Part shown: one piece after another, positions 1-64,000 of the stretch | How positions within the stretch are numbered: position 1 is the first letter of the stretch | Layout of the letters: the number at the start of each line of letters is the position of its first letter | Assembly (NCBI GenBank): GCA_934446485.1 | Contig: CAKSEM010000001.1 | Span: 12,594-76,593 of the forward strand | DNA length: 64,000 nt | Direction: 5' to 3' | From: an uncultured Eubacteriales bacterium | Lineage (GTDB): Bacteria; Bacillota; Clostridia; Oscillospirales; CAG-272 | Position numbers and translations under genes: made by a program | The notes under the pieces: model-generated | What the model was told of the DNA's origin: nothing | Seen by the model: only the letters and a program-made list of their open reading frames with translations | Databases searched by the model: none

Positions 1-1
1 G

Positions 2-97
2 AAGGATAATAGAGAAGTAATTGATAACGTCAAGCAACAGCTTACACAGGCACTTGTTGACGTAGTACATGATTTTGATGAAACTTGGCATGGATAA
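2..97 (+). CDS. 3' end of an upstream gene truncated by the window edge
   Basis: Frame is open from the window start (...DNVKQQLTQALVDVVHDFDETWHG*) and ends at TAA 95-97, just before the next ATG. Confidence 0.3.
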   Translation, partial: KDNREVIDNVKQQLTQALVDVVHDFDETWHG

Positions 98-100
98 ACA

Positions 101-1144
101 ATGTCGTTCATAGGAGATATATGGGGTAATGTGAAATTTAATGCTGGTAAGGCTGCTGCTAATGCAGCCTCCAGCGTTTCATGGGCTTATACACATTCCC
201 CAGCACAAGAAGTGATTTATAGAAACAATCGGGCATACAAGTCTGTTCTTGTTCATGTGGCAAAACAACTTGCTATGTCTGAGATTGAGGGACAGATAAA
301 TAAACTATTCCCGAAGTATCAAAGGTATCTGGAGAAAACATTGCGTAAGACTGTATTGGAACAGCAAAAGTCCAATCAGGTGCAACTCATTAGGAACCGT
401 GAATCCCAAATGAAAGAATGGGGGCGCATAACAGCAGATGGTGGTCATGCTATTATTGCCAAAGACAAGTATGGCAATGCCGTTCCAGAATCTCTCATGT
501 TATTTTATGATGGTGATACAGATATACTTGTTGAAGATGTTAAAATTGTTGGTGATAAACAAGTAAAGGACAGTTACACAACAAAAACCATTTGTTTTAT
601 TGACATCAATCCAGATGTTGCTATTCAAAGTTCTAAGAATATAGTTATGACCACAGTTCAAGGTCGTGATTATACTCGTAAGGAGTTGGTGTCTGGAGGT
701 GACTTGAACTTTACGGTTACTGGTGAGATTGTCAGCAATGAGGAAGGAGTATATCCAGAAAATGATGTCAAGAAGTTTATCCAGATTATGCAATATGGCG
801 GTGTTGTGAATGTCAACCACTTCCAGTTCAAGCAGTTTAATGTGGATAAGATTATCATTAAGGACTTTAATATGCAAAATCAAGAGTTCAAGAACATCCA
901 GCCATATACATTTACTTGTGTTGCTGTTGAACCAGATGAAGATGTTGTAGTGAAGTCAGATACTATCGCTGTCATTAATCGTGAGATAGAAGTAAGTCCA
1001 ATGAGCAAGTGGTATAAATTGATTTTGAATAATAAGTATGCTGAGATTGTTGCAAATGCAGCAGCATCTGCTGTAAGCTCTACGGTAAATGCTGGCGTAG
1101 ATGCGGCTGGAAACGGTCTTGATAAACTCGTAGATAAGATATAA
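101..1144 (+). CDS. Hypothetical virion (tail/baseplate module) protein
   Basis: 347-aa ORF, first in a run of abutting same-strand ORFs. Ala/Ser-rich termini. No motif I can name. Confidence 0.6.
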   Translation: MSFIGDIWGNVKFNAGKAAANAASSVSWAYTHSPAQEVIYRNNRAYKSVLVHVAKQLAMSEIEGQINKLFPKYQRYLEKTLRKTVLEQQKSNQVQLIRNRESQMKEWGRITADGGHAIIAKDKYGNAVPESLMLFYDGDTDILVEDVKIVGDKQVKDSYTTKTICFIDINPDVAIQSSKNIVMTTVQGRDYTRKELVSGGDLNFTVTGEIVSNEEGVYPENDVKKFIQIMQYGGVVNVNHFQFKQFNVDKIIIKDFNMQNQEFKNIQPYTFTCVAVEPDEDVVVKSDTIAVINREIEVSPMSKWYKLILNNKYAEIVANAAASAVSSTVNAGVDAAGNGLDKLVDKI

Positions 1145-2592
1145 TGGCAGCAGTAAAAGGACAGCCGAGCTTTCATATCCTCATTTCTCTTATAGAGATT
1201 TGGGATATGAAAGACCCGAAGAAACCAATGGCAGAACCAGAAAGCCCATTGCGCATAACTGAGGTAGAAAGCATCCAGATAGATGATTCGTATCGAAAGT
1301 TGATAGGCACAGCATCGGTAAAATTCCCTCGTGGCACGGTCATTAAAAAGACCATCACCACTTTGAATGAACAAGAAAATGCCAATAAGGTGTCGGCAAC
1401 TGTTGATGATGCTGGAGTATTGATAACCACCAGAACCGACTCAAAGGTTGCTTCTGTTGCAGATTTCAAGGTAGGTCAGAGAATACGGATTTACTTGGGA
1501 TATACAGAAGACCCAACGATTGCAGCTCTCACAAAACTTGATGCAAGCAAGAAGTCTATATTCAATGACAGCGACAAATTGAAAAAGTATAAGGAGAAAT
1601 TGAAGATTATGTTTGAAGGCTATATTACAAAATGTAGCATTGATACTCCTATTGAAATACAATGTGAGAATCTTGCCAGCGGCTTAAAAAAGATAACATG
1701 TCCAAAGGTTACAGCAAAGAAAAACATGACAGTAAATGACTTCTTAGCCGATAACGGAAAATATAAGTTACTTAAAAACAGTGGCTTGTCATTACATCCA
1801 GAAACTAAGTCATGTGAAATCAATATAGGAAAGGTAAATTTGACCAGTGATTTGACTGTAGCGGATGTGTTGACTGAATGGAGTAAGTATAAGGTGTTTG
1901 CTTTTGTTAAATTTAACGGAGATACGCCATACATCGCTGTTGGACGCTCTTATTTTTCCAATCCTGGTAAGGATTCTGTGCTGAATTATAGCGACAATAA
2001 ATCAGATATTCCAGAAATCCTTTTTGATTATCATGTTGCCAATAATGGTTTGACATTGATGAATACAGACAAGGACTTTTTAGCTGTTGAGGCTACAGGG
2101 TTAGATAAGGATGATAAGTTCTATCATATTACCATTCGCAAGAATCCAGATTATAATTCAAGTAAGAAAGGCTCTAAGAAATGGCAAGTGATGAACGAAA
2201 CAAAGTTGTCAAAAAAAGCCATGAAGTTAGGCGCAACTCCTCTTACAAAATCGAAAGATAGAGTAGATTTAAGTAAATATACAGTAATTCCTTATATGTC
2301 ACGCAAAATAGGTATTACCAAGGAAGCATTGTTGCAAGAAGCAATCAAATATTTTGAGAGCTATAATATGAACGGTATTGATGGACAGCTAACATTATTT
2401 GGTGACTTGAACTTGAAGACAGCTCAAAAAGTTCAGCTTACAGACAAACGCCATCCAGCCAAAAACGGCTATTATTTAGTAGATGAGATTTCGACAACTT
2501 TTGGTACTGGTGGTTATCGTCAGACGATAAAGTTGCCATATTGCATTGCAAAAATAAAGTCTGAAGATAAGAATGACAAGAAAACTACATAG
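1144..2592 (+). CDS. Hypothetical baseplate/tail protein (true start may be ATG 1207 or 1228)
   Basis: 482-aa ORF whose ATG overlaps the previous stop (TAATG). Sits upstream of the spike and fibre genes. Confidence 0.6.
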   Translation: MAAVKGQPSFHILISLIEIWDMKDPKKPMAEPESPLRITEVESIQIDDSYRKLIGTASVKFPRGTVIKKTITTLNEQENANKVSATVDDAGVLITTRTDSKVASVADFKVGQRIRIYLGYTEDPTIAALTKLDASKKSIFNDSDKLKKYKEKLKIMFEGYITKCSIDTPIEIQCENLASGLKKITCPKVTAKKNMTVNDFLADNGKYKLLKNSGLSLHPETKSCEINIGKVNLTSDLTVADVLTEWSKYKVFAFVKFNGDTPYIAVGRSYFSNPGKDSVLNYSDNKSDIPEILFDYHVANNGLTLMNTDKDFLAVEATGLDKDDKFYHITIRKNPDYNSSKKGSKKWQVMNETKLSKKAMKLGATPLTKSKDRVDLSKYTVIPYMSRKIGITKEALLQEAIKYFESYNMNGIDGQLTLFGDLNLKTAQKVQLTDKRHPAKNGYYLVDEISTTFGTGGYRQTIKLPYCIAKIKSEDKNDKKTT

Positions 2593-3538
2593 TGATTTGA
2601 GTCAGAACCAGACTATTCGTGAGGCTATCCGAAAGATAGCCTTGCGTGGTTTGGTAGACCCAAGCACAAATACGGTTCACGATACAGGTAGAGTCACAGG
2701 ATATGTCTGTAAGATTCATTCTGATGAAAGCGATGAGCTGTTTGGTACGGTAGACGTTCAAGAATACCCTACTATGGCATTTGAAACAACAGATGATATG
2801 CCAGTAGGTTTACATGAAGGTGTATTGCTAAGTGCCATGCAAAACAATATGAATGGAATGGTTATTATTCCTAAGCTGTATTCTGAAGTCACCATAGTGA
2901 CCGATCCTGCAAGTCATACAGAGTATGTTTCCATGTTTTCCCATGTAGACATCATCCAGCTCGATTCACATGACACTATCACAGTAGGCGTGAAAGAACG
3001 AGAACCGTTTAACGAAAGCGATGAAGACTCTCCAGATGTCAACGAATTGGAGGAGACAGGTGTGTATTCTCAAACAACATACAAGAAAAATTCTATCGTG
3101 ACCCAAGTTCAAGATAAAGATGATAAGAATAAGTCATCATTATCTATGGATGGCAATCAAATATGCGCAGCTGTTGGCAATGCTGAGAGCGAATATATCC
3201 AGAACCACGATAAGATAAGAGCAGCGCACGATAAGGCAGAGTTGGAGCTGAATGGCAGTGAAAGCACTATGAAATTTGGAGGTTCCAAAGTAAAGGTAGA
3301 AGATGGAACTGTCTATTTGGGCAGTGATAGTGGAACCGATGATGCTGTACTTGGTGGTCAATTAGCAGACATATTGATGGATATTGTTGGCTATATCAGT
3401 CAGATAAAGACAACCACACAACTTGGCCCACAACCACCTCTGAATATGGCACAGTTCATAGCTTTGAAATCAAAGATTAATTCGTTCAAGTCTTCGCATA
3501 GCGGATTCTTGACTAAGAAAGTACAAGTACAGAAATAA
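2573..3538 (+). CDS. Hypothetical baseplate/spike-like protein
   Basis: 321-aa ORF overlapping its neighbours. The product call rests only on context. Confidence 0.5.
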   Translation: MTRKLHSDLSQNQTIREAIRKIALRGLVDPSTNTVHDTGRVTGYVCKIHSDESDELFGTVDVQEYPTMAFETTDDMPVGLHEGVLLSAMQNNMNGMVIIPKLYSEVTIVTDPASHTEYVSMFSHVDIIQLDSHDTITVGVKEREPFNESDEDSPDVNELEETGVYSQTTYKKNSIVTQVQDKDDKNKSSLSMDGNQICAAVGNAESEYIQNHDKIRAAHDKAELELNGSESTMKFGGSKVKVEDGTVYLGSDSGTDDAVLGGQLADILMDIVGYISQIKTTTQLGPQPPLNMAQFIALKSKINSFKSSHSGFLTKKVQVQK

Positions 3539-5322
3539 TGGCAGAAGCAAAGTTAAATTTCAATGAAGAGAGTCTGGATAAGAAGTCCAGCTTATATGAT
3601 TTGTACAGTCGCTTCTTCCAGGGCATGACTGAAGCGAATAAAGTAGATGCACCAGATTATTCGGAAAATCCACCTTTGAATGAAGATGGCTCTATAAATA
3701 ATGAAAAAATAGCAGAAGGTCTCGCTGAATACTCGCAGATATTAATGAAAAACTCTGCTTACATGATGGCAAATGCCATTATTTCGACAGTAAGCAGTGG
3801 CGGTTCTGGAGGCGAAGGGGGCGGTGGTCTTGGCTATATCGCACGTTCTGGTGATTCTATGACAGGTATGCTTGGGGCATTATATGGCTTCCAGGCAGGA
3901 TATGACAATAAGATGATTTTCGATGTTGCAGTAGATGCGAGCAACAAGAAAGTTGCCCATGTCTATGGAAATCTTATTGTTGATGAAGATGAGACCATTG
4001 CAGGAAAGCTTATATTGTCGGATGCTGGCTTATATTTTGGGAAAAGTCAGACCATGTGGATTGCAGATAATAAGTTAAATTTTGCATATCAGAACATCCA
4101 GTTTGCTGGTGAGGTTAGCATTGATGGTTCGCTGTCAATTGGTGACTTTAAGATAACGCAGAATGGTATATCTATGGGCGAGAATGAGTTCTACCATAGC
4201 GGTAACTGCAATAATAAAGACACCGATTGGGCAATGAAAAATGCCCATGTTTACGGAGACCTTATTGTTGAGGGTTCGTATGAGCAAAAAGGAGGTTTGA
4301 AAGCTCTGTATGGTTTTGAGTTAGGTGAATATGGCAAGAGGATGTTATATTCTGTCAAGGATGACGCTAATAAAGAAACTGGTCATGTAGCATTGATTTC
4401 AGACCTTGTAATAGCCCCGACATGTGGTATTAAGTTTGGAGAATCGTATATCATCAAGGTAAGAGGTGGTGAGAATAGCAATATCATATCCATTGCATCG
4501 CCAGGTAAAGTAATGAACCTTGGAGATAGCGATGGGGAGGTTAAGACCACACGAATATCACTTCAGACAGAAATTTGGGACTACAACAGTTCATATAGAA
4601 TTATCAGTCAGTATGGCGATGGACATTTTAGAAACTCATTGGAAGCTGGATGCAGTGCGTCGGGTGATACTGTATTAAGAACGTACCACAATTCCGATGT
4701 GGAGTGCGGTGTTGCTTTTTATAAGAAGGTTCGTTTCGGCAAACTTGAAACTGCCCCCAATATGTATGCAGATGACACCAACACCATATTATATGGCTCG
4801 TTACCATATATAAGAGTGTTGAATGATGTGCCAAAAACAGAGCATATCCCATTCAGTTTTCGATACATTCAGACAGAATCGCTGTTTAAGAATCAAAGCT
4901 CAGAATGGTCAGCTACGTTGGAGCTTGACACAGAAGCAGAGTTCTTTAGATTGTCAAAGCCTGTAGAATCTTCCGCTTTCTCAATCTCCAGTGAAAAATA
5001 CAAGACACGGCTTGCTGAAAATGTGCTGTATTTTGCTGATGCAGTTTATCTGGAAGGTGTTACAGATGGCATAAAATATCAAGGAAATGCTTATTTCACA
5101 GGCGCATTAAGCTCCCAGAGATTTGCAAGCGGCTTTGCTGGATATGGCTGGGCTGTAATGAACAGCAAGCTATATGGTGGTTATGCAGCAACATTTGATG
5201 AGTTGACTGTGCGTAAAAAGATGCGCATATATGAACTGGAAGTCCAGAAAATATCGGTTACAAATGGCTCTCTATGGGTAAGTGATGCTTGTTCTGGAGA
5301 CCTCGTAGAAGAAGTTTTATAA
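3538..5322 (+). CDS. Tail fibre-like structural protein
   Basis: 594-aa ORF with a TAATG overlap and a Gly-rich linker (SGGSGGEGGGG). Beta-rich composition, tail-module context. Confidence 0.55.
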   Translation: MAEAKLNFNEESLDKKSSLYDLYSRFFQGMTEANKVDAPDYSENPPLNEDGSINNEKIAEGLAEYSQILMKNSAYMMANAIISTVSSGGSGGEGGGGLGYIARSGDSMTGMLGALYGFQAGYDNKMIFDVAVDASNKKVAHVYGNLIVDEDETIAGKLILSDAGLYFGKSQTMWIADNKLNFAYQNIQFAGEVSIDGSLSIGDFKITQNGISMGENEFYHSGNCNNKDTDWAMKNAHVYGDLIVEGSYEQKGGLKALYGFELGEYGKRMLYSVKDDANKETGHVALISDLVIAPTCGIKFGESYIIKVRGGENSNIISIASPGKVMNLGDSDGEVKTTRISLQTEIWDYNSSYRIISQYGDGHFRNSLEAGCSASGDTVLRTYHNSDVECGVAFYKKVRFGKLETAPNMYADDTNTILYGSLPYIRVLNDVPKTEHIPFSFRYIQTESLFKNQSSEWSATLELDTEAEFFRLSKPVESSAFSISSEKYKTRLAENVLYFADAVYLEGVTDGIKYQGNAYFTGALSSQRFASGFAGYGWAVMNSKLYGGYAATFDELTVRKKMRIYELEVQKISVTNGSLWVSDACSGDLVEEVL

Positions 5323-7737
5323 ATGGCTTTATTCAACTATAAGAAATACAAGGTGTCATTGCGTCACGATACAAAGAAGACGCAAGGCTTGAAGACTGGT
5401 GATATAGTAAGGCGGCAATATTTTGACGGCAAAAATCTCATATACTCCTTGATGTGTGTATTAACATACGGAAAGGAAACAGTTGTTGATGAGGAAACAC
5501 AAGAGATAGTAGAGCGAGATTATTTTATTGGAGCATTGCTGGAAGGTGATGCGCCATCCAGTGACCAGTTACTTGACTTCGCCAGAATAACCAATCTGTT
5601 TGATGAAGAACGTTCGGGGGCATTGTATCTAACAGCTTCCGATCAAGAGTCTCCATATATGGACGTTATTGATGGAATTGGTAGAAATCAGAGTTTGTGT
5701 TGGCCAGAAGACGTAAGTGCAGACTATGAAGATCCAAAATCTCAGTATGTCATAATTAATAAAGGCAAGGCGTATGGTGAGTACAAAGATATACAGCAAG
5801 ACAATAGCCGTGTGTTGAAGTTGGGTGTGTCTGTTGCAGAGGACAATGTGCCAACAGGTATCTCCCAGGATTTTTATGAATATGTTGCAAATCCGAATCG
5901 TGTTGTAATATCATATAAAATCAAAGGAAGTGGTGAACAAACATGGAAAGCATCGTTAGGCTATACTAATGGCGAACACACAGATGCTGAGTTTGATGTA
6001 CCAGTAACGACAGAATGGCAATATAAACTCCATGTGGTCACAATAGATTGGTCGGGAAGGCATTTACGCACATTTAAGCTACAGCGTGATTGCAACCATG
6101 AAGATAGTGTAGAAATAGCCGACTTCAACATTATATTGCTGTCCAGTCTGACTAATTTTAATGATGCAAGCCAAATTCGTGTTGGTAAGCTATCTGGGTT
6201 GGTAGACCCTGTATTCGGACAGCTTGATAGCTATGGCGGTTATTTTCAGAAACTTTTCGCTTCTGGTTCTGCTCATGTTTCTGGCACGTTGACAGCTGGT
6301 GATGAGCATGGATTTGCGGCAACATTCTATGCTGGAAAGATACATCGTAATGCGTTTTTGAACTCGTTGGATGCCAATTTTACGTCTGGAATAGACATAA
6401 ATAAAGATGTCGCAGCACCATGTGGTGTCGGAAAGGTATATTCATTTTCCAATGAAGTTGAGATACAGGCACAGGAAGCAAGTTGGTTGAAAGAACATAT
6501 CGGTAAGGTGTATTGCCTTTCATTCTGGCTATACGCAAAGAAAGCATGTCAGATTTCAGTCTTGCAGAACGGTCATGTTGTCGGCACTTTCAGATTCTCT
6601 TCCAGTCAATGCCTTGCTTGGGAAAGAAAAAGCGTAACTTTTGAACTATATGGAGGAGCTGACGATAATACACCATTGCTCATATCACTTGCACCAGCCT
6701 TTGAAGGTGATGAAGAAGGAGCTGAAGAGCTTGTTTATCTGTCAGCACCACAATTAGAGGAGGGTAAAACCGTTACCCAATACCAGCCGACAGATGAAGT
6801 GGTTAAATTCAGTGAAGATTATGGCGCATGGTTTAGCCGTGGTGGTATTGGCGGTACAATTCAGAACCCATTGCTTCAATTGAATTTTGATGGAGCTGGG
6901 AGTATCGGTACACGCACGAAGTCATTCTTATTGAGAGTTGATGGCTCTGGTTATCTCGCAAATATGAATATTGAATGGGATAGCGATGGCAAGGTTACTT
7001 TTGGTGAAAACGTAACATTGAACTGGTCTAACTTAGACTCAACTGTTCGTAAGGAAATTTCCAGTAAGTCCATCAAAATCAACGGAGCTGACACATTCAC
7101 TATGATGGGTGATGAATCTTCTTCAGCTACAGAGTTTTATCCAAAGACGATAACACTTAATATTGAAGAAGAAAATATAACATCAACATCAAGCCAACGT
7201 CAATGGTACTACTTAAAAGACAACGAATGGGTTAAGATAAAATCTGCAAATGCAAAGCAGTATGTGGTCTATCCAGATTCGTCTATGTGGAATGATGGAA
7301 GTGTGCTAACATTAAAATGTACAGTAACTATAGGCGCAAATACATATAGTGATACTTTTACTATTCGCAAGCAGCATATTGTCGGCTATACAGTGGAAGT
7401 GACTTCCAATCAAGGAAAGTCATTTAAGAATGGTAGTTGCTCAACGATTCTCCATGCAGATGTATACTATCAAGGTAAGCTGGTTGATCCTCAGTATGTC
7501 AAAGATAATTTTACATTTGTCTGGAAGAAATTTCATTTGCCAGATGTAAAGAATGAAGTTGATGGTTGGTGGAATGAGCAACAAGACGCTAATGGCAACA
7601 TTCTCCAAGCAGCAATTGACAGAACACAACAAGAAATAGTGTTGGGATATAAGATTACAGGTAGCGACCTGTTTGTATGTGAATTACAGAACGGAAGCTC
7701 AGTATTCCCATATACATTCCCTGTTATTCTTGCTTAA
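5323..7737 (+). CDS. Tail fibre / receptor-binding-like protein
   Basis: 804-aa ORF. Carries 'NIEWDSDGKVTFGENVTLNW', the same motif type repeated in fibre ORF 16334-19984. Confidence 0.55.
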   Translation: MALFNYKKYKVSLRHDTKKTQGLKTGDIVRRQYFDGKNLIYSLMCVLTYGKETVVDEETQEIVERDYFIGALLEGDAPSSDQLLDFARITNLFDEERSGALYLTASDQESPYMDVIDGIGRNQSLCWPEDVSADYEDPKSQYVIINKGKAYGEYKDIQQDNSRVLKLGVSVAEDNVPTGISQDFYEYVANPNRVVISYKIKGSGEQTWKASLGYTNGEHTDAEFDVPVTTEWQYKLHVVTIDWSGRHLRTFKLQRDCNHEDSVEIADFNIILLSSLTNFNDASQIRVGKLSGLVDPVFGQLDSYGGYFQKLFASGSAHVSGTLTAGDEHGFAATFYAGKIHRNAFLNSLDANFTSGIDINKDVAAPCGVGKVYSFSNEVEIQAQEASWLKEHIGKVYCLSFWLYAKKACQISVLQNGHVVGTFRFSSSQCLAWERKSVTFELYGGADDNTPLLISLAPAFEGDEEGAEELVYLSAPQLEEGKTVTQYQPTDEVVKFSEDYGAWFSRGGIGGTIQNPLLQLNFDGAGSIGTRTKSFLLRVDGSGYLANMNIEWDSDGKVTFGENVTLNWSNLDSTVRKEISSKSIKINGADTFTMMGDESSSATEFYPKTITLNIEEENITSTSSQRQWYYLKDNEWVKIKSANAKQYVVYPDSSMWNDGSVLTLKCTVTIGANTYSDTFTIRKQHIVGYTVEVTSNQGKSFKNGSCSTILHADVYYQGKLVDPQYVKDNFTFVWKKFHLPDVKNEVDGWWNEQQDANGNILQAAIDRTQQEIVLGYKITGSDLFVCELQNGSSVFPYTFPVILA

Positions 7738-7859
7738 TATTTATCTCCATCCAGACAAATTGCTGGGTGGAGATAAAAAATAATTGAGATTTTCTACCCT
7801 TTGCCAATGGTGAGAATCACTATTCATCTATACAGTGAACAAAAATCTCAATAAAAATT

Positions 7860-10800
7860 ATGGCAACAGACATTTCAAAACTGCTTAACAAGCAGCCAAA
7901 CTCCAGCCAGCAAGCAGCAACAGAGACTGTTCCAGCCAATGAGAAGGTAACTTCTGATGAATGGAACACTTTAGTGCAAGCTGTGCAGGAGAATCAAGCC
8001 AGCGTTAAAGTGGTGAAGATGGGAACCAATGAGTACAAGCCTGTTGATGGCGTTGTGACTTTGCCTTATACAGCCGAAGGTTCCGAAGTCAGTTTGAAAA
8101 CAACTGATGACTTGAAATCTATGGTAAGTATTACTGGCAAAGCCACATTGCACTTATTGTATACCAGTACATCGGCTGGTTACGATACAGGCAATAGTGG
8201 TGTGCTTTACATCCAGACCTATGCAAATGGTCAGTGGACTACGCAAGGCACAATGGCGATGGCTTCCAAGAATATCGCAGCTGACTATGATGAAATTGAT
8301 ATTACCAGTTATTTGTCAACTGGTAGTAATCGTGTGCGTGTATATGTTTATGATGAAGGATTCGGCACTCAATCAAATCCTATAATCTTTGAATCAATTG
8401 TACTTACTACATTAAGAGTAGAGTTGGCTTCAGAGTATTACCACCCTGTAACTACAGACTACCTCCAGCCATCTTATTATATATATGGTGCTGGCGTGAA
8501 GAAGACGTTGCATTTGAAGGTAAGTGGTAAAACCGCTGATGGTCAAGACGGATTCAGAGAGATTACTTACTCTATAGGCACAAACACTTACACAACTTCT
8601 GCATATACAGGAGCAGCAATTAATGACACCAGCTCTCAAACTGTCAAGATTATTAATCATGGCGTTCATACAGTTGAGGCGTGGGTGACATGCGTAGATG
8701 GTTCTGGAAAGGAACTTGAATCAGAACATATTGTCAACTCGTTTATGCTTGTTGTAAATGAAGATGATATGACTCCTTACTTGCTTGTTCAAAACCTAAA
8801 GACAAAGGTTGTGAATTACGAGCAGATAGTTCTGTTCGACTATGCGGTTTACAATCCGAATAGTGAAGCTATGAGCATTGCCATTGTTATGAGTGATTAT
8901 GACAATGTAATGGAGTATTTGCGATTGGAGAATGAAACAATGCCGAATACGCCTAATTCTGTAGAAACAACAGTTGAGGTTGAGAATGATTCCGATGACA
9001 TTCTTTATTCTTATTTGCATATTTACAGAGTTGTTGATGGCAAGGAATATAATTTCTTGAAGGAATCTACAGGAACAGAATCGGAAATCATAACTGTTGA
9101 CAATACAGAGAAGTTTAGCCCTACAAGTGGTGTTGATTTCTTCTTGAACCCGAAAGTAAGAAACAATAGTGAGTCAAATCCTGCCAGAATCTTAAATGCA
9201 GCAAAAGGCAATGTTGAGTTGTCTGGAGCTAAATTTGAAAATTTTGGATTTGTGAATGACGGATGGATTAAAGCTGAAGACAAGCAGAGTGTCCTTCGTG
9301 TATTGGCTGGGCAAAAGGTGACGATACCTTATGAGCCTTGGGAGAATTTTAAGAACAATACAGCATCAAGCATGACATTGGAGCTTGATTTTAAGATTCG
9401 TAATGTAACTAATGAGTCTGATCCTATCATTCAATGCTGCTCGATCATCCAGGCAACAGGTAATCCGCTTGGATTGTTAATGCGTCCGCTTGATGGCTAT
9501 ATCAACACCGTTACTCAGTCAACTGAGGCAGACCAGAACTTTGGTTGGATGGAAAATGTACGCACTCACATTGCTATCAATGTAGTTCATGCCTTACGTT
9601 CTTCTTCTACCAATTCAACAACAGTATCTCTTGTGCGTGTGTTTATCAATGGCGTTCTGAACAGAGAGTTTCCATTTGATACAGCAACAGCAAACGAATT
9701 TATTTCATCTATGGGACATGGTGGAATTAGAATCGGACAAGACGATGCAGATGTGGACATTTATTCAATCCGATGCTATCAGAAAGCCTTGTCTTCTGAT
9801 GATTGTATGCAAGACTATAGTAGTACATTGCCTACATCTGAAGATAAAATTGCTTTCCGTAACGCTAATGCTATTGTACAAAACGGTGAGATAAATTATG
9901 CGCTTGCCAAGGAAAAATACAACGTACTTGTGTGGCACGGCTATGAGACATATCGTTTTGCAACAAATAATCAGACAGGATGGTTGGAAATATCCTTGCT
10001 AAATGAAGATGGCACACCAGACAATGCGCATAGCGGAACTATTGGCAAAAAATACGGCAAGCTTCCAGACAAAGGACAAGGCTCTACTGCTAAGACCTAC
10101 TATTGGTGGAATCAGCAGTGGGACATAAACAAGATGAAAGGTGATGATGGCAATTCGATTACTGATGACGGTTGGATAGACGGTAATGGTGATGAAAGAG
10201 GCAATGCCTATCAGCTTACCGATGATGTTCCAGCTGCCACTAAATTGGTATTGAAAATCAATTATGCTTCATCTATGCAGAGCCATAAACAAGGTGCAAC
10301 AGAGCTTTACAACTTGCTTCATACAGCTATTGTTGGTCAAAACTCCATGCAAAAGGCTAATCCGAAAGCAAGAGTTGCCGTATTGGAGCGTCCTGTACTT
10401 TACTTCATCCAGACTCCAGATGATTCAGAGCCTGTATTCCACGGCTTAGGAACATTTGGGCCTGGCAAGATGGACAAGAAGACATGGGGATATTCGTCCG
10501 ATAAGTTCCCAGACTTCGCTATGATGGAAGGCTCAGATAACAATAAGCCTTTAACTGATATGCGTGTCCCTTGGGACGATAAGGTAACATATAATGCTGA
10601 TGAAGAGTATTTTGAATATGCTGGCGATGGTAATATAGACTTTGATGCTGGTCTTACATACAAAGAATCAGATGATGAAGGTCATGTAAAAGGACAGCCA
10701 TTAGATACAATTACAGACTACTATAAGACTGCATGGAACTGGCTGTTTATGCACAATCCACGCATTAAGCCATATACAGATGGTAACTTCTCAACTTTCC

Positions 10801-13800
10801 AGGATGACACTACGGTTGACACCTCTTATCAATACTGGATGACACAAGCTGGAGGTGGCGCATCGTTGTATGACGTGGTACGTTATGACTTTGTTGATAA
10901 GAAATGGGTTCCAGCAGGTCTGCCAGACTCATCTAATCCAAGCGGATATGCGACAAAAAACTTAAAGACATTGTACAATAGTGCCATTAGTAATATAGCT
11001 ACTGGCGCATGGTCAGAACTTAACACTGCATTTATCTCTGCTATAGTGGCAGAAGCAAGAGAAGAAATCGGTGATTATTTCAACAAGAAATCATTGCAGT
11101 TCCATTACTGCTTTGTAAATTTCTTGATAGCTGGAACGGACAATTGTTCTAAGAATACATATTATGCTCTTGACCCGATTACACACTTGATAGAGCTGCA
11201 TCAAGACGATTTGGACACCATCTTCAAGACGGATAACTCTGGCTATCAGATTAAGCCGTATTATATAGACCGCTTGCATCCGTATTCAGATGAGGGCGAA
11301 TTGCTCTACACAGAAGGCGGTGGTAACGTGCTATTCAATCTGATTGAGTTGATGTGGGAAGGCGGTAATAACGAATTGGCTAATATGATGAATACCATTT
11401 TGAATGAAATGGCAGGATTGATTACCGCAGAAGACCAGAAGAAGGGCATTGAAAAGTCACCTTGGGGTTGTATACAAAAGTACTTCTTCTCTATTCAAGA
11501 GTACTTCCCTGCCGTAGCCTTTAATGAGACAGCTCGTATTCGTTATGAGTACCCGACTATGCTGGAATATGTCAGTGACCGTAATGTGAAACCTATCTCC
11601 CAGTCATTAGGAGACCAGTTGCAAGCTGAAAAGCAATACATGAAACGTAGACTTGTATATGCTTCTTCGTATGCCGCTTATGGTGAGTTTGCCTTGAATG
11701 GCGGCAATGGCTTTGGATTCAATACTTACCCAAGAATAGATGGAAGCGCACCAACGGCAATACTGGATGTAACGCCACACCAGTACCTTTACCCGACAGC
11801 ACGAGTTGGTCAGACTTTGCGCAACCCTCATGTTAGAGTAAAACCGTTTGAGACCTATCATTTTGTTATTGATAATAGTGGCAACTTGGGAGATACAGTA
11901 TGCGGATTGAAAGGCGGTAACTATTATCGTTCGTTTGGTAATATTGGTGACTTATCTGTGAAGCCAACTAATGACTTCTCATTACAAGGCGAGCGACTGG
12001 TGGAGATTATCGCCAATCCAATAGGGAATCCAGAGTTCCGTCCTACCAGATTGAATGTCACTACAGCTTTGGTGAAGAACATTTCGTTGAAAGGTGAGAA
12101 ATTGTTAGGTGGTCAGCTTGACTTATCGGTTTGTACCAGATTATCGACAGTTGATATTCGAGACACCAAGATAACAAGTGTTAAATTCCCTGCTTCAGAG
12201 TTATTGACATCCGTACAGCTTGGAGGTTATCTTACAGCATTGGAAATCAATAATTTACCGAAATTGTCTAAATTGACATTGAACGCATACGATTATTTGA
12301 CCTCGTTTATTATTGGTGAGAATGTTGGTCAACTGGATTTGTATCAGACGATTGCAGAGTTGTATGATGCAAAACACAATGAGACAGACCCATCCAGAAT
12401 GTTGCAAGCACTTACAGTAAAAGATGTGAACTGGAAGAACGCTACGATAGACCTGTTGAAGTGGCTGCTCACTATTGATAACTTGAAAATAACTGGAAGT
12501 ATCACGCTTGCAGCCAGTGAATATATGACGTTTGAATTGAAGAAACAACTTATGGAACGCTTTGGCGATATAGACTCACAAAGCAATTCGTTGTTTATTT
12601 CATACGTCCAGCGTACAATCAGTAGTATACAGATTGCTGGCGACAATACGTTCAGAGAAGCTGGTTCTCGCCAGTTTACGCTGATTCCAAATAGTCCAAA
12701 TGCTAACAATTTCAAGTCAATCAAATGGTCACTCACAACATCTGCATACGCTTCTGTGAATGAGAAAACAGGAGTTGTTACTTGCAATAAGATTTCAACT
12801 ACGGCTTTGACGGTTACGCTGAAATGTGTTGTTGAGACTACGGACAGAACAATGGAAACAACTTTCCCATTGTATTTGTATGACCGTCAAGCAGAATTGG
12901 GTGATTATGTATATTCAGATGGCACATATAGCGATATGTTGAATCCTTTGAAGACAGTTATCGGAATATGTTTTTATATTGGTGCTGAGAATAACAGTGA
13001 CGGCACTCCAGACCGAAGAATGGTAGCACTGAAAGACATGGAATGTCTGAATGGCGCAACATCATGTCCTTGGGGATTGTTCGGATATACTGGCAATACA
13101 GATCCTGATTATATGAACAATTATGTGATTTCTGGTATTCAAATTGAAGGCATGAATGACGCATATAATGTTGCTGACATCACTGATTTTGGAAGTTCTG
13201 GTTTGGAGCCACGTTCCGACAACAATTCTGTATGGTATATTGGGGATAATAACTATCGTGATGAAGACAGTGGTGATAAGTACGGATTCAAAACAGGATT
13301 TGCCGCCAATACAGGAGCTGGAGACTTGCAATTAGTCAAGCCAACAGAAGAGCAGAAGAGCATGATTGGAGCTGGATATGTTGGAGATAAAAAGATTCCA
13401 AGTGGTCAGCAGCACACATTGGCAATCATCCAGCATCGTAATCAGATATTGGATTCTATATCTTACCCTATTCCATCCGCACAGTATGTGAATAGCCAAA
13501 TCACTCAAACAGAGATTGAAAATGTCCGTGAGTGTATAGAAAAGATAATTGCCAATATGAGTGCAGCAAAATATCAGCAGTACTATTACCCAGCGGCTTC
13601 ATACTGCTACGCATACGAGCCGAAAGGCTTGTTGGAAGGCGAAGAATTGGCTGATAGATTTAAGGCACATAATTGGTATTTACCTTCTTCTGGTGAGCTT
13701 GCTCGTTTGTATTGGTATTATCAAAGAGGCAAGGACGATGATAAGAACATCTTTAAGGCAGCGTTGGCTTCTGGCAAGATGACTAATTTTACGTCCTCTG

Positions 13801-13925
13801 TTCGCTGGAGTAGTTCCGAGTACGGCAGTTGGTACGCATGGTACGTCGACTTCGGTAATGGTAGCTTCTACTACGGCGGCAACAAGTACAACAGCTGCGT
13901 TGTGAGGGCAGTCTCCGCATTTTAG
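7860..13925 (+). CDS. Giant multidomain adhesin/tail-fibre protein; DGR target with C-terminal variable region
   Basis: 2021-aa uninterrupted ORF. By-eye motifs: LamG/ConA-like (about 9300-9800), CotH-like 'AGTDNCSKNTYYALDP...HQDDLDTIF' (about 11100-11260), LRR (about 12050-12330), Ig-like Big_2 (about 12600-12830), DUF1566/C-type-lectin-like 'HNWYLPSSGELARLYWY'. The VR covers the last 43 codons. Confidence 0.85.
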   Translation: MATDISKLLNKQPNSSQQAATETVPANEKVTSDEWNTLVQAVQENQASVKVVKMGTNEYKPVDGVVTLPYTAEGSEVSLKTTDDLKSMVSITGKATLHLLYTSTSAGYDTGNSGVLYIQTYANGQWTTQGTMAMASKNIAADYDEIDITSYLSTGSNRVRVYVYDEGFGTQSNPIIFESIVLTTLRVELASEYYHPVTTDYLQPSYYIYGAGVKKTLHLKVSGKTADGQDGFREITYSIGTNTYTTSAYTGAAINDTSSQTVKIINHGVHTVEAWVTCVDGSGKELESEHIVNSFMLVVNEDDMTPYLLVQNLKTKVVNYEQIVLFDYAVYNPNSEAMSIAIVMSDYDNVMEYLRLENETMPNTPNSVETTVEVENDSDDILYSYLHIYRVVDGKEYNFLKESTGTESEIITVDNTEKFSPTSGVDFFLNPKVRNNSESNPARILNAAKGNVELSGAKFENFGFVNDGWIKAEDKQSVLRVLAGQKVTIPYEPWENFKNNTASSMTLELDFKIRNVTNESDPIIQCCSIIQATGNPLGLLMRPLDGYINTVTQSTEADQNFGWMENVRTHIAINVVHALRSSSTNSTTVSLVRVFINGVLNREFPFDTATANEFISSMGHGGIRIGQDDADVDIYSIRCYQKALSSDDCMQDYSSTLPTSEDKIAFRNANAIVQNGEINYALAKEKYNVLVWHGYETYRFATNNQTGWLEISLLNEDGTPDNAHSGTIGKKYGKLPDKGQGSTAKTYYWWNQQWDINKMKGDDGNSITDDGWIDGNGDERGNAYQLTDDVPAATKLVLKINYASSMQSHKQGATELYNLLHTAIVGQNSMQKANPKARVAVLERPVLYFIQTPDDSEPVFHGLGTFGPGKMDKKTWGYSSDKFPDFAMMEGSDNNKPLTDMRVPWDDKVTYNADEEYFEYAGDGNIDFDAGLTYKESDDEGHVKGQPLDTITDYYKTAWNWLFMHNPRIKPYTDGNFSTFQDDTTVDTSYQYWMTQAGGGASLYDVVRYDFVDKKWVPAGLPDSSNPSGYATKNLKTLYNSAISNIATGAWSELNTAFISAIVAEAREEIGDYFNKKSLQFHYCFVNFLIAGTDNCSKNTYYALDPITHLIELHQDDLDTIFKTDNSGYQIKPYYIDRLHPYSDEGELLYTEGGGNVLFNLIELMWEGGNNELANMMNTILNEMAGLITAEDQKKGIEKSPWGCIQKYFFSIQEYFPAVAFNETARIRYEYPTMLEYVSDRNVKPISQSLGDQLQAEKQYMKRRLVYASSYAAYGEFALNGGNGFGFNTYPRIDGSAPTAILDVTPHQYLYPTARVGQTLRNPHVRVKPFETYHFVIDNSGNLGDTVCGLKGGNYYRSFGNIGDLSVKPTNDFSLQGERLVEIIANPIGNPEFRPTRLNVTTALVKNISLKGEKLLGGQLDLSVCTRLSTVDIRDTKITSVKFPASELLTSVQLGGYLTALEINNLPKLSKLTLNAYDYLTSFIIGENVGQLDLYQTIAELYDAKHNETDPSRMLQALTVKDVNWKNATIDLLKWLLTIDNLKITGSITLAASEYMTFELKKQLMERFGDIDSQSNSLFISYVQRTISSIQIAGDNTFREAGSRQFTLIPNSPNANNFKSIKWSLTTSAYASVNEKTGVVTCNKISTTALTVTLKCVVETTDRTMETTFPLYLYDRQAELGDYVYSDGTYSDMLNPLKTVIGICFYIGAENNSDGTPDRRMVALKDMECLNGATSCPWGLFGYTGNTDPDYMNNYVISGIQIEGMNDAYNVADITDFGSSGLEPRSDNNSVWYIGDNNYRDEDSGDKYGFKTGFAANTGAGDLQLVKPTEEQKSMIGAGYVGDKKIPSGQQHTLAIIQHRNQILDSISYPIPSAQYVNSQITQTEIENVRECIEKIIANMSAAKYQQYYYPAASYCYAYEPKGLLEGEELADRFKAHNWYLPSSGELARLYWYYQRGKDDDKNIFKAALASGKMTNFTSSVRWSSSEYGSWYAWYVDFGNGSFYYGGNKYNSCVVRAVSAF
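13793..13919 (+). repeat. DGR variable repeat (VR)
   Basis: 127 nt homologous to TR 14546-14669. By hand alignment there are 16 substitutions, every one opposite a TR adenine, plus one extra codon. The last 21+ nt (gttgtgagggcagtctccgca) are identical to the TR. Confidence 0.9.
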
Positions 13926-13966
13926 AGAAATTTAGACCCGAATCTTACATTCGGGTCTAAATTTCT
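13926..13966 (+). terminator. Perfect 18-bp hairpin 6 nt downstream of the VR (terminator and/or DGR target-recognition hairpin)
   Basis: agaaatttagacccgaat (13926-13943), loop cttac, attcgggtctaaatttct (13949-13966). Overlaps the target-gene stop region. Confidence 0.75.
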
Positions 13967-14061
13967 TACTTGTTTGTAAACCTTAATAAACTAAGACTCT
14001 ATTCGTAAGTAAACATATATAATTTAAGTCTGATATAGACGTGTATTAAAATACTGGAAAT

Positions 14062-14463
14062 ATGAAAGCAGCGCAATCATCTATATATCGCTCCATTGAA
14101 AATGTTATGATATGGTTTATACCTGTATCAGCACGAGTTCCGAAAATAATTGCACTTCGTTGTTTGGCAGAAGAGTGTACCACTAATATGAGTGATGCAC
14201 TTACTTCTGTTGCGTTGGGATTGCAATCAGAGAACTGGAATGATGTTAGAGATTGCATTGATATGGTGTTGCTACACATGACCAAAGTGAAAACAGCGGT
14301 GAAGATACTCAAAGAGTATTCTGATAGAAGTGCTACAATACATATCCTCAACGATCGCCAATTATCTGTATTCGCATTGTCTATGAATAAGATAATGACT
14401 GAATTAGGTAAATGGAGGAAGAAAGTAGAAACACGCATTGGCCCTGTTGACATTCACGAATGA
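14062..14463 (+). CDS. avd: Avd-like DGR accessory variability determinant
   Basis: 133-aa helical protein between VR and TR. Its stop overlaps the RT ORF start (ATGA at 14460-14463). Size, position and the 'SIYRSIENVMIWFIPVSARVPK' N-terminus fit the four-helix-bundle Avd family. Confidence 0.65.
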   Translation: MKAAQSSIYRSIENVMIWFIPVSARVPKIIALRCLAEECTTNMSDALTSVALGLQSENWNDVRDCIDMVLLHMTKVKTAVKILKEYSDRSATIHILNDRQLSVFALSMNKIMTELGKWRKKVETRIGPVDIHE

Positions 14464-15896
14464 AAACAAGTGGTATATATTTATTAAATGGGCGCACCAC
14501 TGGGGTGAATACCTTAGTTAAGAACAAGATAGTGTGCGCAGCACAGTCCTCTAATCGCTGGAGTAGTTCCGAGAACAACAGTTGGAACGCATGGAACGTC
14601 AACTTCGGTAATGGTAACTTCAACAACAACAACAAGTACAACAGCTACGTTGTGAGGGCAGTCTCCGCAACTGATAAAGATATACAAAGTTGGTTAATTG
14701 CTTTTTACGATTGTTGCAAACGCAAGAAAACCAGTACTCAATGCACTCTATATCGACTTATTTTTGAAGAAGATTTACCCCTGCTCGCAACTGAAGTAAA
14801 AGAACGTGCTTACCACCCTACGGTAAGCATTTGTTTTTGTGTAACCAGACCTAAATTGCGAGAAGTGTTTGCTGCAAATTTCAGAGACCGTATTGTGCAG
14901 CATTGGATTTGTTTGAGATTGGAACCACTATTTGAAGAGCGATTCCAGTCTCAAAACAACGTGTCGTATAATTGCCGAAAGAATTTTGGAACACATAAAG
15001 CAGTGCAGCGACTCGCCACCCAGATGTATAATGTGAGTGGCGGTTACAAATACACTGCATACGTTGGTCGTTTTGATATATGTTCTTTCTTTATGAGTAT
15101 TGATTGCAAGATATTGGAAGAAATGCTCATTCCATTTATAAAAGAGAATTATAAAGGCGATGATATTGACACATTGATATATCTTGTACAGGTTATTGTG
15201 CGCCATGAACCACAGAAAAACTGTATAAAGAAAGGTCAGACAGAGTTGTTTGAACGTCTCGAACACAACAAAAGCTTATTCTATGCAGAGTATTTGATTG
15301 GTATGCCTATAGGAAATCTTACCAGTCAATTATTTGCCAATTTCTATATGTCATTCTTTGATGAGTATATGTTGAGGCTATGCAAGCAATACAAATGCAA
15401 GTATGTTAGATTTGTAGATGATTTCTGCATTACAGGACGCAAGAAAGCCAACATATTAAAGATGTATAGAATGGCAGACTTATATTTGAAGAATAAGTTG
15501 CATCTAACATTACATCACGATAAGTTCTATTTACAAGAAGTAAAACATGGCGTAAAATTCGTTGGAAGCGTAATTAAATATGACAGAATATATCTTAGCA
15601 ATCGCACAGTTGGCAGTCTGGTTAATCGTGTTAATGAAGCTGAGAAAATATGCAAGGCAGCAGTTATGGCAACTCCAGATGAAGAACTGGAGGCTTATTA
15701 TAATTTGGATAAAGTGGTATGCGCATTGAATAGCTATTTCGGTTTCTTGATACATTGTAACAGCTATGCAATAAGACGTAAATTATTCAAGAATTGCACA
15801 TACTTTTGGAAATGCTGCTATGTAGAAGGCAAGTTTGCCAAAGTATGTATTAAGAATCAATATAAACTAACTCGTAAATTACTTTCAGAAGAATGA
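14460..15896 (+). CDS. DGR reverse transcriptase (ORF includes the TR at its 5' end)
   Basis: 478-aa ORF. RT motifs seen: 'FRDRIVQHWI', 'SYNCRKNFGTHKA', the DGR-type 'IGNLTSQLFANFY', and the catalytic 'YVRFVDDF'. There is no in-frame ATG between 14460 and the RT core. Confidence 0.9.
   Translation: MKTSGIYLLNGRTTGVNTLVKNKIVCAAQSSNRWSSSENNSWNAWNVNFGNGNFNNNNKYNSYVVRAVSATDKDIQSWLIAFYDCCKRKKTSTQCTLYRLIFEEDLPLLATEVKERAYHPTVSICFCVTRPKLREVFAANFRDRIVQHWICLRLEPLFEERFQSQNNVSYNCRKNFGTHKAVQRLATQMYNVSGGYKYTAYVGRFDICSFFMSIDCKILEEMLIPFIKENYKGDDIDTLIYLVQVIVRHEPQKNCIKKGQTELFERLEHNKSLFYAEYLIGMPIGNLTSQLFANFYMSFFDEYMLRLCKQYKCKYVRFVDDFCITGRKKANILKMYRMADLYLKNKLHLTLHHDKFYLQEVKHGVKFVGSVIKYDRIYLSNRTVGSLVNRVNEAEKICKAAVMATPDEELEAYYNLDKVVCALNSYFGFLIHCNSYAIRRKLFKNCTYFWKCCYVEGKFAKVCIKNQYKLTRKLLSEE
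14546..14669 (+). repeat. DGR template repeat (TR)
   Basis: 124 nt, rich in AAC codons (reads NRWSSSENNSWNAWNVNFGNGNFNNNNKYNSYVVRAVSA in the RT frame). This is the invariant, adenine-bearing partner of the VR. Confidence 0.9.
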
Positions 15897-16249
15897 ACAT
15901 GAACTATCAGTATTCAGATGTCGAGCCTCAGTTTATTGTATGTAACAGAAATCTTGGGCGCAATGAATACACCATCAATTTTGATGTAGCAGAATTGAAC
16001 AAAAAGGAACGGTCAGAAGGCAAGAAGTACAGCTATTTGGCTGTTACACTTCCAGCTGGCAATTACAGCCGAGATATTGTGATTTCTAAAATCATTGAGT
16101 CAAGATATTCTTCGGATGAAATGACAGCTGTGATTAATAACTACCTTCTTGATGATGGTGACGAGGAATCGTTGTCAGAGTTTAAGGAAATGCAAGCCTG
16201 GAGGAAACATGCCAAGGAAATTGCGGATAAATTCATATCCTCAATTTGA
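15893..16249 (+). CDS. Hypothetical protein translationally coupled to the DGR RT
   Basis: 118-aa ORF whose ATG overlaps the RT stop (ATGA). It is the last gene before terminator 16270-16316. Confidence 0.6.
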   Translation: MNMNYQYSDVEPQFIVCNRNLGRNEYTINFDVAELNKKERSEGKKYSYLAVTLPAGNYSRDIVISKIIESRYSSDEMTAVINNYLLDDGDEESLSEFKEMQAWRKHAKEIADKFISSI

Positions 16250-16269
16250 CCTCCAGCACCTTCTAATTT

Positions 16270-16316
16270 ATAGGAAAGTCAATGCCCTTTGATGGAATTG
16301 GCTTTCCTATTCTTTT
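16270..16316 (+). terminator. Rho-independent terminator closing the DGR operon
   Basis: 14-bp stem: ataggaaagtcaat (16270-16283) pairs with attggctttcctat (16297-16310), with one G-U pair. Followed by tctttt. Confidence 0.7.
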
Positions 16317-16333
16317 ATAAAATAGAAATCAAG

Positions 16334-19300
16334 ATGGCAACAATAGCAAAAGGTTCAATAACTCTGGTAAATGTGAATGATGCGTATTCCGTGTTGTTCA
16401 CTCCAGATTCATGCGCTATCAAAGCAGATTTTGACGGAACCAACCCAGACTTGACAAATGCCTATACGGATATTACTGTGGTTCGTGGAGAGGAAAAACA
16501 TACGTTCAAGTTGACATTGGCTTCGTTCTCAAATACTGCTATTACATATCAACAAACAGCGATAGACGCTTATATAAAACGCATACGACTTACCAGCATA
16601 CCTTCAGATGTGTTAAGTGGAGCTTTAACATTCACCATAACTACAGACGATGAGTTTGTGGCTGATGTGACGTTCACCTATTCTGTTATACGAGAAACTT
16701 CAATGTTGGACTGGATTCTGGATTGGGAGAACAACAAGACCGTAATAGGAGATAGTTATTTAATTTCGCCCAAAATATTTGTTGGCAAAAAGGTAGAAAA
16801 TGCAGAAGGATTAAAGACCCTTACTGGTGTTTATATCGGGCCAGATGATACAAATACGGCTGGTATTTACGGTTACAAAGAGGGCAAAGATGTATTTCAT
16901 ATAAACGCCAAAGGAGCAATGCTTGGCGGTTGGAACGTGCTAAGTGATTGTATTACAACATCAAATGAAAATGGAACAATTAGCCTTGGTGCTAATGGCA
17001 ACATCTTTTACAGAACAAACAAGAATGAGCTGGTATGGTCATTGTTCCAAGATGGCAGTGCAACCTTTGCAAAAGGTAATGTTATGTTGAATAGTGATGG
17101 CAGTGCTGTATTCACAGGAAGCATCAAAGCCTCCAGTGGCAATGTAGGAGGTTGGACTATTGATGAGAATGTGCTGTACAATACTAATATTGCTTTGAAT
17201 AGTTCCAAGCATATCATTGGTGTTGGAGGGTCTAACACCTTTAATGTCAATAATATTAAAGGTTCAATTCAGCAGCATGGTGGTGTCTATATGTTCTATG
17301 ACAATGCCAATTCGTATGGCTTGCAAGGTTATTTGCCCAGCAAAAACGTAGGTGATAATCTTTATATGATACAAAGCTGTTTTTCGCTTGGATCAATTAA
17401 TCAAATTGCCAGTTGGAACTTTGATGCAGATTCTCTGTATATGGGCGCAAAGGTTAATATGCAGAAGAAATACACAGCGTCATCTGGAGATATAACAATC
17501 GGTTCGCAAGGCATGAGAGGCAACAGTTGGTATATAGATACAGACGGTTCGGTGTCGTTCCTTAAAGGAGAGGTGCAATTTACTGAATCATCTGGTTCTA
17601 TGGTAGGTTGGAATCTCAATGCCAAAAGACTATCAAATCCCAATGTAGCTATTGTTTCCGATGCAGCAAATGCTGGCATCTTCATGTCGGTAGCTGATGG
17701 CACAGACTTCAATAGCTTGGCATCATCCAGTTTGACTGATTATATATATGCTCATGGTGGTATCTATATGAAAACCAAAACAGATGGAGTTTCGTTTGCC
17801 GCATACGACCAGAACGGATATAAGATATTCAAGTTAAGAAGTAATGGAGTAAGTTCCATTGCGAACTGGAATATTGAGAATAACGCTTTGTTTGTAGGAT
17901 CTAAGAAAGTAGATGCTGGTTCATTTACAGATGCTGCTGGAAGCATGACGTTTAGCGGTACAGGTATTCGTGGTAATAAATGGAGACTGGAGGCAGATGG
18001 CTCTGGCGCAATTGCTGGTGGTAACATTTTGTGGGACAAGAATGGAGAAGTGCAATTTTCAAATAGCGTAAGCTTGAATTGGACTAACGGAATAGATAAA
18101 GCAAATTCAGCAGCCAGCGTTGCTCAAAAGATAGCTTTTGGTCAGATGATATTCCGTGACCCAGAGTTTACGCTTGGTAAATGGAATGACACACATTTTT
18201 ATCCGTGGAATTTTGACTCTAATGTAAAAATTGCCGTTTCAACAGATAATTTACTCAATGTTATTAAGCAATATGGACTGTATGCGTATGGCAATGGTGT
18301 ATTGGTAAGAACTGTCAATATAATAAGCAGCGATGGTGGCATTTCCAGCTCTTATTCGCCTGGTATTACATTAGAAAGCGGAAAGAAAGCGCAGATTATG
18401 CCTGCAAAGGATAGCGTTACGAACACCGACACCATCCAGATAATCTTTGAGTGCAATGGTAATTTATTGGGCATCGTTACAGATATGTCTGTAAATAATG
18501 GAATTACAAATTACACAACCATAAAGGATTTGTATGACGGTTCAAGCGTTTCTAATGGGAATATTCCAGCCAAGAGGCAGATAATAAGCGATACAACAGC
18601 ACCTAACAGTACTCAAAAGGTTATGAAGATTTCTTGTAATCGTTGGCAGTCATATAACGATTGGAGAGTTTGTGGTTTCTATTTTGCGAATAAGTCACGA
18701 GCTAACGGTGAGTTTATCGTTAAGATTGTTGCAAAAATCCCAGAAGGGTGGATGATAGAAAATGCCCATAATCAATATGGAGACAATGGCAAGACAACAT
18801 GGATAACTTCTACGCTTGGAACAGGAAGCTATGAAGAATATATTTGTGTTGTGAAATGCGGCAGCACAGGAACATTCTCTACAATCAATCATTTTGCGCT
18901 AAAGCATAACGATACTGATCAGCAGAAGATTAACACAGGGGGTAATAGTGAGAGTGATTTATCCATTTGGATTGACGATGCCACTCAGCAACAGACCGTA
19001 CAAATTAAAGAAGTGACTTGGAATGTCGCATACGCCACTGTGTATGATGCCACATCTTCAGACAAGGTTACGACCACAATAGACAGTCATGGTATTTATA
19101 CTGGTACGCTCAGAGCAGACCAGATTATAGCTGGTACGATTAAGTCAAGTCTGATAAATGCAGATGAACTATTATCCAATGGTAATGCTTGGGCGTTGAA
19201 ACAGGACGGTTCGGGATATTTGGCAAAAGGCAATATCAGCTGGAAGGCTGATGGTAATGCTGTATTCAATGGAAAAATACAAGCGACCAGTGGAGAAATT

Positions 19301-19984
19301 GGTGGTATAGAAATTTATAGCACTCATATAGGTGTAACCGCTACCGCAACAGAAGAGGGCGATGATGCTTGGGCGGCACTTTCAATATATAAAGACTTTT
19401 TTAAGGTTGGCGGCAAAAAAGGCTACGTTATGTTTGGTAATGATGTCATTCCAGTCAGTTGTGGTGGAGCTTTTACAGCAGTTGGAAGAATTGTTAATCA
19501 AGCACTAAATATTCATGGAGATTATGGATTTGACCAAGCAAATTATGGACTGTTTATTGATGTGTCTGGAGGTACAAAAAATTATGGAATATCTTCCAAT
19601 GCGGCATTAATGGCTCCAGCGTTTGTGAACACAAGAGCAAAAATATTGACTTTTGATCCAAATGCCTCCACATACTCCATTGACTTTTCGCAAGCTAATG
19701 TGATTTTGATGTATTTCCAAAAAAAGAAAACATCTGGCTTGGAAGTGGAATTACCAAATGAGTCTTCTGTAGCCTATAAGTTCGGTTTAAGTAAACTACC
19801 AGATGATTTTGCTACGATTGTGATATTCCGAGTCCGTGAGGGGTCATTGCCAATAACTCTTAAAGGAATTTACAATCATAATGAAGGATTGACAAATTAT
19901 AAAATGGAGCAAGGTGATAGCGTGCAAGTATTAATTAGTAAGGTAGATGGCTTCCGTTATCAGATATTAAATCATTCATATTAA
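16334..19984 (+). CDS. Large tail fibre protein with internal repeats
   Basis: The ORF track starts at 16289, inside the terminator. ATG 16334 (MATIAKGSITLV) is more plausible. Shows repeated 'GN(I/V)xWxxDGxxxFxGxIxAxSGxxGGW' motifs and two paralogous segments (about 17380-17640 and about 17850-18060). Confidence 0.7.
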   Translation: MATIAKGSITLVNVNDAYSVLFTPDSCAIKADFDGTNPDLTNAYTDITVVRGEEKHTFKLTLASFSNTAITYQQTAIDAYIKRIRLTSIPSDVLSGALTFTITTDDEFVADVTFTYSVIRETSMLDWILDWENNKTVIGDSYLISPKIFVGKKVENAEGLKTLTGVYIGPDDTNTAGIYGYKEGKDVFHINAKGAMLGGWNVLSDCITTSNENGTISLGANGNIFYRTNKNELVWSLFQDGSATFAKGNVMLNSDGSAVFTGSIKASSGNVGGWTIDENVLYNTNIALNSSKHIIGVGGSNTFNVNNIKGSIQQHGGVYMFYDNANSYGLQGYLPSKNVGDNLYMIQSCFSLGSINQIASWNFDADSLYMGAKVNMQKKYTASSGDITIGSQGMRGNSWYIDTDGSVSFLKGEVQFTESSGSMVGWNLNAKRLSNPNVAIVSDAANAGIFMSVADGTDFNSLASSSLTDYIYAHGGIYMKTKTDGVSFAAYDQNGYKIFKLRSNGVSSIANWNIENNALFVGSKKVDAGSFTDAAGSMTFSGTGIRGNKWRLEADGSGAIAGGNILWDKNGEVQFSNSVSLNWTNGIDKANSAASVAQKIAFGQMIFRDPEFTLGKWNDTHFYPWNFDSNVKIAVSTDNLLNVIKQYGLYAYGNGVLVRTVNIISSDGGISSSYSPGITLESGKKAQIMPAKDSVTNTDTIQIIFECNGNLLGIVTDMSVNNGITNYTTIKDLYDGSSVSNGNIPAKRQIISDTTAPNSTQKVMKISCNRWQSYNDWRVCGFYFANKSRANGEFIVKIVAKIPEGWMIENAHNQYGDNGKTTWITSTLGTGSYEEYICVVKCGSTGTFSTINHFALKHNDTDQQKINTGGNSESDLSIWIDDATQQQTVQIKEVTWNVAYATVYDATSSDKVTTTIDSHGIYTGTLRADQIIAGTIKSSLINADELLSNGNAWALKQDGSGYLAKGNISWKADGNAVFNGKIQATSGEIGGIEIYSTHIGVTATATEEGDDAWAALSIYKDFFKVGGKKGYVMFGNDVIPVSCGGAFTAVGRIVNQALNIHGDYGFDQANYGLFIDVSGGTKNYGISSNAALMAPAFVNTRAKILTFDPNASTYSIDFSQANVILMYFQKKKTSGLEVELPNESSVAYKFGLSKLPDDFATIVIFRVREGSLPITLKGIYNHNEGLTNYKMEQGDSVQVLISKVDGFRYQILNHSY

Positions 19985-20664
19985 TGCGCAAAGATATAGA
20001 AATACATATTGGAACAGGCGACATAGCATTGCCATCCAAGAACAATTATCAGTTGAGAGATTTCCAGTGGGTACAGAACCCCACTGGACTGTCTCGTTAT
20101 ATATATGGTGAGATTATCGTTCCAAGTAATCTGTCGGCAAATACACTTTATAATAAGGGCGTGTATGCAGCAATACCATACACCCCTATTTATAAGGAAT
20201 TTATGGTACGCATAAAACGGCTATATGAAAATGGGCTGTATGAATATCTCCAGAATCCAGCTGACGGTACAGAATGGTTTGTTGTTAAATGCAATCTATA
20301 TGGAACGAAGGGGAATAAGAATGTCTATGCTTCACAGCTGAAGTTGATTGCAAACAATGACTATTATTTCCAGTTTGACAAAGGAATATTGAATGTGTAT
20401 GGTGCAATGGAATCAGATTTGAATGTCGTGAAAGCAGACAGACAAAACTCCAATATGTTATTGGCTTGTGTACCAACCAACAACTACCGTTATCCTATAT
20501 CTGGCGTCGGTTTAATACGTTGGATGAATGGCAATATGGATTACACAGCATTGGCAGACACAATTAAATCAGAATTTACTGATGATGGTGTTGTTGTCAA
20601 TTCTGCATCTTTTGATTATGACACCCACCAGTTAAGTTTGGATGCAACACCAGCAGAAGAATAA
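19984..20664 (+). CDS. Hypothetical tail-associated protein
   Basis: 226-aa ORF with TAATG overlaps on both sides. Confidence 0.55.
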   Translation: MRKDIEIHIGTGDIALPSKNNYQLRDFQWVQNPTGLSRYIYGEIIVPSNLSANTLYNKGVYAAIPYTPIYKEFMVRIKRLYENGLYEYLQNPADGTEWFVVKCNLYGTKGNKNVYASQLKLIANNDYYFQFDKGILNVYGAMESDLNVVKADRQNSNMLLACVPTNNYRYPISGVGLIRWMNGNMDYTALADTIKSEFTDDGVVVNSASFDYDTHQLSLDATPAEE

Positions 20665-21539
20665 TGGCAACATATAAAGTAACAACAAATCAGAACCTAT
20701 TTGATGTAGCATTATTGCTATATGGCTCTATTGAAGGTCTTTTCGACCTCTTAATAAGCAATGACTGGTTGGATATGGAAACAGATTTGACACCTGGCAT
20801 GGAGTTGACATACCATGATTATTTTGTAGTCAACGATGGCATGAAGAGCGCAATCAATGAAAAGAATCTTATTCCAGCTAATCGTGAACGTCATGTATAT
20901 TTGAAGCATCCGACAGAAGAATTGGTTTTTCTGTGTGATATTGATGCTAATGAGTATAGTACAACATTTTGCGTAAGCGGTTCTGGCAAGATGCTGATAG
21001 ATTGGGGTGATAATTCAGACATTGAGACAGTGCAGCTTGCCGTGGAACAGCAAATTGTAGAACATTACTTTGACAATGTGGCAGAGAATCGCAGAATTAA
21101 GGTATATGGTGATTTCCAAATTATCAAACTTGACACAACCAAGTTAGGTGGTGCATTAATGTTAATGCGACCGATGGTAGTAGATGAATATACGTCACAT
21201 TCAAACAGCTATCCATTACAAGGACTATTCTTGTTTGACGGCACAGTGTCAGTAGATTTAAGCGGTTGTCATATAGATAACCTATTGCCAATAGGAGATA
21301 TGAGCTTGCAGATACTTGACTTGCGCCATGTAGCATTTGCTGACATTGCAGTGTTGGATGATTACCTCCAGTATATTGTAAACAATTATGGAAGTAGACG
21401 AAACTGTACGGTTTATCTGACTTCTGAACCGACAGAGAAAGGTATGAAGGCAATAGAAGCCATTCTTGGTGAAGACGCTTGGAATGAAGCAGGAAATTGG
21501 GTGTTTAACATTAAAGACAAGATATATACAAGAGAATAA
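20664..21539 (+). CDS. Hypothetical protein with LRR-like C-terminal half
   Basis: 291-aa ORF. 'LSGCHIDNLLPIGDMSLQILDLRHVAFADIAVL' is leucine-rich-repeat-like. Confidence 0.5.
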   Translation: MATYKVTTNQNLFDVALLLYGSIEGLFDLLISNDWLDMETDLTPGMELTYHDYFVVNDGMKSAINEKNLIPANRERHVYLKHPTEELVFLCDIDANEYSTTFCVSGSGKMLIDWGDNSDIETVQLAVEQQIVEHYFDNVAENRRIKVYGDFQIIKLDTTKLGGALMLMRPMVVDEYTSHSNSYPLQGLFLFDGTVSVDLSGCHIDNLLPIGDMSLQILDLRHVAFADIAVLDDYLQYIVNNYGSRRNCTVYLTSEPTEKGMKAIEAILGEDAWNEAGNWVFNIKDKIYTRE

Positions 21540-22465
21540 TGGCAAGAACATTATCAGAAATATACGCATTGGCAAAGGATTGTAGAAATGAACATTTGGA
21601 ACTTACTGAGTTTCAAAATTCCTCGAAGATGTCAATATTAGATGCTATAACATGGACTACATCTGCCTGTATATGGACATTTGAGAACATCATGGATGTA
21701 TTCAAAGTAGATATTGCCAAGGACATTCAAAATCGCATCAATGGCACTCCAGCTTATTATGCAAATGCGTTATTGAAATACCAGTCAGGCGATGATCTGG
21801 AGATAAGTGACGATGGAACATCGTTTTCTTATCCAGCTATTGACGAGACAAAGAGAGTTATATCGAAGGTAGCATATTCGGAATCATCGCAAGATGGATT
21901 TTACGATAAGCAGCTTCTATTAAAAATTGCCACAGGAACTCCAGGCAACTATTCGCAGATAGCTGAAGATGAAATGGTGAAGATACGAGCTTATCTTAAT
22001 CAAATCATATTTGCTGGCACATCTGCAAGGGTAGTCAGCAGAAAAGGAGATATACTAATCCCTCGTGTGACTGTGTACCATGACGGTGCTGTAACCAATG
22101 ATGAAGTATACAACAACATTGCAGAATCATTGAATAACTATATCGGCAATATGGACTTTAACGGTGTTGTCTACGCCCAGAAAATCATAGACGCAATCCA
22201 GTCCGCAGAGCATGTGGTAGACGTTTATATAGATAATGGAGCTACAGATTTCCAAGGTATTTTCGTTGCTCAATATGACGATGATAACAATTTGATACCA
22301 ACCGCACACGGTTCAGATGGCAATGTGACCAGCTATGAAAAGCGTGTAGAGCGTTGTTTTGTCCCTAATAGCGGTTATATCAAAGAAAGCACAAAGTCTG
22401 GTGACGAAGCTACATTGCAGAGTTGGAAAGAGTCCATTACGCTCAAAATTGAGGGAGAACAGTAA
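21539..22465 (+). CDS. Baseplate J-like protein
   Basis: 308-aa ORF. Its position, followed by a gpI-like ORF and a fibre gene, and its C-terminal pattern resemble the Baseplate_J family. Weak, by eye. Confidence 0.4.
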   Translation: MARTLSEIYALAKDCRNEHLELTEFQNSSKMSILDAITWTTSACIWTFENIMDVFKVDIAKDIQNRINGTPAYYANALLKYQSGDDLEISDDGTSFSYPAIDETKRVISKVAYSESSQDGFYDKQLLLKIATGTPGNYSQIAEDEMVKIRAYLNQIIFAGTSARVVSRKGDILIPRVTVYHDGAVTNDEVYNNIAESLNNYIGNMDFNGVVYAQKIIDAIQSAEHVVDVYIDNGATDFQGIFVAQYDDDNNLIPTAHGSDGNVTSYEKRVERCFVPNSGYIKESTKSGDEATLQSWKESITLKIEGEQ

Positions 22466-22986
22466 TGAGATACTCGATAAACTTTGATAAGACCATAAAT
22501 CAGCTTACGCCACACTATATTGGTGGCAGAAAGCTGATTTTGCTGATGCAAGCTTTGGTGTCACCATTGCAAATCTTGAATAATGACTTCTCTGAATATG
22601 CGGTCGAAAAAAGAATAGAGGCATCAATGACCTCTCAGATATTGCCATTCACATGGTTTCTGAATAGGAAGTTTAAGAAATACTTTCTTCAGAAGTCTGG
22701 ACGCATAACGATAACCAACTTGGCAACACTTGGCGTTCCTCTATATAACGAGAGTGCCGACATAGTTCAAGCTGACAATTTATCGCTCTATACAGAGAAA
22801 GAAGGAAAAGGGAAGGCTTTTTATTATCAGAATGAGCGAATAGATACCAATACATACAGTTTCATAGTTCACACGCCAGCGATAGACACCTCTTTGATTT
22901 CTAAAGAATCATACATATCCATGCTTACATATTGGATAGAGCGTTATAGATTGGCTGGTAAAACATATAAAATAGTATTTGACTGA
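22465..22986 (+). CDS. Tail protein I-like (baseplate wedge) protein
   Basis: 173-aa ORF directly after the J-like gene. Call is based on gene order. Confidence 0.35.
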   Translation: MRYSINFDKTINQLTPHYIGGRKLILLMQALVSPLQILNNDFSEYAVEKRIEASMTSQILPFTWFLNRKFKKYFLQKSGRITITNLATLGVPLYNESADIVQADNLSLYTEKEGKGKAFYYQNERIDTNTYSFIVHTPAIDTSLISKESYISMLTYWIERYRLAGKTYKIVFD

Positions 22987-24758
22987 TGATAGAATTTAGC
23001 GCACAAACTGGTGGTCGTTACACATACGTTGACGATATAGTAAACTTGCAAGAGTTAGCACTTGCATTTTCCAGTATTTTTGCAGCATGTGACAATTTCA
23101 TAGTAAGCGGTTGTGAAGTTAATGGAACTTCGATAGGTGCTGGCTATGTATATCTTAATGGAAAGTTGCGATATTTTTCTGGTGCAACAGGAATTTCAAA
23201 GTGGCCTCAATATCTCTATGAATCAAATAAAGCAGAGAGCGTGGCGTATGCAAGCGGTTCGGATAAAGTAGGACGCAATATTTATGGATGTTCTATAAGT
23301 GCATCTATGCCAACAGTTGCAGACAGTTTAACTGGGAATGTTCCACAATACATCCAGATTCAAAAAGTAGGTGGAAGAACACTTAACGATGCTTTCTTTG
23401 GAAAGTACGCCTTGTTGTTGAACTCTTCTGTAGGTTCGCAAACGATTGGTGACGCTGTAACATTTGGCAATACCGTAAAAGTACAAGGAGCATTGAGCAT
23501 GAATGATGGTGCTTCTCTGATTAAAGGCGAAGCAGTATGCCGAATGTTTTACGATGGCAATGTCTTTCATATCCAGTCACGCATAGGCACTGGTACGGTT
23601 TATGATTTTGCCTTTGACCCAAATAGAGGATATGTATTCTCTATTGGCGGCACAAGTATCATATCAATCTCCCAGAATGGAATCTCTTTGACGCAGCCGT
23701 TGACAGTTGGCAAGAGTGTTATGGGAAGTGTAACGTGTAATGCTGACCATATTTATAATTCTGGTACAGGTTCGGATAATGGTACATTGTATATCAATTA
23801 TAAAGGATATGGCGATGGTAATGCTTATTATCGCAATACAGTAATTGGCAATGGTAAGGGAAATGCAATTATCTCTATAAATGGCAAAAACTCCATTGTG
23901 AATCTATCTGGCACATTAATAGCAGAATCAGCATTGCCAACAGGACTCGTATTAAAGCATAGTACATTGCAGCAAAATAATACAAGTTTGTCAAAAATAA
24001 TAAACTGGCTTGATGCTTCAGACTCTCAGATGGCGTATGTCGGCTTTGGCTCTACAGCAGACAATGTATTCTATATACATAATCGCATAGCAAATGTCTG
24101 TATCAATGGTCTAAGTGCTGTTAATTTGCTTCCAGCCATTATGGAGAATGGCGTATTGCTTTCCAATAAGTATGTGCAGAAAACAGACTTGGCTACGCAG
24201 ATGCAAGATAAGGCAGATGTAACATCCGTGTATTCTAAGAGTGATGCAGAATCCAAATTCGCAGACAAGACATTGGGGTTGAGTCAATTTATTACAGGAA
24301 GCAACACTAAGGAGACATTGCGCAGTCAGATTGGAGCCATTGCCATTGGAGCTTTAGATGATGTACCAAGAACTTCCAAATATCTTGCTGACATGGCGAA
24401 GACCGAAGCGGATAAGAAGAAAATCTGTGAAAACATAGGTGCAGCACGTTCTGGAGACTTTCAGCAAACAATTCCAGATACAGGATGGATTAAGATTTCT
24501 GGAACAGATTTGTATGCACGTCAAATTGGTGATCATGTTTGCGTACAAGGTAAGGCAGTAACGGTACATACTGGCAGAACGATGTTTACATTACCCAACC
24601 AGATTTCTGCTCCACGCTATGATGTGGCTTTCAGAGCATCACTTGATTGTAATTGCGATTGGGGTTGCAAAATAGCTGGAGGCAGCAAGAATTGTACTGT
24701 GATTTATTGCAACCATTGCGGTAAGACAATATCTTTATCATTCTCATATATGGTATAA
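22986..24758 (+). CDS. Tail fibre-like protein
   Basis: 590-aa ORF after the J/I-like genes. Beta-rich, with a Cys-rich C-terminal knob (CNCDWGCKIAGGSKNCTVIYCNHCG). Confidence 0.55.
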   Translation: MIEFSAQTGGRYTYVDDIVNLQELALAFSSIFAACDNFIVSGCEVNGTSIGAGYVYLNGKLRYFSGATGISKWPQYLYESNKAESVAYASGSDKVGRNIYGCSISASMPTVADSLTGNVPQYIQIQKVGGRTLNDAFFGKYALLLNSSVGSQTIGDAVTFGNTVKVQGALSMNDGASLIKGEAVCRMFYDGNVFHIQSRIGTGTVYDFAFDPNRGYVFSIGGTSIISISQNGISLTQPLTVGKSVMGSVTCNADHIYNSGTGSDNGTLYINYKGYGDGNAYYRNTVIGNGKGNAIISINGKNSIVNLSGTLIAESALPTGLVLKHSTLQQNNTSLSKIINWLDASDSQMAYVGFGSTADNVFYIHNRIANVCINGLSAVNLLPAIMENGVLLSNKYVQKTDLATQMQDKADVTSVYSKSDAESKFADKTLGLSQFITGSNTKETLRSQIGAIAIGALDDVPRTSKYLADMAKTEADKKKICENIGAARSGDFQQTIPDTGWIKISGTDLYARQIGDHVCVQGKAVTVHTGRTMFTLPNQISAPRYDVAFRASLDCNCDWGCKIAGGSKNCTVIYCNHCGKTISLSFSYMV

Positions 24759-24760
24759 CA

Positions 24761-24949
24761 ATGAAAATACATAATTTTATTAAAGACTCATACGGCATGG
24801 AACGTAATGAGCAAGAAGCAAGAAAGCAGTATGACAAAGTTACAGAATCAAGAGTTGCTGAATCTACCGATAACGGACTGCAACCGCCAGAACCAGAAAA
24901 GAAAGAGCGTAAAAAGCGGAAGACGAAAGAAAAAGAAGTCGAAGCGTAG
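24761..24949 (+). CDS. Small Lys/Glu-rich hypothetical protein (possibly the 5' part of a frameshifted gene)
   Basis: 62-aa ORF. Overlaps ORF 24807-25226, which lies in the +1 frame. Confidence 0.35.
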   Translation: MKIHNFIKDSYGMERNEQEARKQYDKVTESRVAESTDNGLQPPEPEKKERKKRKTKEKEVEA

Positions 24950-25226
24950 AGAGTTCTACGAAACACGGCTTGGCTATTTCATCCAGCACGAAGCACCTTT
25001 GGAATATGGCATTATTATGGATGTTTCTGGAGGTTGTGAGCCTAATGTTGATATGATAGAAGCACTTGGGTATGCGTCATTAAACCCTTTATTTCGTAAA
25101 TCGAAATTCAGACGTGCGCTGATAGAATATCGAAAGCGAGGTTGTCATACGCATCATCCAAAACAAGCCACAGCTATAACTGAAATATCGTATATAAAGA
25201 AGCGTAGAATGTTAAAAAACATATAA
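24807..25226 (+). CDS. Hypothetical protein (the N-terminal ~45 aa look non-native; see findings)
   Basis: 139-aa ORF. The C-terminal 90 aa have protein-like composition. Followed by terminator 25237-25270. Confidence 0.45.
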   Translation: MSKKQESSMTKLQNQELLNLPITDCNRQNQKRKSVKSGRRKKKKSKRREFYETRLGYFIQHEAPLEYGIIMDVSGGCEPNVDMIEALGYASLNPLFRKSKFRRALIEYRKRGCHTHHPKQATAITEISYIKKRRMLKNI

Positions 25227-25236
25227 ATTGTATCAG

Positions 25237-25270
25237 AAAAGCCGTCTAAAAGCAATTTTATACGGCTTTT
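25237..25270 (+). terminator. Rho-independent terminator ending the tail module
   Basis: aaaagccgt (25237-25245) pairs with acggctttt (25262-25270). T-rich tail. Confidence 0.6.
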
Positions 25271-25364
25271 CTTCGTCTTTACAAAGAAAATGCTGTAACT
25301 TTGCGCTCCACAAATTGATTTCGTACATCTTCCCAATTCTTATTTTCACTTTAACGAATATCGT

Positions 25365-26066
25365 ATGAAAGATTTCGTTGTATCGGTTAAAAAGCTAACC
25401 GATGCCGACCTCATGCGAGAAGCGTGTCAGATGACCTTTATTGGGAAGAGTCATCAATCGCTTCTCAGTATCTACAAAACAGAACACTCTCCAGTACGTT
25501 CGCAACTCTTTTGGGTAAAATTCGAGGGCATCCCCTTGTATATTTCTACCCATCTTCTTCGTCATCATGTTGGGTCAGTTCCCTTCCAGTTGACTTGCCG
25601 TTCGGACAGGCAAGGCGGTAATCCTGGACTTATTCAGAAAATCGACTATATCAAGCAACAGCTTGAAGAAGTTCCAGAACTGGATGAGGATGGTCGTAAC
25701 ACTGTTGTGTGTGAAGCCATTAACGATTTAACATGGCTTCAAGAAAATTCAGACCGTTATACACCTGTCAATCTTGGATTGCTTGTCAATGCCCAGTCGC
25801 TTATTGATATGGCAAAGTTGCGGTTGTGTTTACAGGCTGCAAAGGAAACAAGAATCGTATTCCAAGCACTTAAAGACGAAATCAGAAAGGTAGACCCAGA
25901 TTTGGCAGACATGATGGTTCGTAAATGCGTCTATCGTGGCGGTTTGTGTGGTGAAGCTCGCTGTTGTGGCTTTAACAAAACAACAGAATTTGCAAATGAA
26001 ATGCGTAGTTACGCATCCTTGTTCTCTGAAAAGCAAAGAGGACTTTATCTTCCATCAAGCAACTAA
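25365..26066 (+). CDS. ThyX-like flavin-dependent thymidylate synthase family protein
   Basis: 233-aa ORF. 'LLRHHVGSVPFQLTCRSDRQ' resembles the ThyX RHRxxS...SxR signature. Adjacent to nrdDG. Confidence 0.5.
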   Translation: MKDFVVSVKKLTDADLMREACQMTFIGKSHQSLLSIYKTEHSPVRSQLFWVKFEGIPLYISTHLLRHHVGSVPFQLTCRSDRQGGNPGLIQKIDYIKQQLEEVPELDEDGRNTVVCEAINDLTWLQENSDRYTPVNLGLLVNAQSLIDMAKLRLCLQAAKETRIVFQALKDEIRKVDPDLADMMVRKCVYRGGLCGEARCCGFNKTTEFANEMRSYASLFSEKQRGLYLPSSN

Positions 26067-26082
26067 ACAACCATGAACAAGA

Positions 26083-28239
26083 ATGATTAAAAAAGTTAGA
26101 AAACGTGACGGAAGAATCGTTGATTTTGACTTCAACAAGATTATAGAAGCTGTCAAGAAGGCGTTTGAAAGTCAGAATGAGAATTACCATGAGCAATTAG
26201 CCAAGACTATTTATGGTAATTTTGAACTTTTTGATGATGAAAAAATTATCTCTATTGAAACAATTCAAGATGAGGTAGAGAACATTTTAATGGATTGTGG
26301 CTACAACAAAGTGGCAAAGGCGTATATCCTTTATCGTGAGCAGCGCAAGGAAAGCCGTTTTATCAAAGAGCGTATCGACTACATGGACAGATACAGCATG
26401 TCTGGAGATAATGCAGCCACCTCTTCAGAAACTGATTCTAATGCCAACGTGACAATGAAGAACGTCGCTAATTTGGAAGGCGAAGTGTACAAAACCACCA
26501 ACCGAATCATCCAGCGACAGAGAATGAAAGATGAGTTGAACAAGCTATTCCCAGAAGTTGCGAAGCAATATGAGAAAGACTTGAATCATCATATCATTTA
26601 TTGTCACGATGAAGCCAGTACACCAGTATTGAAGCAATACTGCATGGCGGTTAGCCTTTATCCACTTATGTCTGAAGGCGTTGGCAATATTGATGGAGTT
26701 ACACCTTCAGCACCTAATGATTTGCAGTCGTTTAGTGGTCAGATTACTAATCTGATTTTCTTGCTCTCTTCACAGTGCAAAGGTGCGGTAGCTATTAGCG
26801 AATATTTCATTGCGCTCAACTACTATGTAGTTAAAGAGTTCGGTGAGAAGTGGTATGATTATCTGTATTCTCCGACAACCACAGAGTTTTGTGGAATCCA
26901 TCGAACTGTAAAAGACAACATTCTCAAAGCCTTTAAGCAATTTGTATGGGGTATCAATCAGCCAGCAGGAAACCGCAGCTATCAATCACCATTTACGAAC
27001 ATTTCATACTACGATAAGACCTACTTTGATTCATTGTTTGGTGAGTTCTACTATCCAGATGGCAGCAAGCCAGAGTGGAAGGCAATAGACACCCTCCAGA
27101 GATTGTTTATGAAGTGGTTTAATCGTATTCGTCTGAAGCAAGTGTTGACTTTCCCAGTTGAGACATTTGCGATGGTGCATGATGGTAACGATATTGTAGA
27201 CAAAGAGTATAAGGACTTGTGTGCAGAAATGTATGCGGAAGGTCACTCTTTCTTTACTTACATTTCAGAAAGCGCAGACTCATTGGCGAGCTGCTGCCGA
27301 TTGCGCAATGAGTTGGCAGAAAATACCTTCAATCCGACATCTGGCTTAACAGGCGTGATGACTGGTAGTTGCAATGTCATTACTCTGAATATCAATCGTA
27401 TCATCCAGGACTGTGTAAAAAGTTATGGTTTGCATGGCGGCTGGAAAGAAAATACATCGTTTATTCGAGACCGTTTGGTAGATATTCTCCAGCGTGTATA
27501 CAAGTACCACATTGCATTTAAGACGATGCTCTACGATATGGAAGACAAGAAAATGTTCGCTGCTTCCAATGGTGGCTACATCTACGTTAATAAGCTCTAT
27601 TCTACTATTGGCATCAATGGCTTGAATGAAGCTGCCAGATTCTTAGGGCTGGAGGTCTCGAATAATCCAGAGTACATTGCGTTTTTGCAGCTAATCCTTG
27701 GCACGATTAAGGAAGAGAACAAAAAACACTCAATCCATGATAAGAAGCGACCTTTCTTGTTTAATAGTGAGGTTGTGCCAGCGGAAGGTCTTGGTGGTAA
27801 GAATTATGAATGGGATAAGGCAGATGGATATTGGGTTCCAGATGATGAAAACTTGTATAATTCATATTTCTACGAGGCGCACGATGACACTTCTGTGCTT
27901 GACAAGTTTGTACTGCATGGTAATCAGACCTACCAGTATACGGATGGTGGCTCTGCTGCCCATATCAATCTGGAAGAGCATTTGAGTAAGCAGCAGTATT
28001 TGAAGCTGATTGATTTTGCTATCAGCAATGGAACAAGCTATTTCACGTTCAATATTCCAAACTCTAAATGTGAGAGCTGTGGTAAAATTGTGAAGCAGCC
28101 GATAAGCCAATGTCCTTGCTGTGGTGGCACAGACATTACACAGTACACAAGAATTATTGGCTATTTGCGACCTATTAAGAATTTTGGAATTGAACGTCAA
28201 ATTGAGGCTGGAAAGCGTGTATATAGTAAAGGAATTTAA
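26083..28239 (+). CDS. nrdD: Anaerobic (class III) ribonucleoside-triphosphate reductase
   Basis: 718 aa. N-terminal ATP-cone (VRKRDGRIVDFDFNKIIEAVKKAF), C-terminal Zn ribbon (CESCG...CPCCGG) and glycyl-radical motif (TRIIGYLRP). Confidence 0.9.
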   Translation: MIKKVRKRDGRIVDFDFNKIIEAVKKAFESQNENYHEQLAKTIYGNFELFDDEKIISIETIQDEVENILMDCGYNKVAKAYILYREQRKESRFIKERIDYMDRYSMSGDNAATSSETDSNANVTMKNVANLEGEVYKTTNRIIQRQRMKDELNKLFPEVAKQYEKDLNHHIIYCHDEASTPVLKQYCMAVSLYPLMSEGVGNIDGVTPSAPNDLQSFSGQITNLIFLLSSQCKGAVAISEYFIALNYYVVKEFGEKWYDYLYSPTTTEFCGIHRTVKDNILKAFKQFVWGINQPAGNRSYQSPFTNISYYDKTYFDSLFGEFYYPDGSKPEWKAIDTLQRLFMKWFNRIRLKQVLTFPVETFAMVHDGNDIVDKEYKDLCAEMYAEGHSFFTYISESADSLASCCRLRNELAENTFNPTSGLTGVMTGSCNVITLNINRIIQDCVKSYGLHGGWKENTSFIRDRLVDILQRVYKYHIAFKTMLYDMEDKKMFAASNGGYIYVNKLYSTIGINGLNEAARFLGLEVSNNPEYIAFLQLILGTIKEENKKHSIHDKKRPFLFNSEVVPAEGLGGKNYEWDKADGYWVPDDENLYNSYFYEAHDDTSVLDKFVLHGNQTYQYTDGGSAAHINLEEHLSKQQYLKLIDFAISNGTSYFTFNIPNSKCESCGKIVKQPISQCPCCGGTDITQYTRIIGYLRPIKNFGIERQIEAGKRVYSKGI

Positions 28240-28241
28240 GT

Positions 28242-28745
28242 ATGCTAAAATATGTTGATACGAAGGTGGTTTTTCGTGAACTGCCAGACGAAATCACATT
28301 AGCTATTAATCTGAGTGGTTGCCCTTGTCATTGCGAGGGTTGCCACTCTCCTTATTTAGCTGGTGATGTAGGCACAGAGTTGGACTATGCTGCTTTAGAG
28401 AAATTGATAAAAAGCAATAAGGGAATAACCGCAATATGCTTTATGGGAGGCGATGGCGATCCTAAAGCCGTATATGATTTGGCTTGCATGGTAAGAGATA
28501 GCTTTCCAGATATAAGAATTGGATGGTATTCTGGAAGACCAAAATTGCCAGGTTGGTTTTATCCGTTGCACAAGGGGAATGTCGTATTTGATTATGTAAA
28601 ACTTGGGCCATACATTCCGAAGTATGGCGGTCTTGATAAGGCTACTACAAATCAAAGGTTATACAGAATAACGCTTAATGATATGGGCGGCTACGATGTT
28701 AAAGATGTAACCAATTTGCTTCGTAAAACTCAGTGTATAATGTAA
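28242..28745 (+). CDS. nrdG: Anaerobic RNR activating radical-SAM protein
   Basis: 167 aa. Has the 'GCPCHCEGCHSP' Cys cluster. Lies immediately after nrdD. Confidence 0.85.
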   Translation: MLKYVDTKVVFRELPDEITLAINLSGCPCHCEGCHSPYLAGDVGTELDYAALEKLIKSNKGITAICFMGGDGDPKAVYDLACMVRDSFPDIRIGWYSGRPKLPGWFYPLHKGNVVFDYVKLGPYIPKYGGLDKATTNQRLYRITLNDMGGYDVKDVTNLLRKTQCIM

Positions 28746-28867
28746 TACAAAGTTAAAAGCACAGTTTCACTTACTATTCAAACGAAATATTTGAAATACT
28801 ATAACCGCTGATTATCAGTTGGTTAGAAATGTGTTAGATTTTTGACGAGTAAAAAGTTTGCAAATCA

Positions 28868-28899
28868 TTTGCATATTTCAGTTTTTCACTGTACCTTTG
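28868..28899 (+). promoter_or_regulatory. Bacteroidota-type promoter (-33 TTTG / -7 TAnnTTTG)
   Basis: TTTG at 28868-28871, a 20-nt spacer, then TACCTTTG at 28892-28899. Sits about 30 nt upstream of ATG 28930. Confidence 0.5.
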
Positions 28900-28929
28900 C
28901 AAACAGAAAATAAAACAAAGCATCATGCG

Positions 28930-29394
28930 ATGATTAAGAAGAAGGGCATTATCAATGTCTACGAAGGTAGTGCCGACATCAATGAACTTCAAGGTGCTGT
29001 AGACAGTTTGCCAGATGGGGAATTTGGTTTCCTCATATATGACAACTCAAAGAACCGTTCATTACCTCAATTGAAATACCTCTTCGGTGTTGTATTAAAG
29101 ACAATATCAGAGAAATTGGATTCGCATCCAACACCAGGGGCATTATACAGATATTTTGAAGAGGTCTATGCGCCTATTCATAAATCTAATATTCAAGGCG
29201 AAGAATTTGAATACTTCGACTTAAAGAACGAAAAATCAATTGAGTTGGATAGTGTTATAGAAATGATTATCCAACATGCCGCAGACCAGTGGGGAATAAC
29301 TATTCCTACAAGAGAGGAGATACGAGAAGCACAAGCTCGTGAACCTTATGCAGAAGCATACGCTGAGACGTGGAAGTTTCTATCTCAAAACTAA
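28930..29394 (+). CDS. NinB/Orf-like recombination mediator (start moved to ATG 28930, downstream of the promoter)
   Basis: 154 aa. 'NRSLPQLKYLFGVVLKTIS' and 'IEMIIQHAADQWGITIP' resemble the lambda NinB layout. By eye only. Confidence 0.4.
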   Translation: MIKKKGIINVYEGSADINELQGAVDSLPDGEFGFLIYDNSKNRSLPQLKYLFGVVLKTISEKLDSHPTPGALYRYFEEVYAPIHKSNIQGEEFEYFDLKNEKSIELDSVIEMIIQHAADQWGITIPTREEIREAQAREPYAEAYAETWKFLSQN

Positions 29395-29412
29395 TTCATA
29401 TCCAACTCAATT

Positions 29413-30810
29413 ATGAGTGAATTAACGAATCAGATGTCAGCCCTTGACATCTTTGCATCTACCCAGGAATCTTTTGATGATGCAAAAAAGAAGAGCGCAG
29501 CAGAGAGTGGAAACCGTGTAAAGTATTTCCGTATTTCGGGTGATGGAACTGTATCAGTTCGTATTTTGCCCCTTGCGCCTGTTATTGACGCAGAAGGAAA
29601 TATTCTCCCGATGGATCGTAAGGGTTACGAATACCCTGTAAAGGAGCTTGTATTGAAGATTAAGGGCGATAATAACAAGCAGTCGTTTGTTAATGTTTGC
29701 AACGCAAAGTATGCTTTCCCCCAGCTTCAGTCAGACCTTATTGACAAGTATGTAGAGCTTGCACTCTCTTTGTATTCAGACGATGAGAAACTCTGCAAGA
29801 AAGTCAAGGAGACCAGCTTCAACGGTGGTTTGAAGTGGGATTCAAAACGCTGCATGTATATCCTTGATTTGGATAAGCGCAACGATGGCATCCAGGTGTT
29901 CCAGCTTTCTTATTCACAGTATAAGGAACTGGAAGAGCGTAAGCTTCAGACATGGGCAAAGCTCAATAAGAAGGGAAATGTCCCCTGTCCTATCTCATCA
30001 ATCACAGACGCTTTCCCTGTTGAGATTACTCGTAAGACAGAAAACAAGAAGACCAACTATTCTTTCAATATTGACACGCTTTCTCCAAAGGACGAGTTGA
30101 CAGAAGACGAGTTGCAGAATCTTCTCAACACACCTCGTCTCCCAGAAGTACTTTATCGCTACACTCGCTATCATCTGGAGGCAACTATCGCTTACCTCAA
30201 CCAGTTTGACGAGACAACTGGCATGGAGGTAATGAAAGAACCAGAAATCAAGGATTGTATTGACCAGATTAAGCTCTGCCTCCCAGCTGATGACCAGTCT
30301 CATTTCAATATGAACGGCAAGAACGGTGGTGATTCAGACACTAATGATGCCACCACGCTCGATAGTCTTTGGGACTTGTATGACAAGTTGTGTGATGAAG
30401 GACTGGATGACAAGAGCGAGGAAGGTCAGAATCTTCGTACAGCCATCAAGGAGTTCATTGAGGATAACGACCTTGATGTCAGCATTACTCGTAAGAAGAC
30501 CAACGAAATGTTGCTCAACGAAATACAGGACATTCTTGATGACGAGAATGGTGAAGAGGAAACTCCAGACACAAAGAAGTCAACAAAGAAGGATGAGCCT
30601 GTAGACGAGCCAGCTGATGACGAAGAAGAAGAGGATGACACTCCAGCAGCAGACGCACCTTCTTCAGACGAAGCCGAAGAGGAAGAAGAGACTCCAGCAC
30701 CAGCACGAGCAAGTCGTAGACGTGAGCGTAACGATGATACCAACGAGCCAGCAGCAGAGGCTCCTGCTCGTCCAGAGAGACGTGCAGCTCGTCCGCACAG
30801 ACGTAGATAA
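29413..30810 (+). CDS. Putative ssDNA-binding/annealing protein with a disordered acidic then Arg-rich tail
   Basis: 465 aa. Recombination-module context. C-terminal 'DEPADDEEEEDDTPAADAPSSDEAEEEEE...RRAARPHRRR'. Confidence 0.35.
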   Translation: MSELTNQMSALDIFASTQESFDDAKKKSAAESGNRVKYFRISGDGTVSVRILPLAPVIDAEGNILPMDRKGYEYPVKELVLKIKGDNNKQSFVNVCNAKYAFPQLQSDLIDKYVELALSLYSDDEKLCKKVKETSFNGGLKWDSKRCMYILDLDKRNDGIQVFQLSYSQYKELEERKLQTWAKLNKKGNVPCPISSITDAFPVEITRKTENKKTNYSFNIDTLSPKDELTEDELQNLLNTPRLPEVLYRYTRYHLEATIAYLNQFDETTGMEVMKEPEIKDCIDQIKLCLPADDQSHFNMNGKNGGDSDTNDATTLDSLWDLYDKLCDEGLDDKSEEGQNLRTAIKEFIEDNDLDVSITRKKTNEMLLNEIQDILDDENGEEETPDTKKSTKKDEPVDEPADDEEEEDDTPAADAPSSDEAEEEEETPAPARASRRRERNDDTNEPAAEAPARPERRAARPHRRR

Positions 30811-30826
30811 ACTTTATTCAACAACC

Positions 30827-30865
30827 AAGGGCGGTGTTGTGGTTTCGCCATGATACCGCCCTTTT
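30827..30865 (+). terminator. Rho-independent terminator
   Basis: aagggcggt (30827-30835) pairs with accgccctt (30855-30863), followed by a T run. Confidence 0.6.
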
Positions 30866-30877
30866 AACTTTAGAACT

Positions 30878-31927
30878 ATGTCTGAAAAAAGAATACCTTG
30901 CGCTCTGCTGATAAATGACATCCACGTCAGTAAAGACAATATCCCAGAGTTTCAGAGAAATTGGGATGAAGCGTTGGAAATATGTAAAAAACAAGACATT
31001 CCAGAAATCATTATAGGTGGTGACTTGTTGCAATCTCGTTCATCATACCAGACTCTTGATGTATTGCTGGCTGTTCGCCAGGCAATCATAAAAGCTACTA
31101 ACGCAGGATTGGAGCTGACTATTGCAGAGGGCAACCATGACCTTGTTGACCAAGAAGCGATATTGGGTTATTGCCATGTGTTTTCTGAATATCCGCATGT
31201 TTATGTTGTAGACGATTATGTATCTATAGATTGTTCTGATGATGTCACACTATATGTTATGAGTTACGCTCCAGAAAGCGGCTCGTTCATTAACAGATTA
31301 CAGGACATCATTGATAATGATTTTGACCGAAACAAGCATAACATTCTCTATATCCACGAAGGAATAAAGGGAGGTCTTGCTATGCCAAGTGATGACGAAT
31401 TGCCGACAAAGATATTCAATGACTTTGATGCAGTATTGGTTGGGCATTATCACAATCGCTGTAAGATTAAAGGTACAAACATCGAGTATGTTGGTGCTTC
31501 TCGTCAACATAATTTTGGTGAAGATGAAGAAAAGGGCTACACCATATTATATGATGATGGTTCCTATGAGTTCATTAAGAACGAGTCTAACACCAGATAT
31601 AAAGTGATAGATTTGGCATTACAAGACGTTGACAATCATTTGATTGAAGAATTGAATGATATTAAATCTAATGGCAAATACAAAGTCAAGGCTCGCATTA
31701 ATTGTTCCGCTACAGATGTGCAAAATATTGACAAGCAAAAGCTAATGGAAGCTGGTGCTGCCAAAGTAGAAATTGTTACAGAAAAGACTGTAGCAAAATC
31801 TATAGAAGCGCACAGTCTTGATAGAAAATTTGACAAGACAGGCATCAAACAAGAGTACGAGAGTTTTTGTTCAGAAAAAGTCATTGATTCCTCTATGGGG
31901 TTGCAGTATCTTGATAAAATACATTGA
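30878..31927 (+). CDS. SbcD/Mre11-like nuclease
   Basis: 349 aa. Calcineurin-like phosphoesterase motifs seen: 'NDIHV', 'GGDLL', 'GNHD', 'VGHYH'. Confidence 0.8.
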   Translation: MSEKRIPCALLINDIHVSKDNIPEFQRNWDEALEICKKQDIPEIIIGGDLLQSRSSYQTLDVLLAVRQAIIKATNAGLELTIAEGNHDLVDQEAILGYCHVFSEYPHVYVVDDYVSIDCSDDVTLYVMSYAPESGSFINRLQDIIDNDFDRNKHNILYIHEGIKGGLAMPSDDELPTKIFNDFDAVLVGHYHNRCKIKGTNIEYVGASRQHNFGEDEEKGYTILYDDGSYEFIKNESNTRYKVIDLALQDVDNHLIEELNDIKSNGKYKVKARINCSATDVQNIDKQKLMEAGAAKVEIVTEKTVAKSIEAHSLDRKFDKTGIKQEYESFCSEKVIDSSMGLQYLDKIH

Positions 31928-34239
31928 TTATGTGGAAGTTAAATAACATATACGCAAAGAACCTATGTGCCTTCAAGGAGCTTGATTACACATTGAAGCA
32001 AGAACACACAACACTTGTGTTTGGCAACAATATGGACAACGATTCCCAGGTTTCAAACGGTTCTGGAAAGTCTGCATTAATTGAGGCTATTGCCATCGGT
32101 CTTACAGGCGAAACACTTCGTAAGATTAAGATGGACGAGATTATTAATGATGCAGAAAACGAGGCTATAGTTAAGCTTGGACTAAACAATGCTGAATTAG
32201 GTAAAAGCCTTGTTATATCTCGTACAATCTCCAGAAAATCGCCACAGGCAATATCTGTTGAGATTGTAGATAAAGACGGAAATGCAGAAAGCATAGCACA
32301 AGCATCTGTTGCAGATTATAATAAATATGTGCTGGAGACATTGGGATTAAGTAAGGACGATATATTTTCAAACTTCATCCTGTCAAAGCATAAGTATTCA
32401 TCTTTCCTCTCCAGTTCTGACCGTGACAAGAAAGACTTGATAAATCGTTTCAGTAATGGCATCATGGTTGATGAGTCAATCGAAGCTCTGCAACACGATA
32501 TGGAGCCTGTAGCTGAAGAGTTGACACAAGCTGAATTGAAAGTTGCTGGAATCAAAGGTGGTATTGATACACTGGAAGAACAGATTCAGAACGCTATCAA
32601 CAAGTCTTTGGAGAATACTTCAACCAAGGCGCAGCGTATTGAAGAATGGACACAATCAATTGCGAATAAGCGAGCTTACATTCGTGAGCAAAAAGAGCAA
32701 ATCACGCAGTTGGAGCAAAGCCTTTCTAAATTGGATGCGGTGTACAATCGTATTTCAGATTTAGAAGGCAGTGATAAATCGCTTGATGATTGCTACGAAA
32801 ATATTGTTGCTTTGTTTGCTCCCACCAATCTAAAGCAAATCAGTGACTATCGGGAAAATATTGCAAAAGCGAATAAGAAACTCGCAACACTCCAGCAGTC
32901 ATTGAAAGATGGTGAAGCAGAAGTTAAACGGCACGATAAAGATTGCGCCAAGCAAAAGAAAGCACATGATAAGCTTGTAAAAGAGTTTGAGAAGTTTTCC
33001 ACTTCATACGATGGTGATTTGAAAGAAGTGACCGTCAAAATAGACAACTTGCTTGCTTCGGTAAAGGCTTTGAATAATGCAAATGACGCTTTGAATAAGC
33101 AGTATCGTACAATCAGCAATCGTGTAGCAGCTATCAAAAACATTTTAGGTGGTATTATTACTTGTCCGAAATGCAAGCATGAGTTCTTGCTTGATCCAGA
33201 TGCTGATTTGTCATTGCTTCGTGAGGAACTGAAAAGCAAGGATGAAGAGTTACGAGACATAGATACGGAAATCTCCAGCAACCAAGAAAAGATTGATACT
33301 GATACTGCAAATGGCAAGAAATTTCGTGAAAAGCAAAATGACTTGATAGCGAAAAAGTCAGAGTGGTCGGCAAAGGTTACAGAATCGCAGTCGAATGTTG
33401 ACAGCTTGGTTCGCAAGTCATCTGAACTTTCCTGTGATATTGCCTCTATAAACAGTCAGATTGCTCTGGTCAACAATCTAATTGAGTCAGCTCGCAATGA
33501 CATGTTCGATGAAGCATACGACATTGTTGATGACGAGACCAACAAGTGTGAGAATAGCAAGAAGCAATGCGAAACAAATATTGCAAATGCCGAAGGCGCA
33601 ATAGAATCATACGAGGAATCAATCAGAGACATTGAACATGCTGCTGAGAATGACATTGTAGAAACGCTAAAAGACAGTAAAGCCAAGCGTGAAAAAGAAC
33701 TGGAGCTTGCCATCAAGGATAAAGAACAAATCGAACAGAAACTTGCAGCTTATAGAAAACAGGAAGCTACTTTCATAGAGTTCAAGACACACCTTGCCAA
33801 CTCTAAGATTGAGGCATTAAGCCAAATGACCAATGAGTTCTTGGAAGCCATCAACAGCGACATAAGAATATCATTCAGTGGTTTTACTGTGTTGAAGTCT
33901 GGAAAAGTTCGTGACAAAATCTCTATTTCACTGATTCGTGATGGTGTAGATTGTGGTTCATTTGACAAATTTTCAGAAGGCGAAAAAGCAAGAGTAAATC
34001 TCGCAAACATTCTTGCATTACATAAATTGACGAATGTAAATTGCCAAGATGGAAAAGGTTTTGATTTATTAGTATTGGATGAGATACTGGAGGCATGTGA
34101 TGCCGCTGGGCTTGCCAATATGTTCAATGCCTTAAACAACTTGCAGATTACTTCACTGGTGGTTAGTCATGGCAATGTAGCTGAAAACTATCCATACAAA
34201 CTTATAATCAACAAGAAGAATGACATTTCATACATTTAA
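31924..34239 (+). CDS. SbcC/Rad50-like SMC ATPase
   Basis: 771 aa. Walker A 'NGSGKSALIEAI', long coiled coil with a CxxC hook 'CPKCKHEF', signature 'FSEGEKARV', Walker B 'LLVLDEILE'. Confidence 0.85.
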   Translation: MIMWKLNNIYAKNLCAFKELDYTLKQEHTTLVFGNNMDNDSQVSNGSGKSALIEAIAIGLTGETLRKIKMDEIINDAENEAIVKLGLNNAELGKSLVISRTISRKSPQAISVEIVDKDGNAESIAQASVADYNKYVLETLGLSKDDIFSNFILSKHKYSSFLSSSDRDKKDLINRFSNGIMVDESIEALQHDMEPVAEELTQAELKVAGIKGGIDTLEEQIQNAINKSLENTSTKAQRIEEWTQSIANKRAYIREQKEQITQLEQSLSKLDAVYNRISDLEGSDKSLDDCYENIVALFAPTNLKQISDYRENIAKANKKLATLQQSLKDGEAEVKRHDKDCAKQKKAHDKLVKEFEKFSTSYDGDLKEVTVKIDNLLASVKALNNANDALNKQYRTISNRVAAIKNILGGIITCPKCKHEFLLDPDADLSLLREELKSKDEELRDIDTEISSNQEKIDTDTANGKKFREKQNDLIAKKSEWSAKVTESQSNVDSLVRKSSELSCDIASINSQIALVNNLIESARNDMFDEAYDIVDDETNKCENSKKQCETNIANAEGAIESYEESIRDIEHAAENDIVETLKDSKAKREKELELAIKDKEQIEQKLAAYRKQEATFIEFKTHLANSKIEALSQMTNEFLEAINSDIRISFSGFTVLKSGKVRDKISISLIRDGVDCGSFDKFSEGEKARVNLANILALHKLTNVNCQDGKGFDLLVLDEILEACDAAGLANMFNALNNLQITSLVVSHGNVAENYPYKLIINKKNDISYI

Positions 34240-34730
34240 TGGTCACTCATGCAGACGATGAAAAGTTAAAAATTGACGAAGTACTCGGAGTTGATATAGC
34301 TACCCATACAGGTTTCTATTCAGTTCACGAAAGAGGTACATGGAATTTTACGGAATCAATGAGACGCAACAACAACAAACAGCACGGAGCCTTCCGTCAG
34401 ACTCTCATTGACTTCATCCAGAAATACAACATTAAACAGGTTGTGGCAGAGGACGTAAGCTGTGGAAGAAGCGGCAAAGAGTTCAAATCATCTGTCAAGC
34501 TATCTGAATTTAGAGGCATTTTGCTGGAAGTGTGTGATACACTTGACCTCCCAGAACCAGTATTCCTTAACCCCAGAACCATTAAGGCTTGGGCAACAGG
34601 AGACGGAAATGCCGATAAAGCCAAAATGATGCGATTCTGTAAGTTACGCTGGAAGACAGAGCCAGTTGATGATAACGAAGCAGACGCAACGCACATCTTT
34701 ATGTACTTTGTAAAGAAATTCAAATTGTAA
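34239..34730 (+). CDS. RuvC-like Holliday junction resolvase
   Basis: 163 aa. Acidic catalytic pattern 'LGVDIA...', 'VVAEDV', 'DDNEADATHI'. Confidence 0.6.
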   Translation: MVTHADDEKLKIDEVLGVDIATHTGFYSVHERGTWNFTESMRRNNNKQHGAFRQTLIDFIQKYNIKQVVAEDVSCGRSGKEFKSSVKLSEFRGILLEVCDTLDLPEPVFLNPRTIKAWATGDGNADKAKMMRFCKLRWKTEPVDDNEADATHIFMYFVKKFKL

Positions 34731-35030
34731 ATGAGTATTGCCAGAAGAAGGCGTAGAAAGACACGGAAAGAGCTATCTATGCCAGCGGATATTAACCCAC
34801 ACTTGAAATACCTTGTCTCACTTGTCAAGGAGTTTTGCACCTTTTTGGATAAGAAAGACAAACCTTCAGACGAAGAGGTAAGAGCCAAGTTCAAGGCATA
34901 CGACTCACGTTGGATTCAGTATTGCATATCTCACCAATTTGAACCTCGTGCATCTTTATTGTTCAATCAAAAAGTGGCACGAATATGGAGAGAAAGGTAT
35001 GCGAAGCCGAAGAATACGACAGAGAAGTAG
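34731..35030 (+). CDS. Hypothetical protein
   Basis: 99-aa ORF abutting the resolvase stop. Confidence 0.45.
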   Translation: MSIARRRRRKTRKELSMPADINPHLKYLVSLVKEFCTFLDKKDKPSDEEVRAKFKAYDSRWIQYCISHQFEPRASLLFNQKVARIWRERYAKPKNTTEK

Positions 35031-35704
35031 ACCCAGAAGTAGCTCGCAGACGCAATGAATTATTCCAGCAATATGTGATGCCTTTTCAGAACATGATTTA
35101 TAAGTTGGTAATGAACTATACTTATGACTTATGGAATGTAGAGGAAAATTATAATGAAGTGCTTATAAATTTCTTCAGAAGAATCGAGACGTATGATACC
35201 TCCAGACCAATTAGAACGTGGCTTCATATCGTTACTAAACGAATGGTTGCGGAATTGGAAAGAAGGCGCAAACGACACGATAACAAGAATTATGACAGAA
35301 GTATAGAAAGTTATGAAGATTGTGGTGATGACGAAGTTTTGCATCCTCAGATATGCAGTGCAATCAGTGCAAATTTGAATATCAGTTCAAACTGTATGGG
35401 GCTTGAAAACTACCGCCAGTTCTACAATGATGATATACTTGAAGTGCTTGATAGCATGAAGCCCATTCATCGTGATGCAATACTTCTCCAAGAAGCTGGT
35501 TATCCGCTTCGAGAAATTGCAGATATTGAATATAAAAAGGGGACATTGCCATCGCATAATATTGAGACAATCAAAAGTCGTTTGCTTATCGCACGAAAGA
35601 TATTGAAGAACAATTTAACAAGGAATGGCGAAAGAATTACAGATACGCAATGTGAAAACAGTCTTCAGTGCAATAGCAGTGAAACTGATGAAGCCGACCT
35701 TTAA
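34985..35704 (+). CDS. Sigma-70/ECF-like transcription factor
   Basis: 239 aa. Region-4-like HTH 'DAILLQEAGYPLREIADIE...TIKSRLLIARKILK'. The start is uncertain because it overlaps the previous ORF. Confidence 0.55.
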   Translation: MERKVCEAEEYDREVDPEVARRRNELFQQYVMPFQNMIYKLVMNYTYDLWNVEENYNEVLINFFRRIETYDTSRPIRTWLHIVTKRMVAELERRRKRHDNKNYDRSIESYEDCGDDEVLHPQICSAISANLNISSNCMGLENYRQFYNDDILEVLDSMKPIHRDAILLQEAGYPLREIADIEYKKGTLPSHNIETIKSRLLIARKILKNNLTRNGERITDTQCENSLQCNSSETDEADL

Positions 35705-36218
35705 GTTTTCTGGTGGTGGTGCAACCACCAGAACGCTTAATAGCTTTCTTGACCTTATGGAAAAGGAGTTTGGGTCGGTCACATCTGAAAGGTTGGTTGA
35801 CTTCTGTATATGTGCCGCCTACGCCTTCAGAAACAGGCCACAATGGACGATAAATCAAGTCTTTGGTAAATCATCCATCAAGCGTCTGAAAGAGCGTACA
35901 AAGGGAGGTAAATATTACGAAGACCAATGGCTTTCCAGCGTGTCGTTAAATCGTGTTGACCTTGTAGCAATGATAGCAGATAAAAGCGTACACCCACAGG
36001 CTAAATTCATATATATAGCCTCTGAGGAACCAACAAAGAGGCGTATGTTGAATACAGCCGTGGGGTATCTTATCTGCCAGACATCTACTTTAGGATGGAG
36101 TCCGTTGTCGGAATCGTGTTCTAAATGTAATTTGGCTGAAGATTGCAAACAAGGACTTCAGAAAAGATTTCCAGAATTGTATCGTATTCGTATAGAACAT
36201 GGCAACAAGACAGAATAA
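35625..36218 (+). CDS. Hypothetical protein (start uncertain)
   Basis: 197-aa ORF overlapping the sigma-like gene by 80 nt. Confidence 0.5.
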   Translation: MAKELQIRNVKTVFSAIAVKLMKPTFKFSGGGATTRTLNSFLDLMEKEFGSVTSERLVDFCICAAYAFRNRPQWTINQVFGKSSIKRLKERTKGGKYYEDQWLSSVSLNRVDLVAMIADKSVHPQAKFIYIASEEPTKRRMLNTAVGYLICQTSTLGWSPLSESCSKCNLAEDCKQGLQKRFPELYRIRIEHGNKTE

Positions 36219-37560
36219 TAATGTATTGACAGAGGAATTTTTGATGGATCTCTTTTTCACCTGTATGAACAATGATTATGTTCTGGCGGTGGTCATGGAA
36301 CAGATAAAGAAATCTTATCTGCCAGATAGAGATTTTATTTCTCTTTTCAATCAACTTAAAGCATACTACAAGGAGTATAAGAAAGCTCCAACATATAGTA
36401 TATTAGGACAGTCTATTTCACGTCAAAAAAGCGTTGCTGCATTATTGGATGACATCTATGATAGTGGTAATGAACTTGGCACGGAACAAGCACTGGAACA
36501 GCTGGAAAACTACATTAAACAAGTAAGGTTCCAGCAAGCGTACAAAGAAGCTGGTGAGCTTTTCAATAAAGCAGACCATGAACAGGCGAGCTTAAAGTTA
36601 CAAGAATACGCAGAGTGGGTATCAACCTTTAGTTTGCGAGAATCGGAGTTCGTAGATGTCATTGGTACATTTGGAATCAGATTCAAAGGAAACAGGCAAA
36701 AGCATAATGCAGTAGACAAGCAATTACCCATCACCAGATTCTACATAGATGAACTGGACGTGATGAACAATGGGCGTGACTTACGAACCCAGCTCTCTGT
36801 TTTCTTAGCAGCAACAGGTGTTGGAAAGTCACATGCGGCAAGATGGATAGGCAAGAACGCTTGTCAAATAGATGGCTTAAATGTGCTGCACTTCCAGCTT
36901 GAAGGTAGCCGTGATGAGGTCGTAAACGCTTATTCTGCTTCATTAGTGAAATGCAGTACATTCCGCTATGAGACAGGAACCATTCGTGACGTTGAAGTTG
37001 AACGTATGGAAGAAATGCTTAAAAGCGTTGCTGGAAAGCTCTATGTTAAGTCATATCCTAAGTTCAATTCTCATGTCTCAACTGTAGACATAAGGAATGG
37101 AATACAAGACTTCAAAAAACGCTATGGAATATCTCCAGATGTGGTTATCATTGACTCCATAGATTTGTTGATAGACGCTTCTGGACGCAAGTATTCAGAG
37201 AATGGAGAACGTCACAAGCGTATTGCCGTAGCAAATGACTTGAAGGATTTGGCAGCGGACGAAAATGTCTGGATGGTTGGAACGTATCAGTCTACGATAG
37301 AGAATCGTGATTGGCTGAATGATGAGAAAAATGTGCTGACAGAGTTCAATACAGCCGAAGCGAAAGGACTTGCCAGACCATTGACACACCTCATCACGTT
37401 GAATCAGTCAGACCGTGAGCGTAAAGAACATACAATGCGTATCAATGTGGCGAAGTCTCGATTCTTTGAAAAAGGCGAGCCATTTAAGATAGCAACAGAT
37501 TATGAAAATGAGCAGTTCTATGATAGAGAACGTAGCCTAAACATTAGCAAAGTGTCATAA
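36199..37560 (+). CDS. DnaB-like replicative helicase
   Basis: 453 aa. Walker A 'AATGVGKSHAA', Walker B 'VVIIDSIDLL'. Directly followed by the primase. Confidence 0.75.
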   Translation: MATRQNNNVLTEEFLMDLFFTCMNNDYVLAVVMEQIKKSYLPDRDFISLFNQLKAYYKEYKKAPTYSILGQSISRQKSVAALLDDIYDSGNELGTEQALEQLENYIKQVRFQQAYKEAGELFNKADHEQASLKLQEYAEWVSTFSLRESEFVDVIGTFGIRFKGNRQKHNAVDKQLPITRFYIDELDVMNNGRDLRTQLSVFLAATGVGKSHAARWIGKNACQIDGLNVLHFQLEGSRDEVVNAYSASLVKCSTFRYETGTIRDVEVERMEEMLKSVAGKLYVKSYPKFNSHVSTVDIRNGIQDFKKRYGISPDVVIIDSIDLLIDASGRKYSENGERHKRIAVANDLKDLAADENVWMVGTYQSTIENRDWLNDEKNVLTEFNTAEAKGLARPLTHLITLNQSDRERKEHTMRINVAKSRFFEKGEPFKIATDYENEQFYDRERSLNISKVS

Positions 37561-37563
37561 ATT

Positions 37564-38601
37564 ATGTATATCAGCAAGCAAGACAAAGATTTTCTCATCA
37601 AGGAATTGGAGATAGAGCTTCACGCTAAACTTGATGGCCCACGCAAGAACCTCATTTGCCCAGAGTGTCCTTATTGTGGCAAAAAAGGTGGCAAATTCGG
37701 CATCTATGTAGGGCAAGAAACAGAGAAGAAGAAGCTCTTTATGAGTCACTGCTTCTCATGTGGTCATACTACAAAAGATGTCAATCAGCTCTTAGAAGAC
37801 ATTGGCAGACCAGACTTAATGCTGGAAGATACTGCCAGCTTCGCTCCATTACAGATACCGCAGTTCTGCAATCTGGAAGAAGATGAGATTGACGATGAAC
37901 TTGTTTCTGTTGATATGCCAGAAGGATGGAAACGGTGTTACCGTAACGCCTATCTGAAGAAACGTGGCTATACTTGTGATGATTACGACTACTTTCCTGT
38001 TGGTACAACCAGAGGTCTTAATTTCAAATTTGACGATTATGTCGTATTTCCCATCATTGATAATGGTGACATTGTAGGATATGTATCTCGCCATACATGG
38101 AGTAAGGATAAGATAGATTCTTACAATAAGAAAGCCAGACGTAACGGCAAATTTGAAATTAGACGATACAACAACAGCCAAGAAAATGACTTTACAAAGT
38201 TGCTTTACAACTATGACGCAGTGATAGAAGATGTAACAGATACTGTCATATTGGTTGAAGGAGTATTCGATTGTGTCTCGCTTGTCAGAAAGCTTGATTT
38301 GTATGACAATCATCGTATTGCAGTAGTAGCTACGTTCGGAAAGAAAGTTTCAGAAGCGCAAATTTACAAGCTGCAAAGTAAAGGCGTAAGAACTGTAGTG
38401 ATTGGATATGATGGCGATGCTTTGTCTGCAACAAACACAGCAGCAGCCATGTTAAACGAGTATTTCGATTGCTATATAGCCTTCATAGAAGACCCAGAAG
38501 CCGACTTTGACAGTATGGATTTTTGGGACATCTACGATACTTTTAGCGAGAGATTAATGACACCAAGAGAGTTCAAATTAAACTTAGTGCAATTATTATG
38601 A
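37564..38601 (+). CDS. DnaG-like primase (zinc ribbon + TOPRIM)
   Basis: 345 aa. 'CPECPYCGKKGGKF...HCFSCGH', TOPRIM 'ILVEGVFDCVS' and 'GYDGDA'. Confidence 0.8.
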   Translation: MYISKQDKDFLIKELEIELHAKLDGPRKNLICPECPYCGKKGGKFGIYVGQETEKKKLFMSHCFSCGHTTKDVNQLLEDIGRPDLMLEDTASFAPLQIPQFCNLEEDEIDDELVSVDMPEGWKRCYRNAYLKKRGYTCDDYDYFPVGTTRGLNFKFDDYVVFPIIDNGDIVGYVSRHTWSKDKIDSYNKKARRNGKFEIRRYNNSQENDFTKLLYNYDAVIEDVTDTVILVEGVFDCVSLVRKLDLYDNHRIAVVATFGKKVSEAQIYKLQSKGVRTVVIGYDGDALSATNTAAAMLNEYFDCYIAFIEDPEADFDSMDFWDIYDTFSERLMTPREFKLNLVQLL

Positions 38602-40304
38602 ATGAATTAATAAAATGGCTGGAGGATAATAAAATAACATATAATCTCATTGACAATGAGGTTATCGAGCTTCCAGATTTCGGCAAAATGTTCTTTGAAG
38701 ATACGGAAAGTATGAAATCCATATTCCGCACCAACAAGGATGATGAGCTGATATTTAACAGTATGGAAGATCCAGAAGTTTTGATGGCAGAAGGTATTAA
38801 CTATATTGTATTCAAGTTTGGAGACAACTGGTATTACTACGACTTACGCAAGGACTTCAAGCTGAATATCCTTAAATACGTTGGTAAAAGAACACCATCA
38901 AATCATAAGTTTGAGTATGTCAATTTAGGTGTTCACACGCCTTTTGAACTACTGAATGGAAGCTTTATGCCAACATATTGGGTAAGAAAAGCCAAGTATT
39001 TGGGACATCCAGGAATCGGTATTTGTGATAAAAATACGATGGCAGCTTGCTACAATCTGCAAAAAGAATGTGAGGCGGCTGGACTGAAATATGTATTTGG
39101 ATATTCATTAGTGTTCTCTGATGGTGAGCATACAGTTGGTGCAAAAGTTTATGTTCAGTCACAAAAAGGATTGCGGAATCTGTTGCGAATACAGAAAGCC
39201 ATTATGGTAGACAGCACGGATAAGATTATTCCTTTGGAAGAATTGCTGAATCGTGGTGAAGGCAATGTAATTGTACTTGACAAGTATTCTTCATTCTGGA
39301 TTACTGAAAACCAAGACATTGTAAAGGATTTGCAAGAGTCTTTTGATTGTGTCTTTTGGCAAGTAGATTTGTCGGAATATAAGGCAGAACGTATTGACAT
39401 CAAAGTATTAGAAGCAGCCAAACATTATTTTGACAATATATATGGCAAGATGGGCGTATATCCAGTGCTTCTTACAGATGCCTATTATCTGGATGAAGAC
39501 GATGCCAAGAATAAAATTATCCTCAATAAGGTTGCAGATGGCGCAGCGCATGAGCAAAGTAATCAGCAATACTTCAAAGATGTTGATGAACAATATCAAC
39601 TTTTTGCTGACACATTTGATGCCGATAAATGGGATATTGACAGTCTATTTCAAGAATGTTGCGACAATTCTATGGATATATTGGAACATGCCAATGCAAG
39701 GTTTGAAAATAATAGAAACTTCATGCCTAAATACGACATGACTCCAGAAGAGCAAGCAAAATATGGAACATCACACAACATGTTCATTCAACTCTTAGAG
39801 GAAGGGTTGCAACGCCTCGTACCGCCAGAGCAACAAGATAAGTACCGCAAGCAGATGGAATATGAGCGATACATCATTGAGTCAACAAACAATGTGGACT
39901 ATTTGCTTGTACAGTATGACACATGTAATTGGGCAAGACGAAACAATATCCTTGTCGGTTGTGGACGTGGTTCTGCTGCTGGATGCTTATTGCTATATCT
40001 GCTTGGTATAACGCTCATTGACCCGATGAGATACGACCTTATCTTTGAACGCTTCTTGCTACCAGAACGAGCAGGATTATATCCAGCCAAAACAACCATT
40101 ATCGGTGAGGATTTGGAGTCCAAAGAATATATCGAAGTAGAATTGGATGGTGGCAAGGTAATAAAGATAGACAAGGATGCCCAGCTGATTATCAAGCGTG
40201 AAGGTGAAGAGGAGCCTCGTGTAATATACGCAGATGAGCTGGAAACAAATGATGACATTTTGTTCGATAATAAGGATTTAATATTCACAATAAACGAAAT
40301 TTAG
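38598..40304 (+). CDS. dnaE: DNA polymerase III alpha, N-terminal fragment (PHP domain plus start of palm) with a 75-aa non-DnaE C-terminal extension
   Basis: 568 aa. PHP-like 'YVNLGVHTPFELLNGS', then 'GCGRGSAAGCLLLYLLGITLIDPMRYDLIFERFLLPERAG'. From 40077 to 40301 the sequence is unrelated to DnaE. Confidence 0.8.
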   Translation: MNELIKWLEDNKITYNLIDNEVIELPDFGKMFFEDTESMKSIFRTNKDDELIFNSMEDPEVLMAEGINYIVFKFGDNWYYYDLRKDFKLNILKYVGKRTPSNHKFEYVNLGVHTPFELLNGSFMPTYWVRKAKYLGHPGIGICDKNTMAACYNLQKECEAAGLKYVFGYSLVFSDGEHTVGAKVYVQSQKGLRNLLRIQKAIMVDSTDKIIPLEELLNRGEGNVIVLDKYSSFWITENQDIVKDLQESFDCVFWQVDLSEYKAERIDIKVLEAAKHYFDNIYGKMGVYPVLLTDAYYLDEDDAKNKIILNKVADGAAHEQSNQQYFKDVDEQYQLFADTFDADKWDIDSLFQECCDNSMDILEHANARFENNRNFMPKYDMTPEEQAKYGTSHNMFIQLLEEGLQRLVPPEQQDKYRKQMEYERYIIESTNNVDYLLVQYDTCNWARRNNILVGCGRGSAAGCLLLYLLGITLIDPMRYDLIFERFLLPERAGLYPAKTTIIGEDLESKEYIEVELDGGKVIKIDKDAQLIIKREGEEEPRVIYADELETNDDILFDNKDLIFTINEI

Positions 40305-40306
40305 TT

Positions 40307-41617
40307 ATGATGCAATTGACAAATGAAATGGTTGAAGCTGTAGACATCATACAGAATACCAACCAATCGCTTTATATTACAGGAAAAGCTGGTACAGGAA
40401 AGACTACATTCTTGCGATATATTGTGAACAACATTAAGAAGAAGTTTATCGTAACAGCATCTACAGGAATTGCAGCTGTAAATGCTGGAGGTGTAACGCT
40501 TCACAGTTTGCTCAACATTCCTTTTGGAGTGCTTACGGAATCAGAGAATGTGCATAGTAGCTATAAGCCAGAAAAGGCGATGCTGCTTCGTTCTATTGAT
40601 GCTATCATCATTGATGAGGTAAGTATGGTACGCCCAGACGTGATTGACTACGTTGATAGAAAGTTACAGATGTACCGTGGCAGCAGTGAGCCTTTCGGAG
40701 GCGTACAAATCATTATGTTTGGTGACTTATTCCAGTTGCCGCCAGTGGTAAAAGCTGATGAACAGCATATATTGTCACAGTTCTATCGTGGCATATATTT
40801 CTTCCATGCTCATGTATGGCGCAATGCTGGTTTCAAAGTAATCGAGTTGACGCATATCTTCCGTCAGAACGACAAGCGTTTCATCGAAATACTCAATAAT
40901 ATACGAGAATATCGTATAATGCAAGAAGATATAGATGACCTGGCCGCATTAAGAAACAAGAATGAAAGCAAGGATTTCTCCAACTCCAGCATACATATAT
41001 GTGCTTACCGCAAGGACGTACAGAAAATCAACACAGAATTGCTTGGAGAGCCTACGCATGTTTATAAAGCAATGGTTACTGGAGATTTCCAACCCAATTC
41101 AGCACCATGTGAACAAGAGCTAAAACTTCGTGTTGGAGCAAGGGTTATGATGCTCGTAAATGACCCAGCACATGTATACTGCAATGGCTCGTTGGGTGAG
41201 GTTGTAAATCTCAACGATAAAGTTGTTACAGTAAAACTTGATAATGGTTGTACTGTAGGCGTAATGCCAAATACTTGGTCTGCTAAAGAATATCGCATGA
41301 TGAACGATAAGATTGAGACCATTGATAAAGGCTCTTGTACGCAGTTCCCAATAGCGTTGGCATGGGCAATTACTATTCATAAGAGTCAAGGTTTGACTTT
41401 TGACAATGTTGTTATCCATACAAAGGGCTGCTTCGTTCCTGGACAGTTATATGTTGCTTTGAGTCGTTGCAGAACACTGGAAGGTATTGTATCTGACACA
41501 TTTATTGATAAGAGACACATCTTGACCGACATGGAACTGGTGAAGTTTACGGAAGCGTATAAATTGAACAATAACATCTTTGACAACGAAACATATAAGA
41601 TTATGAGACGAGTATGA
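40307..41617 (+). CDS. PIF1/RecD-family helicase inserted between the two dnaE fragments
   Basis: 436 aa. 'ITGKAGTGKTTFL', 'AIIIDEVSMV', 'FGDLFQLPPV', 'TIHKSQGLTFD'. There are 2 nt after the dnaE-N stop, and its own stop overlaps the dnaE-C start (ATGA). Confidence 0.85.
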   Translation: MMQLTNEMVEAVDIIQNTNQSLYITGKAGTGKTTFLRYIVNNIKKKFIVTASTGIAAVNAGGVTLHSLLNIPFGVLTESENVHSSYKPEKAMLLRSIDAIIIDEVSMVRPDVIDYVDRKLQMYRGSSEPFGGVQIIMFGDLFQLPPVVKADEQHILSQFYRGIYFFHAHVWRNAGFKVIELTHIFRQNDKRFIEILNNIREYRIMQEDIDDLAALRNKNESKDFSNSSIHICAYRKDVQKINTELLGEPTHVYKAMVTGDFQPNSAPCEQELKLRVGARVMMLVNDPAHVYCNGSLGEVVNLNDKVVTVKLDNGCTVGVMPNTWSAKEYRMMNDKIETIDKGSCTQFPIALAWAITIHKSQGLTFDNVVIHTKGCFVPGQLYVALSRCRTLEGIVSDTFIDKRHILTDMELVKFTEAYKLNNNIFDNETYKIMRRV

Positions 41618-44600
41618 AAGTTGTAAGTGCAACATTAAAAACATCGGACACTCCAGTCAAGACAATAGATACTTTTGTTGATGATGGATATTTGCAAGGC
41701 GAAGGCGGCTCGCTCCCAGATGTGGATAATGATTTCCAAAGTGACAAACGCCAGGAAGTAAAAGAATATACTGAGAGACGATATAATAAAAACGGTTTAC
41801 AGCGTGTATTTTCAGCTGGAACCTATACGACATTGAAGTCTAAGGCTTGTTTGAAAGATGTGGCTCGTACAATGCGTATTCCGACATCTATCGTGAACTA
41901 TATTACTGCTATCATTGATGATGACAAGTGTGATTATACAGGTCTATTTAAGTTAGCAGCAACTAACAAAAAGGTTGCAAAATTCATTGGAGACCATCCA
42001 CAACTCTTTGAAGATGTACGCACGTTGATGTTTCAGCCTCGTTCCAGCTCTGTTCATGCTTCTGCATTGCTGATAACTCCAGATACAAAAGATGGTGAGA
42101 CGATGGAATGTTTTGACTATGTGCCTATCAAGAAGGTTGATGGCATTTTGGTTAGCGAGAATGATGGCTACGAACTTGACGAACTTGGTTTGCTGAAGAA
42201 CGATTGCCTTGCAACCAAGGAACTTTCTAAAATCCACCAGACACTCGACTTGGTAAATTCTGTATATCATCAAGACATTACTCTGGAAAAGTTAGCGACA
42301 GGCTCGCTGGATGACGAAAAGGTATATGAAGTATTAGCAAACGGCTGTACACAAAACGTATTCCAGTTCTCATCACACGGTATCACCAAATTCTTGACTG
42401 AAATGAAGCCGAGTAATATTGGTGACTTGATTGCTGCAAATGCCCTTTATCGCCCTGCCACAATGGGTAACTTGGATGATTATGTGAACTGTAAGAAAGG
42501 ACTTGTAGCTCCTGTATATCTTTGGGGGACATACAATTCACTGAAAGACACCTTCGGTCTGGTGGTATTCCAGGAGCAGATTGTAATGATGGCTCGTGAG
42601 GTTGGTGGATTCAGTCTTGGCGAAGGTGTAAAGCTCGTTAAATTCGTTTCCAAGAAAAAGACGGATAAGATTCGAGCTATGAAAGACAAGTTCATGGCTG
42701 GAGCTAAGAGGAACGGATGTCCACAGGAGGATGCGGATAAAATATGGGCGCAGATTGAGGCTGCTGGTACATACTGTTTTAATAAGTGTATATCTGGCAA
42801 AGAACGAATCCGTAGAAGCAATAGGACTTCTGGTGGTTTGACAATTGCTGAAATGTATAAAGTGATGAATGACCGTGCTTGGGCTGTTGCTCATGGTCAT
42901 AAATCATTGCATGACAGATATAGACGTGTTGGATATGGCAAAGGTTGGTCGCTTGTTCACACTGATGGATATGATGAATATTTGTTGAAAAATGATATTG
43001 TTGATATTCGCTATATGGGTATTCGCCCTCTCTATCGTATTACTTTAGAAGATGGTAGAACAATTGATGTAACAGATAATCATAAGCATCCTACAAACAA
43101 TGGTATGAAGCGCACGGATGAGTTACAAGTTGGTGTAGATAAAATGTATGTAAATATTGGTTCTTTGAGCGAAGATACGGTTTACCGCTTCACAGATAAA
43201 GGCAGTTCAAACGATACATACTATCATTCCAATGATAATGTTCAGCAATATGAACTTAATTCAGAAAAAGGACATTGTGGCTTTACCAAGCGTGATACTA
43301 ACTATACTCTACTTGAAAAGTATCGTAAGGAGCAAATGAAAAGCCATTGTGAAAAGTGTGGAAAATCCGATTGCAGATTGGAAATCCATCATATAAATGG
43401 AGACCATTCCGTGATAGGCGATAACTATTCCAATTTGCAAACACTTTGTTCTTCGTGCCATAAGAAAGCTCATTATGCAATGGGCAGAGCAAAACAGGGC
43501 GAGAAAGGTTTGTATACAGAACTTCGAGCTGTTGTTTCTGTTGAATATATTGGTGATGATGAAGTGTATGATGTAGAAATGGCAGACCCATATCACACAT
43601 TCACGACAGAACAAGGTGTTGTAACATGCAATAGCCATGCTACTGCCTATGCCGTAACAGCCTATGCTGGAGCCTGGTTGAAAGTACATTATCCGACAGC
43701 TTTCTATACCGTTGCTCTCCAGTGGGCAGATGATAATGAGCTTGTTGCGCTAATGGGAGAAATGGAGGCTATCAGTAATGCAAAGGTTGTACCTCCAGAC
43801 ATCAATGTTAGTGAGGATATATTCCATACAGACTACAATACCAACGAAATATTCTGGTCAATCTCCAGAATCAAACAACTTGGCGCAAAAGCTGTACAAT
43901 GGATTATGGATGAGCGCAAAAAGAATGGTGAGTTCACAAGTATCACCAACTTCATCGACCGTATATTCAAGTACAAGCTGAAGAAGTATGAGTATTGGGA
44001 TGATCCAGACAACGAAGAAGAGGCTACACGATGCCCAGTGAACGCTCGTTGTGTGTTGAATCTTATTCTTGCTGGTTGCTTTGATAAGGTGGAACATGCT
44101 GGTTCCGTAATAGAACGTTACGCCATCATAGAAAAGGCAGCAGAACAGCTTGGTTTTGAGATAAAAGAGAAAGACATACCAGTAGATATGCGAGGCAAGC
44201 ATTATTTCTGGAGCCAACAACAAGTAAAGGTGTCTGGAATTGGTTCTGTGGACTATAAGCGTATTTATGATAATTCTGCTATTAAGCCACAACTGAAAGG
44301 CAGAGTGTCGTATGCAACCTTGCAAAGCATCACGCCAAACGAAATGGATGGCAAAAAAGTTGGTGTGTGTGCTACAGTCGTTGAAGTTGAAGAAAAGAAG
44401 TTCAAAAGCAAGAAAACTGGTGGCGAAGAAACCTTCTGCAAACTCCTTCTTCAGCAAAATAATGACTTGTGCGAATGTATTGTGTGGCCAGAAGAATATA
44501 AATCCATGCGCCCACAACTCATAGATTCAAAAAACAAATTGATAATTTTCTCAGCAACTGTCAAGTATAGTGATTATGCTGGAAAGAACAACTTACAGTT

Positions 44601-44631
44601 TATGAAACGAAGTTTATTGGAAGTATTATGA
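41614..44631 (+). CDS. dnaE: DNA polymerase III alpha, C-terminal fragment (catalytic PDxDxDF onward) containing an HNH intein
   Basis: 1005 aa. After a 32-aa leader comes 'SLPDVDNDF...', which continues the DnaE alignment. 'GTYCFNK' and 'SHATAYAVTAYAGAWLKVHYP' flank a 282-aa insert. Confidence 0.85.
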   Translation: MKVVSATLKTSDTPVKTIDTFVDDGYLQGEGGSLPDVDNDFQSDKRQEVKEYTERRYNKNGLQRVFSAGTYTTLKSKACLKDVARTMRIPTSIVNYITAIIDDDKCDYTGLFKLAATNKKVAKFIGDHPQLFEDVRTLMFQPRSSSVHASALLITPDTKDGETMECFDYVPIKKVDGILVSENDGYELDELGLLKNDCLATKELSKIHQTLDLVNSVYHQDITLEKLATGSLDDEKVYEVLANGCTQNVFQFSSHGITKFLTEMKPSNIGDLIAANALYRPATMGNLDDYVNCKKGLVAPVYLWGTYNSLKDTFGLVVFQEQIVMMAREVGGFSLGEGVKLVKFVSKKKTDKIRAMKDKFMAGAKRNGCPQEDADKIWAQIEAAGTYCFNKCISGKERIRRSNRTSGGLTIAEMYKVMNDRAWAVAHGHKSLHDRYRRVGYGKGWSLVHTDGYDEYLLKNDIVDIRYMGIRPLYRITLEDGRTIDVTDNHKHPTNNGMKRTDELQVGVDKMYVNIGSLSEDTVYRFTDKGSSNDTYYHSNDNVQQYELNSEKGHCGFTKRDTNYTLLEKYRKEQMKSHCEKCGKSDCRLEIHHINGDHSVIGDNYSNLQTLCSSCHKKAHYAMGRAKQGEKGLYTELRAVVSVEYIGDDEVYDVEMADPYHTFTTEQGVVTCNSHATAYAVTAYAGAWLKVHYPTAFYTVALQWADDNELVALMGEMEAISNAKVVPPDINVSEDIFHTDYNTNEIFWSISRIKQLGAKAVQWIMDERKKNGEFTSITNFIDRIFKYKLKKYEYWDDPDNEEEATRCPVNARCVLNLILAGCFDKVEHAGSVIERYAIIEKAAEQLGFEIKEKDIPVDMRGKHYFWSQQQVKVSGIGSVDYKRIYDNSAIKPQLKGRVSYATLQSITPNEMDGKKVGVCATVVEVEEKKFKSKKTGGEETFCKLLLQQNNDLCECIVWPEEYKSMRPQLIDSKNKLIIFSATVKYSDYAGKNNLQFMKRSLLEVL
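42787..43632 (+). mobile_element. Intein with HNH homing-endonuclease domain in dnaE
   Basis: Begins 'CISGKERI' (Cys1). Block B 'VTDNHKH'. HNH 'CEKCGK...LEIHHINGDH...NLQTLCSSCHKKAH'. Blocks F/G 'EVYDVEMADPYHTFTTEQGVVTCN' followed by Ser +1. Removing it restores the DnaE 'FNKSHA' motif. Confidence 0.85.
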
Positions 44632-45167
44632 AACCAACAATAGTTTGTTTGGTCGGGGATTCTGGAAGCGGAAAGACGTTTGCTTCCTTGCACCTCCAGG
44701 AAGTTCTGAATTGGAACAGTATTGTTTCTTATACAACTCGCAAGAAACGTAAAGGCGAGGTGGATGGTAGAGAACATTGGTTTGTAACCGACAAAGAAGT
44801 TCCAGATAAGTCAAAAATGTGTGCTTACACAATGTTTGGTGGCTATCAATATTGGACTGAGTGGGAGCAGTTTATAAGCGATAAAGTAAATGTATATGTA
44901 ATAGATGAAAAAGGTTTGATTAATTTGCAAGCAAAAGAGCAAACACCATTCAGCTTTCATCTGGTGACAATTAAAATAAACCGTCAGTATAAAGATGGTA
45001 TTGATAAACAACGTATAGCTCGTGATAAAGAACGTGTGCATATCCCAGAAGAGTTGTATGACTATGTTATCAATAATGACTATTCAATTGAGGCTTTTAG
45101 AGCCACGTTATATCTTATTGGCAAGTGTATAGAAAGAAAATATAACAATGGCAGCACCAAAAGATGA
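44628..45167 (+). CDS. Guanylate kinase-like dNMP kinase
   Basis: 179 aa. 'LVGDSGSGKT' P-loop and the 'SYTTRKKRKGEVDGREHWFV' guanylate-kinase signature. Confidence 0.75.
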   Translation: MKPTIVCLVGDSGSGKTFASLHLQEVLNWNSIVSYTTRKKRKGEVDGREHWFVTDKEVPDKSKMCAYTMFGGYQYWTEWEQFISDKVNVYVIDEKGLINLQAKEQTPFSFHLVTIKINRQYKDGIDKQRIARDKERVHIPEELYDYVINNDYSIEAFRATLYLIGKCIERKYNNGSTKR

Positions 45168-45927
45168 AAAACCAGTACTCGTCATGTTCACACTGGACTT
45201 TGAGACTGGAAGTTTGAAATGTCAGACAGGCGCAATCACACAGATAGCAATCCACGCCACCAGACTTGACACATTTGAGAAATTAGGTTCTTATGTACGT
45301 TATGTATATCCGTACAACAGAAAACAGATAGAAGGCGTAGGTAAGAAGCGTAAGGTTCTAAAGAGTAAATATGATGTTGACAATGCGGAGCCTATGGATT
45401 ACGAAGAAAAAGCTCTAACATATTCAGCAATCACTATGAACATGCTGGAGACAATGGGAGAGGACATTTGCGATGTTGCCAGGGGAGCAGTGGATTTCAT
45501 TGCCGACCATACGCCTAAAACTCCAAAGAATATGAAACCTTTCTTACTTGGACAGAATATTGAGTTTGATAAAGGGTTCTTCATGCAGTTGATGGAATAC
45601 GCAGGGTTAGTTGGAGAAATTAAGAAACTCCTCAGAGGACATGAGGATTTTTACGGACATTGGCAACCAGATGTTCTTGACACCATTATGCTTGGGCAGC
45701 TTGCATTATGCCATCTTCCAAATGTGGATTCATACAAGCTGGAGATTATGGCAGAACGTCTTGGAATAGAGCTTGATGATGCCCATGATGCTGATGCTGA
45801 CGTTTCTGCCACAACAAATGTAGCAGCGGTTCTCACACAACGCATGAGAAGTGAGGGCGGTGTTATGACAGGTGGAGGTCTGGCTATATCCAAAGCAGAA
45901 AAAAGTCGCAAACACTTTAAGATATAG
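45148..45927 (+). CDS. DnaQ-like DEDD 3'-5' exonuclease
   Basis: 259 aa. ExoI 'FTLDFETG', ExoII 'GQNIEFDKGF', ExoIII 'DAHDADADVSAT'. Confidence 0.8.
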   Translation: MAAPKDEKPVLVMFTLDFETGSLKCQTGAITQIAIHATRLDTFEKLGSYVRYVYPYNRKQIEGVGKKRKVLKSKYDVDNAEPMDYEEKALTYSAITMNMLETMGEDICDVARGAVDFIADHTPKTPKNMKPFLLGQNIEFDKGFFMQLMEYAGLVGEIKKLLRGHEDFYGHWQPDVLDTIMLGQLALCHLPNVDSYKLEIMAERLGIELDDAHDADADVSATTNVAAVLTQRMRSEGGVMTGGGLAISKAEKSRKHFKI

Positions 45928-45931
45928 TAAA

Positions 45932-46189
45932 ATGGAAGAGGTAAATGTACAGACCGTAGACGAGCCTAAAGCTGAATTTCGCACATTATCAGACCGTGGT
46001 GCGTTTACAGTAAGGAACGCTGATAATGATGAAATTCTTGTGGAAATATCTGGATATGACCTTCAAGTGAACTTCAATATGGAATACTTGAACAGCATCC
46101 AAGATGTAGAAGCTGCTGTAAGTGGCATAGGTGATGTGTTCCGTCAGATTATTATGGAGAAATTGCTTGAATACAAACAAAAGCAATAA
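45932..46189 (+). CDS. Hypothetical protein (start at ATG 45932)
   Basis: 85 aa starting 'MEEVNVQTV'. The upstream part of the tracked ORF overlaps the exonuclease gene. Confidence 0.45.
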   Translation: MEEVNVQTVDEPKAEFRTLSDRGAFTVRNADNDEILVEISGYDLQVNFNMEYLNSIQDVEAAVSGIGDVFRQIIMEKLLEYKQKQ

Positions 46190-46211
46190 AGTATCGCTAT
46201 TCATTATAAAC

Positions 46212-46240
46212 AAAAGCCTTGCAATCCAGCAAGGCTTTTT
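46212..46240 (+). terminator. Rho-independent terminator ending the replication module
   Basis: aaaagccttgc (46212-46222) pairs with gcaaggctttt (46229-46239), followed by a T run. Confidence 0.7.
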
Positions 46241-46255
46241 AATTGACAGAAAGTA

Positions 46256-46735
46256 ATGAAAGAGACCAAACTGACAGAACAAGAGCAACTTTTTTGTGAG
46301 TTGTTTGTGAACGGTGCGGCTCCTTATGCAGGTAATGCCTTGAAATGCTACCAATCTGTTTTTTACAGTTGCGATGTAAAGGACAATATCCGTGCTAAGA
46401 AATTGCTGTCAAGGGACGATATAAAGGAGTTTATGGCAGAGTTGGAAGAATACAACTCCCTGGAAACAACTCACATGAAAAAGTTCCTGACTGAAAATCT
46501 AAAGCACATTATTGAAGAGACATCGACTGCTGTTTACAGAGATAGACGAGGCAATAAACTATCTCCAGCAGCACTAAGAAGTGTGGCAGTAGCAGCTTCT
46601 AAGACATTGATGGATATGTACCCTGTAAAGGAAGCACAAGTTAGTAAGTTGAACATTGAAGGCGGTGGAGAAAATGGCATAGTATTCAATGTAATTGTAC
46701 CAGAATCAAAACCAAAAGAAAATGAAACAGATTAA
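46256..46735 (+). CDS. terS: Terminase small subunit
   Basis: 159 aa. N-terminus 'LTEQEQLFCELFVNGAAPYAGNALKCYQ' matches the Terminase_2-type HTH pattern. Confidence 0.7.
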   Translation: MKETKLTEQEQLFCELFVNGAAPYAGNALKCYQSVFYSCDVKDNIRAKKLLSRDDIKEFMAELEEYNSLETTHMKKFLTENLKHIIEETSTAVYRDRRGNKLSPAALRSVAVAASKTLMDMYPVKEAQVSKLNIEGGGENGIVFNVIVPESKPKENETD

Positions 46736-47088
46736 TGCTTGAAGCTATCCTCACAGGAATTATAGGCGTAATTGCTGGAAATGCTTCGATGTTCTTGTTC
46801 TTCAGACAAGAGCGAAGATCAAAGACACTTGACAATGATTCTAAAGAACATGATAATGAAGCCAAGGAATCGGAAGAGTGGAAAAAGTTGTACGAATGTG
46901 TACATGATGAATTGAGAGAAAAAGACCAGAAAATTGACACACTTTACGTCCAAATTTCTGACTGGCGTGATAAGTATAATGCTTTAGCGTCAGATAAAGC
47001 ACAATTAGAAGTGAATAATGCTAAGATGTGCCTATTGAAATGTGAAGTGCCATCTTGCCCTAACCGTAAGCCATCAACAGGATATTAA
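46735..47088 (+). CDS. Membrane-anchored coiled-coil protein (lysis-cassette candidate)
   Basis: 117 aa. N-terminal TM segment 'AILTGIIGVIAGNASMFLFF', then a coiled coil. Confidence 0.4.
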   Translation: MLEAILTGIIGVIAGNASMFLFFRQERRSKTLDNDSKEHDNEAKESEEWKKLYECVHDELREKDQKIDTLYVQISDWRDKYNALASDKAQLEVNNAKMCLLKCEVPSCPNRKPSTGY

Positions 47089-47285
47089 TGAAGGAAATTG
47101 TAATTATCCCATCATTTGCGTTATCTGAAATGAAGCTGGATGCGCTTGTTGGTAGAAAGGCAAATATAGTTGAAGTCCTCAAAGACCATAACGGAACAAT
47201 TCGAGGATGCTGGGCATCGCTTATTGGCGAGCCGTATATGGAAAAGAAAGAATGGTTTATACCATATAGCTCTTTTATTTTATGA
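47088..47285 (+). CDS. Small hypothetical protein
   Basis: 65-aa ORF with overlapping start and stop. Confidence 0.4.
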   Translation: MKEIVIIPSFALSEMKLDALVGRKANIVEVLKDHNGTIRGCWASLIGEPYMEKKEWFIPYSSFIL

Positions 47286-47752
47286 AAATCGAAGTCAAAA
47301 GAATTGCTCTAAAAGATAAGTATACAATCGGCCACATGTATATTGATGGCAAGTTTGTATGCGACACACTGGAAGATAAAGTGCGAGACTTGAACAAGAA
47401 TGGCAAGTTTGACAATGGTGAGGTAAAAATCCCCAATGAAACCGCCATTCCTTATGGAACATACAATGTTACTATGAACATTCAGTCTCCCAAATATTCA
47501 AACTATGCAAAATATCCGTATGTCAAGAAGTACAACGCTTTCATGCCACGCCTCCAGAATGTACCTTCATTTGAGGGCATATTGATTCACGCTGGCAATA
47601 CGGCAGACCATACCAGTGGCTGTATTTTGGTAGGGGAGAATAAGATTAAAGGACAGGTTATCAACTCTCAGAAAATCTGGACGAACTTGATGGATAAGTA
47701 TTTCTGGCCAGCTAAACTTAGGGGCGAGAAAATTACCATTGAAATGAAGTAA
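47282..47752 (+). CDS. Putative peptidoglycan-acting enzyme (YkuD/L,D-transpeptidase-like signature); endolysin candidate
   Basis: 156 aa. 'GILIHAGNTADHTSGCILVGEN' resembles the His...Ser/Thr-x-Gly-Cys catalytic motif. Flanked by membrane proteins. Confidence 0.35.
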   Translation: MKIEVKRIALKDKYTIGHMYIDGKFVCDTLEDKVRDLNKNGKFDNGEVKIPNETAIPYGTYNVTMNIQSPKYSNYAKYPYVKKYNAFMPRLQNVPSFEGILIHAGNTADHTSGCILVGENKIKGQVINSQKIWTNLMDKYFWPAKLRGEKITIEMK

Positions 47753-47753
47753 C

Positions 47754-48257
47754 ATGAAGAAAAGAGACATTATATATGTACTTGTTATCTTGCTGTTGAC
47801 AATAGGATTGACTCACTTGCTTGTGAAGAATACTCATGTAGATGTGAGCCAATCTTTACAAAAAACAGACACCATTACCTACGTTGATACGATACCTTAT
47901 TACAAGCCTGTGCCAAAAGACAGCATTGTGATCAAATATCGTACCGTCAAACTTCCAGCACAAAAAAAGGATTCAACTACTGGAAAAACGGATAGTGTAG
48001 ATGTCGTTTTGCCTATCACTCAGCAAGTATATAAGGATAGCACATATCACGCTTGGATAAGCGGTTATCTTCCACGACTTGACAGTATTCATATCTACAA
48101 CAAGAATACGACCATTACAAAGACTCAAACAATAACTGTTACCCAGTATAAAACAAAACGCTGGGGTGTTGGCGTTCAAGTTGGGTGTGGATATAATTTC
48201 AATCAAATTTCACCATATATAGGTATCGGAGTTCAGTACAACATTTTTAATTGGTAG
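47754..48257 (+). CDS. Membrane-anchored protein (spanin-like candidate)
   Basis: 167 aa. N-terminal TM 'IIYVLVILLLTIGLTHLL'. Beta-rich C-terminus ending in 'NIFNW'. Confidence 0.35.
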   Translation: MKKRDIIYVLVILLLTIGLTHLLVKNTHVDVSQSLQKTDTITYVDTIPYYKPVPKDSIVIKYRTVKLPAQKKDSTTGKTDSVDVVLPITQQVYKDSTYHAWISGYLPRLDSIHIYNKNTTITKTQTITVTQYKTKRWGVGVQVGCGYNFNQISPYIGIGVQYNIFNW

Positions 48258-48261
48258 TATA

Positions 48262-48546
48262 ATGAATTGGTTTGATAAGATTGTAACAAAAATTGGGCTT
48301 GATAAAATCGCCCACATGTTTGTCATTGCTTTCGTAACAGTCATTCTTGCAATGATTTTTTACAAGACCACTCCAGGTTATAGTTCATGGGCATATTCTG
48401 CTTCAGGTCTTTTTGGTGGTATTGTAGTTGCGATTCTAAAAGAAGTGTGTGACTTTTTCTATGGGAAATGGTTTGATCTAAAGGATATTCTTTGGGGAGC
48501 AATAGGCGGTATTATTGCTTTCTTGTCAATCGGCATTTTCATGTAG
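48262..48546 (+). CDS. Small multi-TM protein (holin-like candidate)
   Basis: 94 aa with about 3 hydrophobic segments. Followed by terminator 48555-48597. Confidence 0.4.
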   Translation: MNWFDKIVTKIGLDKIAHMFVIAFVTVILAMIFYKTTPGYSSWAYSASGLFGGIVVAILKEVCDFFYGKWFDLKDILWGAIGGIIAFLSIGIFM

Positions 48547-48554
48547 TTATATAA

Positions 48555-48597
48555 AATGAGCGTAATAACGTCTCTTGATGTAGTTACGCTCATTTTT
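48555..48597 (+). terminator. Rho-independent terminator
   Basis: aatgagcgtaa (48555-48565) pairs with ttacgctcatt (48584-48594), followed by a T run. Confidence 0.65.
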
Positions 48598-48666
48598 CTG
48601 CCAATTTCTCAAACTATAAAGAAATGGCATTGCTATTCTTAGACAAATAACAAAATCAAAAGCAAT

Positions 48667-49002
48667 ATGGAACTTCATATTAAAGAACGAATTTACATTC
48701 CGCAGCTGCTTCCACAGCAGACTGCTTCTTTTATCGACTTCAACACAAAGCGTGAAATCCTTAAAAAGGTGGCAATCACAGAAGCCGATAAGGATAAGTA
48801 CGAAATCGTAGAGGATGCCAATGAGCATAAGATTACCTGGAACGCCCAGAAGGACGTTGACGAGCCGCTGGTAGTGCAGTTTACAAACAGTGAGGTTGCA
48901 CTTATGAAGAAGGCTTGCGAGTCACTTTCTCAGACAGCTTATCCAGATGACTTCTGGCTTGTAGTAGAGAAAATCTACGATGCAGCTGCTTCAAATAATT
49001 AG
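48667..49002 (+). CDS. Hypothetical protein
   Basis: 111-aa ORF bracketed by terminators. Preferred over antisense ORF 48547-48828, which would run through terminator 48555-48597. Confidence 0.5.
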   Translation: MELHIKERIYIPQLLPQQTASFIDFNTKREILKKVAITEADKDKYEIVEDANEHKITWNAQKDVDEPLVVQFTNSEVALMKKACESLSQTAYPDDFWLVVEKIYDAAASNN

Positions 49003-49032
49003 GCACTTGCTTTCATAAATAAAAATCGTTTC

Positions 49033-49069
49033 GCCCAGCTCTTTCTTTCGTGAAGGGCTGGGCTTTTTA
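49033..49069 (+). terminator. Rho-independent terminator
   Basis: gcccagc (49033-49039) pairs with gctgggc (49057-49063), followed by ttttt. Confidence 0.55.
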
Positions 49070-49133
49070 ATTGTTGAGTTATGTAATATAAACTTTACCA
49101 CCACAATATAAACTATTCATAAATAAAAAAACT

Positions 49134-49919
49134 ATGGTGGTATATTCTTTATTAGACCCTAATGATGGTGTTGTTCGCTATATCGGCATCACAACATTAA
49201 CTGCTAAAAAACGATTTGCAATTCATTTGAAGGATGCGAAGACTAAACGTAGAAAGGGATTGTATATGAGCAAAAAGGAAAAGTGGCTGTTGGAGTTGTT
49301 TGAAAATAACCAACGCCCGATTATTTCCACTTTGTTTACAGATTTGGCTAAAAGCGATGCGGAAGAAAAAGAAAAGCAGCTAATCGCTTTATATAAACGC
49401 ACATCGGAAGGGGGTATTCTTTATAATGTGCAAGAAGGTGGGGAATTTCATTCTGATATGATGACACCTTGGAATAAAGATAAACATAACTGCTATAGTG
49501 AGGATTTCTTGTTGAATAATAAGTTGAATCAACCTAATAGTAAGAAAGTTTATCGCTTCACTAAAGATGGAGAATTAATAGATGTATGGAATAGCACAAG
49601 AGATATGTGCGCAACTTTGAATTTTGATAGAAGAACTGTTATGCGATGCTTGCATAAAGAGGAGAATTTTATATCACATAAGGGATATATGTTTAGCTAT
49701 GAAAAAATATCACCACAGTATGTGAATAAATCAACTTTAGCAACATACCATAATAGCCCACATGCAAAATCAATTCTTGTAACTTTCAAAGATGGGCAGC
49801 AAATAAAATTTAATAGCATTAAAGAAGCTGCTGAAAAACTTGAAATACACGCATCGTGTATTAGTAGTGTGATGAAGACCACACAATCTTATAAACAATA
49901 TAAATTCAAATTCTTATAA
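49134..49919 (+). CDS. Free-standing GIY-YIG homing endonuclease
   Basis: 261 aa. N-terminus 'VVYSLLDPNDGVVRYIGIT...RFAIH' is the GIY...YIG motif. Basic C-terminal DNA-binding-like half. Its stop overlaps the terL ATG (TAATG). Confidence 0.8.
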   Translation: MVVYSLLDPNDGVVRYIGITTLTAKKRFAIHLKDAKTKRRKGLYMSKKEKWLLELFENNQRPIISTLFTDLAKSDAEEKEKQLIALYKRTSEGGILYNVQEGGEFHSDMMTPWNKDKHNCYSEDFLLNNKLNQPNSKKVYRFTKDGELIDVWNSTRDMCATLNFDRRTVMRCLHKEENFISHKGYMFSYEKISPQYVNKSTLATYHNSPHAKSILVTFKDGQQIKFNSIKEAAEKLEIHASCISSVMKTTQSYKQYKFKFL

Positions 49920-50155
49920 TGGCATACGGACAATTAAAAGCACCGACCAACATTAGAATTGATTTTAAGCCATCACCAAGACAGTATGAGCTTTGGAAAT
50001 TATTACAACCAGATTATTGTCCTCATTGTGGTGGTCATATTATACAAGTTCAATCTGGATATGATCAGCAAGGTAATCCAAAATATGTTCCACAATGCGA
50101 TGCTTGCGGAACGCAAGATCTCCCTCAATTGATTTTGGGTGGAGGTGCTGCTGGT
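49919..50155 (+). CDS. terL: Terminase large subunit, exon 1
   Basis: 79 codons ending '...LILGGGAAG', the first half of the Walker A box. Past 50155 the ORF runs into intron sequence and stops at 50209. Confidence 0.75.
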
Positions 50156-50423
50156 AAACAATGCCCACTGCCAGCCTTCACGGTAACGTGTCGAAAAATA
50201 GCTCTTTAATTGCTGGGAAACCCTAACTACGAATTAGAAGGGCAATCAGCAGCCAAGCCTTATTGTAAGGAAGGTTCAACGACTATTCCGCAAGGAAGTA
50301 CAGCCAAGCGGCTGGAAATGGGAGCCTCCAGTTTTCTCTGGATGAAGATATAGTCTAATCTGCATAGAAGATATGCAGCCGTAACAGGGTTAAGAAGTAG
50401 CGTCTCTTAATAAATACAAATTG
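50156..50423 (+). mobile_element. Group I (IA-like) self-splicing intron, ORF-less
   Basis: P1: exon GCUGGU (50150-50155) pairs with IGS GCCAGC (50170-50175), giving U-G at the splice site. P10: exon-2 GGUGG pairs with CCACU (50165-50169). Terminal G at 50423. 'GAAGAUAUAGUC' J8/7-P7 motif at 50344-50355, with the GACUA partner at 50281-50285. GNRA-capped hairpins include cacg-GUAA-cgtg and a P7.1-like ttcc-GCAA-ggaa, followed by a P7.2-like hairpin. Confidence 0.8.
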
Positions 50424-51776
50424 GGTGGAAAGAGTTATCTGGGTAGTTGCTGGCTTGTGTCAAGCTGCATACGGTTTCCAGATATTCGAGCTGTCGTAGC
50501 TCGCAAAACATTGAAATCTTTGAAAGAGTCAACATTTAACACCATCAAAAAGGTGTGTAAAGAATGGGGGCTTGTTGAAGGTGAACACTATAAAATCAAC
50601 AACCTGGAGGGTACGCTTACATTCTGGAATGGCTCTGTCATTATTATGAAAGAAATGGCAGACAATCCATCCGATCCACAGTTTGAACGTTTTGGTTCTT
50701 CAGAGTATACCATAGCTTTTGTAGATGAGGTTTCGGAGATTTCAGAAAAGGCTATAGAAGTATTGTTTTCTCGTTTACGTTGGAGAACCGCAGAAACCTT
50801 CAAAACTGCCAGAATGTTGATGACAACAAACCCATGTATCAATTGGGTTCGCTCTCGCTTCGTCCAGGATGATGATGGTAATCCAGTAAAATGTAGAATC
50901 GGAGAAGCGTATTTGCCATTCTCAGTTTGGGATAACCCAGATAGGCAATTTGTACAAAGTTATGTGGCTGCTCTCAACAAGATTAGTGACCCGATAACAA
51001 AATCACGACTTTTGTATGGCAACTGGGATTTTGTTGATACAAATGAAGCTGCTGCATATTGGAACTTTGATGGAGCCAAGCATCTTGTCACTAATTTGCG
51101 TGAAAAGGTATATAATCCATTGAAGCCAATCATTTCATCATGGGACTTCAACGTACAGCCATACATGTCCACATTGTCCATCCAGATTGATTATGAACAT
51201 AAGAAAGTATATGTGCTTGAAGAAGTGCTTGGAAAGCCAGAGGAAAAAGAAAATAACACCCCAAAGCTTTCCAAAAAGATAGCCAACAAGTATTTAACCG
51301 AAAAGCACCTTGGTGGTCTATTCATTACTGGAGACCCAGCAGGATTGTCACGCTCTACACAAACAGAAGAGGGTGTAAATAATTACACTATCATTATGAG
51401 CAATATGGATAATCCAATATTACGAGTGCAAAAGAAATTGCTTACAAAACAGCCAGCACAGGTGACTCGTCTGGAATATGTAAACAGTCTTTTGAATGGG
51501 TATGATGGCTGGGAATTGCAAATTGATATGCGTTGCCGTAGACTTACTGAAGACTTAGTTTATCAGAAAAAAAATGCTGATGGAACAAAGTCTAAAGCCA
51601 AAGTAACGGATCCGAAGAGTGGCGTAAAGTATGAAAAATACGGACACCTTTCAGATTGTTTGGATTATGTCCTTTGCTTGTTCTTAAATAACACATGGGC
51701 TAAATTCCAAAAGAAAGGTGACGCTTCAGTTATAGAAACTACAACTACGCCTATATATGGCGGTTTTTCTTTTTAG
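50424..51776 (+). CDS. terL: Terminase large subunit, exon 2
   Basis: Begins 'GGKSYLGSCW...'. The spliced product reads GGGAAGGGKS (GxxxxGKS). Walker B 'IAFVDEVSE'. RNaseH-like nuclease half 'SSWDFN', 'GDPAG', 'HLSDCLDY'. Confidence 0.85.
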   Translation, partial: GGKSYLGSCWLVSSCIRFPDIRAVVARKTLKSLKESTFNTIKKVCKEWGLVEGEHYKINNLEGTLTFWNGSVIIMKEMADNPSDPQFERFGSSEYTIAFVDEVSEISEKAIEVLFSRLRWRTAETFKTARMLMTTNPCINWVRSRFVQDDDGNPVKCRIGEAYLPFSVWDNPDRQFVQSYVAALNKISDPITKSRLLYGNWDFVDTNEAAAYWNFDGAKHLVTNLREKVYNPLKPIISSWDFNVQPYMSTLSIQIDYEHKKVYVLEEVLGKPEEKENNTPKLSKKIANKYLTEKHLGGLFITGDPAGLSRSTQTEEGVNNYTIIMSNMDNPILRVQKKLLTKQPAQVTRLEYVNSLLNGYDGWELQIDMRCRRLTEDLVYQKKNADGTKSKAKVTDPKSGVKYEKYGHLSDCLDYVLCLFLNNTWAKFQKKGDASVIETTTTPIYGGFSF

Positions 51777-51779
51777 AGA

Positions 51780-52805
51780 ATGTACAGGAGATTTTTGAAT
51801 AATGAGGACTATCTTAGCATAGTTACAGAAGAAGCTCTTAGCCAACTTATACGAGGCAGAGAAGACCGTCTCGCACAGGCTGAAGAGGCAGCAGAACAAT
51901 CTATCGTAGAATATCTGACTGACAACTACGAGATTGAGAACGTATTGGAGGAAGGGAAGAATATTTTGGAATACGATGACCAAATCACCTATCCAGTTGG
52001 CGCACATTTCTACCATGATAAGAAGCTTGTAAAGGCAATGCGTACTATTAATGGTAGAAAGGCTCCTACAGATACAATGTATTGGGAAATGTATGATGAA
52101 CCAATTGATAATCCTAATATAGTAAGCGAATACTGGCAGACAAAAGATTATATCCCAGGTGATATTGTATATTTTGCCAACGCTTATTATATCTGTAAGG
52201 AGTATAACGGCTTATCATACGGAGACATTAGGGTTCCTGGTGTTGATGCCTGGAAGAGTGTGGACATTCAAAATTGGGAGGCTAATGTGCCTTACGAGAT
52301 TTGGAATGTTGTAGAATATGATGGAATTTTCTATGCACTGGTCAAGAACGATGAAGACATAGACTTGACTGTCAATCCTTATGATTCGGAATATTGGGGC
52401 ATGATAGGGGATTATGATGCAGCATATCAATACGAATTTTCCGACCATGAATATGTCGTATATAATAATAAGGTATATGCACCATCAATGTCTGTAAATG
52501 CAGATGTACTTAAAGAAGGTTACAATATACAAGAAAGTGACCCTCGTAATGCCAATGTAAAGAAGCACATGCTACGTTTGGCAGTATACGAGCTACATAA
52601 GCTCATATCGCCAAACAATGTAAGCTCTGCTCGCATTACAGACTATGAGACATCAATTACTTGGTTGCGTGACGCTTCCAGACTTAAAATAAATCCTCAC
52701 ATACCTCGTAAGCTGGATGAGGATGATAATAAGCCTGTCACTGAGTATGCGATAGCAACATTTGCTCGTGATTACGACCCCAACAAGAATCCTTGGCAGA
52801 TTTAA
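51780..52805 (+). CDS. Hypothetical protein with three aromatic-rich CBM5/12-like repeats
   Basis: 341 aa. Repeats are 'YIPGDIVYFANAYYICKEYN', 'YEIWNVVEYDGIFYALVKND' and 'HEYVVYNNKVYAPSMS'. Confidence 0.45.
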   Translation: MYRRFLNNEDYLSIVTEEALSQLIRGREDRLAQAEEAAEQSIVEYLTDNYEIENVLEEGKNILEYDDQITYPVGAHFYHDKKLVKAMRTINGRKAPTDTMYWEMYDEPIDNPNIVSEYWQTKDYIPGDIVYFANAYYICKEYNGLSYGDIRVPGVDAWKSVDIQNWEANVPYEIWNVVEYDGIFYALVKNDEDIDLTVNPYDSEYWGMIGDYDAAYQYEFSDHEYVVYNNKVYAPSMSVNADVLKEGYNIQESDPRNANVKKHMLRLAVYELHKLISPNNVSSARITDYETSITWLRDASRLKINPHIPRKLDEDDNKPVTEYAIATFARDYDPNKNPWQI

Positions 52806-52835
52806 TTATTGCAATATAGCTTTTGTTTTGTTTTT

Positions 52836-52877
52836 ATGACTGGAGTGGCTGTGAAGTCGTGTCTCCAGTCATTTTTG
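52836..52877 (+). terminator. Rho-independent terminator ending the plus-strand gene block
   Basis: atgactggag (52836-52845) pairs with ctccagtcat (52863-52872), followed by tttt. Confidence 0.7.
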
Positions 52878-53040
52878 TATGTACACTACTATGTACACCA
52901 AGCCTAATCGACTTATTTACAGCGTTCTCAACATCATGTACACTCTCAGCACACCGCCAGTGTACCATGCTTTTTCCGTTAAAGTGAAATCTTTATGAAT
53001 GTTAAATATAAACCATTGTGTGAAAATACTTTGAGGATTA

Positions 53041-53072
53041 TTTGGCAGTTTAGGTTTTCTATTATACCTTTG
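53041..53072 (+). promoter_or_regulatory. Bacteroidota-type promoter in the non-coding region upstream of int
   Basis: TTTG at 53041-53044, a 20-nt spacer, then TACCTTTG at 53065-53072. Confidence 0.45.
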
Positions 53073-53077
53073 CACCC

Positions 53078-53239
53078 AGATAACTGAGAGATAGTCATCG
53101 TCAAAATGTGCAGATAATGTACAGAGAATGATTTTCAGAAAATCCAAATGGCTCTAAGCCAGATAGTTATAAGCGGTAATAGTACGTTCCCCGTACGCAC
53201 CGCTATAAAACGAGGAGCCTTAAAAAGTTCCTCGTTTTT
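53078..53239 (+). ncRNA. Candidate ~160-nt promoter-to-terminator transcript (sRNA or leader); contains only a 39-codon ORF
   Basis: Bounded by promoter 53041-53072 and terminator hairpin aaacgagga (53208-53216) / tcctcgttt (53229-53237) plus a T run. An internal nested hairpin lies at 53173-53203. Confidence 0.3.
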
Positions 53240-53466
53240 CGTTAAAGTGAATTTGTGTCCAAAGTGACATGAAAACACTCATTGCGAGCTATTTAGTTGA
53301 GCTACGAAAGTAGCATGGAGCCATTAAACTGAATATTCCGAAAGGTTCACAAGTAAAGGCACGAACTTTATACAGTGTGCTGACTTATGTGCGGAACATT
53401 CTCCAGATAGATTTCTATCCATTGGTTCATCATCTTCTTTAACATTTTTAACTAAATGGCAAAATC

Positions 53467-54732
53467 ATGGTGAAGCTAAAATTCATTGTACGAGACGGCT
53501 TTCTTGTTCTGCGAATAAGCGAAGGCAAGGAAAGGTACTACAAATCCGTCAAAAGTATTCTTGTTGGCAATCCTAATATTCTCAAACACTGGAAAGCCGA
53601 CAAAGAACGTTTTTCCACTTACGCTACTTCTTATCAGGAGAACAACAAGGCATTGGATGATTTTAAGCAAGTGTACCGTAAACTATGCTTAGAACATCCA
53701 GAATATAATGCCCGACAGGTTGCGTCTTATTATTCCCATTCAAAAATTCTGAATAAGACAAACGGCATTGAGACAGAAGCCGCTGGTTCTGCCATGTTTT
53801 TGGAACAGTTCATGGAAGTAGTTATTGAACGTGAAAAGCAAAAGCAGGGCTGTAACTTTGAGTGTTATGAGAAGCTGCTTACCAAATGTCGTAAAATCAT
53901 TCCAGACTTCAATCTCATCAAATTCTCAGACATTAACTATGATTTCTGTTCTAAGATAGCTGGAATATTTGCAAAGTACAATGGCTTCAAAGGCACGGCA
54001 AAAACATTTAGAGCCATTCTTGGGCGAGCCTCAAAAGACCGTGAAGTAGATTTTTCTCTCGTGCGCATAGGTGATTTCAACTTCAATGACTATAACCCAG
54101 CAAAATATGAAGATGATATGAAGCACCCAGATGTGCTTACAAAAGACCAAATTAAGGACTTCATGCACGTTGACCTTTTCAATCTTACACCAGAGTGGGC
54201 AAATAGAGAAAAGGTGGAACTGTACTATGATTTCTGCGTGTTTATGCTACAGTCGTTTTTTGCTCCCTGTGACGTTATAAAGCTGAAGGTGGAGCATATT
54301 ACCAGAAATCATACAATCCTCGCCAGACGCAAGAAAACGCACAAAATGGTGGAAATTCCAATAACCCCTAAGATGGAGGAAGTTATCAATAAGTATGCTG
54401 GACAATCAAAGGATGGTTATGTGTTTCCAATCATGGATGACGAAGAAGAGAAGAAACACGTTACGAAGGATTACATCTTTAAGAAGTTTCGACAAAAACT
54501 AAATATATGGCTTAAAGATGTGGGTGATGAATTACAATGTGATTTTGATTTGTATGCTTATGTGTTTCGGCATACTGCTATTACGGTTGCGCTCGATCAT
54601 GGTTTGCCTATAGCTTACATTGCTTCTGTTGCTGGAACGAGCGTAGATGTCATTCAGAAACATTATTACAATGGCAATAGTGTAGATAACCAACTAAAAC
54701 TTCAACAGGCATTTATGCAAGCCTGTATATAA
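53467..54732 (+). CDS. int: Tyrosine recombinase / phage integrase
   Basis: 421 aa. C-terminal catalytic pattern 'LARRKKTHK', 'YVFRHTAITVAL', 'VIQKHYY'. The N-terminus resembles a Bacteroidota-style arm-binding domain. Confidence 0.85.
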   Translation: MVKLKFIVRDGFLVLRISEGKERYYKSVKSILVGNPNILKHWKADKERFSTYATSYQENNKALDDFKQVYRKLCLEHPEYNARQVASYYSHSKILNKTNGIETEAAGSAMFLEQFMEVVIEREKQKQGCNFECYEKLLTKCRKIIPDFNLIKFSDINYDFCSKIAGIFAKYNGFKGTAKTFRAILGRASKDREVDFSLVRIGDFNFNDYNPAKYEDDMKHPDVLTKDQIKDFMHVDLFNLTPEWANREKVELYYDFCVFMLQSFFAPCDVIKLKVEHITRNHTILARRKKTHKMVEIPITPKMEEVINKYAGQSKDGYVFPIMDDEEEKKHVTKDYIFKKFRQKLNIWLKDVGDELQCDFDLYAYVFRHTAITVALDHGLPIAYIASVAGTSVDVIQKHYYNGNSVDNQLKLQQAFMQACI

Positions 54733-54737
54733 AAATG

Positions 54738-54770
54738 ACCGCCACCTACTCATCACGAGCAAGTGGCGGT
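54738..54770. terminator. Hairpin between convergent genes (bidirectional terminator candidate)
   Basis: accgccac (54738-54745) pairs with gtggcggt (54763-54770). Confidence 0.5.
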
Positions 54771-54803
54771 TCCGCAACTGATATTTATGTGGTTAAATAA
54801 TCT

Positions 54804-55523
54804 CTACTGTGTTACAAGCTCCCAATCCTCTGCGAACACATCGCTCGAAGACGGAACCCATGAGTCTGCACGTCCATCTGGGTTGATAATCAGCATCTGA
54901 TTGGTATAGTCTATATGAGCATCGTTGCGAGCCATCAGAATGTCCTTTGCAATCTTAGGAAGTGACTGCATGTTAGGAATGACATCCGCTTTGATTTTAG
55001 CTGGAACTTGCTTGATAACAAACATTCCTTTGCCGTTCCATCCAGCTCTACGGATAGCACCTCCTGCTTTAAGGAACTTAATGGCTGTACCAAAGTCATA
55101 ATTGGTCGGTAATACCTGTTTATTTGACATCTGAGCCATTCTATCCGCTAATAGGTAGCAATACTCACGTTGAGACTCATTCTGCGCTGAGAGAAGGGTT
55201 TTTGCCAAGTAATTCAGCTTGTCAAAATTCATACTGTTTACGAACTTCTTTCCTTTCTCATAACGTTCCGATTCCTCTTTGTATTCGATATTCATACGGT
55301 CAAGAGGAGTTTCCGCTACTTGGTATGCTTTCTCGAACACATCTTTTGGAGACCAGCTGTCACATACGCTACCGCCTTGATTTGTATACTGGACGTGGTA
55401 GCCTTGACGTGGAGCTTTACTGTAACCGCTTACGGAATAGCTACGAACATAACCTTTTTCATAAGCCTCCAGTTCATCCATAGGCTCTGCCGATACTGTA
55501 TTGGTATTGAAATATTTCTGCAT
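54804..55523 (-). CDS. DUF2829-domain protein (the family containing Thoeris anti-defence Tad2)
   Basis: 239 aa. The C-terminal half, 'FGTAIKFLKAGGAIRRAGWNGKGMFV...INPDGRADSWVPSSSDVFAEDWELV', matches the DUF2829 pattern as I remember it. Confidence 0.6.
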   Translation of the reverse strand: MQKYFNTNTVSAEPMDELEAYEKGYVRSYSVSGYSKAPRQGYHVQYTNQGGSVCDSWSPKDVFEKAYQVAETPLDRMNIEYKEESERYEKGKKFVNSMNFDKLNYLAKTLLSAQNESQREYCYLLADRMAQMSNKQVLPTNYDFGTAIKFLKAGGAIRRAGWNGKGMFVIKQVPAKIKADVIPNMQSLPKIAKDILMARNDAHIDYTNQMLIINPDGRADSWVPSSSDVFAEDWELVTQ

Positions 55524-55534
55524 GGCGGTTTGGG

Positions 55535-55729
55535 TTATAGGTTAATGTATGTCTCCTTCTCGTTGCACCAATAATAGATGCGACCGATAAACGCAAGTGC
55601 AAAGATGCAACCAACTACGCCCCAAACCCACCCAGGAGCATTAAAGTGTTCAAGTGCCAAATACGCTGTAAGAGCTTTCCAACCCCAATGAGGTTGTGTT
55701 GGAAGTTGTTTTCTACTAATTACTTTCAT
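55535..55729 (-). CDS. Small membrane protein
   Basis: 64-aa ORF with a hydrophobic core 'GWVWGVVGCIFALAFIGRIYYW'. Confidence 0.45.
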   Translation of the reverse strand: MKVISRKQLPTQPHWGWKALTAYLALEHFNAPGWVWGVVGCIFALAFIGRIYYWCNEKETYINL

Positions 55730-55871
55730 ATCTTGTCTGTTAAGTTATATATTCATCGTTATATCAGTCAACTATTGTAAGTAAAAAGAGGCAAATTGGT
55801 AAAACAATGAAAAACCAATTTGCCTCGCAATCCTACTAAACAACCTAATTAACCTCAAAACTAAACCTTTG

Positions 55872-55945
55872 AACCGCTGGATGGATTCGCACCACCTAAT
55901 ACACAAGGTATCACGTTGCATATCTTCCTAACTGAATACAGCGGT
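55872..55945 (-). other. tRNA-like element (good acceptor and T arms, non-canonical anticodon arm)
   Basis: 74 nt. Acceptor ACCGCTG pairs with CAGCGGT. T arm is GGTGG-TGCGAAT-CCATC. The central region forms only a mismatched stem with an 8-nt loop (GCAACGTG) lacking U33. Confidence 0.35.
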
Positions 55946-55966
55946 ATTCCAATGACAAATCGCTTG

Positions 55967-56040
55967 TGGAGAAGGTGAGACTCGAACTCACGACCCTATG
56001 CTTGCAAAGCATACGCTCTTGCCATCTGAGCTACAACCCC
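55967..56040 (-). tRNA. tRNA-Ala (anticodon UGC)
   Basis: Hand-folded cloverleaf. G3-U70 Ala identity pair. Anticodon loop TTTGCAA. T loop TTCGAGT. Tandem U-U mismatches at 5:68 and 6:67. Confidence 0.75.
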
Positions 56041-56046
56041 AAATTG

Positions 56047-56120
56047 CGGAACTGGGAGGACTTGAACCTCCGACCCTTGCATTAACAGTGCAACGCTCTG
56101 ACCAACTGAGCTACAGAACC
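56047..56120 (-). tRNA. tRNA-Asn (anticodon GUU)
   Basis: Hand-folded cloverleaf. Anticodon loop CTGTTAA. Discriminator G. Tandem U-U mismatches at 3:70 and 4:69. Confidence 0.75.
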
Positions 56121-56128
56121 TTTTGTAG

Positions 56129-56200
56129 AGGGCAATGCTGGAATCGAACCAGCGTAAAACTGTTTTGCAGACAGCCGCCTAACCACTCGACTAATTGCCC
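56129..56200 (-). tRNA. tRNA-Cys (anticodon GCA)
   Basis: Perfect acceptor stem GGGCAAT/ATTGCCC. Discriminator U73. Anticodon loop CTGCAAA. T arm GCTGG-TTCGATT-CCAGC. Confidence 0.85.
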
Positions 56201-56213
56201 CATGAAAAATATG

Positions 56214-56513
56214 TTACTTTGCCGTATAGAGTCTCATACCGCAATGGAAATGAGGCATGACTGCAAGATAATAACCTCTTGTTGTCGGCTTTCCGTATGT
56301 ATCAAGTTTATTAGCTATCGTATGATGTAGAGCCTTTTCATGTGTGCAAACTCCAACAACACCATTATAGCCAACATGCTTGAAATATTTGCAGTTGCCA
56401 CATACAGGCTTCTTGTCAAGCTCGATGTCACACTGCGGAACTTCATTCTTCTTATTCTTGTGCAGGAACTTCCCCAGTTTATTCCTAACACGCTTCATAA
56501 TACCTATTCCCAT
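56214..56513 (-). CDS. Small Cys/His-rich hypothetical protein embedded in the tRNA cluster
   Basis: 99-aa ORF that exactly fills the gap between tRNA-Cys and tRNA-Met. Contains 'CGNCKYFKH...C..H'. Confidence 0.5.
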   Translation of the reverse strand: MGIGIMKRVRNKLGKFLHKNKKNEVPQCDIELDKKPVCGNCKYFKHVGYNGVVGVCTHEKALHHTIANKLDTYGKPTTRGYYLAVMPHFHCGMRLYTAK

Positions 56514-56540
56514 ATTTGCTTTTGTTTCGCTGTTTTATAG

Positions 56541-56612
56541 TTGCAGAGACTGGAATCGAACCAGTGACCTCCAGGTAATGAGCCTGGCGAGCTACCGCTG
56601 CTCTACTCTGCG
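56541..56612 (-). tRNA. Initiator-type tRNA-Met (anticodon CAU)
   Basis: C1xA72 mismatch. 'GAGCAGCGGTAGCTCG' D arm as in bacterial tRNA-fMet. Anticodon loop CTCATTA. Confidence 0.8.
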
Positions 56613-56734
56613 ATGTTGTTACGTTTATGAATAGCAAACCAGATTTCCACAAGTTTGTAAATTCAGTGATTTTTTTTGAAAAACACTCCTATTCTCACGA
56701 ACCAGAGTGAGATCAATTCAAAAAAAGAAAAAAA

Positions 56735-56812
56735 GTGAAGGCGTAGGAATCGAACCTACCAGTCTTATGGCAAACTACATCGTATGAATAAAAGACTGTA
56801 CCATAACCTCCA
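56735..56812 (-). other. tRNA-like element (consensus T arm and acceptor, but no canonical D or anticodon arms)
   Basis: T arm GTAGG-TTCGATT-CCTAC. Acceptor TGGAGGT/GCCTTCA (with G-U pairs). The interior forms a 7-bp helix CAGTCTT/AAGACTG enclosing 25 nt. Confidence 0.3.
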
Positions 56813-56949
56813 GTTGTACCGATAAAATACCCTGCTCGATACCACACCGCCAGCCTACGTTCTGGACGATACAAAACTTCTCACGTCAAATGGCTTAAAA
56901 CGTGAACTTTGCTAAGTTGTTCGTGTCTTCGCTCCCTTGTACTTCGGGC

Positions 56950-57360
56950 TTATTTCTTGGAATTACCTTTATTGCCGAAGTCAGCTGGAGTCTCGCCCCA
57001 TTCTTTATTATCCCAATGACTGACTTCTATGGAATCTACATCGTAAGCAAAAGCTTTCAAGAAAATCTCCGCTTTCTGGAGGTCTTTGTATTTCTTGTTG
57101 GAAGCAGTTGCTTTGTTCTTGAACCACGTTAGAGCTGTCACGCTGTCAGTGTAGATATGCCGAGGTTGAAAATCATTCTCGATGATATACTTAACAGCCT
57201 CAACCACTCCAAGGAACTCTCCAATATTTACAGTTTGATTTCCTAAGTTTTTATAGAAAACCTGTTCTCCTGTAGCAAGATCAATACCTTGAAACTCTGT
57301 CACCAGATTTTTGGTTGAGTGAGCAGCATCTACCGCAATTCCTTCAGTTGGTCTATTCAT
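56950..57360 (-). CDS. RNase H (type 1) family protein (start taken at ATG 57360)
   Basis: 'GIAVDAAHS...EFLGVVEAVKY...IYTDSVTALTW...WGETPADFGNK' fits the RNase HI DEDD layout. Confidence 0.7.
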   Translation of the reverse strand: MNRPTEGIAVDAAHSTKNLVTEFQGIDLATGEQVFYKNLGNQTVNIGEFLGVVEAVKYIIENDFQPRHIYTDSVTALTWFKNKATASNKKYKDLQKAEIFLKAFAYDVDSIEVSHWDNKEWGETPADFGNKGNSKK

Positions 57361-57361
57361 G

Positions 57362-57610
57362 TTACCAATACCTTGTTGGCGTAGGTGTGACAAGCAATTG
57401 TCCATTCTGTCTGCCGTAAGGAACATATCTTACAGCAGCATTAACCCAGAACTTACAGACTGGCTCGTAAAAGCGTCCGTTCTTCTGTGTTATCTTGTAA
57501 AGCAGAATAGTCTTTCTGTACCAATCACGACCTTGCGCCTTGATAGCAACCTTCTTCCTCTTTCGAGGAAGTTTAGGTTTCTTAGCGATACACTTTTCGT
57601 CCGAGTCCAT
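57362..57610 (-). CDS. Small basic hypothetical protein (start taken at ATG 57610)
   Basis: 83 aa, 'MDSDEKCIAKKPKLPRKRKK...'. The upstream part of the tracked ORF overlaps gene 57582-58139. Confidence 0.4.
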   Translation of the reverse strand: MDSDEKCIAKKPKLPRKRKKVAIKAQGRDWYRKTILLYKITQKNGRFYEPVCKFWVNAAVRYVPYGRQNGQLLVTPTPTRYW

Positions 57611-58139
57611 CAGCAAACATTTTATTAAGTAAAGTATTTGCAGCAGCGTCAAAGTCATCCAAAACCTGTGTAAGGTTCTTGATGTCAACACGCTTTTCCA
57701 AAACAGCACGGCAAACAGACAGCTTCTTGACGCTATCCTTTGTTCCGTCCATAGGGTCGAAAGTGATACACTTATTGCCGAACTTCACGTCAATTCGGTA
57801 CTGAATCTTCGGGATGTACGAAGTCTCAATTGTAGCCTTGAACTCACAAGGAATAGCGGAAATCACCACATAACCATTGCGCTCGTGCATTGGGATAAGC
57901 TCTACGTCATACAGAACATTTGTAAGAATCTCACATGTCAGCTTCTTGTCCAAAACGCACACCTTCTTTGGATAAGGTGAGTTCTGGCGAACACCGCAAT
58001 AACGCTTGGTCTTGGGGTTCTGCGACACGAATCCGACATACGCATCGATCTTGTCTGATTTTACAAACTTGAGCTTAGTGCTGATTTTCTCGACTGGCTC
58101 CTTTACATTCTCTGTTTCTGGATTGTTGATGTTACTCAT
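57582..58139 (-). CDS. Hypothetical protein
   Basis: 185-aa ORF downstream of hairpin 58179-58217. Confidence 0.55.
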   Translation of the reverse strand: MSNINNPETENVKEPVEKISTKLKFVKSDKIDAYVGFVSQNPKTKRYCGVRQNSPYPKKVCVLDKKLTCEILTNVLYDVELIPMHERNGYVVISAIPCEFKATIETSYIPKIQYRIDVKFGNKCITFDPMDGTKDSVKKLSVCRAVLEKRVDIKNLTQVLDDFDAAANTLLNKMFADGLGRKVYR

Positions 58140-58401
58140 TTTTATATCAATTTTTTTTGAATATGCTAATAAAACAAATGTGGTGCATTTCCCAGTTGAG
58201 ATAGGAAACGCACCACAAAAGTACAGTTAATAAATAAGAAAAACGAATGATTTTCAAACTAATTTTAGCCCTAAATAGTTGATAATCAAGCGTTTAGTGT
58301 TATAATGAATTTCTCCTTCTACGGACTCATAACTCCCTGTATTTTAGTCAGATAGTTTAAGATTCTGGAGACAAGCCACCATCCCAATGAAAAATTTTTC
58401 A

Positions 58402-58725
58402 TTAGTAATCGGCATTTCGCTCATCTTCCAGCGTTTTGACATCTGGAAAGTCGAATTTACCCAAGTTGTTGCGACTTTGTATCATCTTAGTCTTGACTCC
58501 ATTTGAAGCCAAAATTCCGACAATATCAAGAATGTCCGCAACAGGCAGTTTGAGACTCGCCATGTGATTCTCGCACTCCTCCAGCTTTGCATCTGGAATA
58601 TAGTTAGCCACTTTTACTGCATCGTCACATATAGCAACGTAAGCATCCTCTAAGCGGAATAAACATACGGTATCTGGCAGTTGCTGTTTATAGTAGCAAT
58701 ATGCCTCATTTGCCTTCTTGTCCAT
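58402..58725 (-). CDS. Stand-alone MutS domain I-like protein
   Basis: 107 aa. 'YYKQQLPDTVCLFRLEDAYVAICDDAVKVANYI...LKLPVADILDIVGILASNGVKTKMI' parallels the MutS N-terminus '[34 protein letters not shown]...'. The Phe-x-Glu motif is replaced by Ala-Tyr-Val. Confidence 0.5.
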   Translation of the reverse strand: MDKKANEAYCYYKQQLPDTVCLFRLEDAYVAICDDAVKVANYIPDAKLEECENHMASLKLPVADILDIVGILASNGVKTKMIQSRNNLGKFDFPDVKTLEDERNADY

Positions 58726-58745
58726 AATTCTACTTGTTTAAGATG

Positions 58746-59108
58746 TTAAATATCAATTTGAATGTGTTTTGCAAAACATGAGTCACACAAACCATCATTC
58801 CTTTTGTATTCAGAAACTGGAATTTTCTTCATACATTCAGAACAATAATGCTCGCTTGACCGCTTGTTGTAAATTGCGTTTTGAACTTTGCTTTTTGAAG
58901 CTCCGTACTCACGCATCAGTGCCTCTATCATCTGAGCTGGAGTATATCGTTTCTCGGATTTTAGCTTCTTGTAGCTATATTTGATGAGCTGGTCAACCGC
59001 ATAGCTGTGGTCGATGAGGCTCATGGAAACGAGCTTGGTCAGATAATAGACAGAACCATCTGTTATGATGGCGAGGCGTTCAATGTCTTTTTGACGTAAA
59101 CGGATCAT
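58746..59108 (-). CDS. Hypothetical protein with C-terminal zinc ribbon
   Basis: 120 aa. 'CSECMKK...CDSC'. Confidence 0.5.
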   Translation of the reverse strand: MIRLRQKDIERLAIITDGSVYYLTKLVSMSLIDHSYAVDQLIKYSYKKLKSEKRYTPAQMIEALMREYGASKSKVQNAIYNKRSSEHYCSECMKKIPVSEYKRNDGLCDSCFAKHIQIDI

Positions 59109-59117
59109 TTATATTGT

Positions 59118-59537
59118 TTACCAGCAATTAAAATGTTGGTTTATAAGTTTTTCTTCATACAATTTGTCGCTGTCTGGAAGCAATGTGGAATATCTAAGCA
59201 TACGCTTTGCAGTTTCTTTATCAGAAAGACTGTTCAAATCAAAGTTCTGCCACTGCCGCCAGGGGTATTGAGAGTCTTTTATACTTTCATTTAATTCCCT
59301 TTCAAATCTTTGCCGTTCATTCTCTGCTTTTCTTTGATAGTCTTGAAAAACTATTACAGATATGGTTGTTATTGCTCCTAAGAGAATTAATGCAAAAGCA
59401 ATAAAAGGCTTACTTTTATATATTTGTTTTCTGTAAGCCTTTTGCTTTTCTTTCTTGTATTGATAACCGCAATGAGGGCAAGTCTTAGCATTGTCAGACA
59501 TTTGCTGCCCACATTCGGGACATTTTATAATTGCCAT
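59118..59537 (-). CDS. Zinc-ribbon membrane protein
   Basis: 139 aa. N-terminal 'CPECGQQMSDNAKTCPHCG', then a TM segment 'FIAFALILLGAITTISVIVF'. Confidence 0.55.
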   Translation of the reverse strand: MAIIKCPECGQQMSDNAKTCPHCGYQYKKEKQKAYRKQIYKSKPFIAFALILLGAITTISVIVFQDYQRKAENERQRFERELNESIKDSQYPWRQWQNFDLNSLSDKETAKRMLRYSTLLPDSDKLYEEKLINQHFNCW

Positions 59538-59538
59538 A

Positions 59539-59754
59539 TTATTTATTATTAGTCATTCGTTTGTAAAATACCATTATGCCATATATTCCAAAGCTGAATA
59601 CGAAGAACATAATCCAACCAAGAATATTGTCAAAACTGTCTATCTTATTCAAAACCATTATTGGAAAGATAAAGAAAGCTGCTATATACCATAATATAAG
59701 AAATGGTAAGATAGGCGTTTTGCGTAGCATCCTTTTAATTTTATTGCAACTCAT
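59539..59754 (-). CDS. Small two-TM membrane protein
   Basis: 71-aa hydrophobic ORF with a 4-nt overlap to the upstream gene. Confidence 0.5.
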   Translation of the reverse strand: MSCNKIKRMLRKTPILPFLILWYIAAFFIFPIMVLNKIDSFDNILGWIMFFVFSFGIYGIMVFYKRMTNNK

Positions 59755-60533
59755 TTCTTCTTAGATTTTCTTGCTGCTTGGTATTGCAGCGAAATATTAT
59801 ACATTATCAAATAGCATGGAGACGCAACGAAAAATACAATCCATTTTGTCCAGCCATCCAATAACCCACAAAAGCCAGCAACAAGAAATATTACTGTAAT
59901 TATTACACAACATACCAATGCCGTTAGCCACAAATCGCTTGCTGTCGTTTTATTTCGATACTGGTTATCTGATATTCTTATTCCGTGCATTGCCAGAAAA
60001 TTTTCTGCCAGATATTTAGCTTCCATTCCATCACCCCATTTAGGATAGTATGACTGATTGAATCTAACCATGTGCATACTGAAGAAGTTTTCCAGCATTT
60101 TCTTAGATGCTTCTGGATTATCTTGTATCTTATCCAACAACATTTGCTCGTCCTCTTTTGTAATGGCACAATCGTACTTGTAAATAGGCACTGGACAGCC
60201 TTCAATGTCATCACCAAGGAGAAATACATCTTTCAAGGAGCAATTATCCAGTTTCTCAACTTTATGAGAAGCCTTAAAATAGTCGATAAAGTGTTGAACG
60301 TGTACTGGGGTAACGCCTTTGTCGTAGCGGTCTGCCAGAAATGATGTTATGTCTCTCTTATAGCCGAAATAGCCGAAATCGAAAATCCATGATGCAAACA
60401 AGGATTCCAGCCAGACATCAATCTGATACCACTTGTTGCCAATAGGAGCTTCCCACGGTTCACTGCCAGCATTGAGAAATACTTTGAGCTTTCTTCGCTG
60501 GAGTATGATATATTTGTGGTTTATTCCTTTCAT
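59751..60533 (-). CDS. Hypothetical protein: soluble N-terminal domain plus C-terminal double TM anchor
   Basis: 260 aa. Its ATG overlaps the repressor stop (ATGA). C-terminus 'LWLTALVCCVIITVIFLVAGFCGLL...WIVFFVASPCYLIMY'. Confidence 0.6.
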   Translation of the reverse strand: MKGINHKYIILQRRKLKVFLNAGSEPWEAPIGNKWYQIDVWLESLFASWIFDFGYFGYKRDITSFLADRYDKGVTPVHVQHFIDYFKASHKVEKLDNCSLKDVFLLGDDIEGCPVPIYKYDCAITKEDEQMLLDKIQDNPEASKKMLENFFSMHMVRFNQSYYPKWGDGMEAKYLAENFLAMHGIRISDNQYRNKTTASDLWLTALVCCVIITVIFLVAGFCGLLDGWTKWIVFFVASPCYLIMYNISLQYQAARKSKKK

Positions 60534-60943
60534 TTTGGTTCGATTTTGATTGTGTAGCCAAATACTTCTACTAATTTTAATAGGGTGTCTATGCGCACTA
60601 CAGTAGCACCACGTTCAATATTAGCTATTGTCTGATAAGTACATCCTGCTTGTTCTGCAAGACTACGTTGTGTGTATAGATTGCTTCTGGTTTCTTTAAG
60701 CCATAATGCAAAATCGGAACTATTATCAAGACATATTGTCTTTCCTTCTTTTATTAAAAGAAGTTGCATTTGAAAGACGTTTATATACGCTAAAGCCTTA
60801 TCTATCTCAAAATTGTTATAGTTTCTTTCTAATCTATAGATGGCTGTTGGCAGAACGCCCATAGCAGCACATATCTCAGTCATTTTTTTGTTTGATTGCT
60901 GGCGTATTGCTGCCAGAAGATCACAAAATTCTTGTCTTGTCAT
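60530..60943 (-). CDS. CI-like XRE-family repressor with two HTH domains
   Basis: 137 aa. 'MTEICAAMGVLPTAIYRLER' and 'QRSLAEQAGCTYQTIANIERG'. Divergent from a plus-strand gene across a promoter/operator region. Confidence 0.75.
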   Translation of the reverse strand: MTRQEFCDLLAAIRQQSNKKMTEICAAMGVLPTAIYRLERNYNNFEIDKALAYINVFQMQLLLIKEGKTICLDNSSDFALWLKETRSNLYTQRSLAEQAGCTYQTIANIERGATVVRIDTLLKLVEVFGYTIKIEPK

Positions 60944-60959
60944 AATTAAAATCTTTCTG

Positions 60960-60990
60960 CAAAGGTACGAAAATAATTGTGTATTTCAAA
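60960..60990 (-). promoter_or_regulatory. Bacteroidota-type promoter for the repressor operon
   Basis: On the minus strand: TTTG (60990-60987), a 19-nt spacer, then TACCTTTG (60967-60960). The spacer contains 13-nt repeat copy 1. Confidence 0.5.
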
Positions 60991-61015
60991 TTTTATTGGA
61001 ATAATATTTGTGTAT
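60972..61015. promoter_or_regulatory. Pair of 13-nt direct repeats (candidate operators)
   Basis: AATAATTGTGTAT (60972-60984) and AATATTTGTGTAT (61003-61015). 12 of 13 identical, 31 bp apart, each overlapping one of the divergent promoters. Confidence 0.5.
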
Positions 61016-61038
61016 ATCATTGGTTATTGTTAAATTTG
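61007..61038 (+). promoter_or_regulatory. Bacteroidota-type promoter for the rightward (Cro-side) genes
   Basis: TTTG at 61007-61010, a 20-nt spacer, then TAAATTTG at 61031-61038. Confidence 0.5.
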
Positions 61039-61066
61039 CGGAAAATTTCATATAAAAGTGACAGTT

Positions 61067-61336
61067 ATGTCAAAGAAAGAAACTATAAGCTGGCCATCTG
61101 ATCCATACGAATGTCCGTATTGCTTTTACAAAGCAAGTTCGATGGAGACGTTGATTGCCCATTTTGAAAAGATGAAGCATCCCAAGAAGTATATTCACCA
61201 GAGGTTCCGTATAGATTTGAGCAAGCGTAAGGAAAAGTTACATAATGCGACGACTTCCAGCAACTTATCAACATACAAATCACCCAGCGTAAAAGCATAT
61301 TCTTCCAATTTTGAATCAAATAAGACAAAACATTGA
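61067..61336 (+). CDS. Small C2H2-like zinc-finger protein in the Cro position
   Basis: 89 aa from ATG 61067. 'CPYCFYKASSMETLIAHFEKMKH'. Confidence 0.5.
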   Translation: MSKKETISWPSDPYECPYCFYKASSMETLIAHFEKMKHPKKYIHQRFRIDLSKRKEKLHNATTSSNLSTYKSPSVKAYSSNFESNKTKH

Positions 61337-61340
61337 TTTT

Positions 61341-61916
61341 ATGGCAAAACATGAACTTACAGAAAAGCAAATTGCAGCTCTTCAAAAGCTGGGTGTCACC
61401 AATTTCAGTTTTTATCGTACACATATTCCAATAAGTATGAATAATATCTGCTTCAATACTTATGGCAAAGCTTTTGATAGACTTAGTAGAGCGATAGCTG
61501 TAGATGTTTACACTTCACCTATAGGTAAAAACCGCTTTCGTGAATGTTATGATTGTTTCAAAAAGTTAAATAAACGTGGGAAATTAGGCAATACTGAAGT
61601 GTTCTTACGTCTGTTAGATGAAAAAGCGCAATATTACTTTGGCGTATTATGCGGAACCATAAAGTCTACAGCCTCCATTCATATCACACCTCCAGCTGCT
61701 TCTAAGAAAACTACAGATGTTCAACTTACCGCAAAACAGAAAAAACAACAAGCAAATGCTGTAAAAGCGCAACAACGAGCTAAAGCCATGTTTGAATCTC
61801 ATCTTCATGCTTACACCCCAGATTCACAATTTCAAAGTCAATACCGTTCAACCCTTGCCAGTCACAACCTTATCAATGATGATGGCTACGAACATGGGTT
61901 GAGCGATATTGACTGA
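61341..61916 (+). CDS. Hypothetical protein (start at ATG 61341)
   Basis: 191 aa, 'MAKHELTEKQIAALQKLGV...'. Basic Lys/Gln-rich centre. Confidence 0.5.
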   Translation: MAKHELTEKQIAALQKLGVTNFSFYRTHIPISMNNICFNTYGKAFDRLSRAIAVDVYTSPIGKNRFRECYDCFKKLNKRGKLGNTEVFLRLLDEKAQYYFGVLCGTIKSTASIHITPPAASKKTTDVQLTAKQKKQQANAVKAQQRAKAMFESHLHAYTPDSQFQSQYRSTLASHNLINDDGYEHGLSDID

Positions 61917-61925
61917 ATTTTGTTG

Positions 61926-62315
61926 CTATTCTGGGTCTTGATACATCAAAGCATTACCAGCTTTCATTAAAAACTTAAAGAAAATATCACCTATTTGAGT
62001 AAATACCCCATCGTCATCTTCATATTTGAGAATAAAAGCAGCGTCTTTTTCACTCCATATTATTTCTTGTGAAATAAGGCAATTCACTGTTCTCACATAA
62101 TCATGTTCATACAACTCATTGCCATATTGATCTTTCATTCCAGTAAACTGACACACAGTCTCTGGGTCAACGTGATATGTGGATGTACAATTGTCTGAAT
62201 GTGCCACAACTATTAATGTAGTTCCATCCTTACATTGCACCAAACTACCTTCTACCCATTCTCCAGCATAGCGACTTTCTTTCTCGCATCTGGCACGAAA
62301 TTTTATTGTTCTCAT
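61926..62315 (-). CDS. YopX-family phage protein
   Basis: 129 aa. 'IKFRARCE...VCQFTGMKDQYGNELYEHDYV' matches the YopX pattern. Confidence 0.65.
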   Translation of the reverse strand: MRTIKFRARCEKESRYAGEWVEGSLVQCKDGTTLIVVAHSDNCTSTYHVDPETVCQFTGMKDQYGNELYEHDYVRTVNCLISQEIIWSEKDAAFILKYEDDDGVFTQIGDIFFKFLMKAGNALMYQDPE

Positions 62316-62328
62316 AATTCTATGGTAT

Positions 62329-62634
62329 TTATAGTAAAAACCTTTCAGTTTTCTTTCCGTTAATATATTCTTCTTGCCAGACTTCGTTGTAGTCGCTGGT
62401 GTTGTCTTTGTAATAACACACTATAACAACTTGTGCCAATCCTGCGTCAAGAGTCTCTGTCTCTTTGAAGTTGTTACAGTCAGATCCGAGCTGCTTTGAC
62501 CAGTCCTTTGCTATTTTTATAGCTTGCTTATAACTTGACGCTGTTATGAAGTCAACGCTTTCATAATCATCATCCACGCTGCTTTTAACGTGTTGTTTCA
62601 GTGCTATCTCATATTGGAATTTGGTTGTTCTCAT
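62329..62634 (-). CDS. Hypothetical early protein
   Basis: 101-aa ORF in a tightly packed minus-strand run. Confidence 0.5.
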   Translation of the reverse strand: MRTTKFQYEIALKQHVKSSVDDDYESVDFITASSYKQAIKIAKDWSKQLGSDCNNFKETETLDAGLAQVVIVCYYKDNTSDYNEVWQEEYINGKKTERFLL

Positions 62635-62846
62635 AATTGTTTTGCTTTAACGTTATATATTCCATTTACGACTTCCACCTCGTAACAATCTGGACAATAG
62701 TGTTTGCCATCTATTTCTTCCCAATCTGAGTAATCTGCAATATCAGAACATTTGTCAGTAAACAATGCGGAATGAGTGTCTGTACCTTCAAACACATTGC
62801 CACATCTGTCGCATACTATCTGATACATTATGATTGGTCTGTACAT
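62631..62846 (-). CDS. Small zinc-ribbon protein
   Basis: 71 aa. 'CDRCG...CPDC'. Confidence 0.5.
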   Translation of the reverse strand: MYRPIIMYQIVCDRCGNVFEGTDTHSALFTDKCSDIADYSDWEEIDGKHYCPDCYEVEVVNGIYNVKAKQL

Positions 62847-62848
62847 AG

Positions 62849-63049
62849 CTATTCACTTTTAAGTTCCACTGGCTCATCTTCCCATGTAAGCTCTCTTCCA
62901 ATAAGTTTTTTAATTGAACCTTTTGGAAGTCCTATAGCACAGGAGTCGAAAATATTTTCAATACACCACATAGAATCCACCCAATCTCGATAAGGCTCAG
63001 TACTACATACACATTCTGTACCATCTTTATCTACTGCTAACCATGCCAT
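62849..63049 (-). CDS. Small hypothetical protein
   Basis: 66-aa ORF abutting its neighbours. Confidence 0.45.
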   Translation of the reverse strand: MAWLAVDKDGTECVCSTEPYRDWVDSMWCIENIFDSCAIGLPKGSIKKLIGRELTWEDEPVELKSE

Positions 63050-63050
63050 A

Positions 63051-63446
63051 TTATTCCTCCTTTATACCGAATGGTGTTCCGTCAGCAAACGTGTCTGATG
63101 CAAAAAGAGTTTTGAATGAAACATTGTCATTATTTGAAAAGAAGCAGCCATTATCATCAATTTTTGATATGAAATAGAAGCGTTTCTCGGATATGGATTT
63201 TGTCCATCCGAACGGTTGATGTTTCAACATTTCCTGCCAGCACTCTTCTGCATCATTGAATGGGCGGTACTTGGGCTTTGGCTTGATGCGATATTTTTGT
63301 GGTTCATTTATTAAACTTATAATATTAAGTGCAGTTTTCATTTCCAAATCTATCCACATTCCGTTAATTCTTCTACTTTGTATTATTTTACCTTCTGCAA
63401 ATGCCTGTATAATAGGCAGAAGTTCTTTGGCTTGTTGTCTGTCCAT
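63051..63446 (-). CDS. Hypothetical protein
   Basis: 131-aa ORF whose start overlaps the upstream gene's stop. Confidence 0.5.
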   Translation of the reverse strand: MDRQQAKELLPIIQAFAEGKIIQSRRINGMWIDLEMKTALNIISLINEPQKYRIKPKPKYRPFNDAEECWQEMLKHQPFGWTKSISEKRFYFISKIDDNGCFFSNNDNVSFKTLFASDTFADGTPFGIKEE

Positions 63447-63658
63447 TATTTATCCTCCAATTCTTTAAGATAAATATATACATCTGTAAATGTAAAGTTT
63501 GTCAGTTTTTTATATCTATTTACTATATCTTCTACAAGATACCATTTATCTTTAATGATAACTTTCTCACCTATACGAGGAATATTATTGTAACGGCATG
63601 TTTCATATTCCAATATGGAATCTTCATCATCCTCTTTTTTATAAAAAAATACATTCAT
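63446..63658 (-). CDS. Small hypothetical protein
   Basis: 70-aa ORF. Confidence 0.45.
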   Translation of the reverse strand: MNVFFYKKEDDEDSILEYETCRYNNIPRIGEKVIIKDKWYLVEDIVNRYKKLTNFTFTDVYIYLKELEDK

Positions 63659-63685
63659 AACAATCCCTTTCTATTTCTACTTTAT

Positions 63686-63991
63686 TCATTTTTCCTCCTC
63701 CAATTCTTTCTTGATTTCTTCAAGCAAATCGCCTGTTGCCTTAATCTCAACAATAGTTTTATCGTTAGAACTGATATACATTGTGTCTGTTTTGTTTTCT
63801 ATGCAGAACTGGCGCAATTTCCATTCTATAAGCCCAAAGATTTCCACATCCGTGATAATGCGTCTGTCATTGAGCATAAGGTTTGGGTTACGTTTAGAAA
63901 CCTTTGCAAGAAATACGTTGAAGCAAGCTGGGCATATTATATAATCTTGCGCTGACATAATATGTATTGTTTTACCCCTCCCCACTGTCAC
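63686..63991 (-). CDS. Hypothetical protein
   Basis: 101-aa ORF near the window edge. Confidence 0.45.
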   Translation of the reverse strand: MTVGRGKTIHIMSAQDYIICPACFNVFLAKVSKRNPNLMLNDRRIITDVEIFGLIEWKLRQFCIENKTDTMYISSNDKTIVEIKATGDLLEEIKKELEEEK

Positions 63992-64000
63992 TGGAGAGGG

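Follow-up and report, generated by a model that had tools for sequence, protein, structure and literature searches.

A diversity-generating retroelement that apparently rewrites the tip of a 2021-residue tail protein in an uncultured gut phage

The stretch of DNA analysed here (64 kb; the window) contains a large tail gene whose 3′ end recurs, nearly unchanged, inside a nearby reverse transcriptase (RT) gene. The locus raises the question of whether these parts form a complete diversity-generating retroelement (DGR), as a first-pass annotation had proposed, and whether such an element is working. Each element of the proposal was tested, and the complete DGR reading is supported. The locus is very probably a canonical DGR of 'B1' architecture, located among the tail genes of a gut phage. 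The order of target, avd-like gene, template repeat and RT is the commonest DGR layout.

The repeat pair and the target gene

The target gene and the two repeats occupy the following positions.

7860–13925, + strand: target gene encoding a 2021-residue protein, in a tail/baseplate module, with the variable repeat at its extreme C-terminus
13793–13919, + strand: variable repeat (VR), 127 nt, with the mutagenised part at 13800–13897
14546–14669, + strand: template repeat (TR) of 124 nt, 39 of them adenines, read in frame within the RT ORF

The VR ends 6 nt from the stop codon of the target ORF and matches the TR with a blastn E value of 5e-28 (within the window). No further VR or TR copy was found by blastn in the 64 kb. 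Machine alignment confirmed the near identity of the two repeats and the earlier claim that all substitutions lie opposite TR adenines; the 85 non-A positions are all unchanged. The substitution count is 14 with the gap placement of the aligner and 16 with a 3-nt gap at the tract end, which is evidently how the first-pass annotation arrived at 16. With 39 A per 124 TR bases, the hypergeometric p value is 1.4e-8 for 14 substitutions and 7e-10 for 16. The minimum set by DiGReF is 10 TR adenines and 7 adenine substitutions (PMC6199706, PMC3521204), and the present pair has 39 and 14–16, respectively. The repeat coordinates given in the first-pass annotation were correct and imply a one-codon length difference between VR and TR, which it left unstated. 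The difference falls in an (AAC)n tract, where the VR reads TAC TAC GGC GGC AAC and the TR reads (AAC)4. The TR is rich in AAC codons, as described, and contains 11 AAC and 2 AAT among its 41 in-frame codons.

The target ORF has a DUF1566/Lcl_C-type variable domain, and its 3′ end contains the VR. Pfam Lcl_C (PF07603, formerly DUF1566) matches target residues 1923–2018 with an E value of 1.2e-8 and 35.7 bits (cut-off 34.9), and the sequence of the DUF1566/C-type-lectin-like C-terminus is as first described. The AlphaFold model of the tip reached a pLDDT of 48 and did not confirm the C-type-lectin fold. The target protein matches PHROG 24896, a family of unknown function, at 1e-87, and the genes around it match baseplate hub, tail fibre and tail protein families. 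This tail-module context and the precedent of the family suggest that the protein may be a tail adhesin that acts in host range. By analogy, the 2021-residue protein is a receptor-binding candidate of the hypervariable kind, with a presumed role in host range. Codon arithmetic (15^13 × 4^2) gives ∼10^16 possible tip peptides.

The reverse transcriptase, the Avd-like protein and the ORF behind them

Three ORFs follow the target gene in close succession.

14062–14463, + strand: avd-like accessory gene, 133 aa, pI 8.8, between target and TR
14460–15896, + strand: RT ORF, 478 aa, with a predicted ATG that overlaps the avd stop codon (ATGA)
15309–15329, + strand: IGNLTSQ motif of the RT, residues 284–290
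15411–15422, + strand: FVDD motif of the RT, residues 318–321
15893–16249, + strand: small acidic ORF, 118 aa, pI 4.9, with an ATG that overlaps the RT stop codon

The conserved RT core begins at ∼14679, immediately past the TR. The protein matches Pfam RVT_1 (2.4e-9) and PHROG 1423 reverse transcriptase (1.5e-68) and has more than 4100 homologs. The motifs IGNLTSQLFANFY and VRFVDDF are present as first reported, and the catalytic xxDD is intact. DGR RTs carry the signature [I/V/L]GxxxSQ in domain 4, as opposed to QGxxxSP (PMC3521204, PMC7826257). The present RT has this DGR-type motif, and its residues I284, G285, N286 and Q290 are invariant in an alignment of RT relatives (A2). The bRT residues R74 and I181, whose roles have been described (PMC7826257), align with R and I in the present RT.

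An origin of the RT from a group II intron, a retron or an Abi/DRT system, with the repeat as an unrelated C-terminal duplication under ordinary diversifying selection, has next to no probability. NCBIfam returned no DGR-RT family for the RT and gave sub-threshold matches to group II, retron and Drt models, which is what can be said for such an origin. In this classification by RT-class HMMs, a check suggested by the first-pass annotation, all of these models scored far below their cut-offs. TIGR04416 for the group II intron RT/maturase reached 75.8 bits against a cut-off of 300, Retron St85 48.7 against 235, Drt2 45.6 against 390 and Drt3a 25.6 against 200. The RT carries IGNLTSQ and not QGxxxSP, and its best PDB relative is the DGR enzyme bRT of BPP-1 (8ub7_A, 6.3e-16; best group II maturase, 6e-8). 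In the window, Rfam detected neither a group II intron nor a retron RNA, and it gave no RNA family match near the RT ORF, in which Pfam found no fused effector domain. Moreover, ordinary selection cannot limit 168 of 168 differences among related VR/TR pairs to template adenines or hold the second copy invariant.

A DGR assignment of the RT also agrees with its relatives. VR/TR pairs were present in all seven cassettes examined, whose RT ORFs are 44–64% identical (L019–L024 and the Bacteroides phage BS-TP1). The mismatches were A-biased in six of them. The remaining one, L021, is apparently degenerate: its TR itself has non-AAC codons, and many of its mismatches are at non-A positions.

The 133-residue protein is predicted by AlphaFold to form a four-helix bundle (pLDDT 78). 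The top Foldseek matches of the model are 2gsc, 4dwl (BPP-1 Avd), 8ub7_C (Avd in the DGR RNP) and 2rld. Avd or S23-IVP-family chains account for eight of the ten best matches (five of them chains of 2gsc), with probabilities of 0.85–1.0, TM scores of 0.5–0.65 and E values of 0.03–0.2. The NCBIfam model DivGenRetAVD (NF033474) matches the protein over its full length with an E value of 0.0035 and 17.6 bits, below the equivalog cut-off of 80 bits. The same model is matched by 12 of 13 close homologs and, in the profile-extended family, by 28 of 49 members, with E values down to 1.6e-9. The protein has the size (∼130 aa), basic charge and four-helix-bundle fold of an Avd, and its gene adjoins the TR and the RT; the average pI of Avd proteins is 9.5 ± 0.7 (Wu et al., PMC5758913). 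Judged by its modelled fold and profile matches, the protein is a divergent Avd-like protein and not an equivalog. The Avd-like gene of the first-pass annotation is thereby borne out by the ORF, the fold matches and the family-wide NCBIfam matches.

The 118-residue ORF that begins at the RT stop codon has no annotation in Pfam, PHROGs, PDB or GenBank phages. Its orthologs lie directly 3′ of the RT in five of six diverse loci, and the RT ORF ends at or overlaps the start of a 118-aa homolog in 63 of 77 assessable viral loci. In nine RT-less loci, the homolog is located directly 3′ of a homolog of the big target protein. Among the loci where the homolog follows an RT ORF are DGRs with another target, no avd and RTs too divergent for tblastn. 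The ORF is linked to the cassette and may or may not belong to the DGR. It is a speculative and rather unlikely proposal that this ORF, which is translationally coupled to the RT, is a hitherto undescribed accessory gene linked to a large clade of DGRs in gut phages, with the related proposal of an RT that has an N-terminal extension of ∼70 residues. The putative extension combines a conserved LLNGRxTG...LVKNKxV motif with the TR-encoded lectin-like peptide. If the proposal were true, the TR would have a second use, to encode a functional domain of the RT.

The invariant segment and the hairpin after the VR

The 3′ end of the VR and its downstream flank contain two further elements.

13898–13919, + strand: IMH-like invariant 3′ VR segment CGTTGTGAGGGCAGTCTCCGCA, 22 nt, GC-rich, identical to the TR 3′ end (14648–14669)
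13926–13966, + strand: hairpin with a perfect 18-bp stem and a loop of 5 nt, immediately 3′ of the target stop codon

The IMH-like segment contains three adenines that are never mutated in the 17 VRs compared below, and the last variable adenine is at 13897. VR/TR homology ends abruptly past the sequence CCGCA, where the VR continues with TTTTAG and the TR with ACTGAT. From the BPP-1 model (PMC5758913), we infer that 13898–13919 would be the site at which homing initiates. IMH and IMH* are identical in the present DGR, as is known for some other DGRs (PMC5758913). A VR-specific flank element is therefore needed to mark the recipient.

The hairpin starts 6 nt past the end of VR/TR homology, and no hairpin follows the TR. 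The locus thus has an invariant GC-rich VR 3′ end and an inverted repeat after the VR but not after the TR. Folded as DNA, the hairpin has an energy of −18.9 kcal/mol and a z score of −6.1, and none of 200 shuffled sequences was equally stable. The stem shows two compensatory pair changes among relatives (L001, L006 and L015). All nine diverse relatives have a strong hairpin at the same position, with stem sequences that are unrelated to one another.

The hairpin may be a DGR target-recognition structure, a terminator or both, and the two roles are compatible. That it is the intrinsic terminator of the target gene alone, with no part in retrohoming, is a possibility to be taken seriously, though not the one we would favour. 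The hairpin matches the terminator pattern of a stem and a T-rich tail, and a high-confidence inverted repeat follows the IMH in only about one-third of DGRs (PMC5758913). Against a terminator alone, an equivalent inverted repeat is required for efficient homing in BPP-1 and Legionella (PMC5758913), and the identity of IMH and IMH* leaves the marking of the recipient to the VR flank. The conservation of hairpin position despite complete sequence turnover fits either role.

Variation among related genomes and comparison with known systems

Related sequences were recovered with the anchor GGGCAGTCTCCGCATTTTAGAG, which lies outside the variable part, and comprised nine viral contigs and eight metagenome contigs (gut phage/metagenome). 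These provided 17 VRs and 15 VR/TR pairs, one of which has a truncated VR. Sixteen of the 17 VRs are distinct. All 168 mismatches in the 15 pairs are at TR adenines. Nucleotide diversity is 0.42 at VR positions opposite TR adenines and 0.006 at VR positions opposite non-A bases; the upstream flank has a diversity of 0.047 and the TR, nearly invariant among relatives, 0.006–0.017. The rare non-A variants of the TR (GTG>ATG in L007 and AAT>TAT in L002) recur in the VR of the genome that carries them, and a T/A lineage difference between TAC and AAC codons in the TR is likewise mirrored in its own VR. Diversity is ∼0.01 across the segment that starts at the hairpin, includes avd and the TR and ends ∼200 nt past the TR, compared with ∼0.05 in the flanks, which indicates purifying selection on the machinery.

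The DGR is apparently working, as judged by this comparison between genomes, at which level the VR varies at A sites and the TR is constant. The hypervariable VR, the constant TR and the count of 168 mismatches to none uphold the earlier description of the system as active-looking. The related genomes differ by 4–20% overall, and the VR differences built up over an unspecified time. A fossil DGR, intact as a cassette yet inactive, with VR differences that are relics of past retrohoming and have since been inherited vertically, is improbable. It would accord with VR variation known between genomes alone, with the one VR shared by two contigs (L001 and L015) and with the decayed repeats of L021, which show that decay does happen in the clade. 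Nevertheless, all ORFs are intact, and the catalytic and DGR-specific residues of the RT are conserved. All but one of the 17 VRs are distinct, in genomes with an identity of 92–96% elsewhere, with no non-A drift among the 168 mismatches, and the low diversity of the machinery segment also argues for a working element.

For a working DGR, the RNA intermediate, the RT–Avd complex, homing and the receptor-binding or host-range role would all follow the BPP-1 paradigm. In this scheme, the RT and the Avd-like four-helix-bundle protein would together make cDNA from an RNA that includes the TR. The copying by the RT would be faithful at C, G and U, with misincorporation opposite adenines. The segment 13898–13919, probably with the hairpin, would mark the VR as recipient and leave the TR unchanged. 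As a result, ∼16–18 codons (11 AAC, 2 AAT, 2 TAC and others) would be recoded in the Lcl_C/DUF1566-type tip, and slippage on the (AAC)n tract would add or remove whole codons. Receptor binding would presumably be altered by the recoded tip. The DGR apparently rewrites the last ∼40 codons of the 2021-residue tail protein.

The prototype DGR of Bordetella phage BPP-1 (mtd-avd-TR-brt) has the same gene order of target-VR, avd, TR and RT and the same adenine-only VR/TR differences, and there too the 3′ end of a phage tail gene holds the VR. In both systems, the GC-rich 3′ segment is invariant, and an inverted repeat lies downstream of it at the VR but not at the TR. Both also have an RT with [I/V/L]GxxxSQ, R74 and I181 (bRT being the best PDB match) and an Avd four-helix bundle. 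Unlike Mtd, which has 381 residues, the present target has 2021 residues and a Lcl_C/DUF1566-type tip. The present DGR also differs in the identity of IMH and IMH*, a TR that falls within the RT ORF and leaves no untranslated spacer, a marginal Avd sequence similarity and a one-codon length difference between VR and TR.

The closest cultured relative is BS-TP1 (PQ571274; PMC12694917), which infects Bacteroides salyersiae and in which myDGR reported a DGR on gp27, a protein of ∼2200 residues (PMC12694917). Its RT and Dda-like helicase are 43% and 55% identical to those of the present phage, respectively, and gp27 is 27% identical to the present target over ∼2000 aa. The two sequences are only distantly related, and megablast gave no match between BS-TP1 and the present DNA. 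Both phages have the order of large target, four-helix-bundle protein and RT, a TR inside the (annotated) RT ORF, A-only mismatches within the repeat and a VR one codon longer than the TR. The BS-TP1 Avd differs in having 171 residues and no detectable similarity, and the gene after its RT encodes a 216-aa DUF4376 protein instead of the 118-aa ORF. Hankyphage of Bacteroides dorei likewise has a gut Bacteroides phage DGR, with 117-bp VR/TR repeats and 14 adenine mismatches. Its VR corresponds to the C-terminus (residues 2188–2225) of a very large ORF that includes a C-type lectin domain, and a small Avd-like gene is located near the RT; the phage itself is of another type, a 43-kb Mu-like transposable temperate phage (PMC6199706). 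It is absent among the 15 best RT matches listed. CLec2/DUF1566-class DGRs (e.g. Legionella; class 'd', Wu et al., PMC5758913) share a VR that overlaps a DUF1566/Lcl_C-type motif and in-frame 3-nt indels beside AAC repeats, which Wu et al. attributed to RT slippage and found to be concentrated in particular lineages (PMC5758913). Most of those DGRs are cellular and have lipoproteins or surface proteins as targets, often multiple or remote, whereas the present one belongs to a phage and has one adjacent target; the likeness is by motif.

The phage belongs to an uncultured lineage of large human-gut phages (∼100–115 kb) related to a Bacteroides phage. The first-pass annotation had called it a temperate Bacteroidota phage. 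An integrase-like gene (53467–54732) and the Bacteroides-infecting relative agree with this label, but a search found no integrated phage copy, and the relatives are free-standing contigs of ∼100–115 kb.

The layout, the target class, the AAC-tract indels and the TR/RT overlap have all been described previously and leave the knowledge of DGRs unchanged; the 118-aa ORF consistently found behind the RT is the sole part that might add to it. For this phage lineage, the cross-genome data show repeated change of the target tip by the element. The identification of the hypervariable receptor-binding candidate is of use in host-range prediction and in strain tracking, where the VR should be masked in strain-level comparisons. 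The element may also provide a further natural scaffold for DGR-based protein diversification.

Variable and template repeats

[quoted passage not shown]

Features of the DGR cassette and its phage surroundings (window positions; strand where assigned)
7860-13925: target ORF, 2021 aa
13793-13919: VR, 127 nt
13926-13966: hairpin with a perfect 18-bp stem and a 5-nt loop, directly past the target stop codon
14062-14463: avd-like ORF, 133 aa, pI 8.8, assigned by fold and profile-extended family
14460-15896, + strand: RT ORF, matching Pfam RVT_1 and PHROG 1423 'reverse transcriptase' (1.5e-68)
14546-14669: TR, 124 nt
15893-16249, + strand: acidic 118-aa ORF, starting at the RT stop (ATGA) and translationally coupled to the RT
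53467-54732, + strand: integrase-like ORF, matching PHROG 1 and PHROG 216 (E 1e-15)

The VR terminates 6 nt 5' of the target stop codon and pairs with the TR with a blastn E-value of 5e-28; a third repeat copy is absent from the 64-kb window by blastn. A repeat finder reports the pair as two blocks, spaced 753 and 750 nt apart, which are united by gapped alignment. The gapped alignment bears out the repeat coordinates read by eye in the first-pass annotation, which imply a one-codon length difference between VR and TR that its text left unmentioned. As placed by the aligner, the repeats differ by 14 substitutions, all at TR adenines, and by one 3-nt gap within the AAC tract (VR TTC TAC TAC GGC GGC AAC AAG versus TR TTC AAC AAC AAC AAC AAG). 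When the gap is shifted to the 3' end of the tract, the 16 adenine-only substitutions of the earlier hand alignment are reproduced (16/16 at A). The TR contains 39 adenines in 124 nt, and its 41 in-frame codons include 11 AAC and 2 AAT. The probability that all mismatches fall on adenine by chance is 1.4e-8 for 14 mismatches and 7e-10 for 16.

Related genomes were collected by pattern scans. The first scan, with N at the AAC adenines, yielded nine IMG/VR contigs of up to 110 kb. The search was repeated with an anchor placed beyond the mutagenised stretch (the VR 3' end and VR-specific flank), chosen to avoid bias, and returned the same nine viral contigs and eight human-gut metagenome contigs. 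This 3' anchor took the place of the flank upstream of the VR, which is not exactly conserved and gave no match when scanned as an exact pattern. A megablast search of 13000-16300 against GenBank phages also found no match. The related contigs are 80-96% identical to the window over 5-10 kb.

VR/TR mismatches in these genomes are confined to TR adenines; this is the check proposed in the first-pass annotation, made between genomes instead of within one population. In 15 VR/TR pairs (one VR truncated), 168 mismatches are located at TR adenines and none at other bases. The TRs are nearly identical across all related contigs, and 16 of the 17 full VRs are distinct. In an alignment of eight long-flank loci, nucleotide diversity in the VR is 0.42 opposite TR adenines versus 0.006 opposite other bases; the 880 nt upstream give 0.047 and the TR gives 0.006-0.017. 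The surviving VR changes comprise 151 A>G, 70 A>T and 13 A>C, a spectrum that includes selection and is thus not the raw RT error spectrum. Moreover, rare non-adenine variants of the TR reappear in the VR of the same genome (GTG>ATG in contig L007 and AAT>TAT in contig L002), and the TAC/AAC codon by which the TRs of the two lineages differ is likewise mirrored in the cognate VR, as predicted by information transfer from TR to VR.

The mutagenised VR span extends over 13800-13897. The last 22 nt of the VR (13898-13919, CGTTGTGAGGGCAGTCTCCGCA) are shared by VR and TR and are invariant despite three adenines, and this segment behaves like the invariant VR 3' segment (IMH) of a DGR.

The codon-number difference in the AAC tract recurs among relatives. 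The VR is longer than its own TR by one codon in the window, contig L016 and Bacteroides salyersiae phage BS-TP1 (L010; PQ571274) and by three codons in contig L003, and 3-nt VR/TR indels are also present in the diverse relatives L020 and L022. The sites are 13868-13882 versus 14621-14632 in the window and 8072-8084 versus 8907-8916 in BS-TP1, with further sites in L003, L012, L016, L020 and L022. TR tracts of three, four and five AAC codons occur, and every extra VR codon is NNC, i.e. a mutagenised AAC. Such indels are found in ∼7% of DGRs, mostly beside AAC, and RT slippage has been proposed as their origin (Wu et al., PMC5758913), an idea also discussed in PMC12875486. The AAC-tract indels were therefore rejected as a novelty; they are an already-known phenomenon (PMC5758913), yet unusually frequent in this clade.

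Target tip, reverse transcriptase, Avd-like protein and hairpin

Target residues 1923-2018 match the Pfam family Lcl_C (PF07603, formerly DUF1566) just over the gathering threshold, and the neighbouring genes match baseplate hub, tail fibre and tail protein PHROGs. The match agrees with DUF1566 in the earlier description of the C-terminus as DUF1566/C-type-lectin-like. The AlphaFold prediction of the C-terminal 221 residues has a pLDDT of 48, too poor for a fold search. A lectin-type fold of the tip is suggested by the Lcl_C family match.

The RT was assigned to the DGR type in the first-pass annotation, and comparison with other RT classes agrees. Among all PDB sequences, the top match is the RT of the prototype DGR from Bordetella phage BPP-1 (bRT; 8ub7_A, 6.3e-16), followed at a distance by group II maturases (best 6e-8) and retron-type RTs (∼1e-4). 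The NCBIfam group II, retron and Drt RT models score far below threshold, and no intron or retron RNA was found near the RT ORF with Rfam. The RT segment PIGNLTSQLFANFY aligns opposite bRT PIGSLTSQLFANVY; [I/V/L]GxxxSQ is the signature of DGR RTs, and QGxxxSP is found in group II and retroviral RTs (PMC3521204; PMC7826257). The FVDD catalytic motif is intact. The bRT residues R74 and I181, which promote adenine misincorporation (PMC7826257), are also conserved in the alignment of the window RT.

The RT ATG at 14460 overlaps the avd stop codon, and the TR lies in frame within the 5' part of the RT ORF (14460-14678). The conserved RT core starts no more than 8 aa past the TR, and the sole in-frame start after the TR begins is GTG 14651 (ATG in L007). 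A TR overlapping the annotated RT ORF is the group 3 layout of Schillinger et al. (PMC3521204), and the arrangement was rejected as a novelty on that account. Homologs of the RT number more than 4100 at E ≤ 1e-10. Of the best 120, almost all extend over the N-terminal 70 residues with an uninterrupted reading frame across the TR, and precomputed Pfam annotation gives many of them both RVT_1 and Lcl_C. The pre-TR part contains a conserved motif, LLNGRxTG...LVKNKxV, and its codon changes are mixed and ambiguous between protein- and nucleotide-level constraint. In the 250 nt past the TR, a candidate DGR RNA spacer, RNAalifold detected no conserved structure across nine diverse relatives (-1.7 kcal/mol, no covariation), and a local hairpin at 14806-14830 is kept only within the close lineage, without covariation. 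In related phages, the segment 13926-14885, which starts with the post-VR hairpin, includes avd and the TR and ends ∼200 nt past the TR, has a diversity of ∼0.01, versus ∼0.05 in the target gene and distal RT. Such low diversity would fit constraint on a DGR RNA.

The 133-aa protein encoded between target and RT has no Pfam match, and its PDB sequence search returned only noise. NCBIfam DivGenRetAVD aligns over its whole length with an E-value of 0.0035, below the cut-off, and matches 12 of 13 close homologs. AlphaFold, given 13 sequences, predicts a four-helix bundle (pLDDT 78), and the best Foldseek PDB matches of this model belong to the S23-IVP/Avd family: 2gsc, 4dwl (BPP-1 Avd), 8ub7_C (the Avd chain of the DGR ribonucleoprotein) and 2rld, with probabilities of 0.85-1.0 and modest E-values. 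A profile search of 1.84 billion representatives gave 71 clusters of proteins mostly 120-155 aa long, and the Avd model matches 28 of 49 aligned members of this extended family (best E 1.6e-9). On the strength of the fold matches and these family members, ORF 14062-14463 is a divergent Avd, in agreement with its initial designation as Avd-like.

The hairpin at 13926-13966 has a folding energy as DNA of -18.9 kcal/mol (z -6.1). Two base pairs of the stem carry compensatory changes (GA..TC to AC..GT) in L001, L006 and L015, which form the 80%-identity lineage, and a 10-18-bp hairpin of unrelated sequence is found at the same position in all nine diverse relatives examined, including BS-TP1. Its counterpart in BPP-1 and Legionella, an inverted repeat on the 3' side of the IMH, is required there for homing to be efficient (PMC5758913). 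The hairpin also matches a terminator pattern; it may serve either role or both, as the two are not mutually exclusive.

Wider family, phage lineage and the ORF behind the RT

The six diverse relatives (L019-L024) encode RTs 49-64% identical to the window RT (alignment A2 of the RT ORFs), and all six carry a VR/TR pair. Five of six share the same cassette of a ∼2000-aa protein (often with Lcl_C), a 96-134-aa ORF and the RT; L023 has target and RT without a called ORF between them. VR/TR mismatches are adenine-biased in five of six, and L021 looks degenerate. Its TR (4107-4257) holds non-AAC codons (TAC, GTC, CTC GGC) and has many non-adenine mismatches to the VR (3336-3480). The L021 TR may be overwritten or decaying, and the locus could be a degenerate DGR of the same clade.

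The closest cultured phage is BS-TP1 (111.7 kb), which has the same gene order and is 43% identical in the RT, 55% in the Dda-like helicase and 27% in gp27 over ∼2000 aa. DGRs acting on BS-TP1 gp27 and on ∼2000-aa unannotated proteins of Bacteroidaceae phages are published (PMC12694917). Hankyphage is arranged similarly: its VR occupies residues 2188-2225 of a large ORF with a lectin domain (PMC6199706).

A temperate Bacteroidota phage, as initially proposed, is plausible given the integrase-like gene, a G+C content of 39% and kinship to BS-TP1, but an integrated copy of the lineage was not found in GTDB species genomes. The integrase-like ORF is the sole hint of a temperate lifestyle. The GTDB search gave one close relative, a phage-sized contig of 114,655 bp (L025; CAVKHW010000118.1) in an Eggerthellaceae (Actinomycetota) MAG; its presence there is probably a binning error and not a host signal.

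The window also encodes NrdD, SbcC, a DnaB-like helicase, primase, DNA polymerase and terminase. The DNA polymerase appears split into two + strand ORFs, 38598-40304 aligning with the initial third of PHROG 405 and 41614-44631 with the remainder of that profile; the two are separated by a Dda-like helicase ORF (40307-41617), and the second part contains HNH-endonuclease matches. The BS-TP1 helicase also adjoins the polymerase. At 49134-51776 (+ strand), a group I intron (Rfam RF00028, 90 bits; 50116-50378) is flanked by an HNH/homing-endonuclease-like ORF (49134-49919) and by ORF 50421-51776, which matches terminase large subunit profiles only in part. A mobile intron may split the terminase gene. 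Four tRNA genes are clustered at 55966-56612 (- strand): Ala-TGC, Asn-GTT, Cys-GCA and Met-CAT. tRNA Asn-GTT decodes AAC, the TR-enriched codon, an agreement that is probably coincidental.

The 118-aa ORF gave no annotation in Pfam, PHROGs, a PDB profile search or tblastn against phages. Homologs lie directly 3' of the RT in five of the six diverse loci. Its family profile retrieved 80 IMG/VR loci, 77 with enough upstream sequence, and in 63 of these 77 the RT ORF ends at or overlaps the homolog's start; among these, L080 carries a DGR with a 437-aa target and no avd. Nine loci have no RT, and there the homolog comes immediately after a relative of the large target protein. Only 27 of the 80 loci keep the next tail gene. 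The ORF may be an undescribed DGR-associated gene or a tail-module partner next to which DGR cassettes are located, and is a candidate DGR-linked or fibre-partner gene.

Probable mutagenic retrohoming of the target tip

Canonical mutagenic retrohoming is the best-supported account of the locus. The overall DGR interpretation of the first-pass annotation is upheld by the repeat anatomy, the adenine specificity, the TR-to-VR information flow, the intact machinery and the cross-genome hypervariability. By analogy with BPP-1 and related work, which also suggests the RNA intermediate, the priming and homing steps and a consequence for receptor binding, an RT-Avd complex would copy a TR-containing transcript with misincorporation opposite adenines, and the cDNA would then replace the VR. 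The recipient would be defined by the invariant 3' segment and probably by the hairpin. As a predicted outcome, the Lcl_C-type tip of this very large tail protein would be hypervariable, with ∼10^16 possible peptides by codon arithmetic and occasional gain or loss of a codon by slippage. The element belongs to a well-known kind, and a cultured relative of the phage lineage already has a published DGR.

What the first reader, a model, noticed from the sequence alone, without database searches (positions are those of the whole stretch)
42787..43632. HNH-endonuclease intein in the DnaE 'GFNKSHA' motif
The 282 codons start with Cys ('CISGKERI'), contain block B 'TDNH', a full HNH module ('LEIHHINGDH...NLQTLCSSCHKKAH'), and end 'EVYDVEMADPYHTFTTEQGVVTCN|S'. 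Removing them restores 'GTYCFNK-SHATAYAVTAYAGAWLKVHYP', compared with E. coli '[27 protein letters not shown]'. The insertion point is three residues from the site of the cyanobacterial split DnaE intein (which lies before CFNKSH). The penultimate residue is Cys rather than the usual His. With the break at 40304/41614, this polymerase carries two independent interruptions.
Basis: partly seen in the sequence, partly recalled or inferred. Interest (0 to 1): 0.6.

Follow-up and report, generated by a model that had tools for sequence, protein, structure and literature searches.

The report
HNH homing intein in phage DnaE
The 846 bases are a real self-splicing protein insert (an intein) with its own DNA-cutting domain, sitting in the replicative polymerase gene of an uncultured gut Bacteroidales phage; it belongs to a widespread family that is abundant in metagenomes, so it is a clean but ordinary example.

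Summary
Window 42787-43632 is an in-frame, 282-codon insertion in the C-terminal half of a phage DnaE-type polymerase. It starts with Cys, has block B T-x-x-H and an intact HNH/zinc motif, and ends in Cys-Asn followed by Ser.

Near-identical phage genomes carry the same gene without these exact 846 bp. Their protein reads ...GTYCFNK|SHATAY... Others carry an HNH-deleted 193-aa version, or unrelated 145-169-aa mini-inteins, at the same codon.

An AlphaFold model matches solved inteins (Ssp and Npu DnaB, Mtu RecA, Ssp and Npu DnaE). dN/dS is 0.06-0.11 across the intein, including the HNH part.

A profile search finds this intein family at the same F-N-K|S-H junction in over 100 diverse DnaE clusters. 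The penultimate residue is Cys or Ser in nearly all of them, so the "unusual" Cys is typical of the family.

The cyanobacterial split-intein site lies four residues upstream, not three.

This is a new member of a known kind: PolIII-alpha finger-domain inteins and in-frame HNH inteins are both described.

Side observations:
- The DnaE split with a Dda/PIF1 helicase gene between the halves is conserved across relatives.
- The terminase gene carries a group I intron.
- A GIY-YIG endonuclease gene lies just upstream of the terminase.

The parts
42787..43632 (+). Complete intein: 282 codons, from Cys1 (TGT) to Asn282 (AAT)
   Evidence: Translation. Precise 846-bp indel against L001. Pfam Intein_splicing E 6.7e-8 and HNH 31.1 bits. 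AF2 model and Foldseek hits to solved inteins.
42787..43161 (+). N-terminal splicing subdomain (intein aa 1-125). Holds block A (Cys1, Gly4) and block B (T96-x-x-H99 at 43072-43083). Includes a roughly 22-aa helical insert (aa ~27-48) that the 145-aa mini-inteins lack.
   Evidence: Alignments. pLDDT above 90 over most of it. TIGR01445 intein_Nterm matches aa 1-100.
43165..43347 (+). Linker preceding the HNH core (intein aa ~127-187). Low model confidence. Possibly a DNA-binding region of the endonuclease.
   Evidence: pLDDT below 50 for aa 127-134 and 138-173. dN/dS 0.04-0.10. Absent from the HNH-deleted and mini alleles.
43348..43473 (+). HNH endonuclease core (intein aa 188-229): C188-x2-C191, H201-H202, N216, C221-x2-C224-H225
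   Evidence: Pfam PF01844 31.1 bits against a cut-off of 21.4. PHROG HNH endonuclease families. PDB profile hits to the IscB and McrA HNH domains. These residues are 97-100% conserved in 120 family members.
43510..43632 (+). C-terminal splicing subdomain (intein aa 242-282). Holds block F (D262, H270) and block G ending T280-C281-N282.
   Evidence: Alignments. pLDDT 85-98.
43633..43635 (+). +1 Ser codon (AGC), the C-extein nucleophile
   Evidence: The +1 position is S-H in about 100 family members.
41614..42786 (+). N-extein: the first 391 residues of the C-terminal DnaE fragment, ending ...GTYCFNK
43633..44631 (+). C-extein (SHATAYAV... to the stop codon), including the HhH domain
38598..40304 (+). 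N-terminal DnaE fragment (PHP domain plus the start of the palm). It belongs to the same polymerase but is a separate ORF.

Best explanation
This is a class 1 intein carrying a nested HNH homing endonuclease. It is inserted between Lys and Ser of the conserved G-F-N-K-S-H motif in the fingers region of a phage DnaE-type (family C) DNA polymerase.

Inferred mechanism, from established class 1 chemistry:
- The C-terminal DnaE fragment is translated as a 1005-aa precursor.
- Cys1 undergoes an N-S acyl shift, assisted by block B Thr96 and His99.
- The thioester is transferred to the +1 Ser.
- Asn282 cyclises, assisted by block F Asp262 and His270 rather than by a penultimate His.
- An O-N shift then leaves the 723-aa polymerase fragment with an intact ...CFNK-SHATAY... 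motif, plus a free 282-aa intein.

At the DNA level the freed HNH protein is inferred to cut intein-less alleles of co-infecting phages at or near TTCAATAAA|AGCCATGC. Recombinational repair then copies the intein in (homing).

Shown here: the insertion is precise, the fold and all catalytic residues are present, empty, HNH-deleted and mini alleles coexist in the same phage species, and the whole element is under purifying selection.

Inferred, not shown: splicing activity, the cleavage site, and homing.
For: - Precise indel. The window and L001 are collinear at 93.5% and 96.1% nt identity on the two sides of an exact 846-bp gap. The empty allele P0026 is 99.9% identical in the extein.
- Residues. 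C1, T96, H99, D262, H270 and N282 are invariant or nearly so in 15 same-site alleles and in 120 family members.
- Family models. Pfam Intein_splicing E 6.7e-8, HNH above its cut-off, TIGR01445 E 1.5e-4.
- Solved structures by sequence. A profile of the family hits Npu DnaB intein 4o1r (1.2e-8), Ssp DnaB 1mi8, DnaE intein 7qil, and the IscB HNH domain.
- Fold. The AF2 model has mean pLDDT 79.4. The top 45 Foldseek PDB hits (E<=1e-3) are all inteins, with 6frg at 1.6e-7 and TM-score up to 0.83 normalised on the target.
- Homing-cycle states at the same codon. There are 278-285-aa HNH forms, a 193-aa HNH deletion (P0003), and 145-169-aa mini-inteins.
- Extein/intein discordance. P0010 has an extein 99.7% identical but an intein only 59% identical. 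P0023 has an extein 66% identical but an intein 77% identical.
- Selection. dN/dS is 0.06-0.08 for the intein and 0.06-0.11 for the HNH part.
- Distribution. There are 207 clusters at E<=1e-30. At least 100 of the best 148 have the intein at F-N-[KRA]|S-H of DnaE.
- Independent assemblies. It is seen in P0001 (241 member sequences), L056 and L057.
Against: - No experiment. Splicing and endonuclease activity are inferred from sequence only.
- The Pfam Intein_splicing score (32.9) and the TIGR01445 score (22.7) fall just below their curated cut-offs (35.8 and 24.5).
- The penultimate residue is Cys, not the canonical His.
- No clear co-conversion tract was seen next to the insertion in a comparison of three occupied and four empty alleles.
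- dS in the intein is similar to dS in the N-extein. This copy may therefore have been inherited vertically for some time rather than acquired recently.
Confidence: 0.93

Rival explanations
1. The element is a splicing-competent intein, but its HNH domain no longer works as a homing endonuclease. It is now inherited only vertically, or its HNH has been co-opted for another role.
For: dS of the intein (0.40-0.68) is close to that of the adjacent N-extein (0.49-0.62). No co-conversion tract is visible. HNH-deleted and mini derivatives show that the endonuclease is dispensable and gets lost.
Against: All HNH catalytic and zinc residues are 97-100% conserved in 120 members. dN/dS of the HNH part is 0.06-0.11. 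Extein/intein phylogenetic discordance and presence/absence polymorphism within one phage species both indicate ongoing lateral movement.
Confidence: 0.2
2. The insert is a lineage-specific domain of the polymerase, or a HINT/BIL-type domain that only cleaves or stays in place. It is not a spliced intein.
For: The curated intein HMM scores are slightly below their thresholds. The penultimate His is absent.
Against: Alleles lacking exactly these 282 codons are the majority among close relatives: 92 of the 120 best hits. The insert interrupts a motif conserved from E. coli and Taq to phages. Cys1, T-x-x-H, the terminal Asn and a +1 Ser are all present and conserved. An unspliced 32-kDa insert in the fingers of an essential polymerase is hard to reconcile with dN/dS 0.007-0.03 in the exteins.
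Confidence: 0.03
3. Splicing is conditional. The conserved penultimate Cys281, together with Cys1, forms a disulfide or a metal site. Polymerase maturation then depends on redox state or zinc, making the intein a post-translational switch and not only a parasite.
For: The penultimate residue is Cys in 64 of 120 family members. Redox-trapped and zinc-inhibited DnaE inteins exist among solved structures (3nzm; Sun et al. 2005 as cited in PMC4031507). In phage inteins the penultimate residue has been shown to tune splicing rate (PMC5050341).
Against: Ser is almost as frequent as Cys at this position (47 of 120), so the thiol is not required. The hosts are strict anaerobes, where disulfides are unlikely.
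Confidence: 0.1

Closest known systems
Inteins of the PolIII-alpha (DnaE) finger-domain hot spot: insertion points a-d and g within a 75-residue stretch (Novikova et al. 2016, PMC4760082)
   Same: Same host protein and same region. The family found here also occurs in full-length bacterial-type DnaE (P0145, P0141). A second site used by relatives of this phage (GLVV|FQEQ) lies 62 residues upstream, so both sites fit inside the described hot spot.
   Different: I could not establish which lettered site, if any, corresponds to F-N-K|S-H, because the figure is not held. The published census listed 116 PolIII-alpha inteins, mostly the cyanobacterial split ones. The phage-borne HNH family seen here (207 clusters at 50% identity) is far larger than that census.
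Cyanobacterial split DnaE inteins (Ssp and Npu DnaE, site a)
   Same: Same motif of the same protein. Both are class 1 with Cys1 and lack a penultimate His (Ala or Ser there, Cys or Ser here). Blocks A, B, F and G align by eye. There are weak profile hits to 2keq and 4kl5.
   Different: The cyanobacterial inteins insert before CFNK and use Cys as +1. This one inserts after CFNK (four residues downstream) and uses Ser as +1. It is contiguous rather than split and carries an HNH domain. By profile and by fold it is closer to DnaB inteins than to Ssp or Npu DnaE.
In-frame HNH inteins of actinobacteriophage DNA polymerases (bioRxiv 10.1101/2025.01.02.630785), for example Gordonia phage Wojtek gp72, a DnaE-like polymerase
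   Same: A phage DnaE-type polymerase with an HNH nested in a HINT domain, inserted in the same F-N-K motif. tblastn gives 29.8% identity over 67% of the intein.
   Different: In Wojtek the insert lies after ...ATYSF, two residues upstream. It ends ...IHHN with a canonical penultimate His and appears to be followed by Asn. Identity is low. No close relative of the present intein exists among 50,697 deposited phage genomes.
Npu and Ssp DnaB mini-inteins (4o1r, 1mi8, 6frg)
   Same: These are the best sequence-profile and fold matches. Like this intein they have the Cys1 and +1 Ser chemistry (the latter from my own knowledge of Ssp DnaB).
   Different: Different host protein. They have a penultimate His. 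The solved forms are engineered mini-inteins without an endonuclease.
Fractured genes (Dassa et al. 2009, PMC2677866). This comparison concerns the neighbouring DnaE split, not the intein itself.
   Same: A replication gene is split into two adjacent ORFs with another gene between them. DnaE is among the published examples.
   Different: In the published cases the halves carry functional split inteins and the intervening gene is a homing endonuclease. Here the intervening gene is a Dda/PIF1 helicase. The 77-aa tail and 33-aa head lack Cys1, T-x-x-H and a terminal Asn.

Membership tests
Intein (class 1, HINT superfamily) | In-frame insertion in a conserved host-protein motif; homologues exist that lack exactly the insert | tested here: met
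   An 846-bp indel against L001 with 93.5% and 96.1% identical flanks. 92 of the 120 best hits are 723-aa empty alleles. The spliced sequence aligns without a gap to Taq and E. coli Pol III alpha.
Intein (class 1, HINT superfamily) | N-terminal nucleophile (Cys or Ser at position 1) and block B T-x-x-H | tested here: met
   C1, T96 and H99 are 99-100% conserved.
Intein (class 1, HINT superfamily) | C-terminal Asn followed by a +1 Cys, Ser or Thr | tested here: met
   ...VVTCN|S. The junction is N|S-H in about 100 family members.
Intein (class 1, HINT superfamily) | Penultimate His (block G:6) | tested here: not met
   The residue is Cys281. Across the family it is C 64, S 47, H 2 of 120. The literature shows this residue is dispensable: cyanobacterial DnaE inteins have Ala or Ser (PMC5874633), and phage inteins have Gly, Lys or Ser (PMC5050341). 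It is a common feature, not a defining one.
Intein (class 1, HINT superfamily) | HINT fold | tested here: met
   AF2 mean pLDDT is 79.4, with the splicing subdomains mostly above 90. The Foldseek top 45 PDB hits are all inteins, E down to 1.6e-7.
Intein (class 1, HINT superfamily) | Score above the curated cut-off of the family HMMs | tested here: inconclusive
   PF14890 scores 32.9 bits against 35.8. TIGR01445 scores 22.7 against 24.5. E-values are 6.7e-8 and 1.5e-4.
Intein (class 1, HINT superfamily) | Autocatalytic protein splicing | not testable with these tools
   This needs expression and detection of ligated exteins.
Class 3 intein | W-C-T triplet (block B Trp, block F Cys, block G Thr) with an internal Cys as first nucleophile | tested here: not met
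   Block B reads VTDNHKHPT with no Trp. Block F:4 is Asp262, not Cys.
HNH homing endonuclease nested in an intein | Intact HNH (beta-beta-alpha-Me) motif with its zinc-binding Cys pairs | tested here: met
   PF01844 scores 31.1 bits against 21.4. C188, C191, H201, H202, N216, C221, C224 and H225 are 97-100% conserved.
HNH homing endonuclease nested in an intein | Endonuclease inserted between the N- and C-terminal splicing subdomains; derivatives lacking it keep both subdomains | tested here: met
   Allele P0003 deletes aa ~146-234. The mini-inteins lack aa ~122-245.
HNH homing endonuclease nested in an intein | Sporadic presence or absence among close relatives, and intein phylogeny discordant with the host gene | tested here: met
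   9 of 74 IMG/VR relatives covering the site are occupied, and 2 of 7 within the same species. Discordant identities are shown.
HNH homing endonuclease nested in an intein | Site-specific cleavage of the intein-less allele | not testable with these tools
   This needs purified protein and the empty-allele substrate.
Cyanobacterial split DnaE intein allele (PolIII-alpha site a) | Insertion immediately before C-F-N-K, with the intein split into two genes | tested here: not met
   The insertion here is after C-F-N-K and the intein is contiguous.

The most novel reading that the evidence does not exclude
The family-wide replacement of the penultimate His by Cys (or Ser), next to the catalytic Cys1, makes maturation of the phage replicative polymerase conditional on thiol chemistry such as redox state or metal ions. 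On this reading the intein acts as a post-translational gate on phage DNA replication in the anaerobic gut, not as a pure parasite. If the natural 145-aa mini-inteins at the same site with a Ser +1 junction splice well, they would also be new tools for protein ligation.
Probability: 0.1. Interest if true: 0.6.

Novelty: new member of a known kind. Interest (0 to 1): 0.3.

Why it matters
This is a textbook-quality natural example of the intein homing cycle in one phage species. Empty sites, full HNH inteins, an HNH-deleted form and unrelated mini-inteins all coexist at the same codon of an essential gene, in abundant human-gut Bacteroidales phages.

It also shows that the F-N-K|S-H junction of DnaE hosts a large, mostly phage-borne HNH-intein family that is barely represented in deposited phage genomes. 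That matters for annotation, because these polymerases are called as over-long or "hypothetical" proteins. It is also a possible source of compact inteins with a Ser +1 junction.

It does not change what is known about how inteins work.

Tried and rejected
- megablast of the DnaE region against 50,697 phage records found no match. The nearest cultured relative is Bacteroides phage BS-TP1, at 71% aa identity.
- A word-indexed search with the intein alone returned only 12 fragments. The exhaustive HMM search was needed to see the family.
- Co-conversion tracts: 60-nt bins of nucleotide differences around the site show no local excess between occupied and empty alleles. The only consistent difference is the -1 Lys codon, AAG in 3 occupied alleles and AAA in 4 empty ones. 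The sample is too small to interpret.
- A special relationship to cyanobacterial DnaE split inteins was rejected. DnaB and RecA inteins score better by both profile and fold.
- Class 3 membership was rejected because there is no WCT triplet.
- I tested whether the DnaE split's 77-aa tail and 33-aa head form a degenerate split intein.
  - Pfam gave nothing.
  - hhalign against the intein profile gave 2.7% probability.
  - The best PDB profile hit is the Mja KlbA intein 2jmz, aligned at block B, but only at E 0.049.
  - The single-sequence model has pLDDT 64.7 and matches no intein; the best hits are cold-shock/OB-like at E 0.3.
  - There is no sequence similarity to the inserts that contiguous phage DnaEs carry at the same position.
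  - The result is inconclusive.
- I could not find which lettered PolIII-alpha site in Novikova et al. equals this junction.
Full report
**Observation.** Window 42787-43632 (+) translates to 282 residues without a stop. The sequence is CISGKERI...VTDNHKHPT...CEKCGKSDCRLEIHHINGDHSVIGDNYSNLQTLCSSCHKKAH...EVYDVEMADPYHTFTTEQGVVTCN, and the next codon is Ser. It lies inside ORF 41614-44631 (1005 aa). Outside the insert, that ORF matches Pfam DNA_pol3_alpha (aa 26-200), DNA_pol3_finger (204-368) and HHH_6 (723-791). It also matches NCBIfam DNA polymerase III alpha models in two stretches that skip the insert. The insert itself hits Pfam Intein_splicing (E 6.7e-8, 32.9 bits against a cut-off of 35.8), HNH (31.1 bits against 21.4) and TIGR01445 intein_Nterm (22.7 against 24.5).

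**Context.** The window is a tailed-phage genome. It encodes a DnaB-like helicase, a primase, a split DnaE, a Dda/PIF1 helicase, guanylate kinase, an exonuclease subunit, NrdD, tail proteins, a terminase and four tRNAs. No deposited phage is close at the DNA level. The nearest cultured relative is Bacteroides phage BS-TP1 (host Bacteroides salyersiae), at 71% aa identity in DnaE and with the same gene order. Related contigs occur in human faecal viromes, in Bacteroidales MAGs, and in the isolate assemblies of Lepagella muris and Prevotella sp. MGM2.

**The insertion is precise and polymorphic.**
- A search with the 1005-aa ORF returned many 723-aa proteins (1005 minus 282) that are 98-100% identical to the flanks and read ...AAGTYCFNKSHATAYAV....
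- At the DNA level, the contig carrying one of them (L001) is collinear with the window at 93.5% identity upstream and 96.1% downstream of an exact 846-bp gap.
- Among the 120 best hits, 92 are empty at this codon and 28 are occupied.
- Among 74 IMG/VR relatives that cover the site, 9 are occupied. Within the same species (at least 94% aa identity) the figure is 2 of 7.
- The same intein, at 99% extein identity, is present in two independent IMG/VR contigs and in a cluster of 241 member sequences. It is therefore not an assembly artefact.

**All stages of the homing cycle are seen at one codon.** The occupied alleles fall into four groups:
- 278-285-aa inteins with the HNH domain.
- A 193-aa form (P0003) that is 87% identical to the window's intein but has lost aa ~146-234, which is the HNH domain.
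- 169-aa mini-inteins.
- 145-147-aa mini-inteins.

All begin C-I-S/N/A-G and end (V/I/L)-T-C-N|S-H-A. The deletions place the endonuclease between the N- and C-terminal splicing subdomains, which is the canonical position. Extein and intein histories disagree. P0010 has an extein 99.7% identical to the window's but a mini-intein only 59% identical. P0023 has an extein 66% identical but an intein 77% identical. This is what lateral movement of the intein between phage genomes would produce.

**Splicing apparatus.**
- In 15 same-site alleles, the invariant residues include C1, G4, T96, H99, D262, H270, T280, C281 and N282.
- In 120 full-length family members, C1, T96, H99, H270 and N282 are 99-100% conserved and D262 is 92% conserved.
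- There is no Trp-Cys-Thr triplet, so this is a class 1 intein, not class 3.
- A profile of the family hits solved inteins by sequence: Npu DnaB 4o1r at 1.2e-8, Ssp DnaB 1mi8, a DnaE intein 7qil, gp41-1 and Npu DnaE.
- An AlphaFold2 model built with the 15-sequence alignment has mean pLDDT 79.4. Both splicing subdomains are mostly above 90, and confidence is low only in aa 127-173.
- Foldseek against the PDB returns only inteins among the 45 hits with E<=1e-3: Ssp and Npu DnaB, Mtu RecA, Ssp and Npu DnaE, Pab PolII, VMA and gp41-1.

**Penultimate Cys.** Within the family it is the commonest state: Cys 64, Ser 47, and Ala, Lys, Gly and His 2 each, of 120. The literature already documents the point. 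The penultimate His is poorly conserved in phage inteins, and replacing a native Gly by His slows one of them (PMC5050341). Cyanobacterial DnaE inteins have Ala or Ser there (PMC5874633), and a block F His can take over the role (PMC5050341). Here the block F Asp and His are conserved. I therefore expect splicing to proceed. A regulatory role for the thiol is possible but unsupported.

**Endonuclease.** The HNH core has both Cys pairs, the His-His, the Asn and the C-x-x-C-H. All are 97-100% conserved across 120 members. It matches the HNH domains of IscB and McrA and several PHROG HNH endonuclease families.

| Region (window vs L056 and L057; L056 vs L057) | dN/dS |
|---|---|
| HINT N-terminal subdomain | 0.04-0.06 |
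| Linker | 0.04-0.10 |
| HNH | 0.06-0.11 |
| HINT C-terminal subdomain | 0-0.035 |
| Exteins | 0.007-0.03 |

The whole element, including the nuclease, is under purifying selection. That argues for a working endonuclease. No co-conversion tract is visible, and dS in the intein resembles dS in the N-extein. This particular copy may not be a recent arrival.

**Position in the polymerase.** The spliced sequence aligns without gaps to Taq Pol III alpha residues 736-925 and to E. coli 680-864. The junction falls at Taq K815|S816 and, if the alignment is ungapped, at E. coli K758|S759. The native C-extein of the Ssp DnaE split intein is CFNK (PMC2664965). The cyanobacterial site is therefore four residues upstream, not three. 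Novikova et al. describe a PolIII-alpha intein hot spot in the fingers, with sites a-d and g inside 75 residues; site a is the split one (PMC4760082). Relatives of this phage (L068, L075, P0133) use a second site 62 residues upstream (GLVV|FQEQ). It holds a canonical C...HN|C intein, and L075 carries both inteins. The window is empty at that second site.

**Distribution.** An exhaustive HMM search of 1.84 billion representatives found 2380 hits at E<=1e-3 and 207 at E<=1e-30. Of the best 148, at least 100 have the intein at F-N-[K/R/A]|S-H. Their hosts are DnaE proteins of several architectures: split C-terminal halves, full-length phage-type polymerases, and bacterial-type DnaE. One of them (P0141) carries three inteins. 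This is therefore a large allele family and not a peculiarity of this genome. By contrast, only four weak matches exist among 50,697 deposited phage genomes. One of those is an HNH insert in the DnaE-like polymerase of Gordonia phage Wojtek, two residues upstream.

**Verdict.** This is a genuine class 1 intein with a nested HNH homing endonuclease, in the G-F-N-K-S-H motif of a gut phage DnaE. Both ingredients are known: PolIII-alpha finger-domain inteins and in-frame HNH inteins (PMC4760082; bioRxiv 10.1101/2025.01.02.630785). It is a new member of a known kind. Its interest lies mainly in how completely the homing cycle is displayed and in the size of the family in metagenomes.

**The other 'interruption'.** The DnaE N-terminal part (38598-40304) and C-terminal part (41614-44631) are separate ORFs with a Dda/PIF1-like helicase gene (40307-41617) between them. 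The split lies between FERFLxPER and the catalytic PDxDxDF. The N-fragment ends in a conserved 77-aa tail and the C-fragment starts with a conserved 33-aa head. Both are present in all relatives, including those where the two halves are adjacent with no helicase between them (L031-L036, L067, L070, L072, L076). The split is therefore old and independent of the helicase gene. By eye the tail and head resemble a split intein that has lost Cys1, T-x-x-H and the terminal Asn. The tests were inconclusive.

**Other mobile elements in the window.** Compared with L001, L004 and L005, the window has two further insertions near the start of the terminase gene. One is an 843-bp segment (49073-49915) holding a GIY-YIG/NUMOD endonuclease ORF (49134-49919). 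The other is a 269-bp segment inside terL that Rfam identifies as a group I intron (50116-50378, 90.3 bits against a gathering score of 50). This genome therefore carries at least three homing-type elements.

Noticed in passing
window 38598-40304, 40307-41617, 41614-44631: DnaE is encoded as two ORFs, split between FERFLxPER and PDxDxDF, with a Dda/PIF1-like helicase gene between them. The N-fragment has a conserved 77-aa tail and the C-fragment a conserved 33-aa head. Relatives L031-L036, L067, L070, L072 and L076 keep the split but have no helicase between the halves. The tail and head look by eye like a catalytically dead split intein. The best PDB profile hit is the Mja KlbA intein (E 0.049), but hhalign, Pfam and a single-sequence AF2 model do not support it.
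   Followed up: partly
window 50116-50378 (indel 50155-50423): A group I intron (Rfam RF00028, 90.3 bits, full-length match) interrupts the terminase large-subunit gene about 236 nt after its start. It is absent from the otherwise 94-96% identical loci L001 and L004, and from L005.
   Followed up: partly
window 49073-49915 (ORF 49134-49919): An 843-bp insertion immediately upstream of the terminase gene carries a free-standing GIY-YIG plus NUMOD/I-HmuI-like homing endonuclease ORF. It is absent from L001, L004 and L005.
   Followed up: partly
L068 6990-7375; L075 6990-7342; P0133 aa ~330-700; equivalent window position ~42600 (GLVV|FQEQ): Relatives carry a second, canonical intein (C1...VHN|C) 62 residues upstream of the site studied. 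It is a mini-intein in L068 and L075 and has a LAGLIDADG-sized insert in P0133. L075 and P0133 carry both inteins. The window is empty at this site.
   Followed up: partly
window 42784-42786 versus L001, L003, L004, L008, L056, L057: The Lys codon just before the intein is AAG in all three occupied same-species alleles and AAA in all four empty ones. This could be a co-converted base or a change in the target site. The sample is too small to decide.
   Followed up: no
L070, L080, L081 (DnaE C-fragment): Three independent IMG/VR contigs share the same pattern of frame changes in the intein-containing DnaE gene, at reference aa ~195, ~347 and ~392. This could be pseudogenisation, recoding or a shared sequencing error.
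   Followed up: no
L019, L026, L050, L058; also L017, L037, L041-L047: In several relatives the 35-aa head of the C-fragment lies in a different frame from the rest of the gene, 7-8 nt away. In others it is not detectable. This suggests the head is a separable module.
   Followed up: no
L082 (Gordonia phage Wojtek gp72) ~2300-3050: This DnaE-like polymerase has an HNH-containing HINT insert reading ...ATYSF|CVTGD...GFIHHN|NIAHC. The residue after the terminal Asn appears to be Asn, not Cys, Ser or Thr. That would be incompatible with standard splicing unless the boundary is elsewhere.
   Followed up: no
L086 (Lepagella muris NM04_E33, 141-kb contig, coverage 810); L088 (Prevotella sp. MGM2, 149-kb contig): Relatives of this phage's intein-containing DnaE sit on large, high-coverage contigs in assemblies of cultured Bacteroidales isolates. 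This suggests the phage was carried in those cultures, or is an extrachromosomal or prophage form.
   Followed up: no
window 42775-42777 (Cys of ...TYCFNK): The extein has Cys exactly where cyanobacterial DnaE has the +1 Cys of the split intein. E. coli and Taq have Gly, and other relatives have Leu, Ser or Gly. This may be a footprint of a former site-a intein or a coincidence.
   Followed up: no
window 55966-56612 (- strand): A cluster of four tRNA genes: Ala-TGC, Asn-GTT, Cys-GCA and Met-CAT.
   Followed up: no

What the first reader, a model, noticed from the sequence alone, without database searches (positions are those of the whole stretch)
50140..50435. ORF-less group IA-like intron splitting the TerL Walker A box
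terL reads '...LILGGGAAG' to 50155, then leaves the protein-like frame and stops at 50209. The frame resumes at 50424 as 'GGKSYLGSCW...'. The 268-nt gap has several group I hallmarks. P1 pairs GCUGGU with GCCAGC, placing U-G at the 5' splice site. P10 pairs GGUGG (exon 2) with CCACU immediately 5' of the IGS. The terminal nucleotide is G (50423). The P7 pair is GACUA/UAGUC, preceded by 'GAUGAAGAUAUAG', which is near-identical to the Tetrahymena/Azoarcus J8/7. There are P7.1/P7.2-like hairpins (ttcc-GCAA-ggaa; cagcc-aagc-ggctg), as in phage subgroup IA introns, and P3 pairs GCUCUU with GGGAGC. Of the splice-site combinations compatible with the terL reading frame, this is the only one that has both a U at the 5' splice site and a terminal G, and it yields a perfect GxxxxGKS (GAAGGGKS).
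Basis: partly seen in the sequence, partly recalled or inferred. Interest (0 to 1): 0.65.

Follow-up and report, generated by a model that had tools for sequence, protein, structure and literature searches.

The report
Self-splicing intron splitting phage terminase gene
A 268-base self-splicing group I intron really does interrupt the ATP-binding motif of this gut (Bacteroidales) phage's DNA-packaging gene, and it always accompanies a separate homing-endonuclease gene next door that probably spreads it; this is a clear new example of an arrangement already known from a few other phages.

Summary
[quoted passage not shown] Evidence: Rfam Intron_gpI scores 90.3 bits (gathering 50). Three 95-96% identical relatives lack exactly these 268 nt. 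Uninterrupted TerL homologues read LILGGGAAG|GGKSYLGS. Across 15 distinct copies at this site, 97.6% of proposed pairs form and 32 of 61 pairs show compensatory changes. A profile of these introns also finds the T4 td and nrdB introns. One reader claim is wrong: this is not the only in-frame U...G splice-site pair.

It is a separate insertion, also absent from the intronless relatives. In every lineage sampled the endonuclease occurs only with the intron, while the intron sometimes occurs alone. Sequence divergence from intronless relatives clusters around both elements. The best reading is collaborative homing: the endonuclease cuts intronless terL and the intron protects its own genome. Cleavage was not tested.

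Vibrio phage ICP1 has the same arrangement in terL, so this is a new member of a known kind. Interest is moderate.

The parts
49919..50155 (+). terL exon 1: 79 codons, a zinc-ribbon-like N-terminus plus the first half of the Walker A box (...LILGGGAAG)
   Evidence: ORF list. Aligns with residues 1-79 of uninterrupted TerL homologues. It is the most diverged stretch against intronless relatives, 86-89% identical versus 95-96% in the flanks.
50156..50423 (+). ORF-less group I intron, IA type, 268 nt, ending in G at 50423
   Evidence: Rfam RF00028 at 90.3 bits, E 8.7e-22. Absent exactly from L002, L003 and L004. Structure supported by covariation in 15 copies. Profile hits the T4 td and nrdB introns and the phiNIT1 RNR intron.
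50150..50175 (+). P1: exon GCUGGU (50150-50155) paired with the internal guide GCCAGC (50170-50175), with U50155.G50170 at the 5' splice site. The loop carries the proposed P10 partner CCACU (50165-50169).
   Evidence: Six pairs, invariant in 15 of 15 copies except one C-G at the splice site in L186. Intronless alleles read GCAGGC, which cannot form this helix. MFE folding recovers it. P10.
50179..50190 (+). P2 hairpin CACG-GUAA-CGUG
   Evidence: 3 of 4 pairs change on both sides; 100% of cells paired.
50201..50206 (+). P3 5' strand GCUCUU, which pairs with 50320-50325
   Evidence: 3 of 6 pairs show compensatory changes; 98.9% paired.
50211..50251 (+). P4 (50211-50216 with 50246-50251), enclosing P5 (50221-50223 with 50240-50242)
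   Evidence: P4 is invariant in all 15 copies and matches the Rfam consensus UUGCNGG...CNGCA. P5 is 84% paired with 2 compensatory pairs.
50252..50275 (+). P6 (50252-50253 with 50274-50275) and P6a (50258-50262 with 50266-50270)
   Evidence: P6 is invariant. All 4 counted P6a pairs change on both sides; 81% paired, limited by the alignment.
50281..50285 (+). P7 5' strand GACUA, which pairs with 50351-50355 (pseudoknot with P3; G-binding helix)
   Evidence: 100% paired, with one compensatory U-A to C-G change in L230. Matches the Rfam consensus AGACUA / AUAGUC.
50286..50297 (+). P7.1 hairpin UUCC-GCAA-GGAA
   Evidence: 100% paired, 2 pairs compensatory in L230. Its core string occurs in more than 120 metagenome contigs and 32 genomes.
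50301..50314 (+). P7.2 hairpin CAGCC-AAGC-GGCUG
   Evidence: All 5 pairs change on both sides; 100% paired.
50320..50325 (+). P3 3' strand GGGAGC
   Evidence: See the P3 5' strand.
50327..50342 (+). P8 hairpin
   Evidence: The three basal pairs are 100% paired, one of them compensatory. The outer part varies in length between copies.
50343..50355 (+). J8/7 (UGAAGAUA, 50343-50350) and P7 3' strand UAGUC (50351-50355)
   Evidence: Invariant in 15 copies apart from one base. Identical to the Rfam consensus.
50360..50378 (+). P9 hairpin
   Evidence: 5 of 7 pairs compensatory; 100% paired.
50390..50410 (+). P9.2 hairpin with the conserved loop GUAGCG
   Evidence: 6 of 6 pairs compensatory; 95.6% paired. 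The loop is also conserved in the T4 td and nrdB and phiNIT1 introns.
50207..50209 (+). TAA stop in the exon 1 frame, 18 codons into the intron, within the conserved J3/4 string UUUAAUUGC
   Evidence: ORF 49919-50209; conserved string.
50424..51776 (+). terL exon 2: GGKSYLGS..., 450 codons plus stop
   Evidence: Terminase_3 match. The spliced 529-aa product is 98% identical to the uninterrupted P0001. Splicing extends the Terminase_3 match from profile position 32 to position 9.
49134..49919 (+). Free-standing GIY-YIG homing endonuclease gene (261 aa). Its stop codon overlaps the terL ATG (TAATG).
   Evidence: Pfam GIY-YIG 25.3 bits (cut-off 22.6) and I-HmuI_NUMOD-like 44.8 bits. PHROG 314 'homing endonuclease'. 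Intact in 5 lineages at 52-57% identity, with Y4, Y16, G18, R27, H31, E80 and N98 invariant.
49073..49915 (+). The whole endonuclease cassette as an insertion, absent from L002, L003, L004 and L078
   Evidence: BLAST breakpoints at 49072 and 49916 in four relatives.
49033..49068 (+). Terminator-like hairpin ending the upstream gene. It is the left border of the endonuclease insertion.
   Evidence: 12-bp stem followed by a T run; conserved in relatives that lack the HEG.
49924..50008 (+). Divergence tract next to the endonuclease: ten substitutions against the near-identical phage L078 (intron present, HEG absent). Nine of these positions also differ in each of the intronless relatives.
   Evidence: Mismatch map.
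50065..50478 (+). Divergence tract centred on the intron, against intronless relatives. It includes 12 mismatches in the first 55 nt of exon 2 before divergence falls to background. The window and L078 differ at only one base across 50009-50464.
   Evidence: Mismatch map.

Best explanation
Window 50156-50423 is a genuine ORF-less group I intron of the phage IA type, inserted between codons G79 and G80 of the terminase large-subunit gene, inside the Walker A box. In the transcript, the guide GCCAGC pairs with the last six exon 1 bases (P1, with U.G at the splice site). An external guanosine bound at P7 attacks after U50155. The freed exon 1 end then attacks after the terminal G50423. This joins GCUGGU to GGUGGA and yields a 529-residue TerL with an intact GAAGGGKS loop. 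At the DNA level the intron is a mobile element. It has no endonuclease of its own and most likely spreads with the free-standing GIY-YIG homing endonuclease encoded directly upstream (49134-49919), by collaborative homing. In this model the enzyme cuts intronless terL at or near the conserved P-loop site during co-infection. Repair copies the intron, and usually the endonuclease gene 240 bp away, from the carrier genome. The intron disrupts the target and so protects the carrier. Shown here: the intron's identity, exact borders and structure; that both elements are insertions; and their association. Inferred: splicing activity (about 0.9) and the endonuclease's target and role (about 0.55-0.6).
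For: Identity: Rfam RF00028 scores 90.3 bits against a gathering score of 50. A profile of the terL-site copies hits the T4 nrdB intron (E 2e-18 and 3e-8), the T4 td intron (4e-15) and the phiNIT1 RNR intron (2e-35). The T4 record annotates both of its introns as group 1A, and phiNIT1 RNR large-subunit introns splice in vitro (PMC11878797).

Borders: L002, L003 and L004 lack exactly 50156-50423. Uninterrupted homologues read GGGAAG|GGKS at the same length. Intronless alleles carry GCAGGC where carriers have GCUGGU, the synonymous codons that P1 needs.

Structure: 15 distinct copies, 97.6% of cells paired against 32-44% when partners are slid, 32 of 61 pairs with compensatory changes, and 0 of 500 shuffles as good.

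Mobility: for 9 of 14 intron-bearing TerL lineages the nearest TerL is intronless, up to 99.6% identical.

Endonuclease: GIY-YIG and NUMOD-like domains, with catalytic-motif residues invariant across 52-57% identical homologues. It is a separate insertion.

Association: among TerL-sampled viral contigs, the 3 intron carriers all have the HEG and the roughly 42 intronless contigs do not. Sampled from the HEG side, 16 of 16 loci that reach the site, from 8 further HEG clusters, carry the intron. The HEG was never seen without the intron, whereas the intron occurs without the HEG in L078, L162 and L204. The dereplicated 2x2 table is 11/2/0/15, Fisher p = 3.6e-6, from mixed sampling.

Co-conversion footprint: divergence from intronless relatives peaks around the intron, and the window and L078 differ at one base across 50009-50464.

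Precedent for the mechanism: PMC3984707 and PMC10448857.
Against: No RNA data, so splicing is inferred. The MFE z-score of the intron is unremarkable at -0.85. P10 support is one-directional. Nothing here shows where the endonuclease cuts. The ten-substitution tract beside the endonuclease gene (49924-50008) could mark a target in the 5' end of terL instead. The HEG-intron association is partly inflated by tight linkage (240 bp) and shared ancestry. The HEG-side and intron-side samples are each biased in their own way. The endonuclease shows no BLASTP similarity to I-TevI or SegG and no solved relative, so no target can be inferred by homology. Barth et al. (PMC10448857) note that such arrangements may instead arise by endonuclease turnover.
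Confidence: 0.8

Rival explanations
1. The intron is real, but the endonuclease targets a site near its own insertion point (the terL 5' end or the intergenic region), as typical free-standing phage endonucleases do. The intron 240 bp away is dragged along by co-conversion. This is trans homing of a passenger, as shown for T4 mobE and the nrdB intron.
For: Ten clustered substitutions at 49924-50008, directly beside the endonuclease gene, separate the window from L078 (intron present, HEG absent), and nine of them also separate it from the intronless relatives. This is what immunity changes or a second conversion tract would look like. There is experimental precedent for trans homing (PMC2790892).
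Against: If the break were at the endonuclease's own site, recombinants with the endonuclease but without the intron should be at least as common as the reverse. None was found in about a dozen endonuclease lineages, while intron-only genomes exist. L078 shows a conversion tract centred on the intron that does not include the endonuclease gene.
Confidence: 0.2
2. There is no functional link. The intron and the endonuclease are two independent selfish insertions in a hot spot, and their co-occurrence reflects tight linkage and common descent. Alternatively, the free-standing gene replaced an earlier intron-encoded endonuclease (turnover).
For: Regions upstream of terL are general hot spots for endonuclease genes, and turnover has been proposed for such loci (PMC10448857). 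The same P-loop also hosts inteins in relatives. Three lineages keep the intron without any endonuclease.
Against: The association holds across endonuclease homologues only 47-60% identical to each other. It also holds across TerL backgrounds whose nearest relatives are intronless and lack the endonuclease, which implies repeated joint transfer. The endonuclease family is narrow (about 19 close clusters in 5.8 billion proteins). Every member examined in context, from both viral contigs and metagenomes, sits at this one position.
Confidence: 0.12
3. The insert is a decayed, non-splicing intron relic, so terL in this genome is a pseudogene in a dead prophage.
For: Splicing was not observed. One relative (L186) has C instead of U at the 5' splice site and a TGA in the P-loop codons, so decay does occur in this family.
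Against: The window copy has all core helices intact, the U.G pair and the terminal G. The same structure is kept by compensatory changes in 15 lineages. Both exons are open and 98% identical to an uninterrupted TerL. L078 carries a copy differing at 1 of 268 bases in an independent sample.
Confidence: 0.04
4. The endonuclease-like protein is a domesticated accessory of the packaging machinery, like the HNH protein encoded upstream of the HK97 terminase, rather than a selfish element.
For: Its position is directly upstream of terL and it overlaps the terL start codon. Precedent is discussed in PMC10448857.
Against: It is absent from phages 95-99% identical in TerL (L002, L003, L004, L078), so it is dispensable. 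Its domain make-up is that of homing endonucleases.
Confidence: 0.03

Closest known systems
Vibrio phage ICP1 terL intron with the adjacent T5orf172 endonuclease gene (Barth et al. 2023, PMC10448857)
   Same: terL is split into a short N-terminal exon and a long C-terminal exon by an intron without an ORF. [quoted passage not shown] The authors interpret this as a collaborative-homing arrangement. Annotation pipelines call only the large exon as terminase, as happened here with P0009.
   Different: ICP1 splicing was shown by RNA-seq and RT-PCR; here it was not. The host phylum is different, the TerL lineages are unrelated (no ICP1 hit), and the endonuclease domain family differs (T5orf172 versus GIY-YIG plus NUMOD-like). 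I could not establish whether the ICP1 intron lies in the Walker A box, because the text does not say. Here, natural genomes with both, one or neither element are available.
Collaborative homing in cyanophage S-PM2 (psbA intron with F-CphI) and in T3/T7-like phages (DNA polymerase intron with a free-standing HNH): Zeng, Bonocora and Shub 2009; Bonocora and Shub 2009, as summarised in PMC3984707
   Same: [quoted passage not shown] The intron protects the carrier and the two are inherited together.
   Different: In those systems, cleavage at the intron insertion site was shown experimentally. Here it is inferred from distribution and conversion tracts. The gene and the endonuclease families also differ.
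Phage T4 td and nrdB introns (IA2), with I-TevI and mobE
   Same: The ribozymes are homologous: the profile of the terL-site introns matches P7, P7.1, P7.2, P3', P8, J8/7 and P9-P9.2 of both T4 introns. I-TevI is also a GIY-YIG enzyme. mobE mobilises the nrdB intron in trans (PMC2790892).
   Different: The T4 introns carry their endonuclease ORFs inside the intron; this one is ORF-less and only 268 nt. The endonuclease here is not detectably similar to I-TevI or SegG by BLASTP.
terL and RNR introns of Bastillevirinae Bacillus phages (SIOphi terL, phiNIT1 RNR; PMC11878797)
   Same: These are group IA introns in phage terL and nucleotide-metabolism genes with demonstrated splicing. The phiNIT1 RNR large-subunit intron is the best match of the profile among characterised phages, E 1.6e-35.
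   Different: Most of those introns (32 of 45) carry an endonuclease ORF in a loop and average 802 nt. The hosts are Firmicutes.
Inteins in the TerL P-loop (crAss-like Delta group, PMC7886860; and homologues of this TerL)
   Same: A selfish element with a homing endonuclease occupies the same conserved Walker A coding DNA. In homologues of this TerL the intein sits after GGGK, 9 nt from the intron site.
   Different: Inteins are removed at the protein level, not the RNA level. They carry a LAGLIDADG endonuclease within the element.

Membership tests
Group I intron (Rfam RF00028) | Covariance-model score at or above the curated gathering score | tested here: met
   90.3 bits against 50, E 8.7e-22, full model 1-253. 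Homologous copies in relatives score 70-80 bits.
Group I intron (Rfam RF00028) | P1 formed by an internal guide sequence and the 5' exon end, with a U.G wobble at the 5' splice site | tested here: met
   GCUGGU pairs with GCCAGC. All six pairs hold in 15 of 15 copies, with U.G in 14 and C-G in the degenerate L186. Intronless alleles lack the complementary codons.
Group I intron (Rfam RF00028) | Terminal guanosine at the 3' splice site | tested here: met
   G50423. The border is fixed by alignment to intronless alleles and cannot slide. The last intron base is G in all copies inspected.
Group I intron (Rfam RF00028) | Conserved core P3-P8 with the P3/P7 pseudoknot and conserved J8/7 | tested here: met
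   P3, P4, P6, P7 and P8 are 98.9-100% paired, with compensatory changes in P3, P7 and P8. J8/7 is identical to the consensus.
Group I intron (Rfam RF00028) | P10 between the guide loop and the 3' exon | tested here: inconclusive
   4-5 bp is possible in every intact copy. GGAGG exons form only 2 bp with the loops of GGUGG-type introns, but GGUGG pairs equally well with the other loops.
Group I intron (Rfam RF00028) | Guanosine-dependent self-splicing that yields ligated exons | not testable with these tools
   Needs RT-PCR or an in vitro splicing assay.
Subgroup IA (phage IA2-like) | Extra helices P7.1 and P7.2 between P7 and the 3' strand of P3 (criterion recalled from Michel and Westhof 1990) | tested here: met
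   Both hairpins are 100% paired. All 5 pairs of P7.2 and 2 pairs of P7.1 show compensatory changes.
Subgroup IA (phage IA2-like) | Sequence homology to established IA introns | tested here: met
   nhmmer profile hits T4 nrdB (E 2e-18 and 3e-8) and T4 td (4e-15), both annotated 'group 1A intron' in NC_000866.
Subgroup IA (phage IA2-like) | Assignment to IA1, IA2 or IA3 with subgroup-specific models | not tested
   No subgroup models were available. PMC11878797 notes that phage 'IA2' is itself heterogeneous.
Collaborative (trans) homing pair | The intron lacks its own endonuclease ORF | tested here: met
   268 nt; the only internal ORF is 47 codons with a TTG start.
Collaborative (trans) homing pair | A free-standing homing endonuclease gene adjacent to the interrupted gene, itself present or absent among relatives | tested here: met
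   GIY-YIG ORF at 49134-49919. The cassette 49073-49915 is absent from L002, L003, L004 and L078.
Collaborative (trans) homing pair | Joint inheritance: the endonuclease is found only in intron-bearing genomes | tested here: met
   No lineage has the endonuclease without the intron, 11 have both and 3 have only the intron.
Collaborative (trans) homing pair | The endonuclease cleaves the intronless allele at or near the intron insertion site, and the intron-containing allele is resistant | not testable with these tools
   Needs a cleavage assay. The conversion tracts are compatible with it but not decisive.
GIY-YIG homing endonuclease | A GIY-YIG catalytic domain above the curated threshold, with the motif residues conserved | tested here: met
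   PF01541 at 25.3 bits against a cut-off of 22.6. Y4, Y16, G18, R27, H31, E80 and N98 are invariant in five homologues. Their equivalence to I-TevI catalytic residues is from memory.
GIY-YIG homing endonuclease | A C-terminal DNA-binding module of the intron-endonuclease type | tested here: met
   PF22083 I-HmuI_NUMOD-like at 44.8 bits against 27; NUMOD1 just below its threshold.

The most novel reading that the evidence does not exclude
This locus is a natural two-part mobile intron caught before fusion. A narrow GIY-YIG endonuclease family has specialised on the Walker A coding DNA of one Bacteroidales-phage TerL family and depends on an ORF-less intron at that site for self-immunity. All stages (neither element, intron only, both) circulate today in near-identical gut phages. 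The conserved inverted P-loop-like motif upstream of the endonuclease gene (49090-49104) could then be an operator through which the enzyme represses itself, as I-TevI does (that precedent is from memory).
Probability: 0.5. Interest if true: 0.55.

Novelty: new member of a known kind. Interest (0 to 1): 0.4.

Why it matters
There is a practical consequence for annotation. Gene callers split this terL into a 96-codon orphan ORF and a 451-residue 'terminase' that lacks half of its ATP-binding loop. One database cluster of 42 sequences (P0009) consists of exactly this truncated product. Recognising the intron restores the correct 529-residue protein.

Biologically, collaborative homing is the proposed route by which mobile group I introns are assembled from a ribozyme and a free-standing endonuclease, and only a few cases are documented. 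This locus adds a well-sampled one from abundant gut phages. One carrier comes from a cultured Bacteroides isolate, which makes experiments feasible. Near-identical genomes carry neither element, the intron alone, or both. The conversion tracts are visible, and an intein competes for the same 30 bp. Together these allow a direct test of whether the intron acts as the endonuclease's immunity element.

Tried and rejected
- Megablast of 49100-51800 against 50,697 phage records found nothing. The nearest cultured relative by protein is Bacteroides phage BS-TP1, whose TerL is 62.8% identical and uninterrupted.
- The PDB sequence search with the endonuclease gave only chance-level hits, best E 0.04. 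BLASTP against I-TevI and SegG was not significant. The enzyme's target therefore cannot be guessed by homology.
- The thermodynamic test is uninformative: the MFE z-score is -0.85 and 46 of 200 shuffles fold as well.
- My first drawing of P9.1 (50379-50389) was only 36% paired and was dropped. The first P10 column alignment gave 69% paired because of register shifts, so P10 was re-examined without an alignment.
- An automatic call of intron state from tblastn failed, because the low-complexity GGGAAGGG stretch truncates the alignments. It was replaced by motif-based parsing.
- The raw Rfam hit coordinates (50116-50378) should not be taken as the intron. The model placed its P1 on an exon hairpin and stopped at P9.
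- I considered that the intronless contig L002 might be a spliced transcript from a metatranscriptome. I rejected this because it also lacks the endonuclease cassette, differs at 33 of 237 exon 1 positions, and agrees with the viral DNA contigs L003 and L004.
- I tested the inverted P-loop-like motif upstream of the endonuclease gene. It is only weakly above chance and is missing in some lineages, so I do not use it as evidence.
- I looked for a replacement endonuclease in the intron-only genomes L162 and L204 and found none.
Full report
**1. What is in the sequence**

The ORF starting at 49919 reads MAYGQ...LILGGGAAG up to 50155. It then continues in non-protein-like sequence to a TAA at 50207-50209. 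A second ORF in another phase covers 50421-51776 and reads (M)GGKSYLGSCW.... Exon 2 alone matches Pfam Terminase_3 from profile position 32. Joining 49919-50155 to 50424-51776 gives a 529-residue protein whose match starts at profile position 9 and includes GAAGGGKS.

**2. Is the insert a group I intron?**

- A scan of the whole window against Rfam gives one Intron_gpI match, at 90.3 bits against a gathering score of 50, E 8.7e-22.
- The printed alignment shows P3, P4, P5, P6, P8 and P9, and an exact match to the consensus UGAAGAUAUAGUC.
- It also shows a 34-nt insertion between P7 and the 3' strand of P3, which is where P7.1 and P7.2 lie.
- The model misplaced its P1 on an exon hairpin and stopped at P9, so the hit coordinates (50116-50378) are not the intron's borders.

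**3. Exact borders**

- A protein search with the spliced product found an uninterrupted 529-aa TerL at 98% identity (P0001) and hundreds of homologues of 524-538 aa. Every one aligned reads LILGGGAAGGGKSYLGS.
- The DNA of P0001 (L002) and of two viral contigs (L003, L004) is 95-96% identical to the window on both sides and lacks exactly 50156-50423.
- The border cannot slide, because the base before the insert (T) differs from its last base (G), and its first base (A) differs from the first exon 2 base (G).
One search lists about a hundred such pairs, three of which give a GxxxxGKS motif. Only 50155/50423 reproduces the length GGGAAGGGKS and forms P1.
- The intronless alleles read GCAGGC where the window has GCTGGT. 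These two synonymous differences are the ones needed to pair with the guide GCCAGC and to give U.G at the splice site.

**4. Structure and covariation**

Scans from three directions recovered 17 distinct sequences of this intron at the same terL site. Lengths are 245-286 nt, and identity to the window falls to about 74%. The three queries were:
- TerL peptides;
- an intron core pattern;
- the neighbouring endonuclease.

On an alignment of 15 of them I counted a hand-drawn structure of P1-P9.2 with P7 as a pseudoknot:
- 97.6% of cells are standard pairs, against 32-44% when the 3' partners are slid by 1-3 columns.
- 32 of 61 pairs change on both sides.
- No shuffle out of 500 reaches any of the five measures.
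- Compensatory changes occur in P2, P3, P5, P6a, P7, P7.1, P7.2, P8, P9 and P9.2.
- P1, P4 and P6 are invariant.

P10 is plausible. In the window, exon 2 GGUGG pairs with CCACU directly 5' of the guide. Lineages with GGAGG carry CUCC or CCUC instead. The test is only one-directional, however. Folding energy alone is uninformative.

**5. Subgroup**

P7.1 and P7.2 between P7 and P3' are the mark of subgroup IA; that criterion comes from my own knowledge of Michel and Westhof's scheme. As a tool-based check, an nhmmer profile of the 15 copies was run against known introns:

| Intron | E-value |
|---|---|
| T4 nrdB (two halves, split by I-TevIII) | 2e-18 and 3e-8 |
| T4 td (3' half) | 4e-15 |
| phiNIT1 ribonucleotide reductase large subunit | 2e-35 |

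Both T4 introns are annotated 'group 1A' in the T4 record. In vitro self-splicing has been reported for the phiNIT1 gene (PMC11878797).

The P7-P7.1 core string occurs in more than 120 metagenome contigs and 32 genomes from many phyla. The profile finds 231 copies in 166 fetched loci. Sampled hosts are minor tail or tape-measure genes, SU10-type capsid genes, a C5 methylase, nrdD and thyX. blastn finds the core in 443 phage records. The ribozyme therefore belongs to a large, known phage family.

**6.

ORF 49134-49919 (261 aa) has a GIY-YIG domain above the Pfam threshold and an I-HmuI/NUMOD-like DNA-binding domain. It also matches PHROG 314, 'homing endonuclease'. Its stop codon overlaps the terL ATG.

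The cassette 49073-49915 lies between a terminator-like hairpin (49033-49063) and terL. It is absent from L002, L003, L004 and L078. Five homologues at 52-57% identity are all intact and keep the GIY/YIG tyrosines, R27, H31, E80 and N98, so the enzyme is under selection.

**7. Association of endonuclease and intron**

| Sampling direction | Result |
|---|---|
| TerL side (48 viral contigs) | 3 intron carriers, all with the endonuclease; about 42 intronless, none with it; 1 with the endonuclease ends before the site |
| Endonuclease side (about 19 close clusters in 5.8 billion proteins; 8 further clusters fetched) | all 16 loci that reach the site carry the intron |
| Intron side | 2 of 5 carriers have the endonuclease; L078, L162 and L204 do not and have no replacement |

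After dereplication the table is 11 lineages with both elements, 2 with the intron only, 0 with the endonuclease only and 15 with neither. L078, a third intron-only genome, falls in the window's group. Fisher p is 3.6e-6, but the sampling is mixed and the lineages are related.

For 9 of 14 intron-bearing TerL lineages the nearest TerL is intronless, up to 99.6% identical. The elements have therefore been gained or lost many times.

**8. Footprints of the insertion events**

- Against L002, L003 and L004 the window has 27-33 mismatches in the 237 nt of exon 1. It has 12-14 in the first 100 nt of exon 2 (12 of them within the first 55 nt in each relative) and then about 3-4 per 100 nt.
- Against L078 (intron present, endonuclease absent; intron differs at 1 of 268 bases) the window is identical from 50009 to 50464 except for that one base.
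- The window differs from L078 at ten positions in 49924-50008. Nine of these also differ from the intronless alleles.
- There are therefore two tracts, one centred on the intron and one beside the endonuclease gene.
- L078 looks like the product of a conversion event around the intron site that did not reach the endonuclease gene.

**9. Mechanism**

RNA level, inferred from the family's established chemistry (PMC3984707): guanosine attacks after U50155, then the exons are ligated after G50423.

DNA level: the pattern is what collaborative homing predicts (PMC3984707). The pattern has four parts:
- the endonuclease is never found without the intron;
- the intron is sometimes found alone;
- a conversion tract is centred on the intron;
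- the target is highly conserved P-loop DNA.

In that model the endonuclease cuts the uninterrupted site, the intron destroys the site in the carrier, and repair copies the intron and usually the gene 240 bp away. A genome with the endonuclease but no intron would cut itself.

The main rival is that the enzyme cuts near its own insertion site and the intron is a passenger, as with T4 mobE (PMC2790892). The tract at 49924-50008 fits that rival, but the missing endonuclease-only class does not. I put about 0.55-0.6 on collaborative homing, 0.2 on passenger trans homing, about 0.12 on no functional link or turnover, and small values on the rest.

**10. Comparison with what is known**

- Group I introns in phage terL genes are documented, with splicing shown: SIOphi (PMC11878797) and ICP1 (PMC10448857).
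- ICP1 has the same layout: an ORF-less terL intron and a free-standing endonuclease beside the N-terminal exon, which its authors discuss as collaborative homing.
- Inteins in TerL of Bacteroidota phages are also known (PMC7886860).
- In homologues of this TerL an intein sits after GGGK, 9 nt from the intron site.

The finding is therefore a new member of a known kind. What it adds is a GIY-YIG partner, a Bacteroidales gut-phage lineage that includes a copy in the cultured Bacteroides sp. 224, and an unusually complete set of natural intermediates.

**11. Verdict**

Novelty is modest. Interest is 0.4: a specialist would not be surprised by the intron, but would find the endonuclease-intron distribution a useful, testable case for how mobile introns are assembled.

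Noticed in passing
window 50430-50435 (codons K82/S83), seen in homologues P0031, P0033, P0044 and P0110 and loci L043 and L047: Many homologues of this TerL (867-897 aa) carry an intein, mostly with Hom_end (PF05204) and/or LAGLIDADG_3 (PF14528) hits. In the four homologues aligned it is inserted after GGGK, only 9 nt downstream of the intron site. The same ~30 bp of P-loop DNA is therefore targeted by two different kinds of selfish element.
   Followed up: partly
window 49919-50155 (terL exon 1): Exon 1 encodes a CxxC...CxxC module (C34, C37, C60, C63) that is nearly invariant across homologues and gives weak zinc-ribbon Pfam hits. An N-terminal zinc ribbon ahead of the Walker A box appears to be a hallmark of this TerL family.
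   Followed up: partly
window 49090-49104 and 49113-49118: A conserved block AAAC(C/T)TTTACC(A/T)CC(A/T)C ... CTATTC lies 30-50 nt upstream of the endonuclease start in most lineages. Its reverse complement resembles the junction-spanning P-loop DNA TGGT|GGTGGAAA, matching 10 of 12 bases in 5 of 10 lineages. Per-locus shuffle p is 0.01-0.06, the loci are not independent, and the match is weaker or absent in the other five. It might be an operator or a target mimic; the evidence is weak.
   Followed up: partly
L186 2659-2964 (- strand), Muribaculaceae MAG contig CAZYQA010000282: This copy has C instead of U at the 5' splice site and a TGA within the P-loop codons of exon 2 (GGA TGA AAA). It may be a decaying copy or an assembly error.
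   Followed up: no
window 50116-50378: The raw Rfam hit is offset from the true intron. The model's P1 was placed on an exon hairpin (about 50120-50148) and the match ends at P9, which leaves P9.2 and the 3' tail (50379-50423) unmodelled. Automatic annotation from the hit coordinates would give wrong splice sites.
   Followed up: yes
window 55966-56612 (- strand): A cluster of four tRNA genes (Ala-TGC, Asn-GTT, Cys-GCA, Met-CAT).
   Followed up: no
window 53467-54732 (+); L207 (Bacteroides sp. 224 scaffold NZ_QVMK01000002, 320 kb): A 421-aa ORF has a sub-threshold Phage_integrase match (23.4 bits against 27.1). A related element with intron and endonuclease lies inside a 320-kb scaffold of a cultured Bacteroides, which suggests these roughly 100-kb phages may be temperate.
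   Followed up: no
P0009 (451 aa, 42 member sequences); gene calls in L217-L231: Public gene calls for intron carriers consist of a 85-97-aa orphan ORF plus a 373-451-aa 'terminase' that starts at or after GGKS. The truncated product forms its own database cluster.
   Followed up: yes
L053, L066, L062, L051 and others: Several fetched contigs carry two copies of this intron family within a few kilobases, for example two in an SU10-type capsid gene region of L066. The core pattern occurs in genomes from Firmicutes, Cyanobacteria, Thiotrichaceae, Desulfocapsa and others.
   Followed up: partly
P0002 (674 aa) and P0004 (616 aa): Two TerL homologues contain an internal duplication of about 90-150 residues (NSFDGSRHLV...KPEEKENNT appears twice). 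These are probably assembly artefacts.
   Followed up: no
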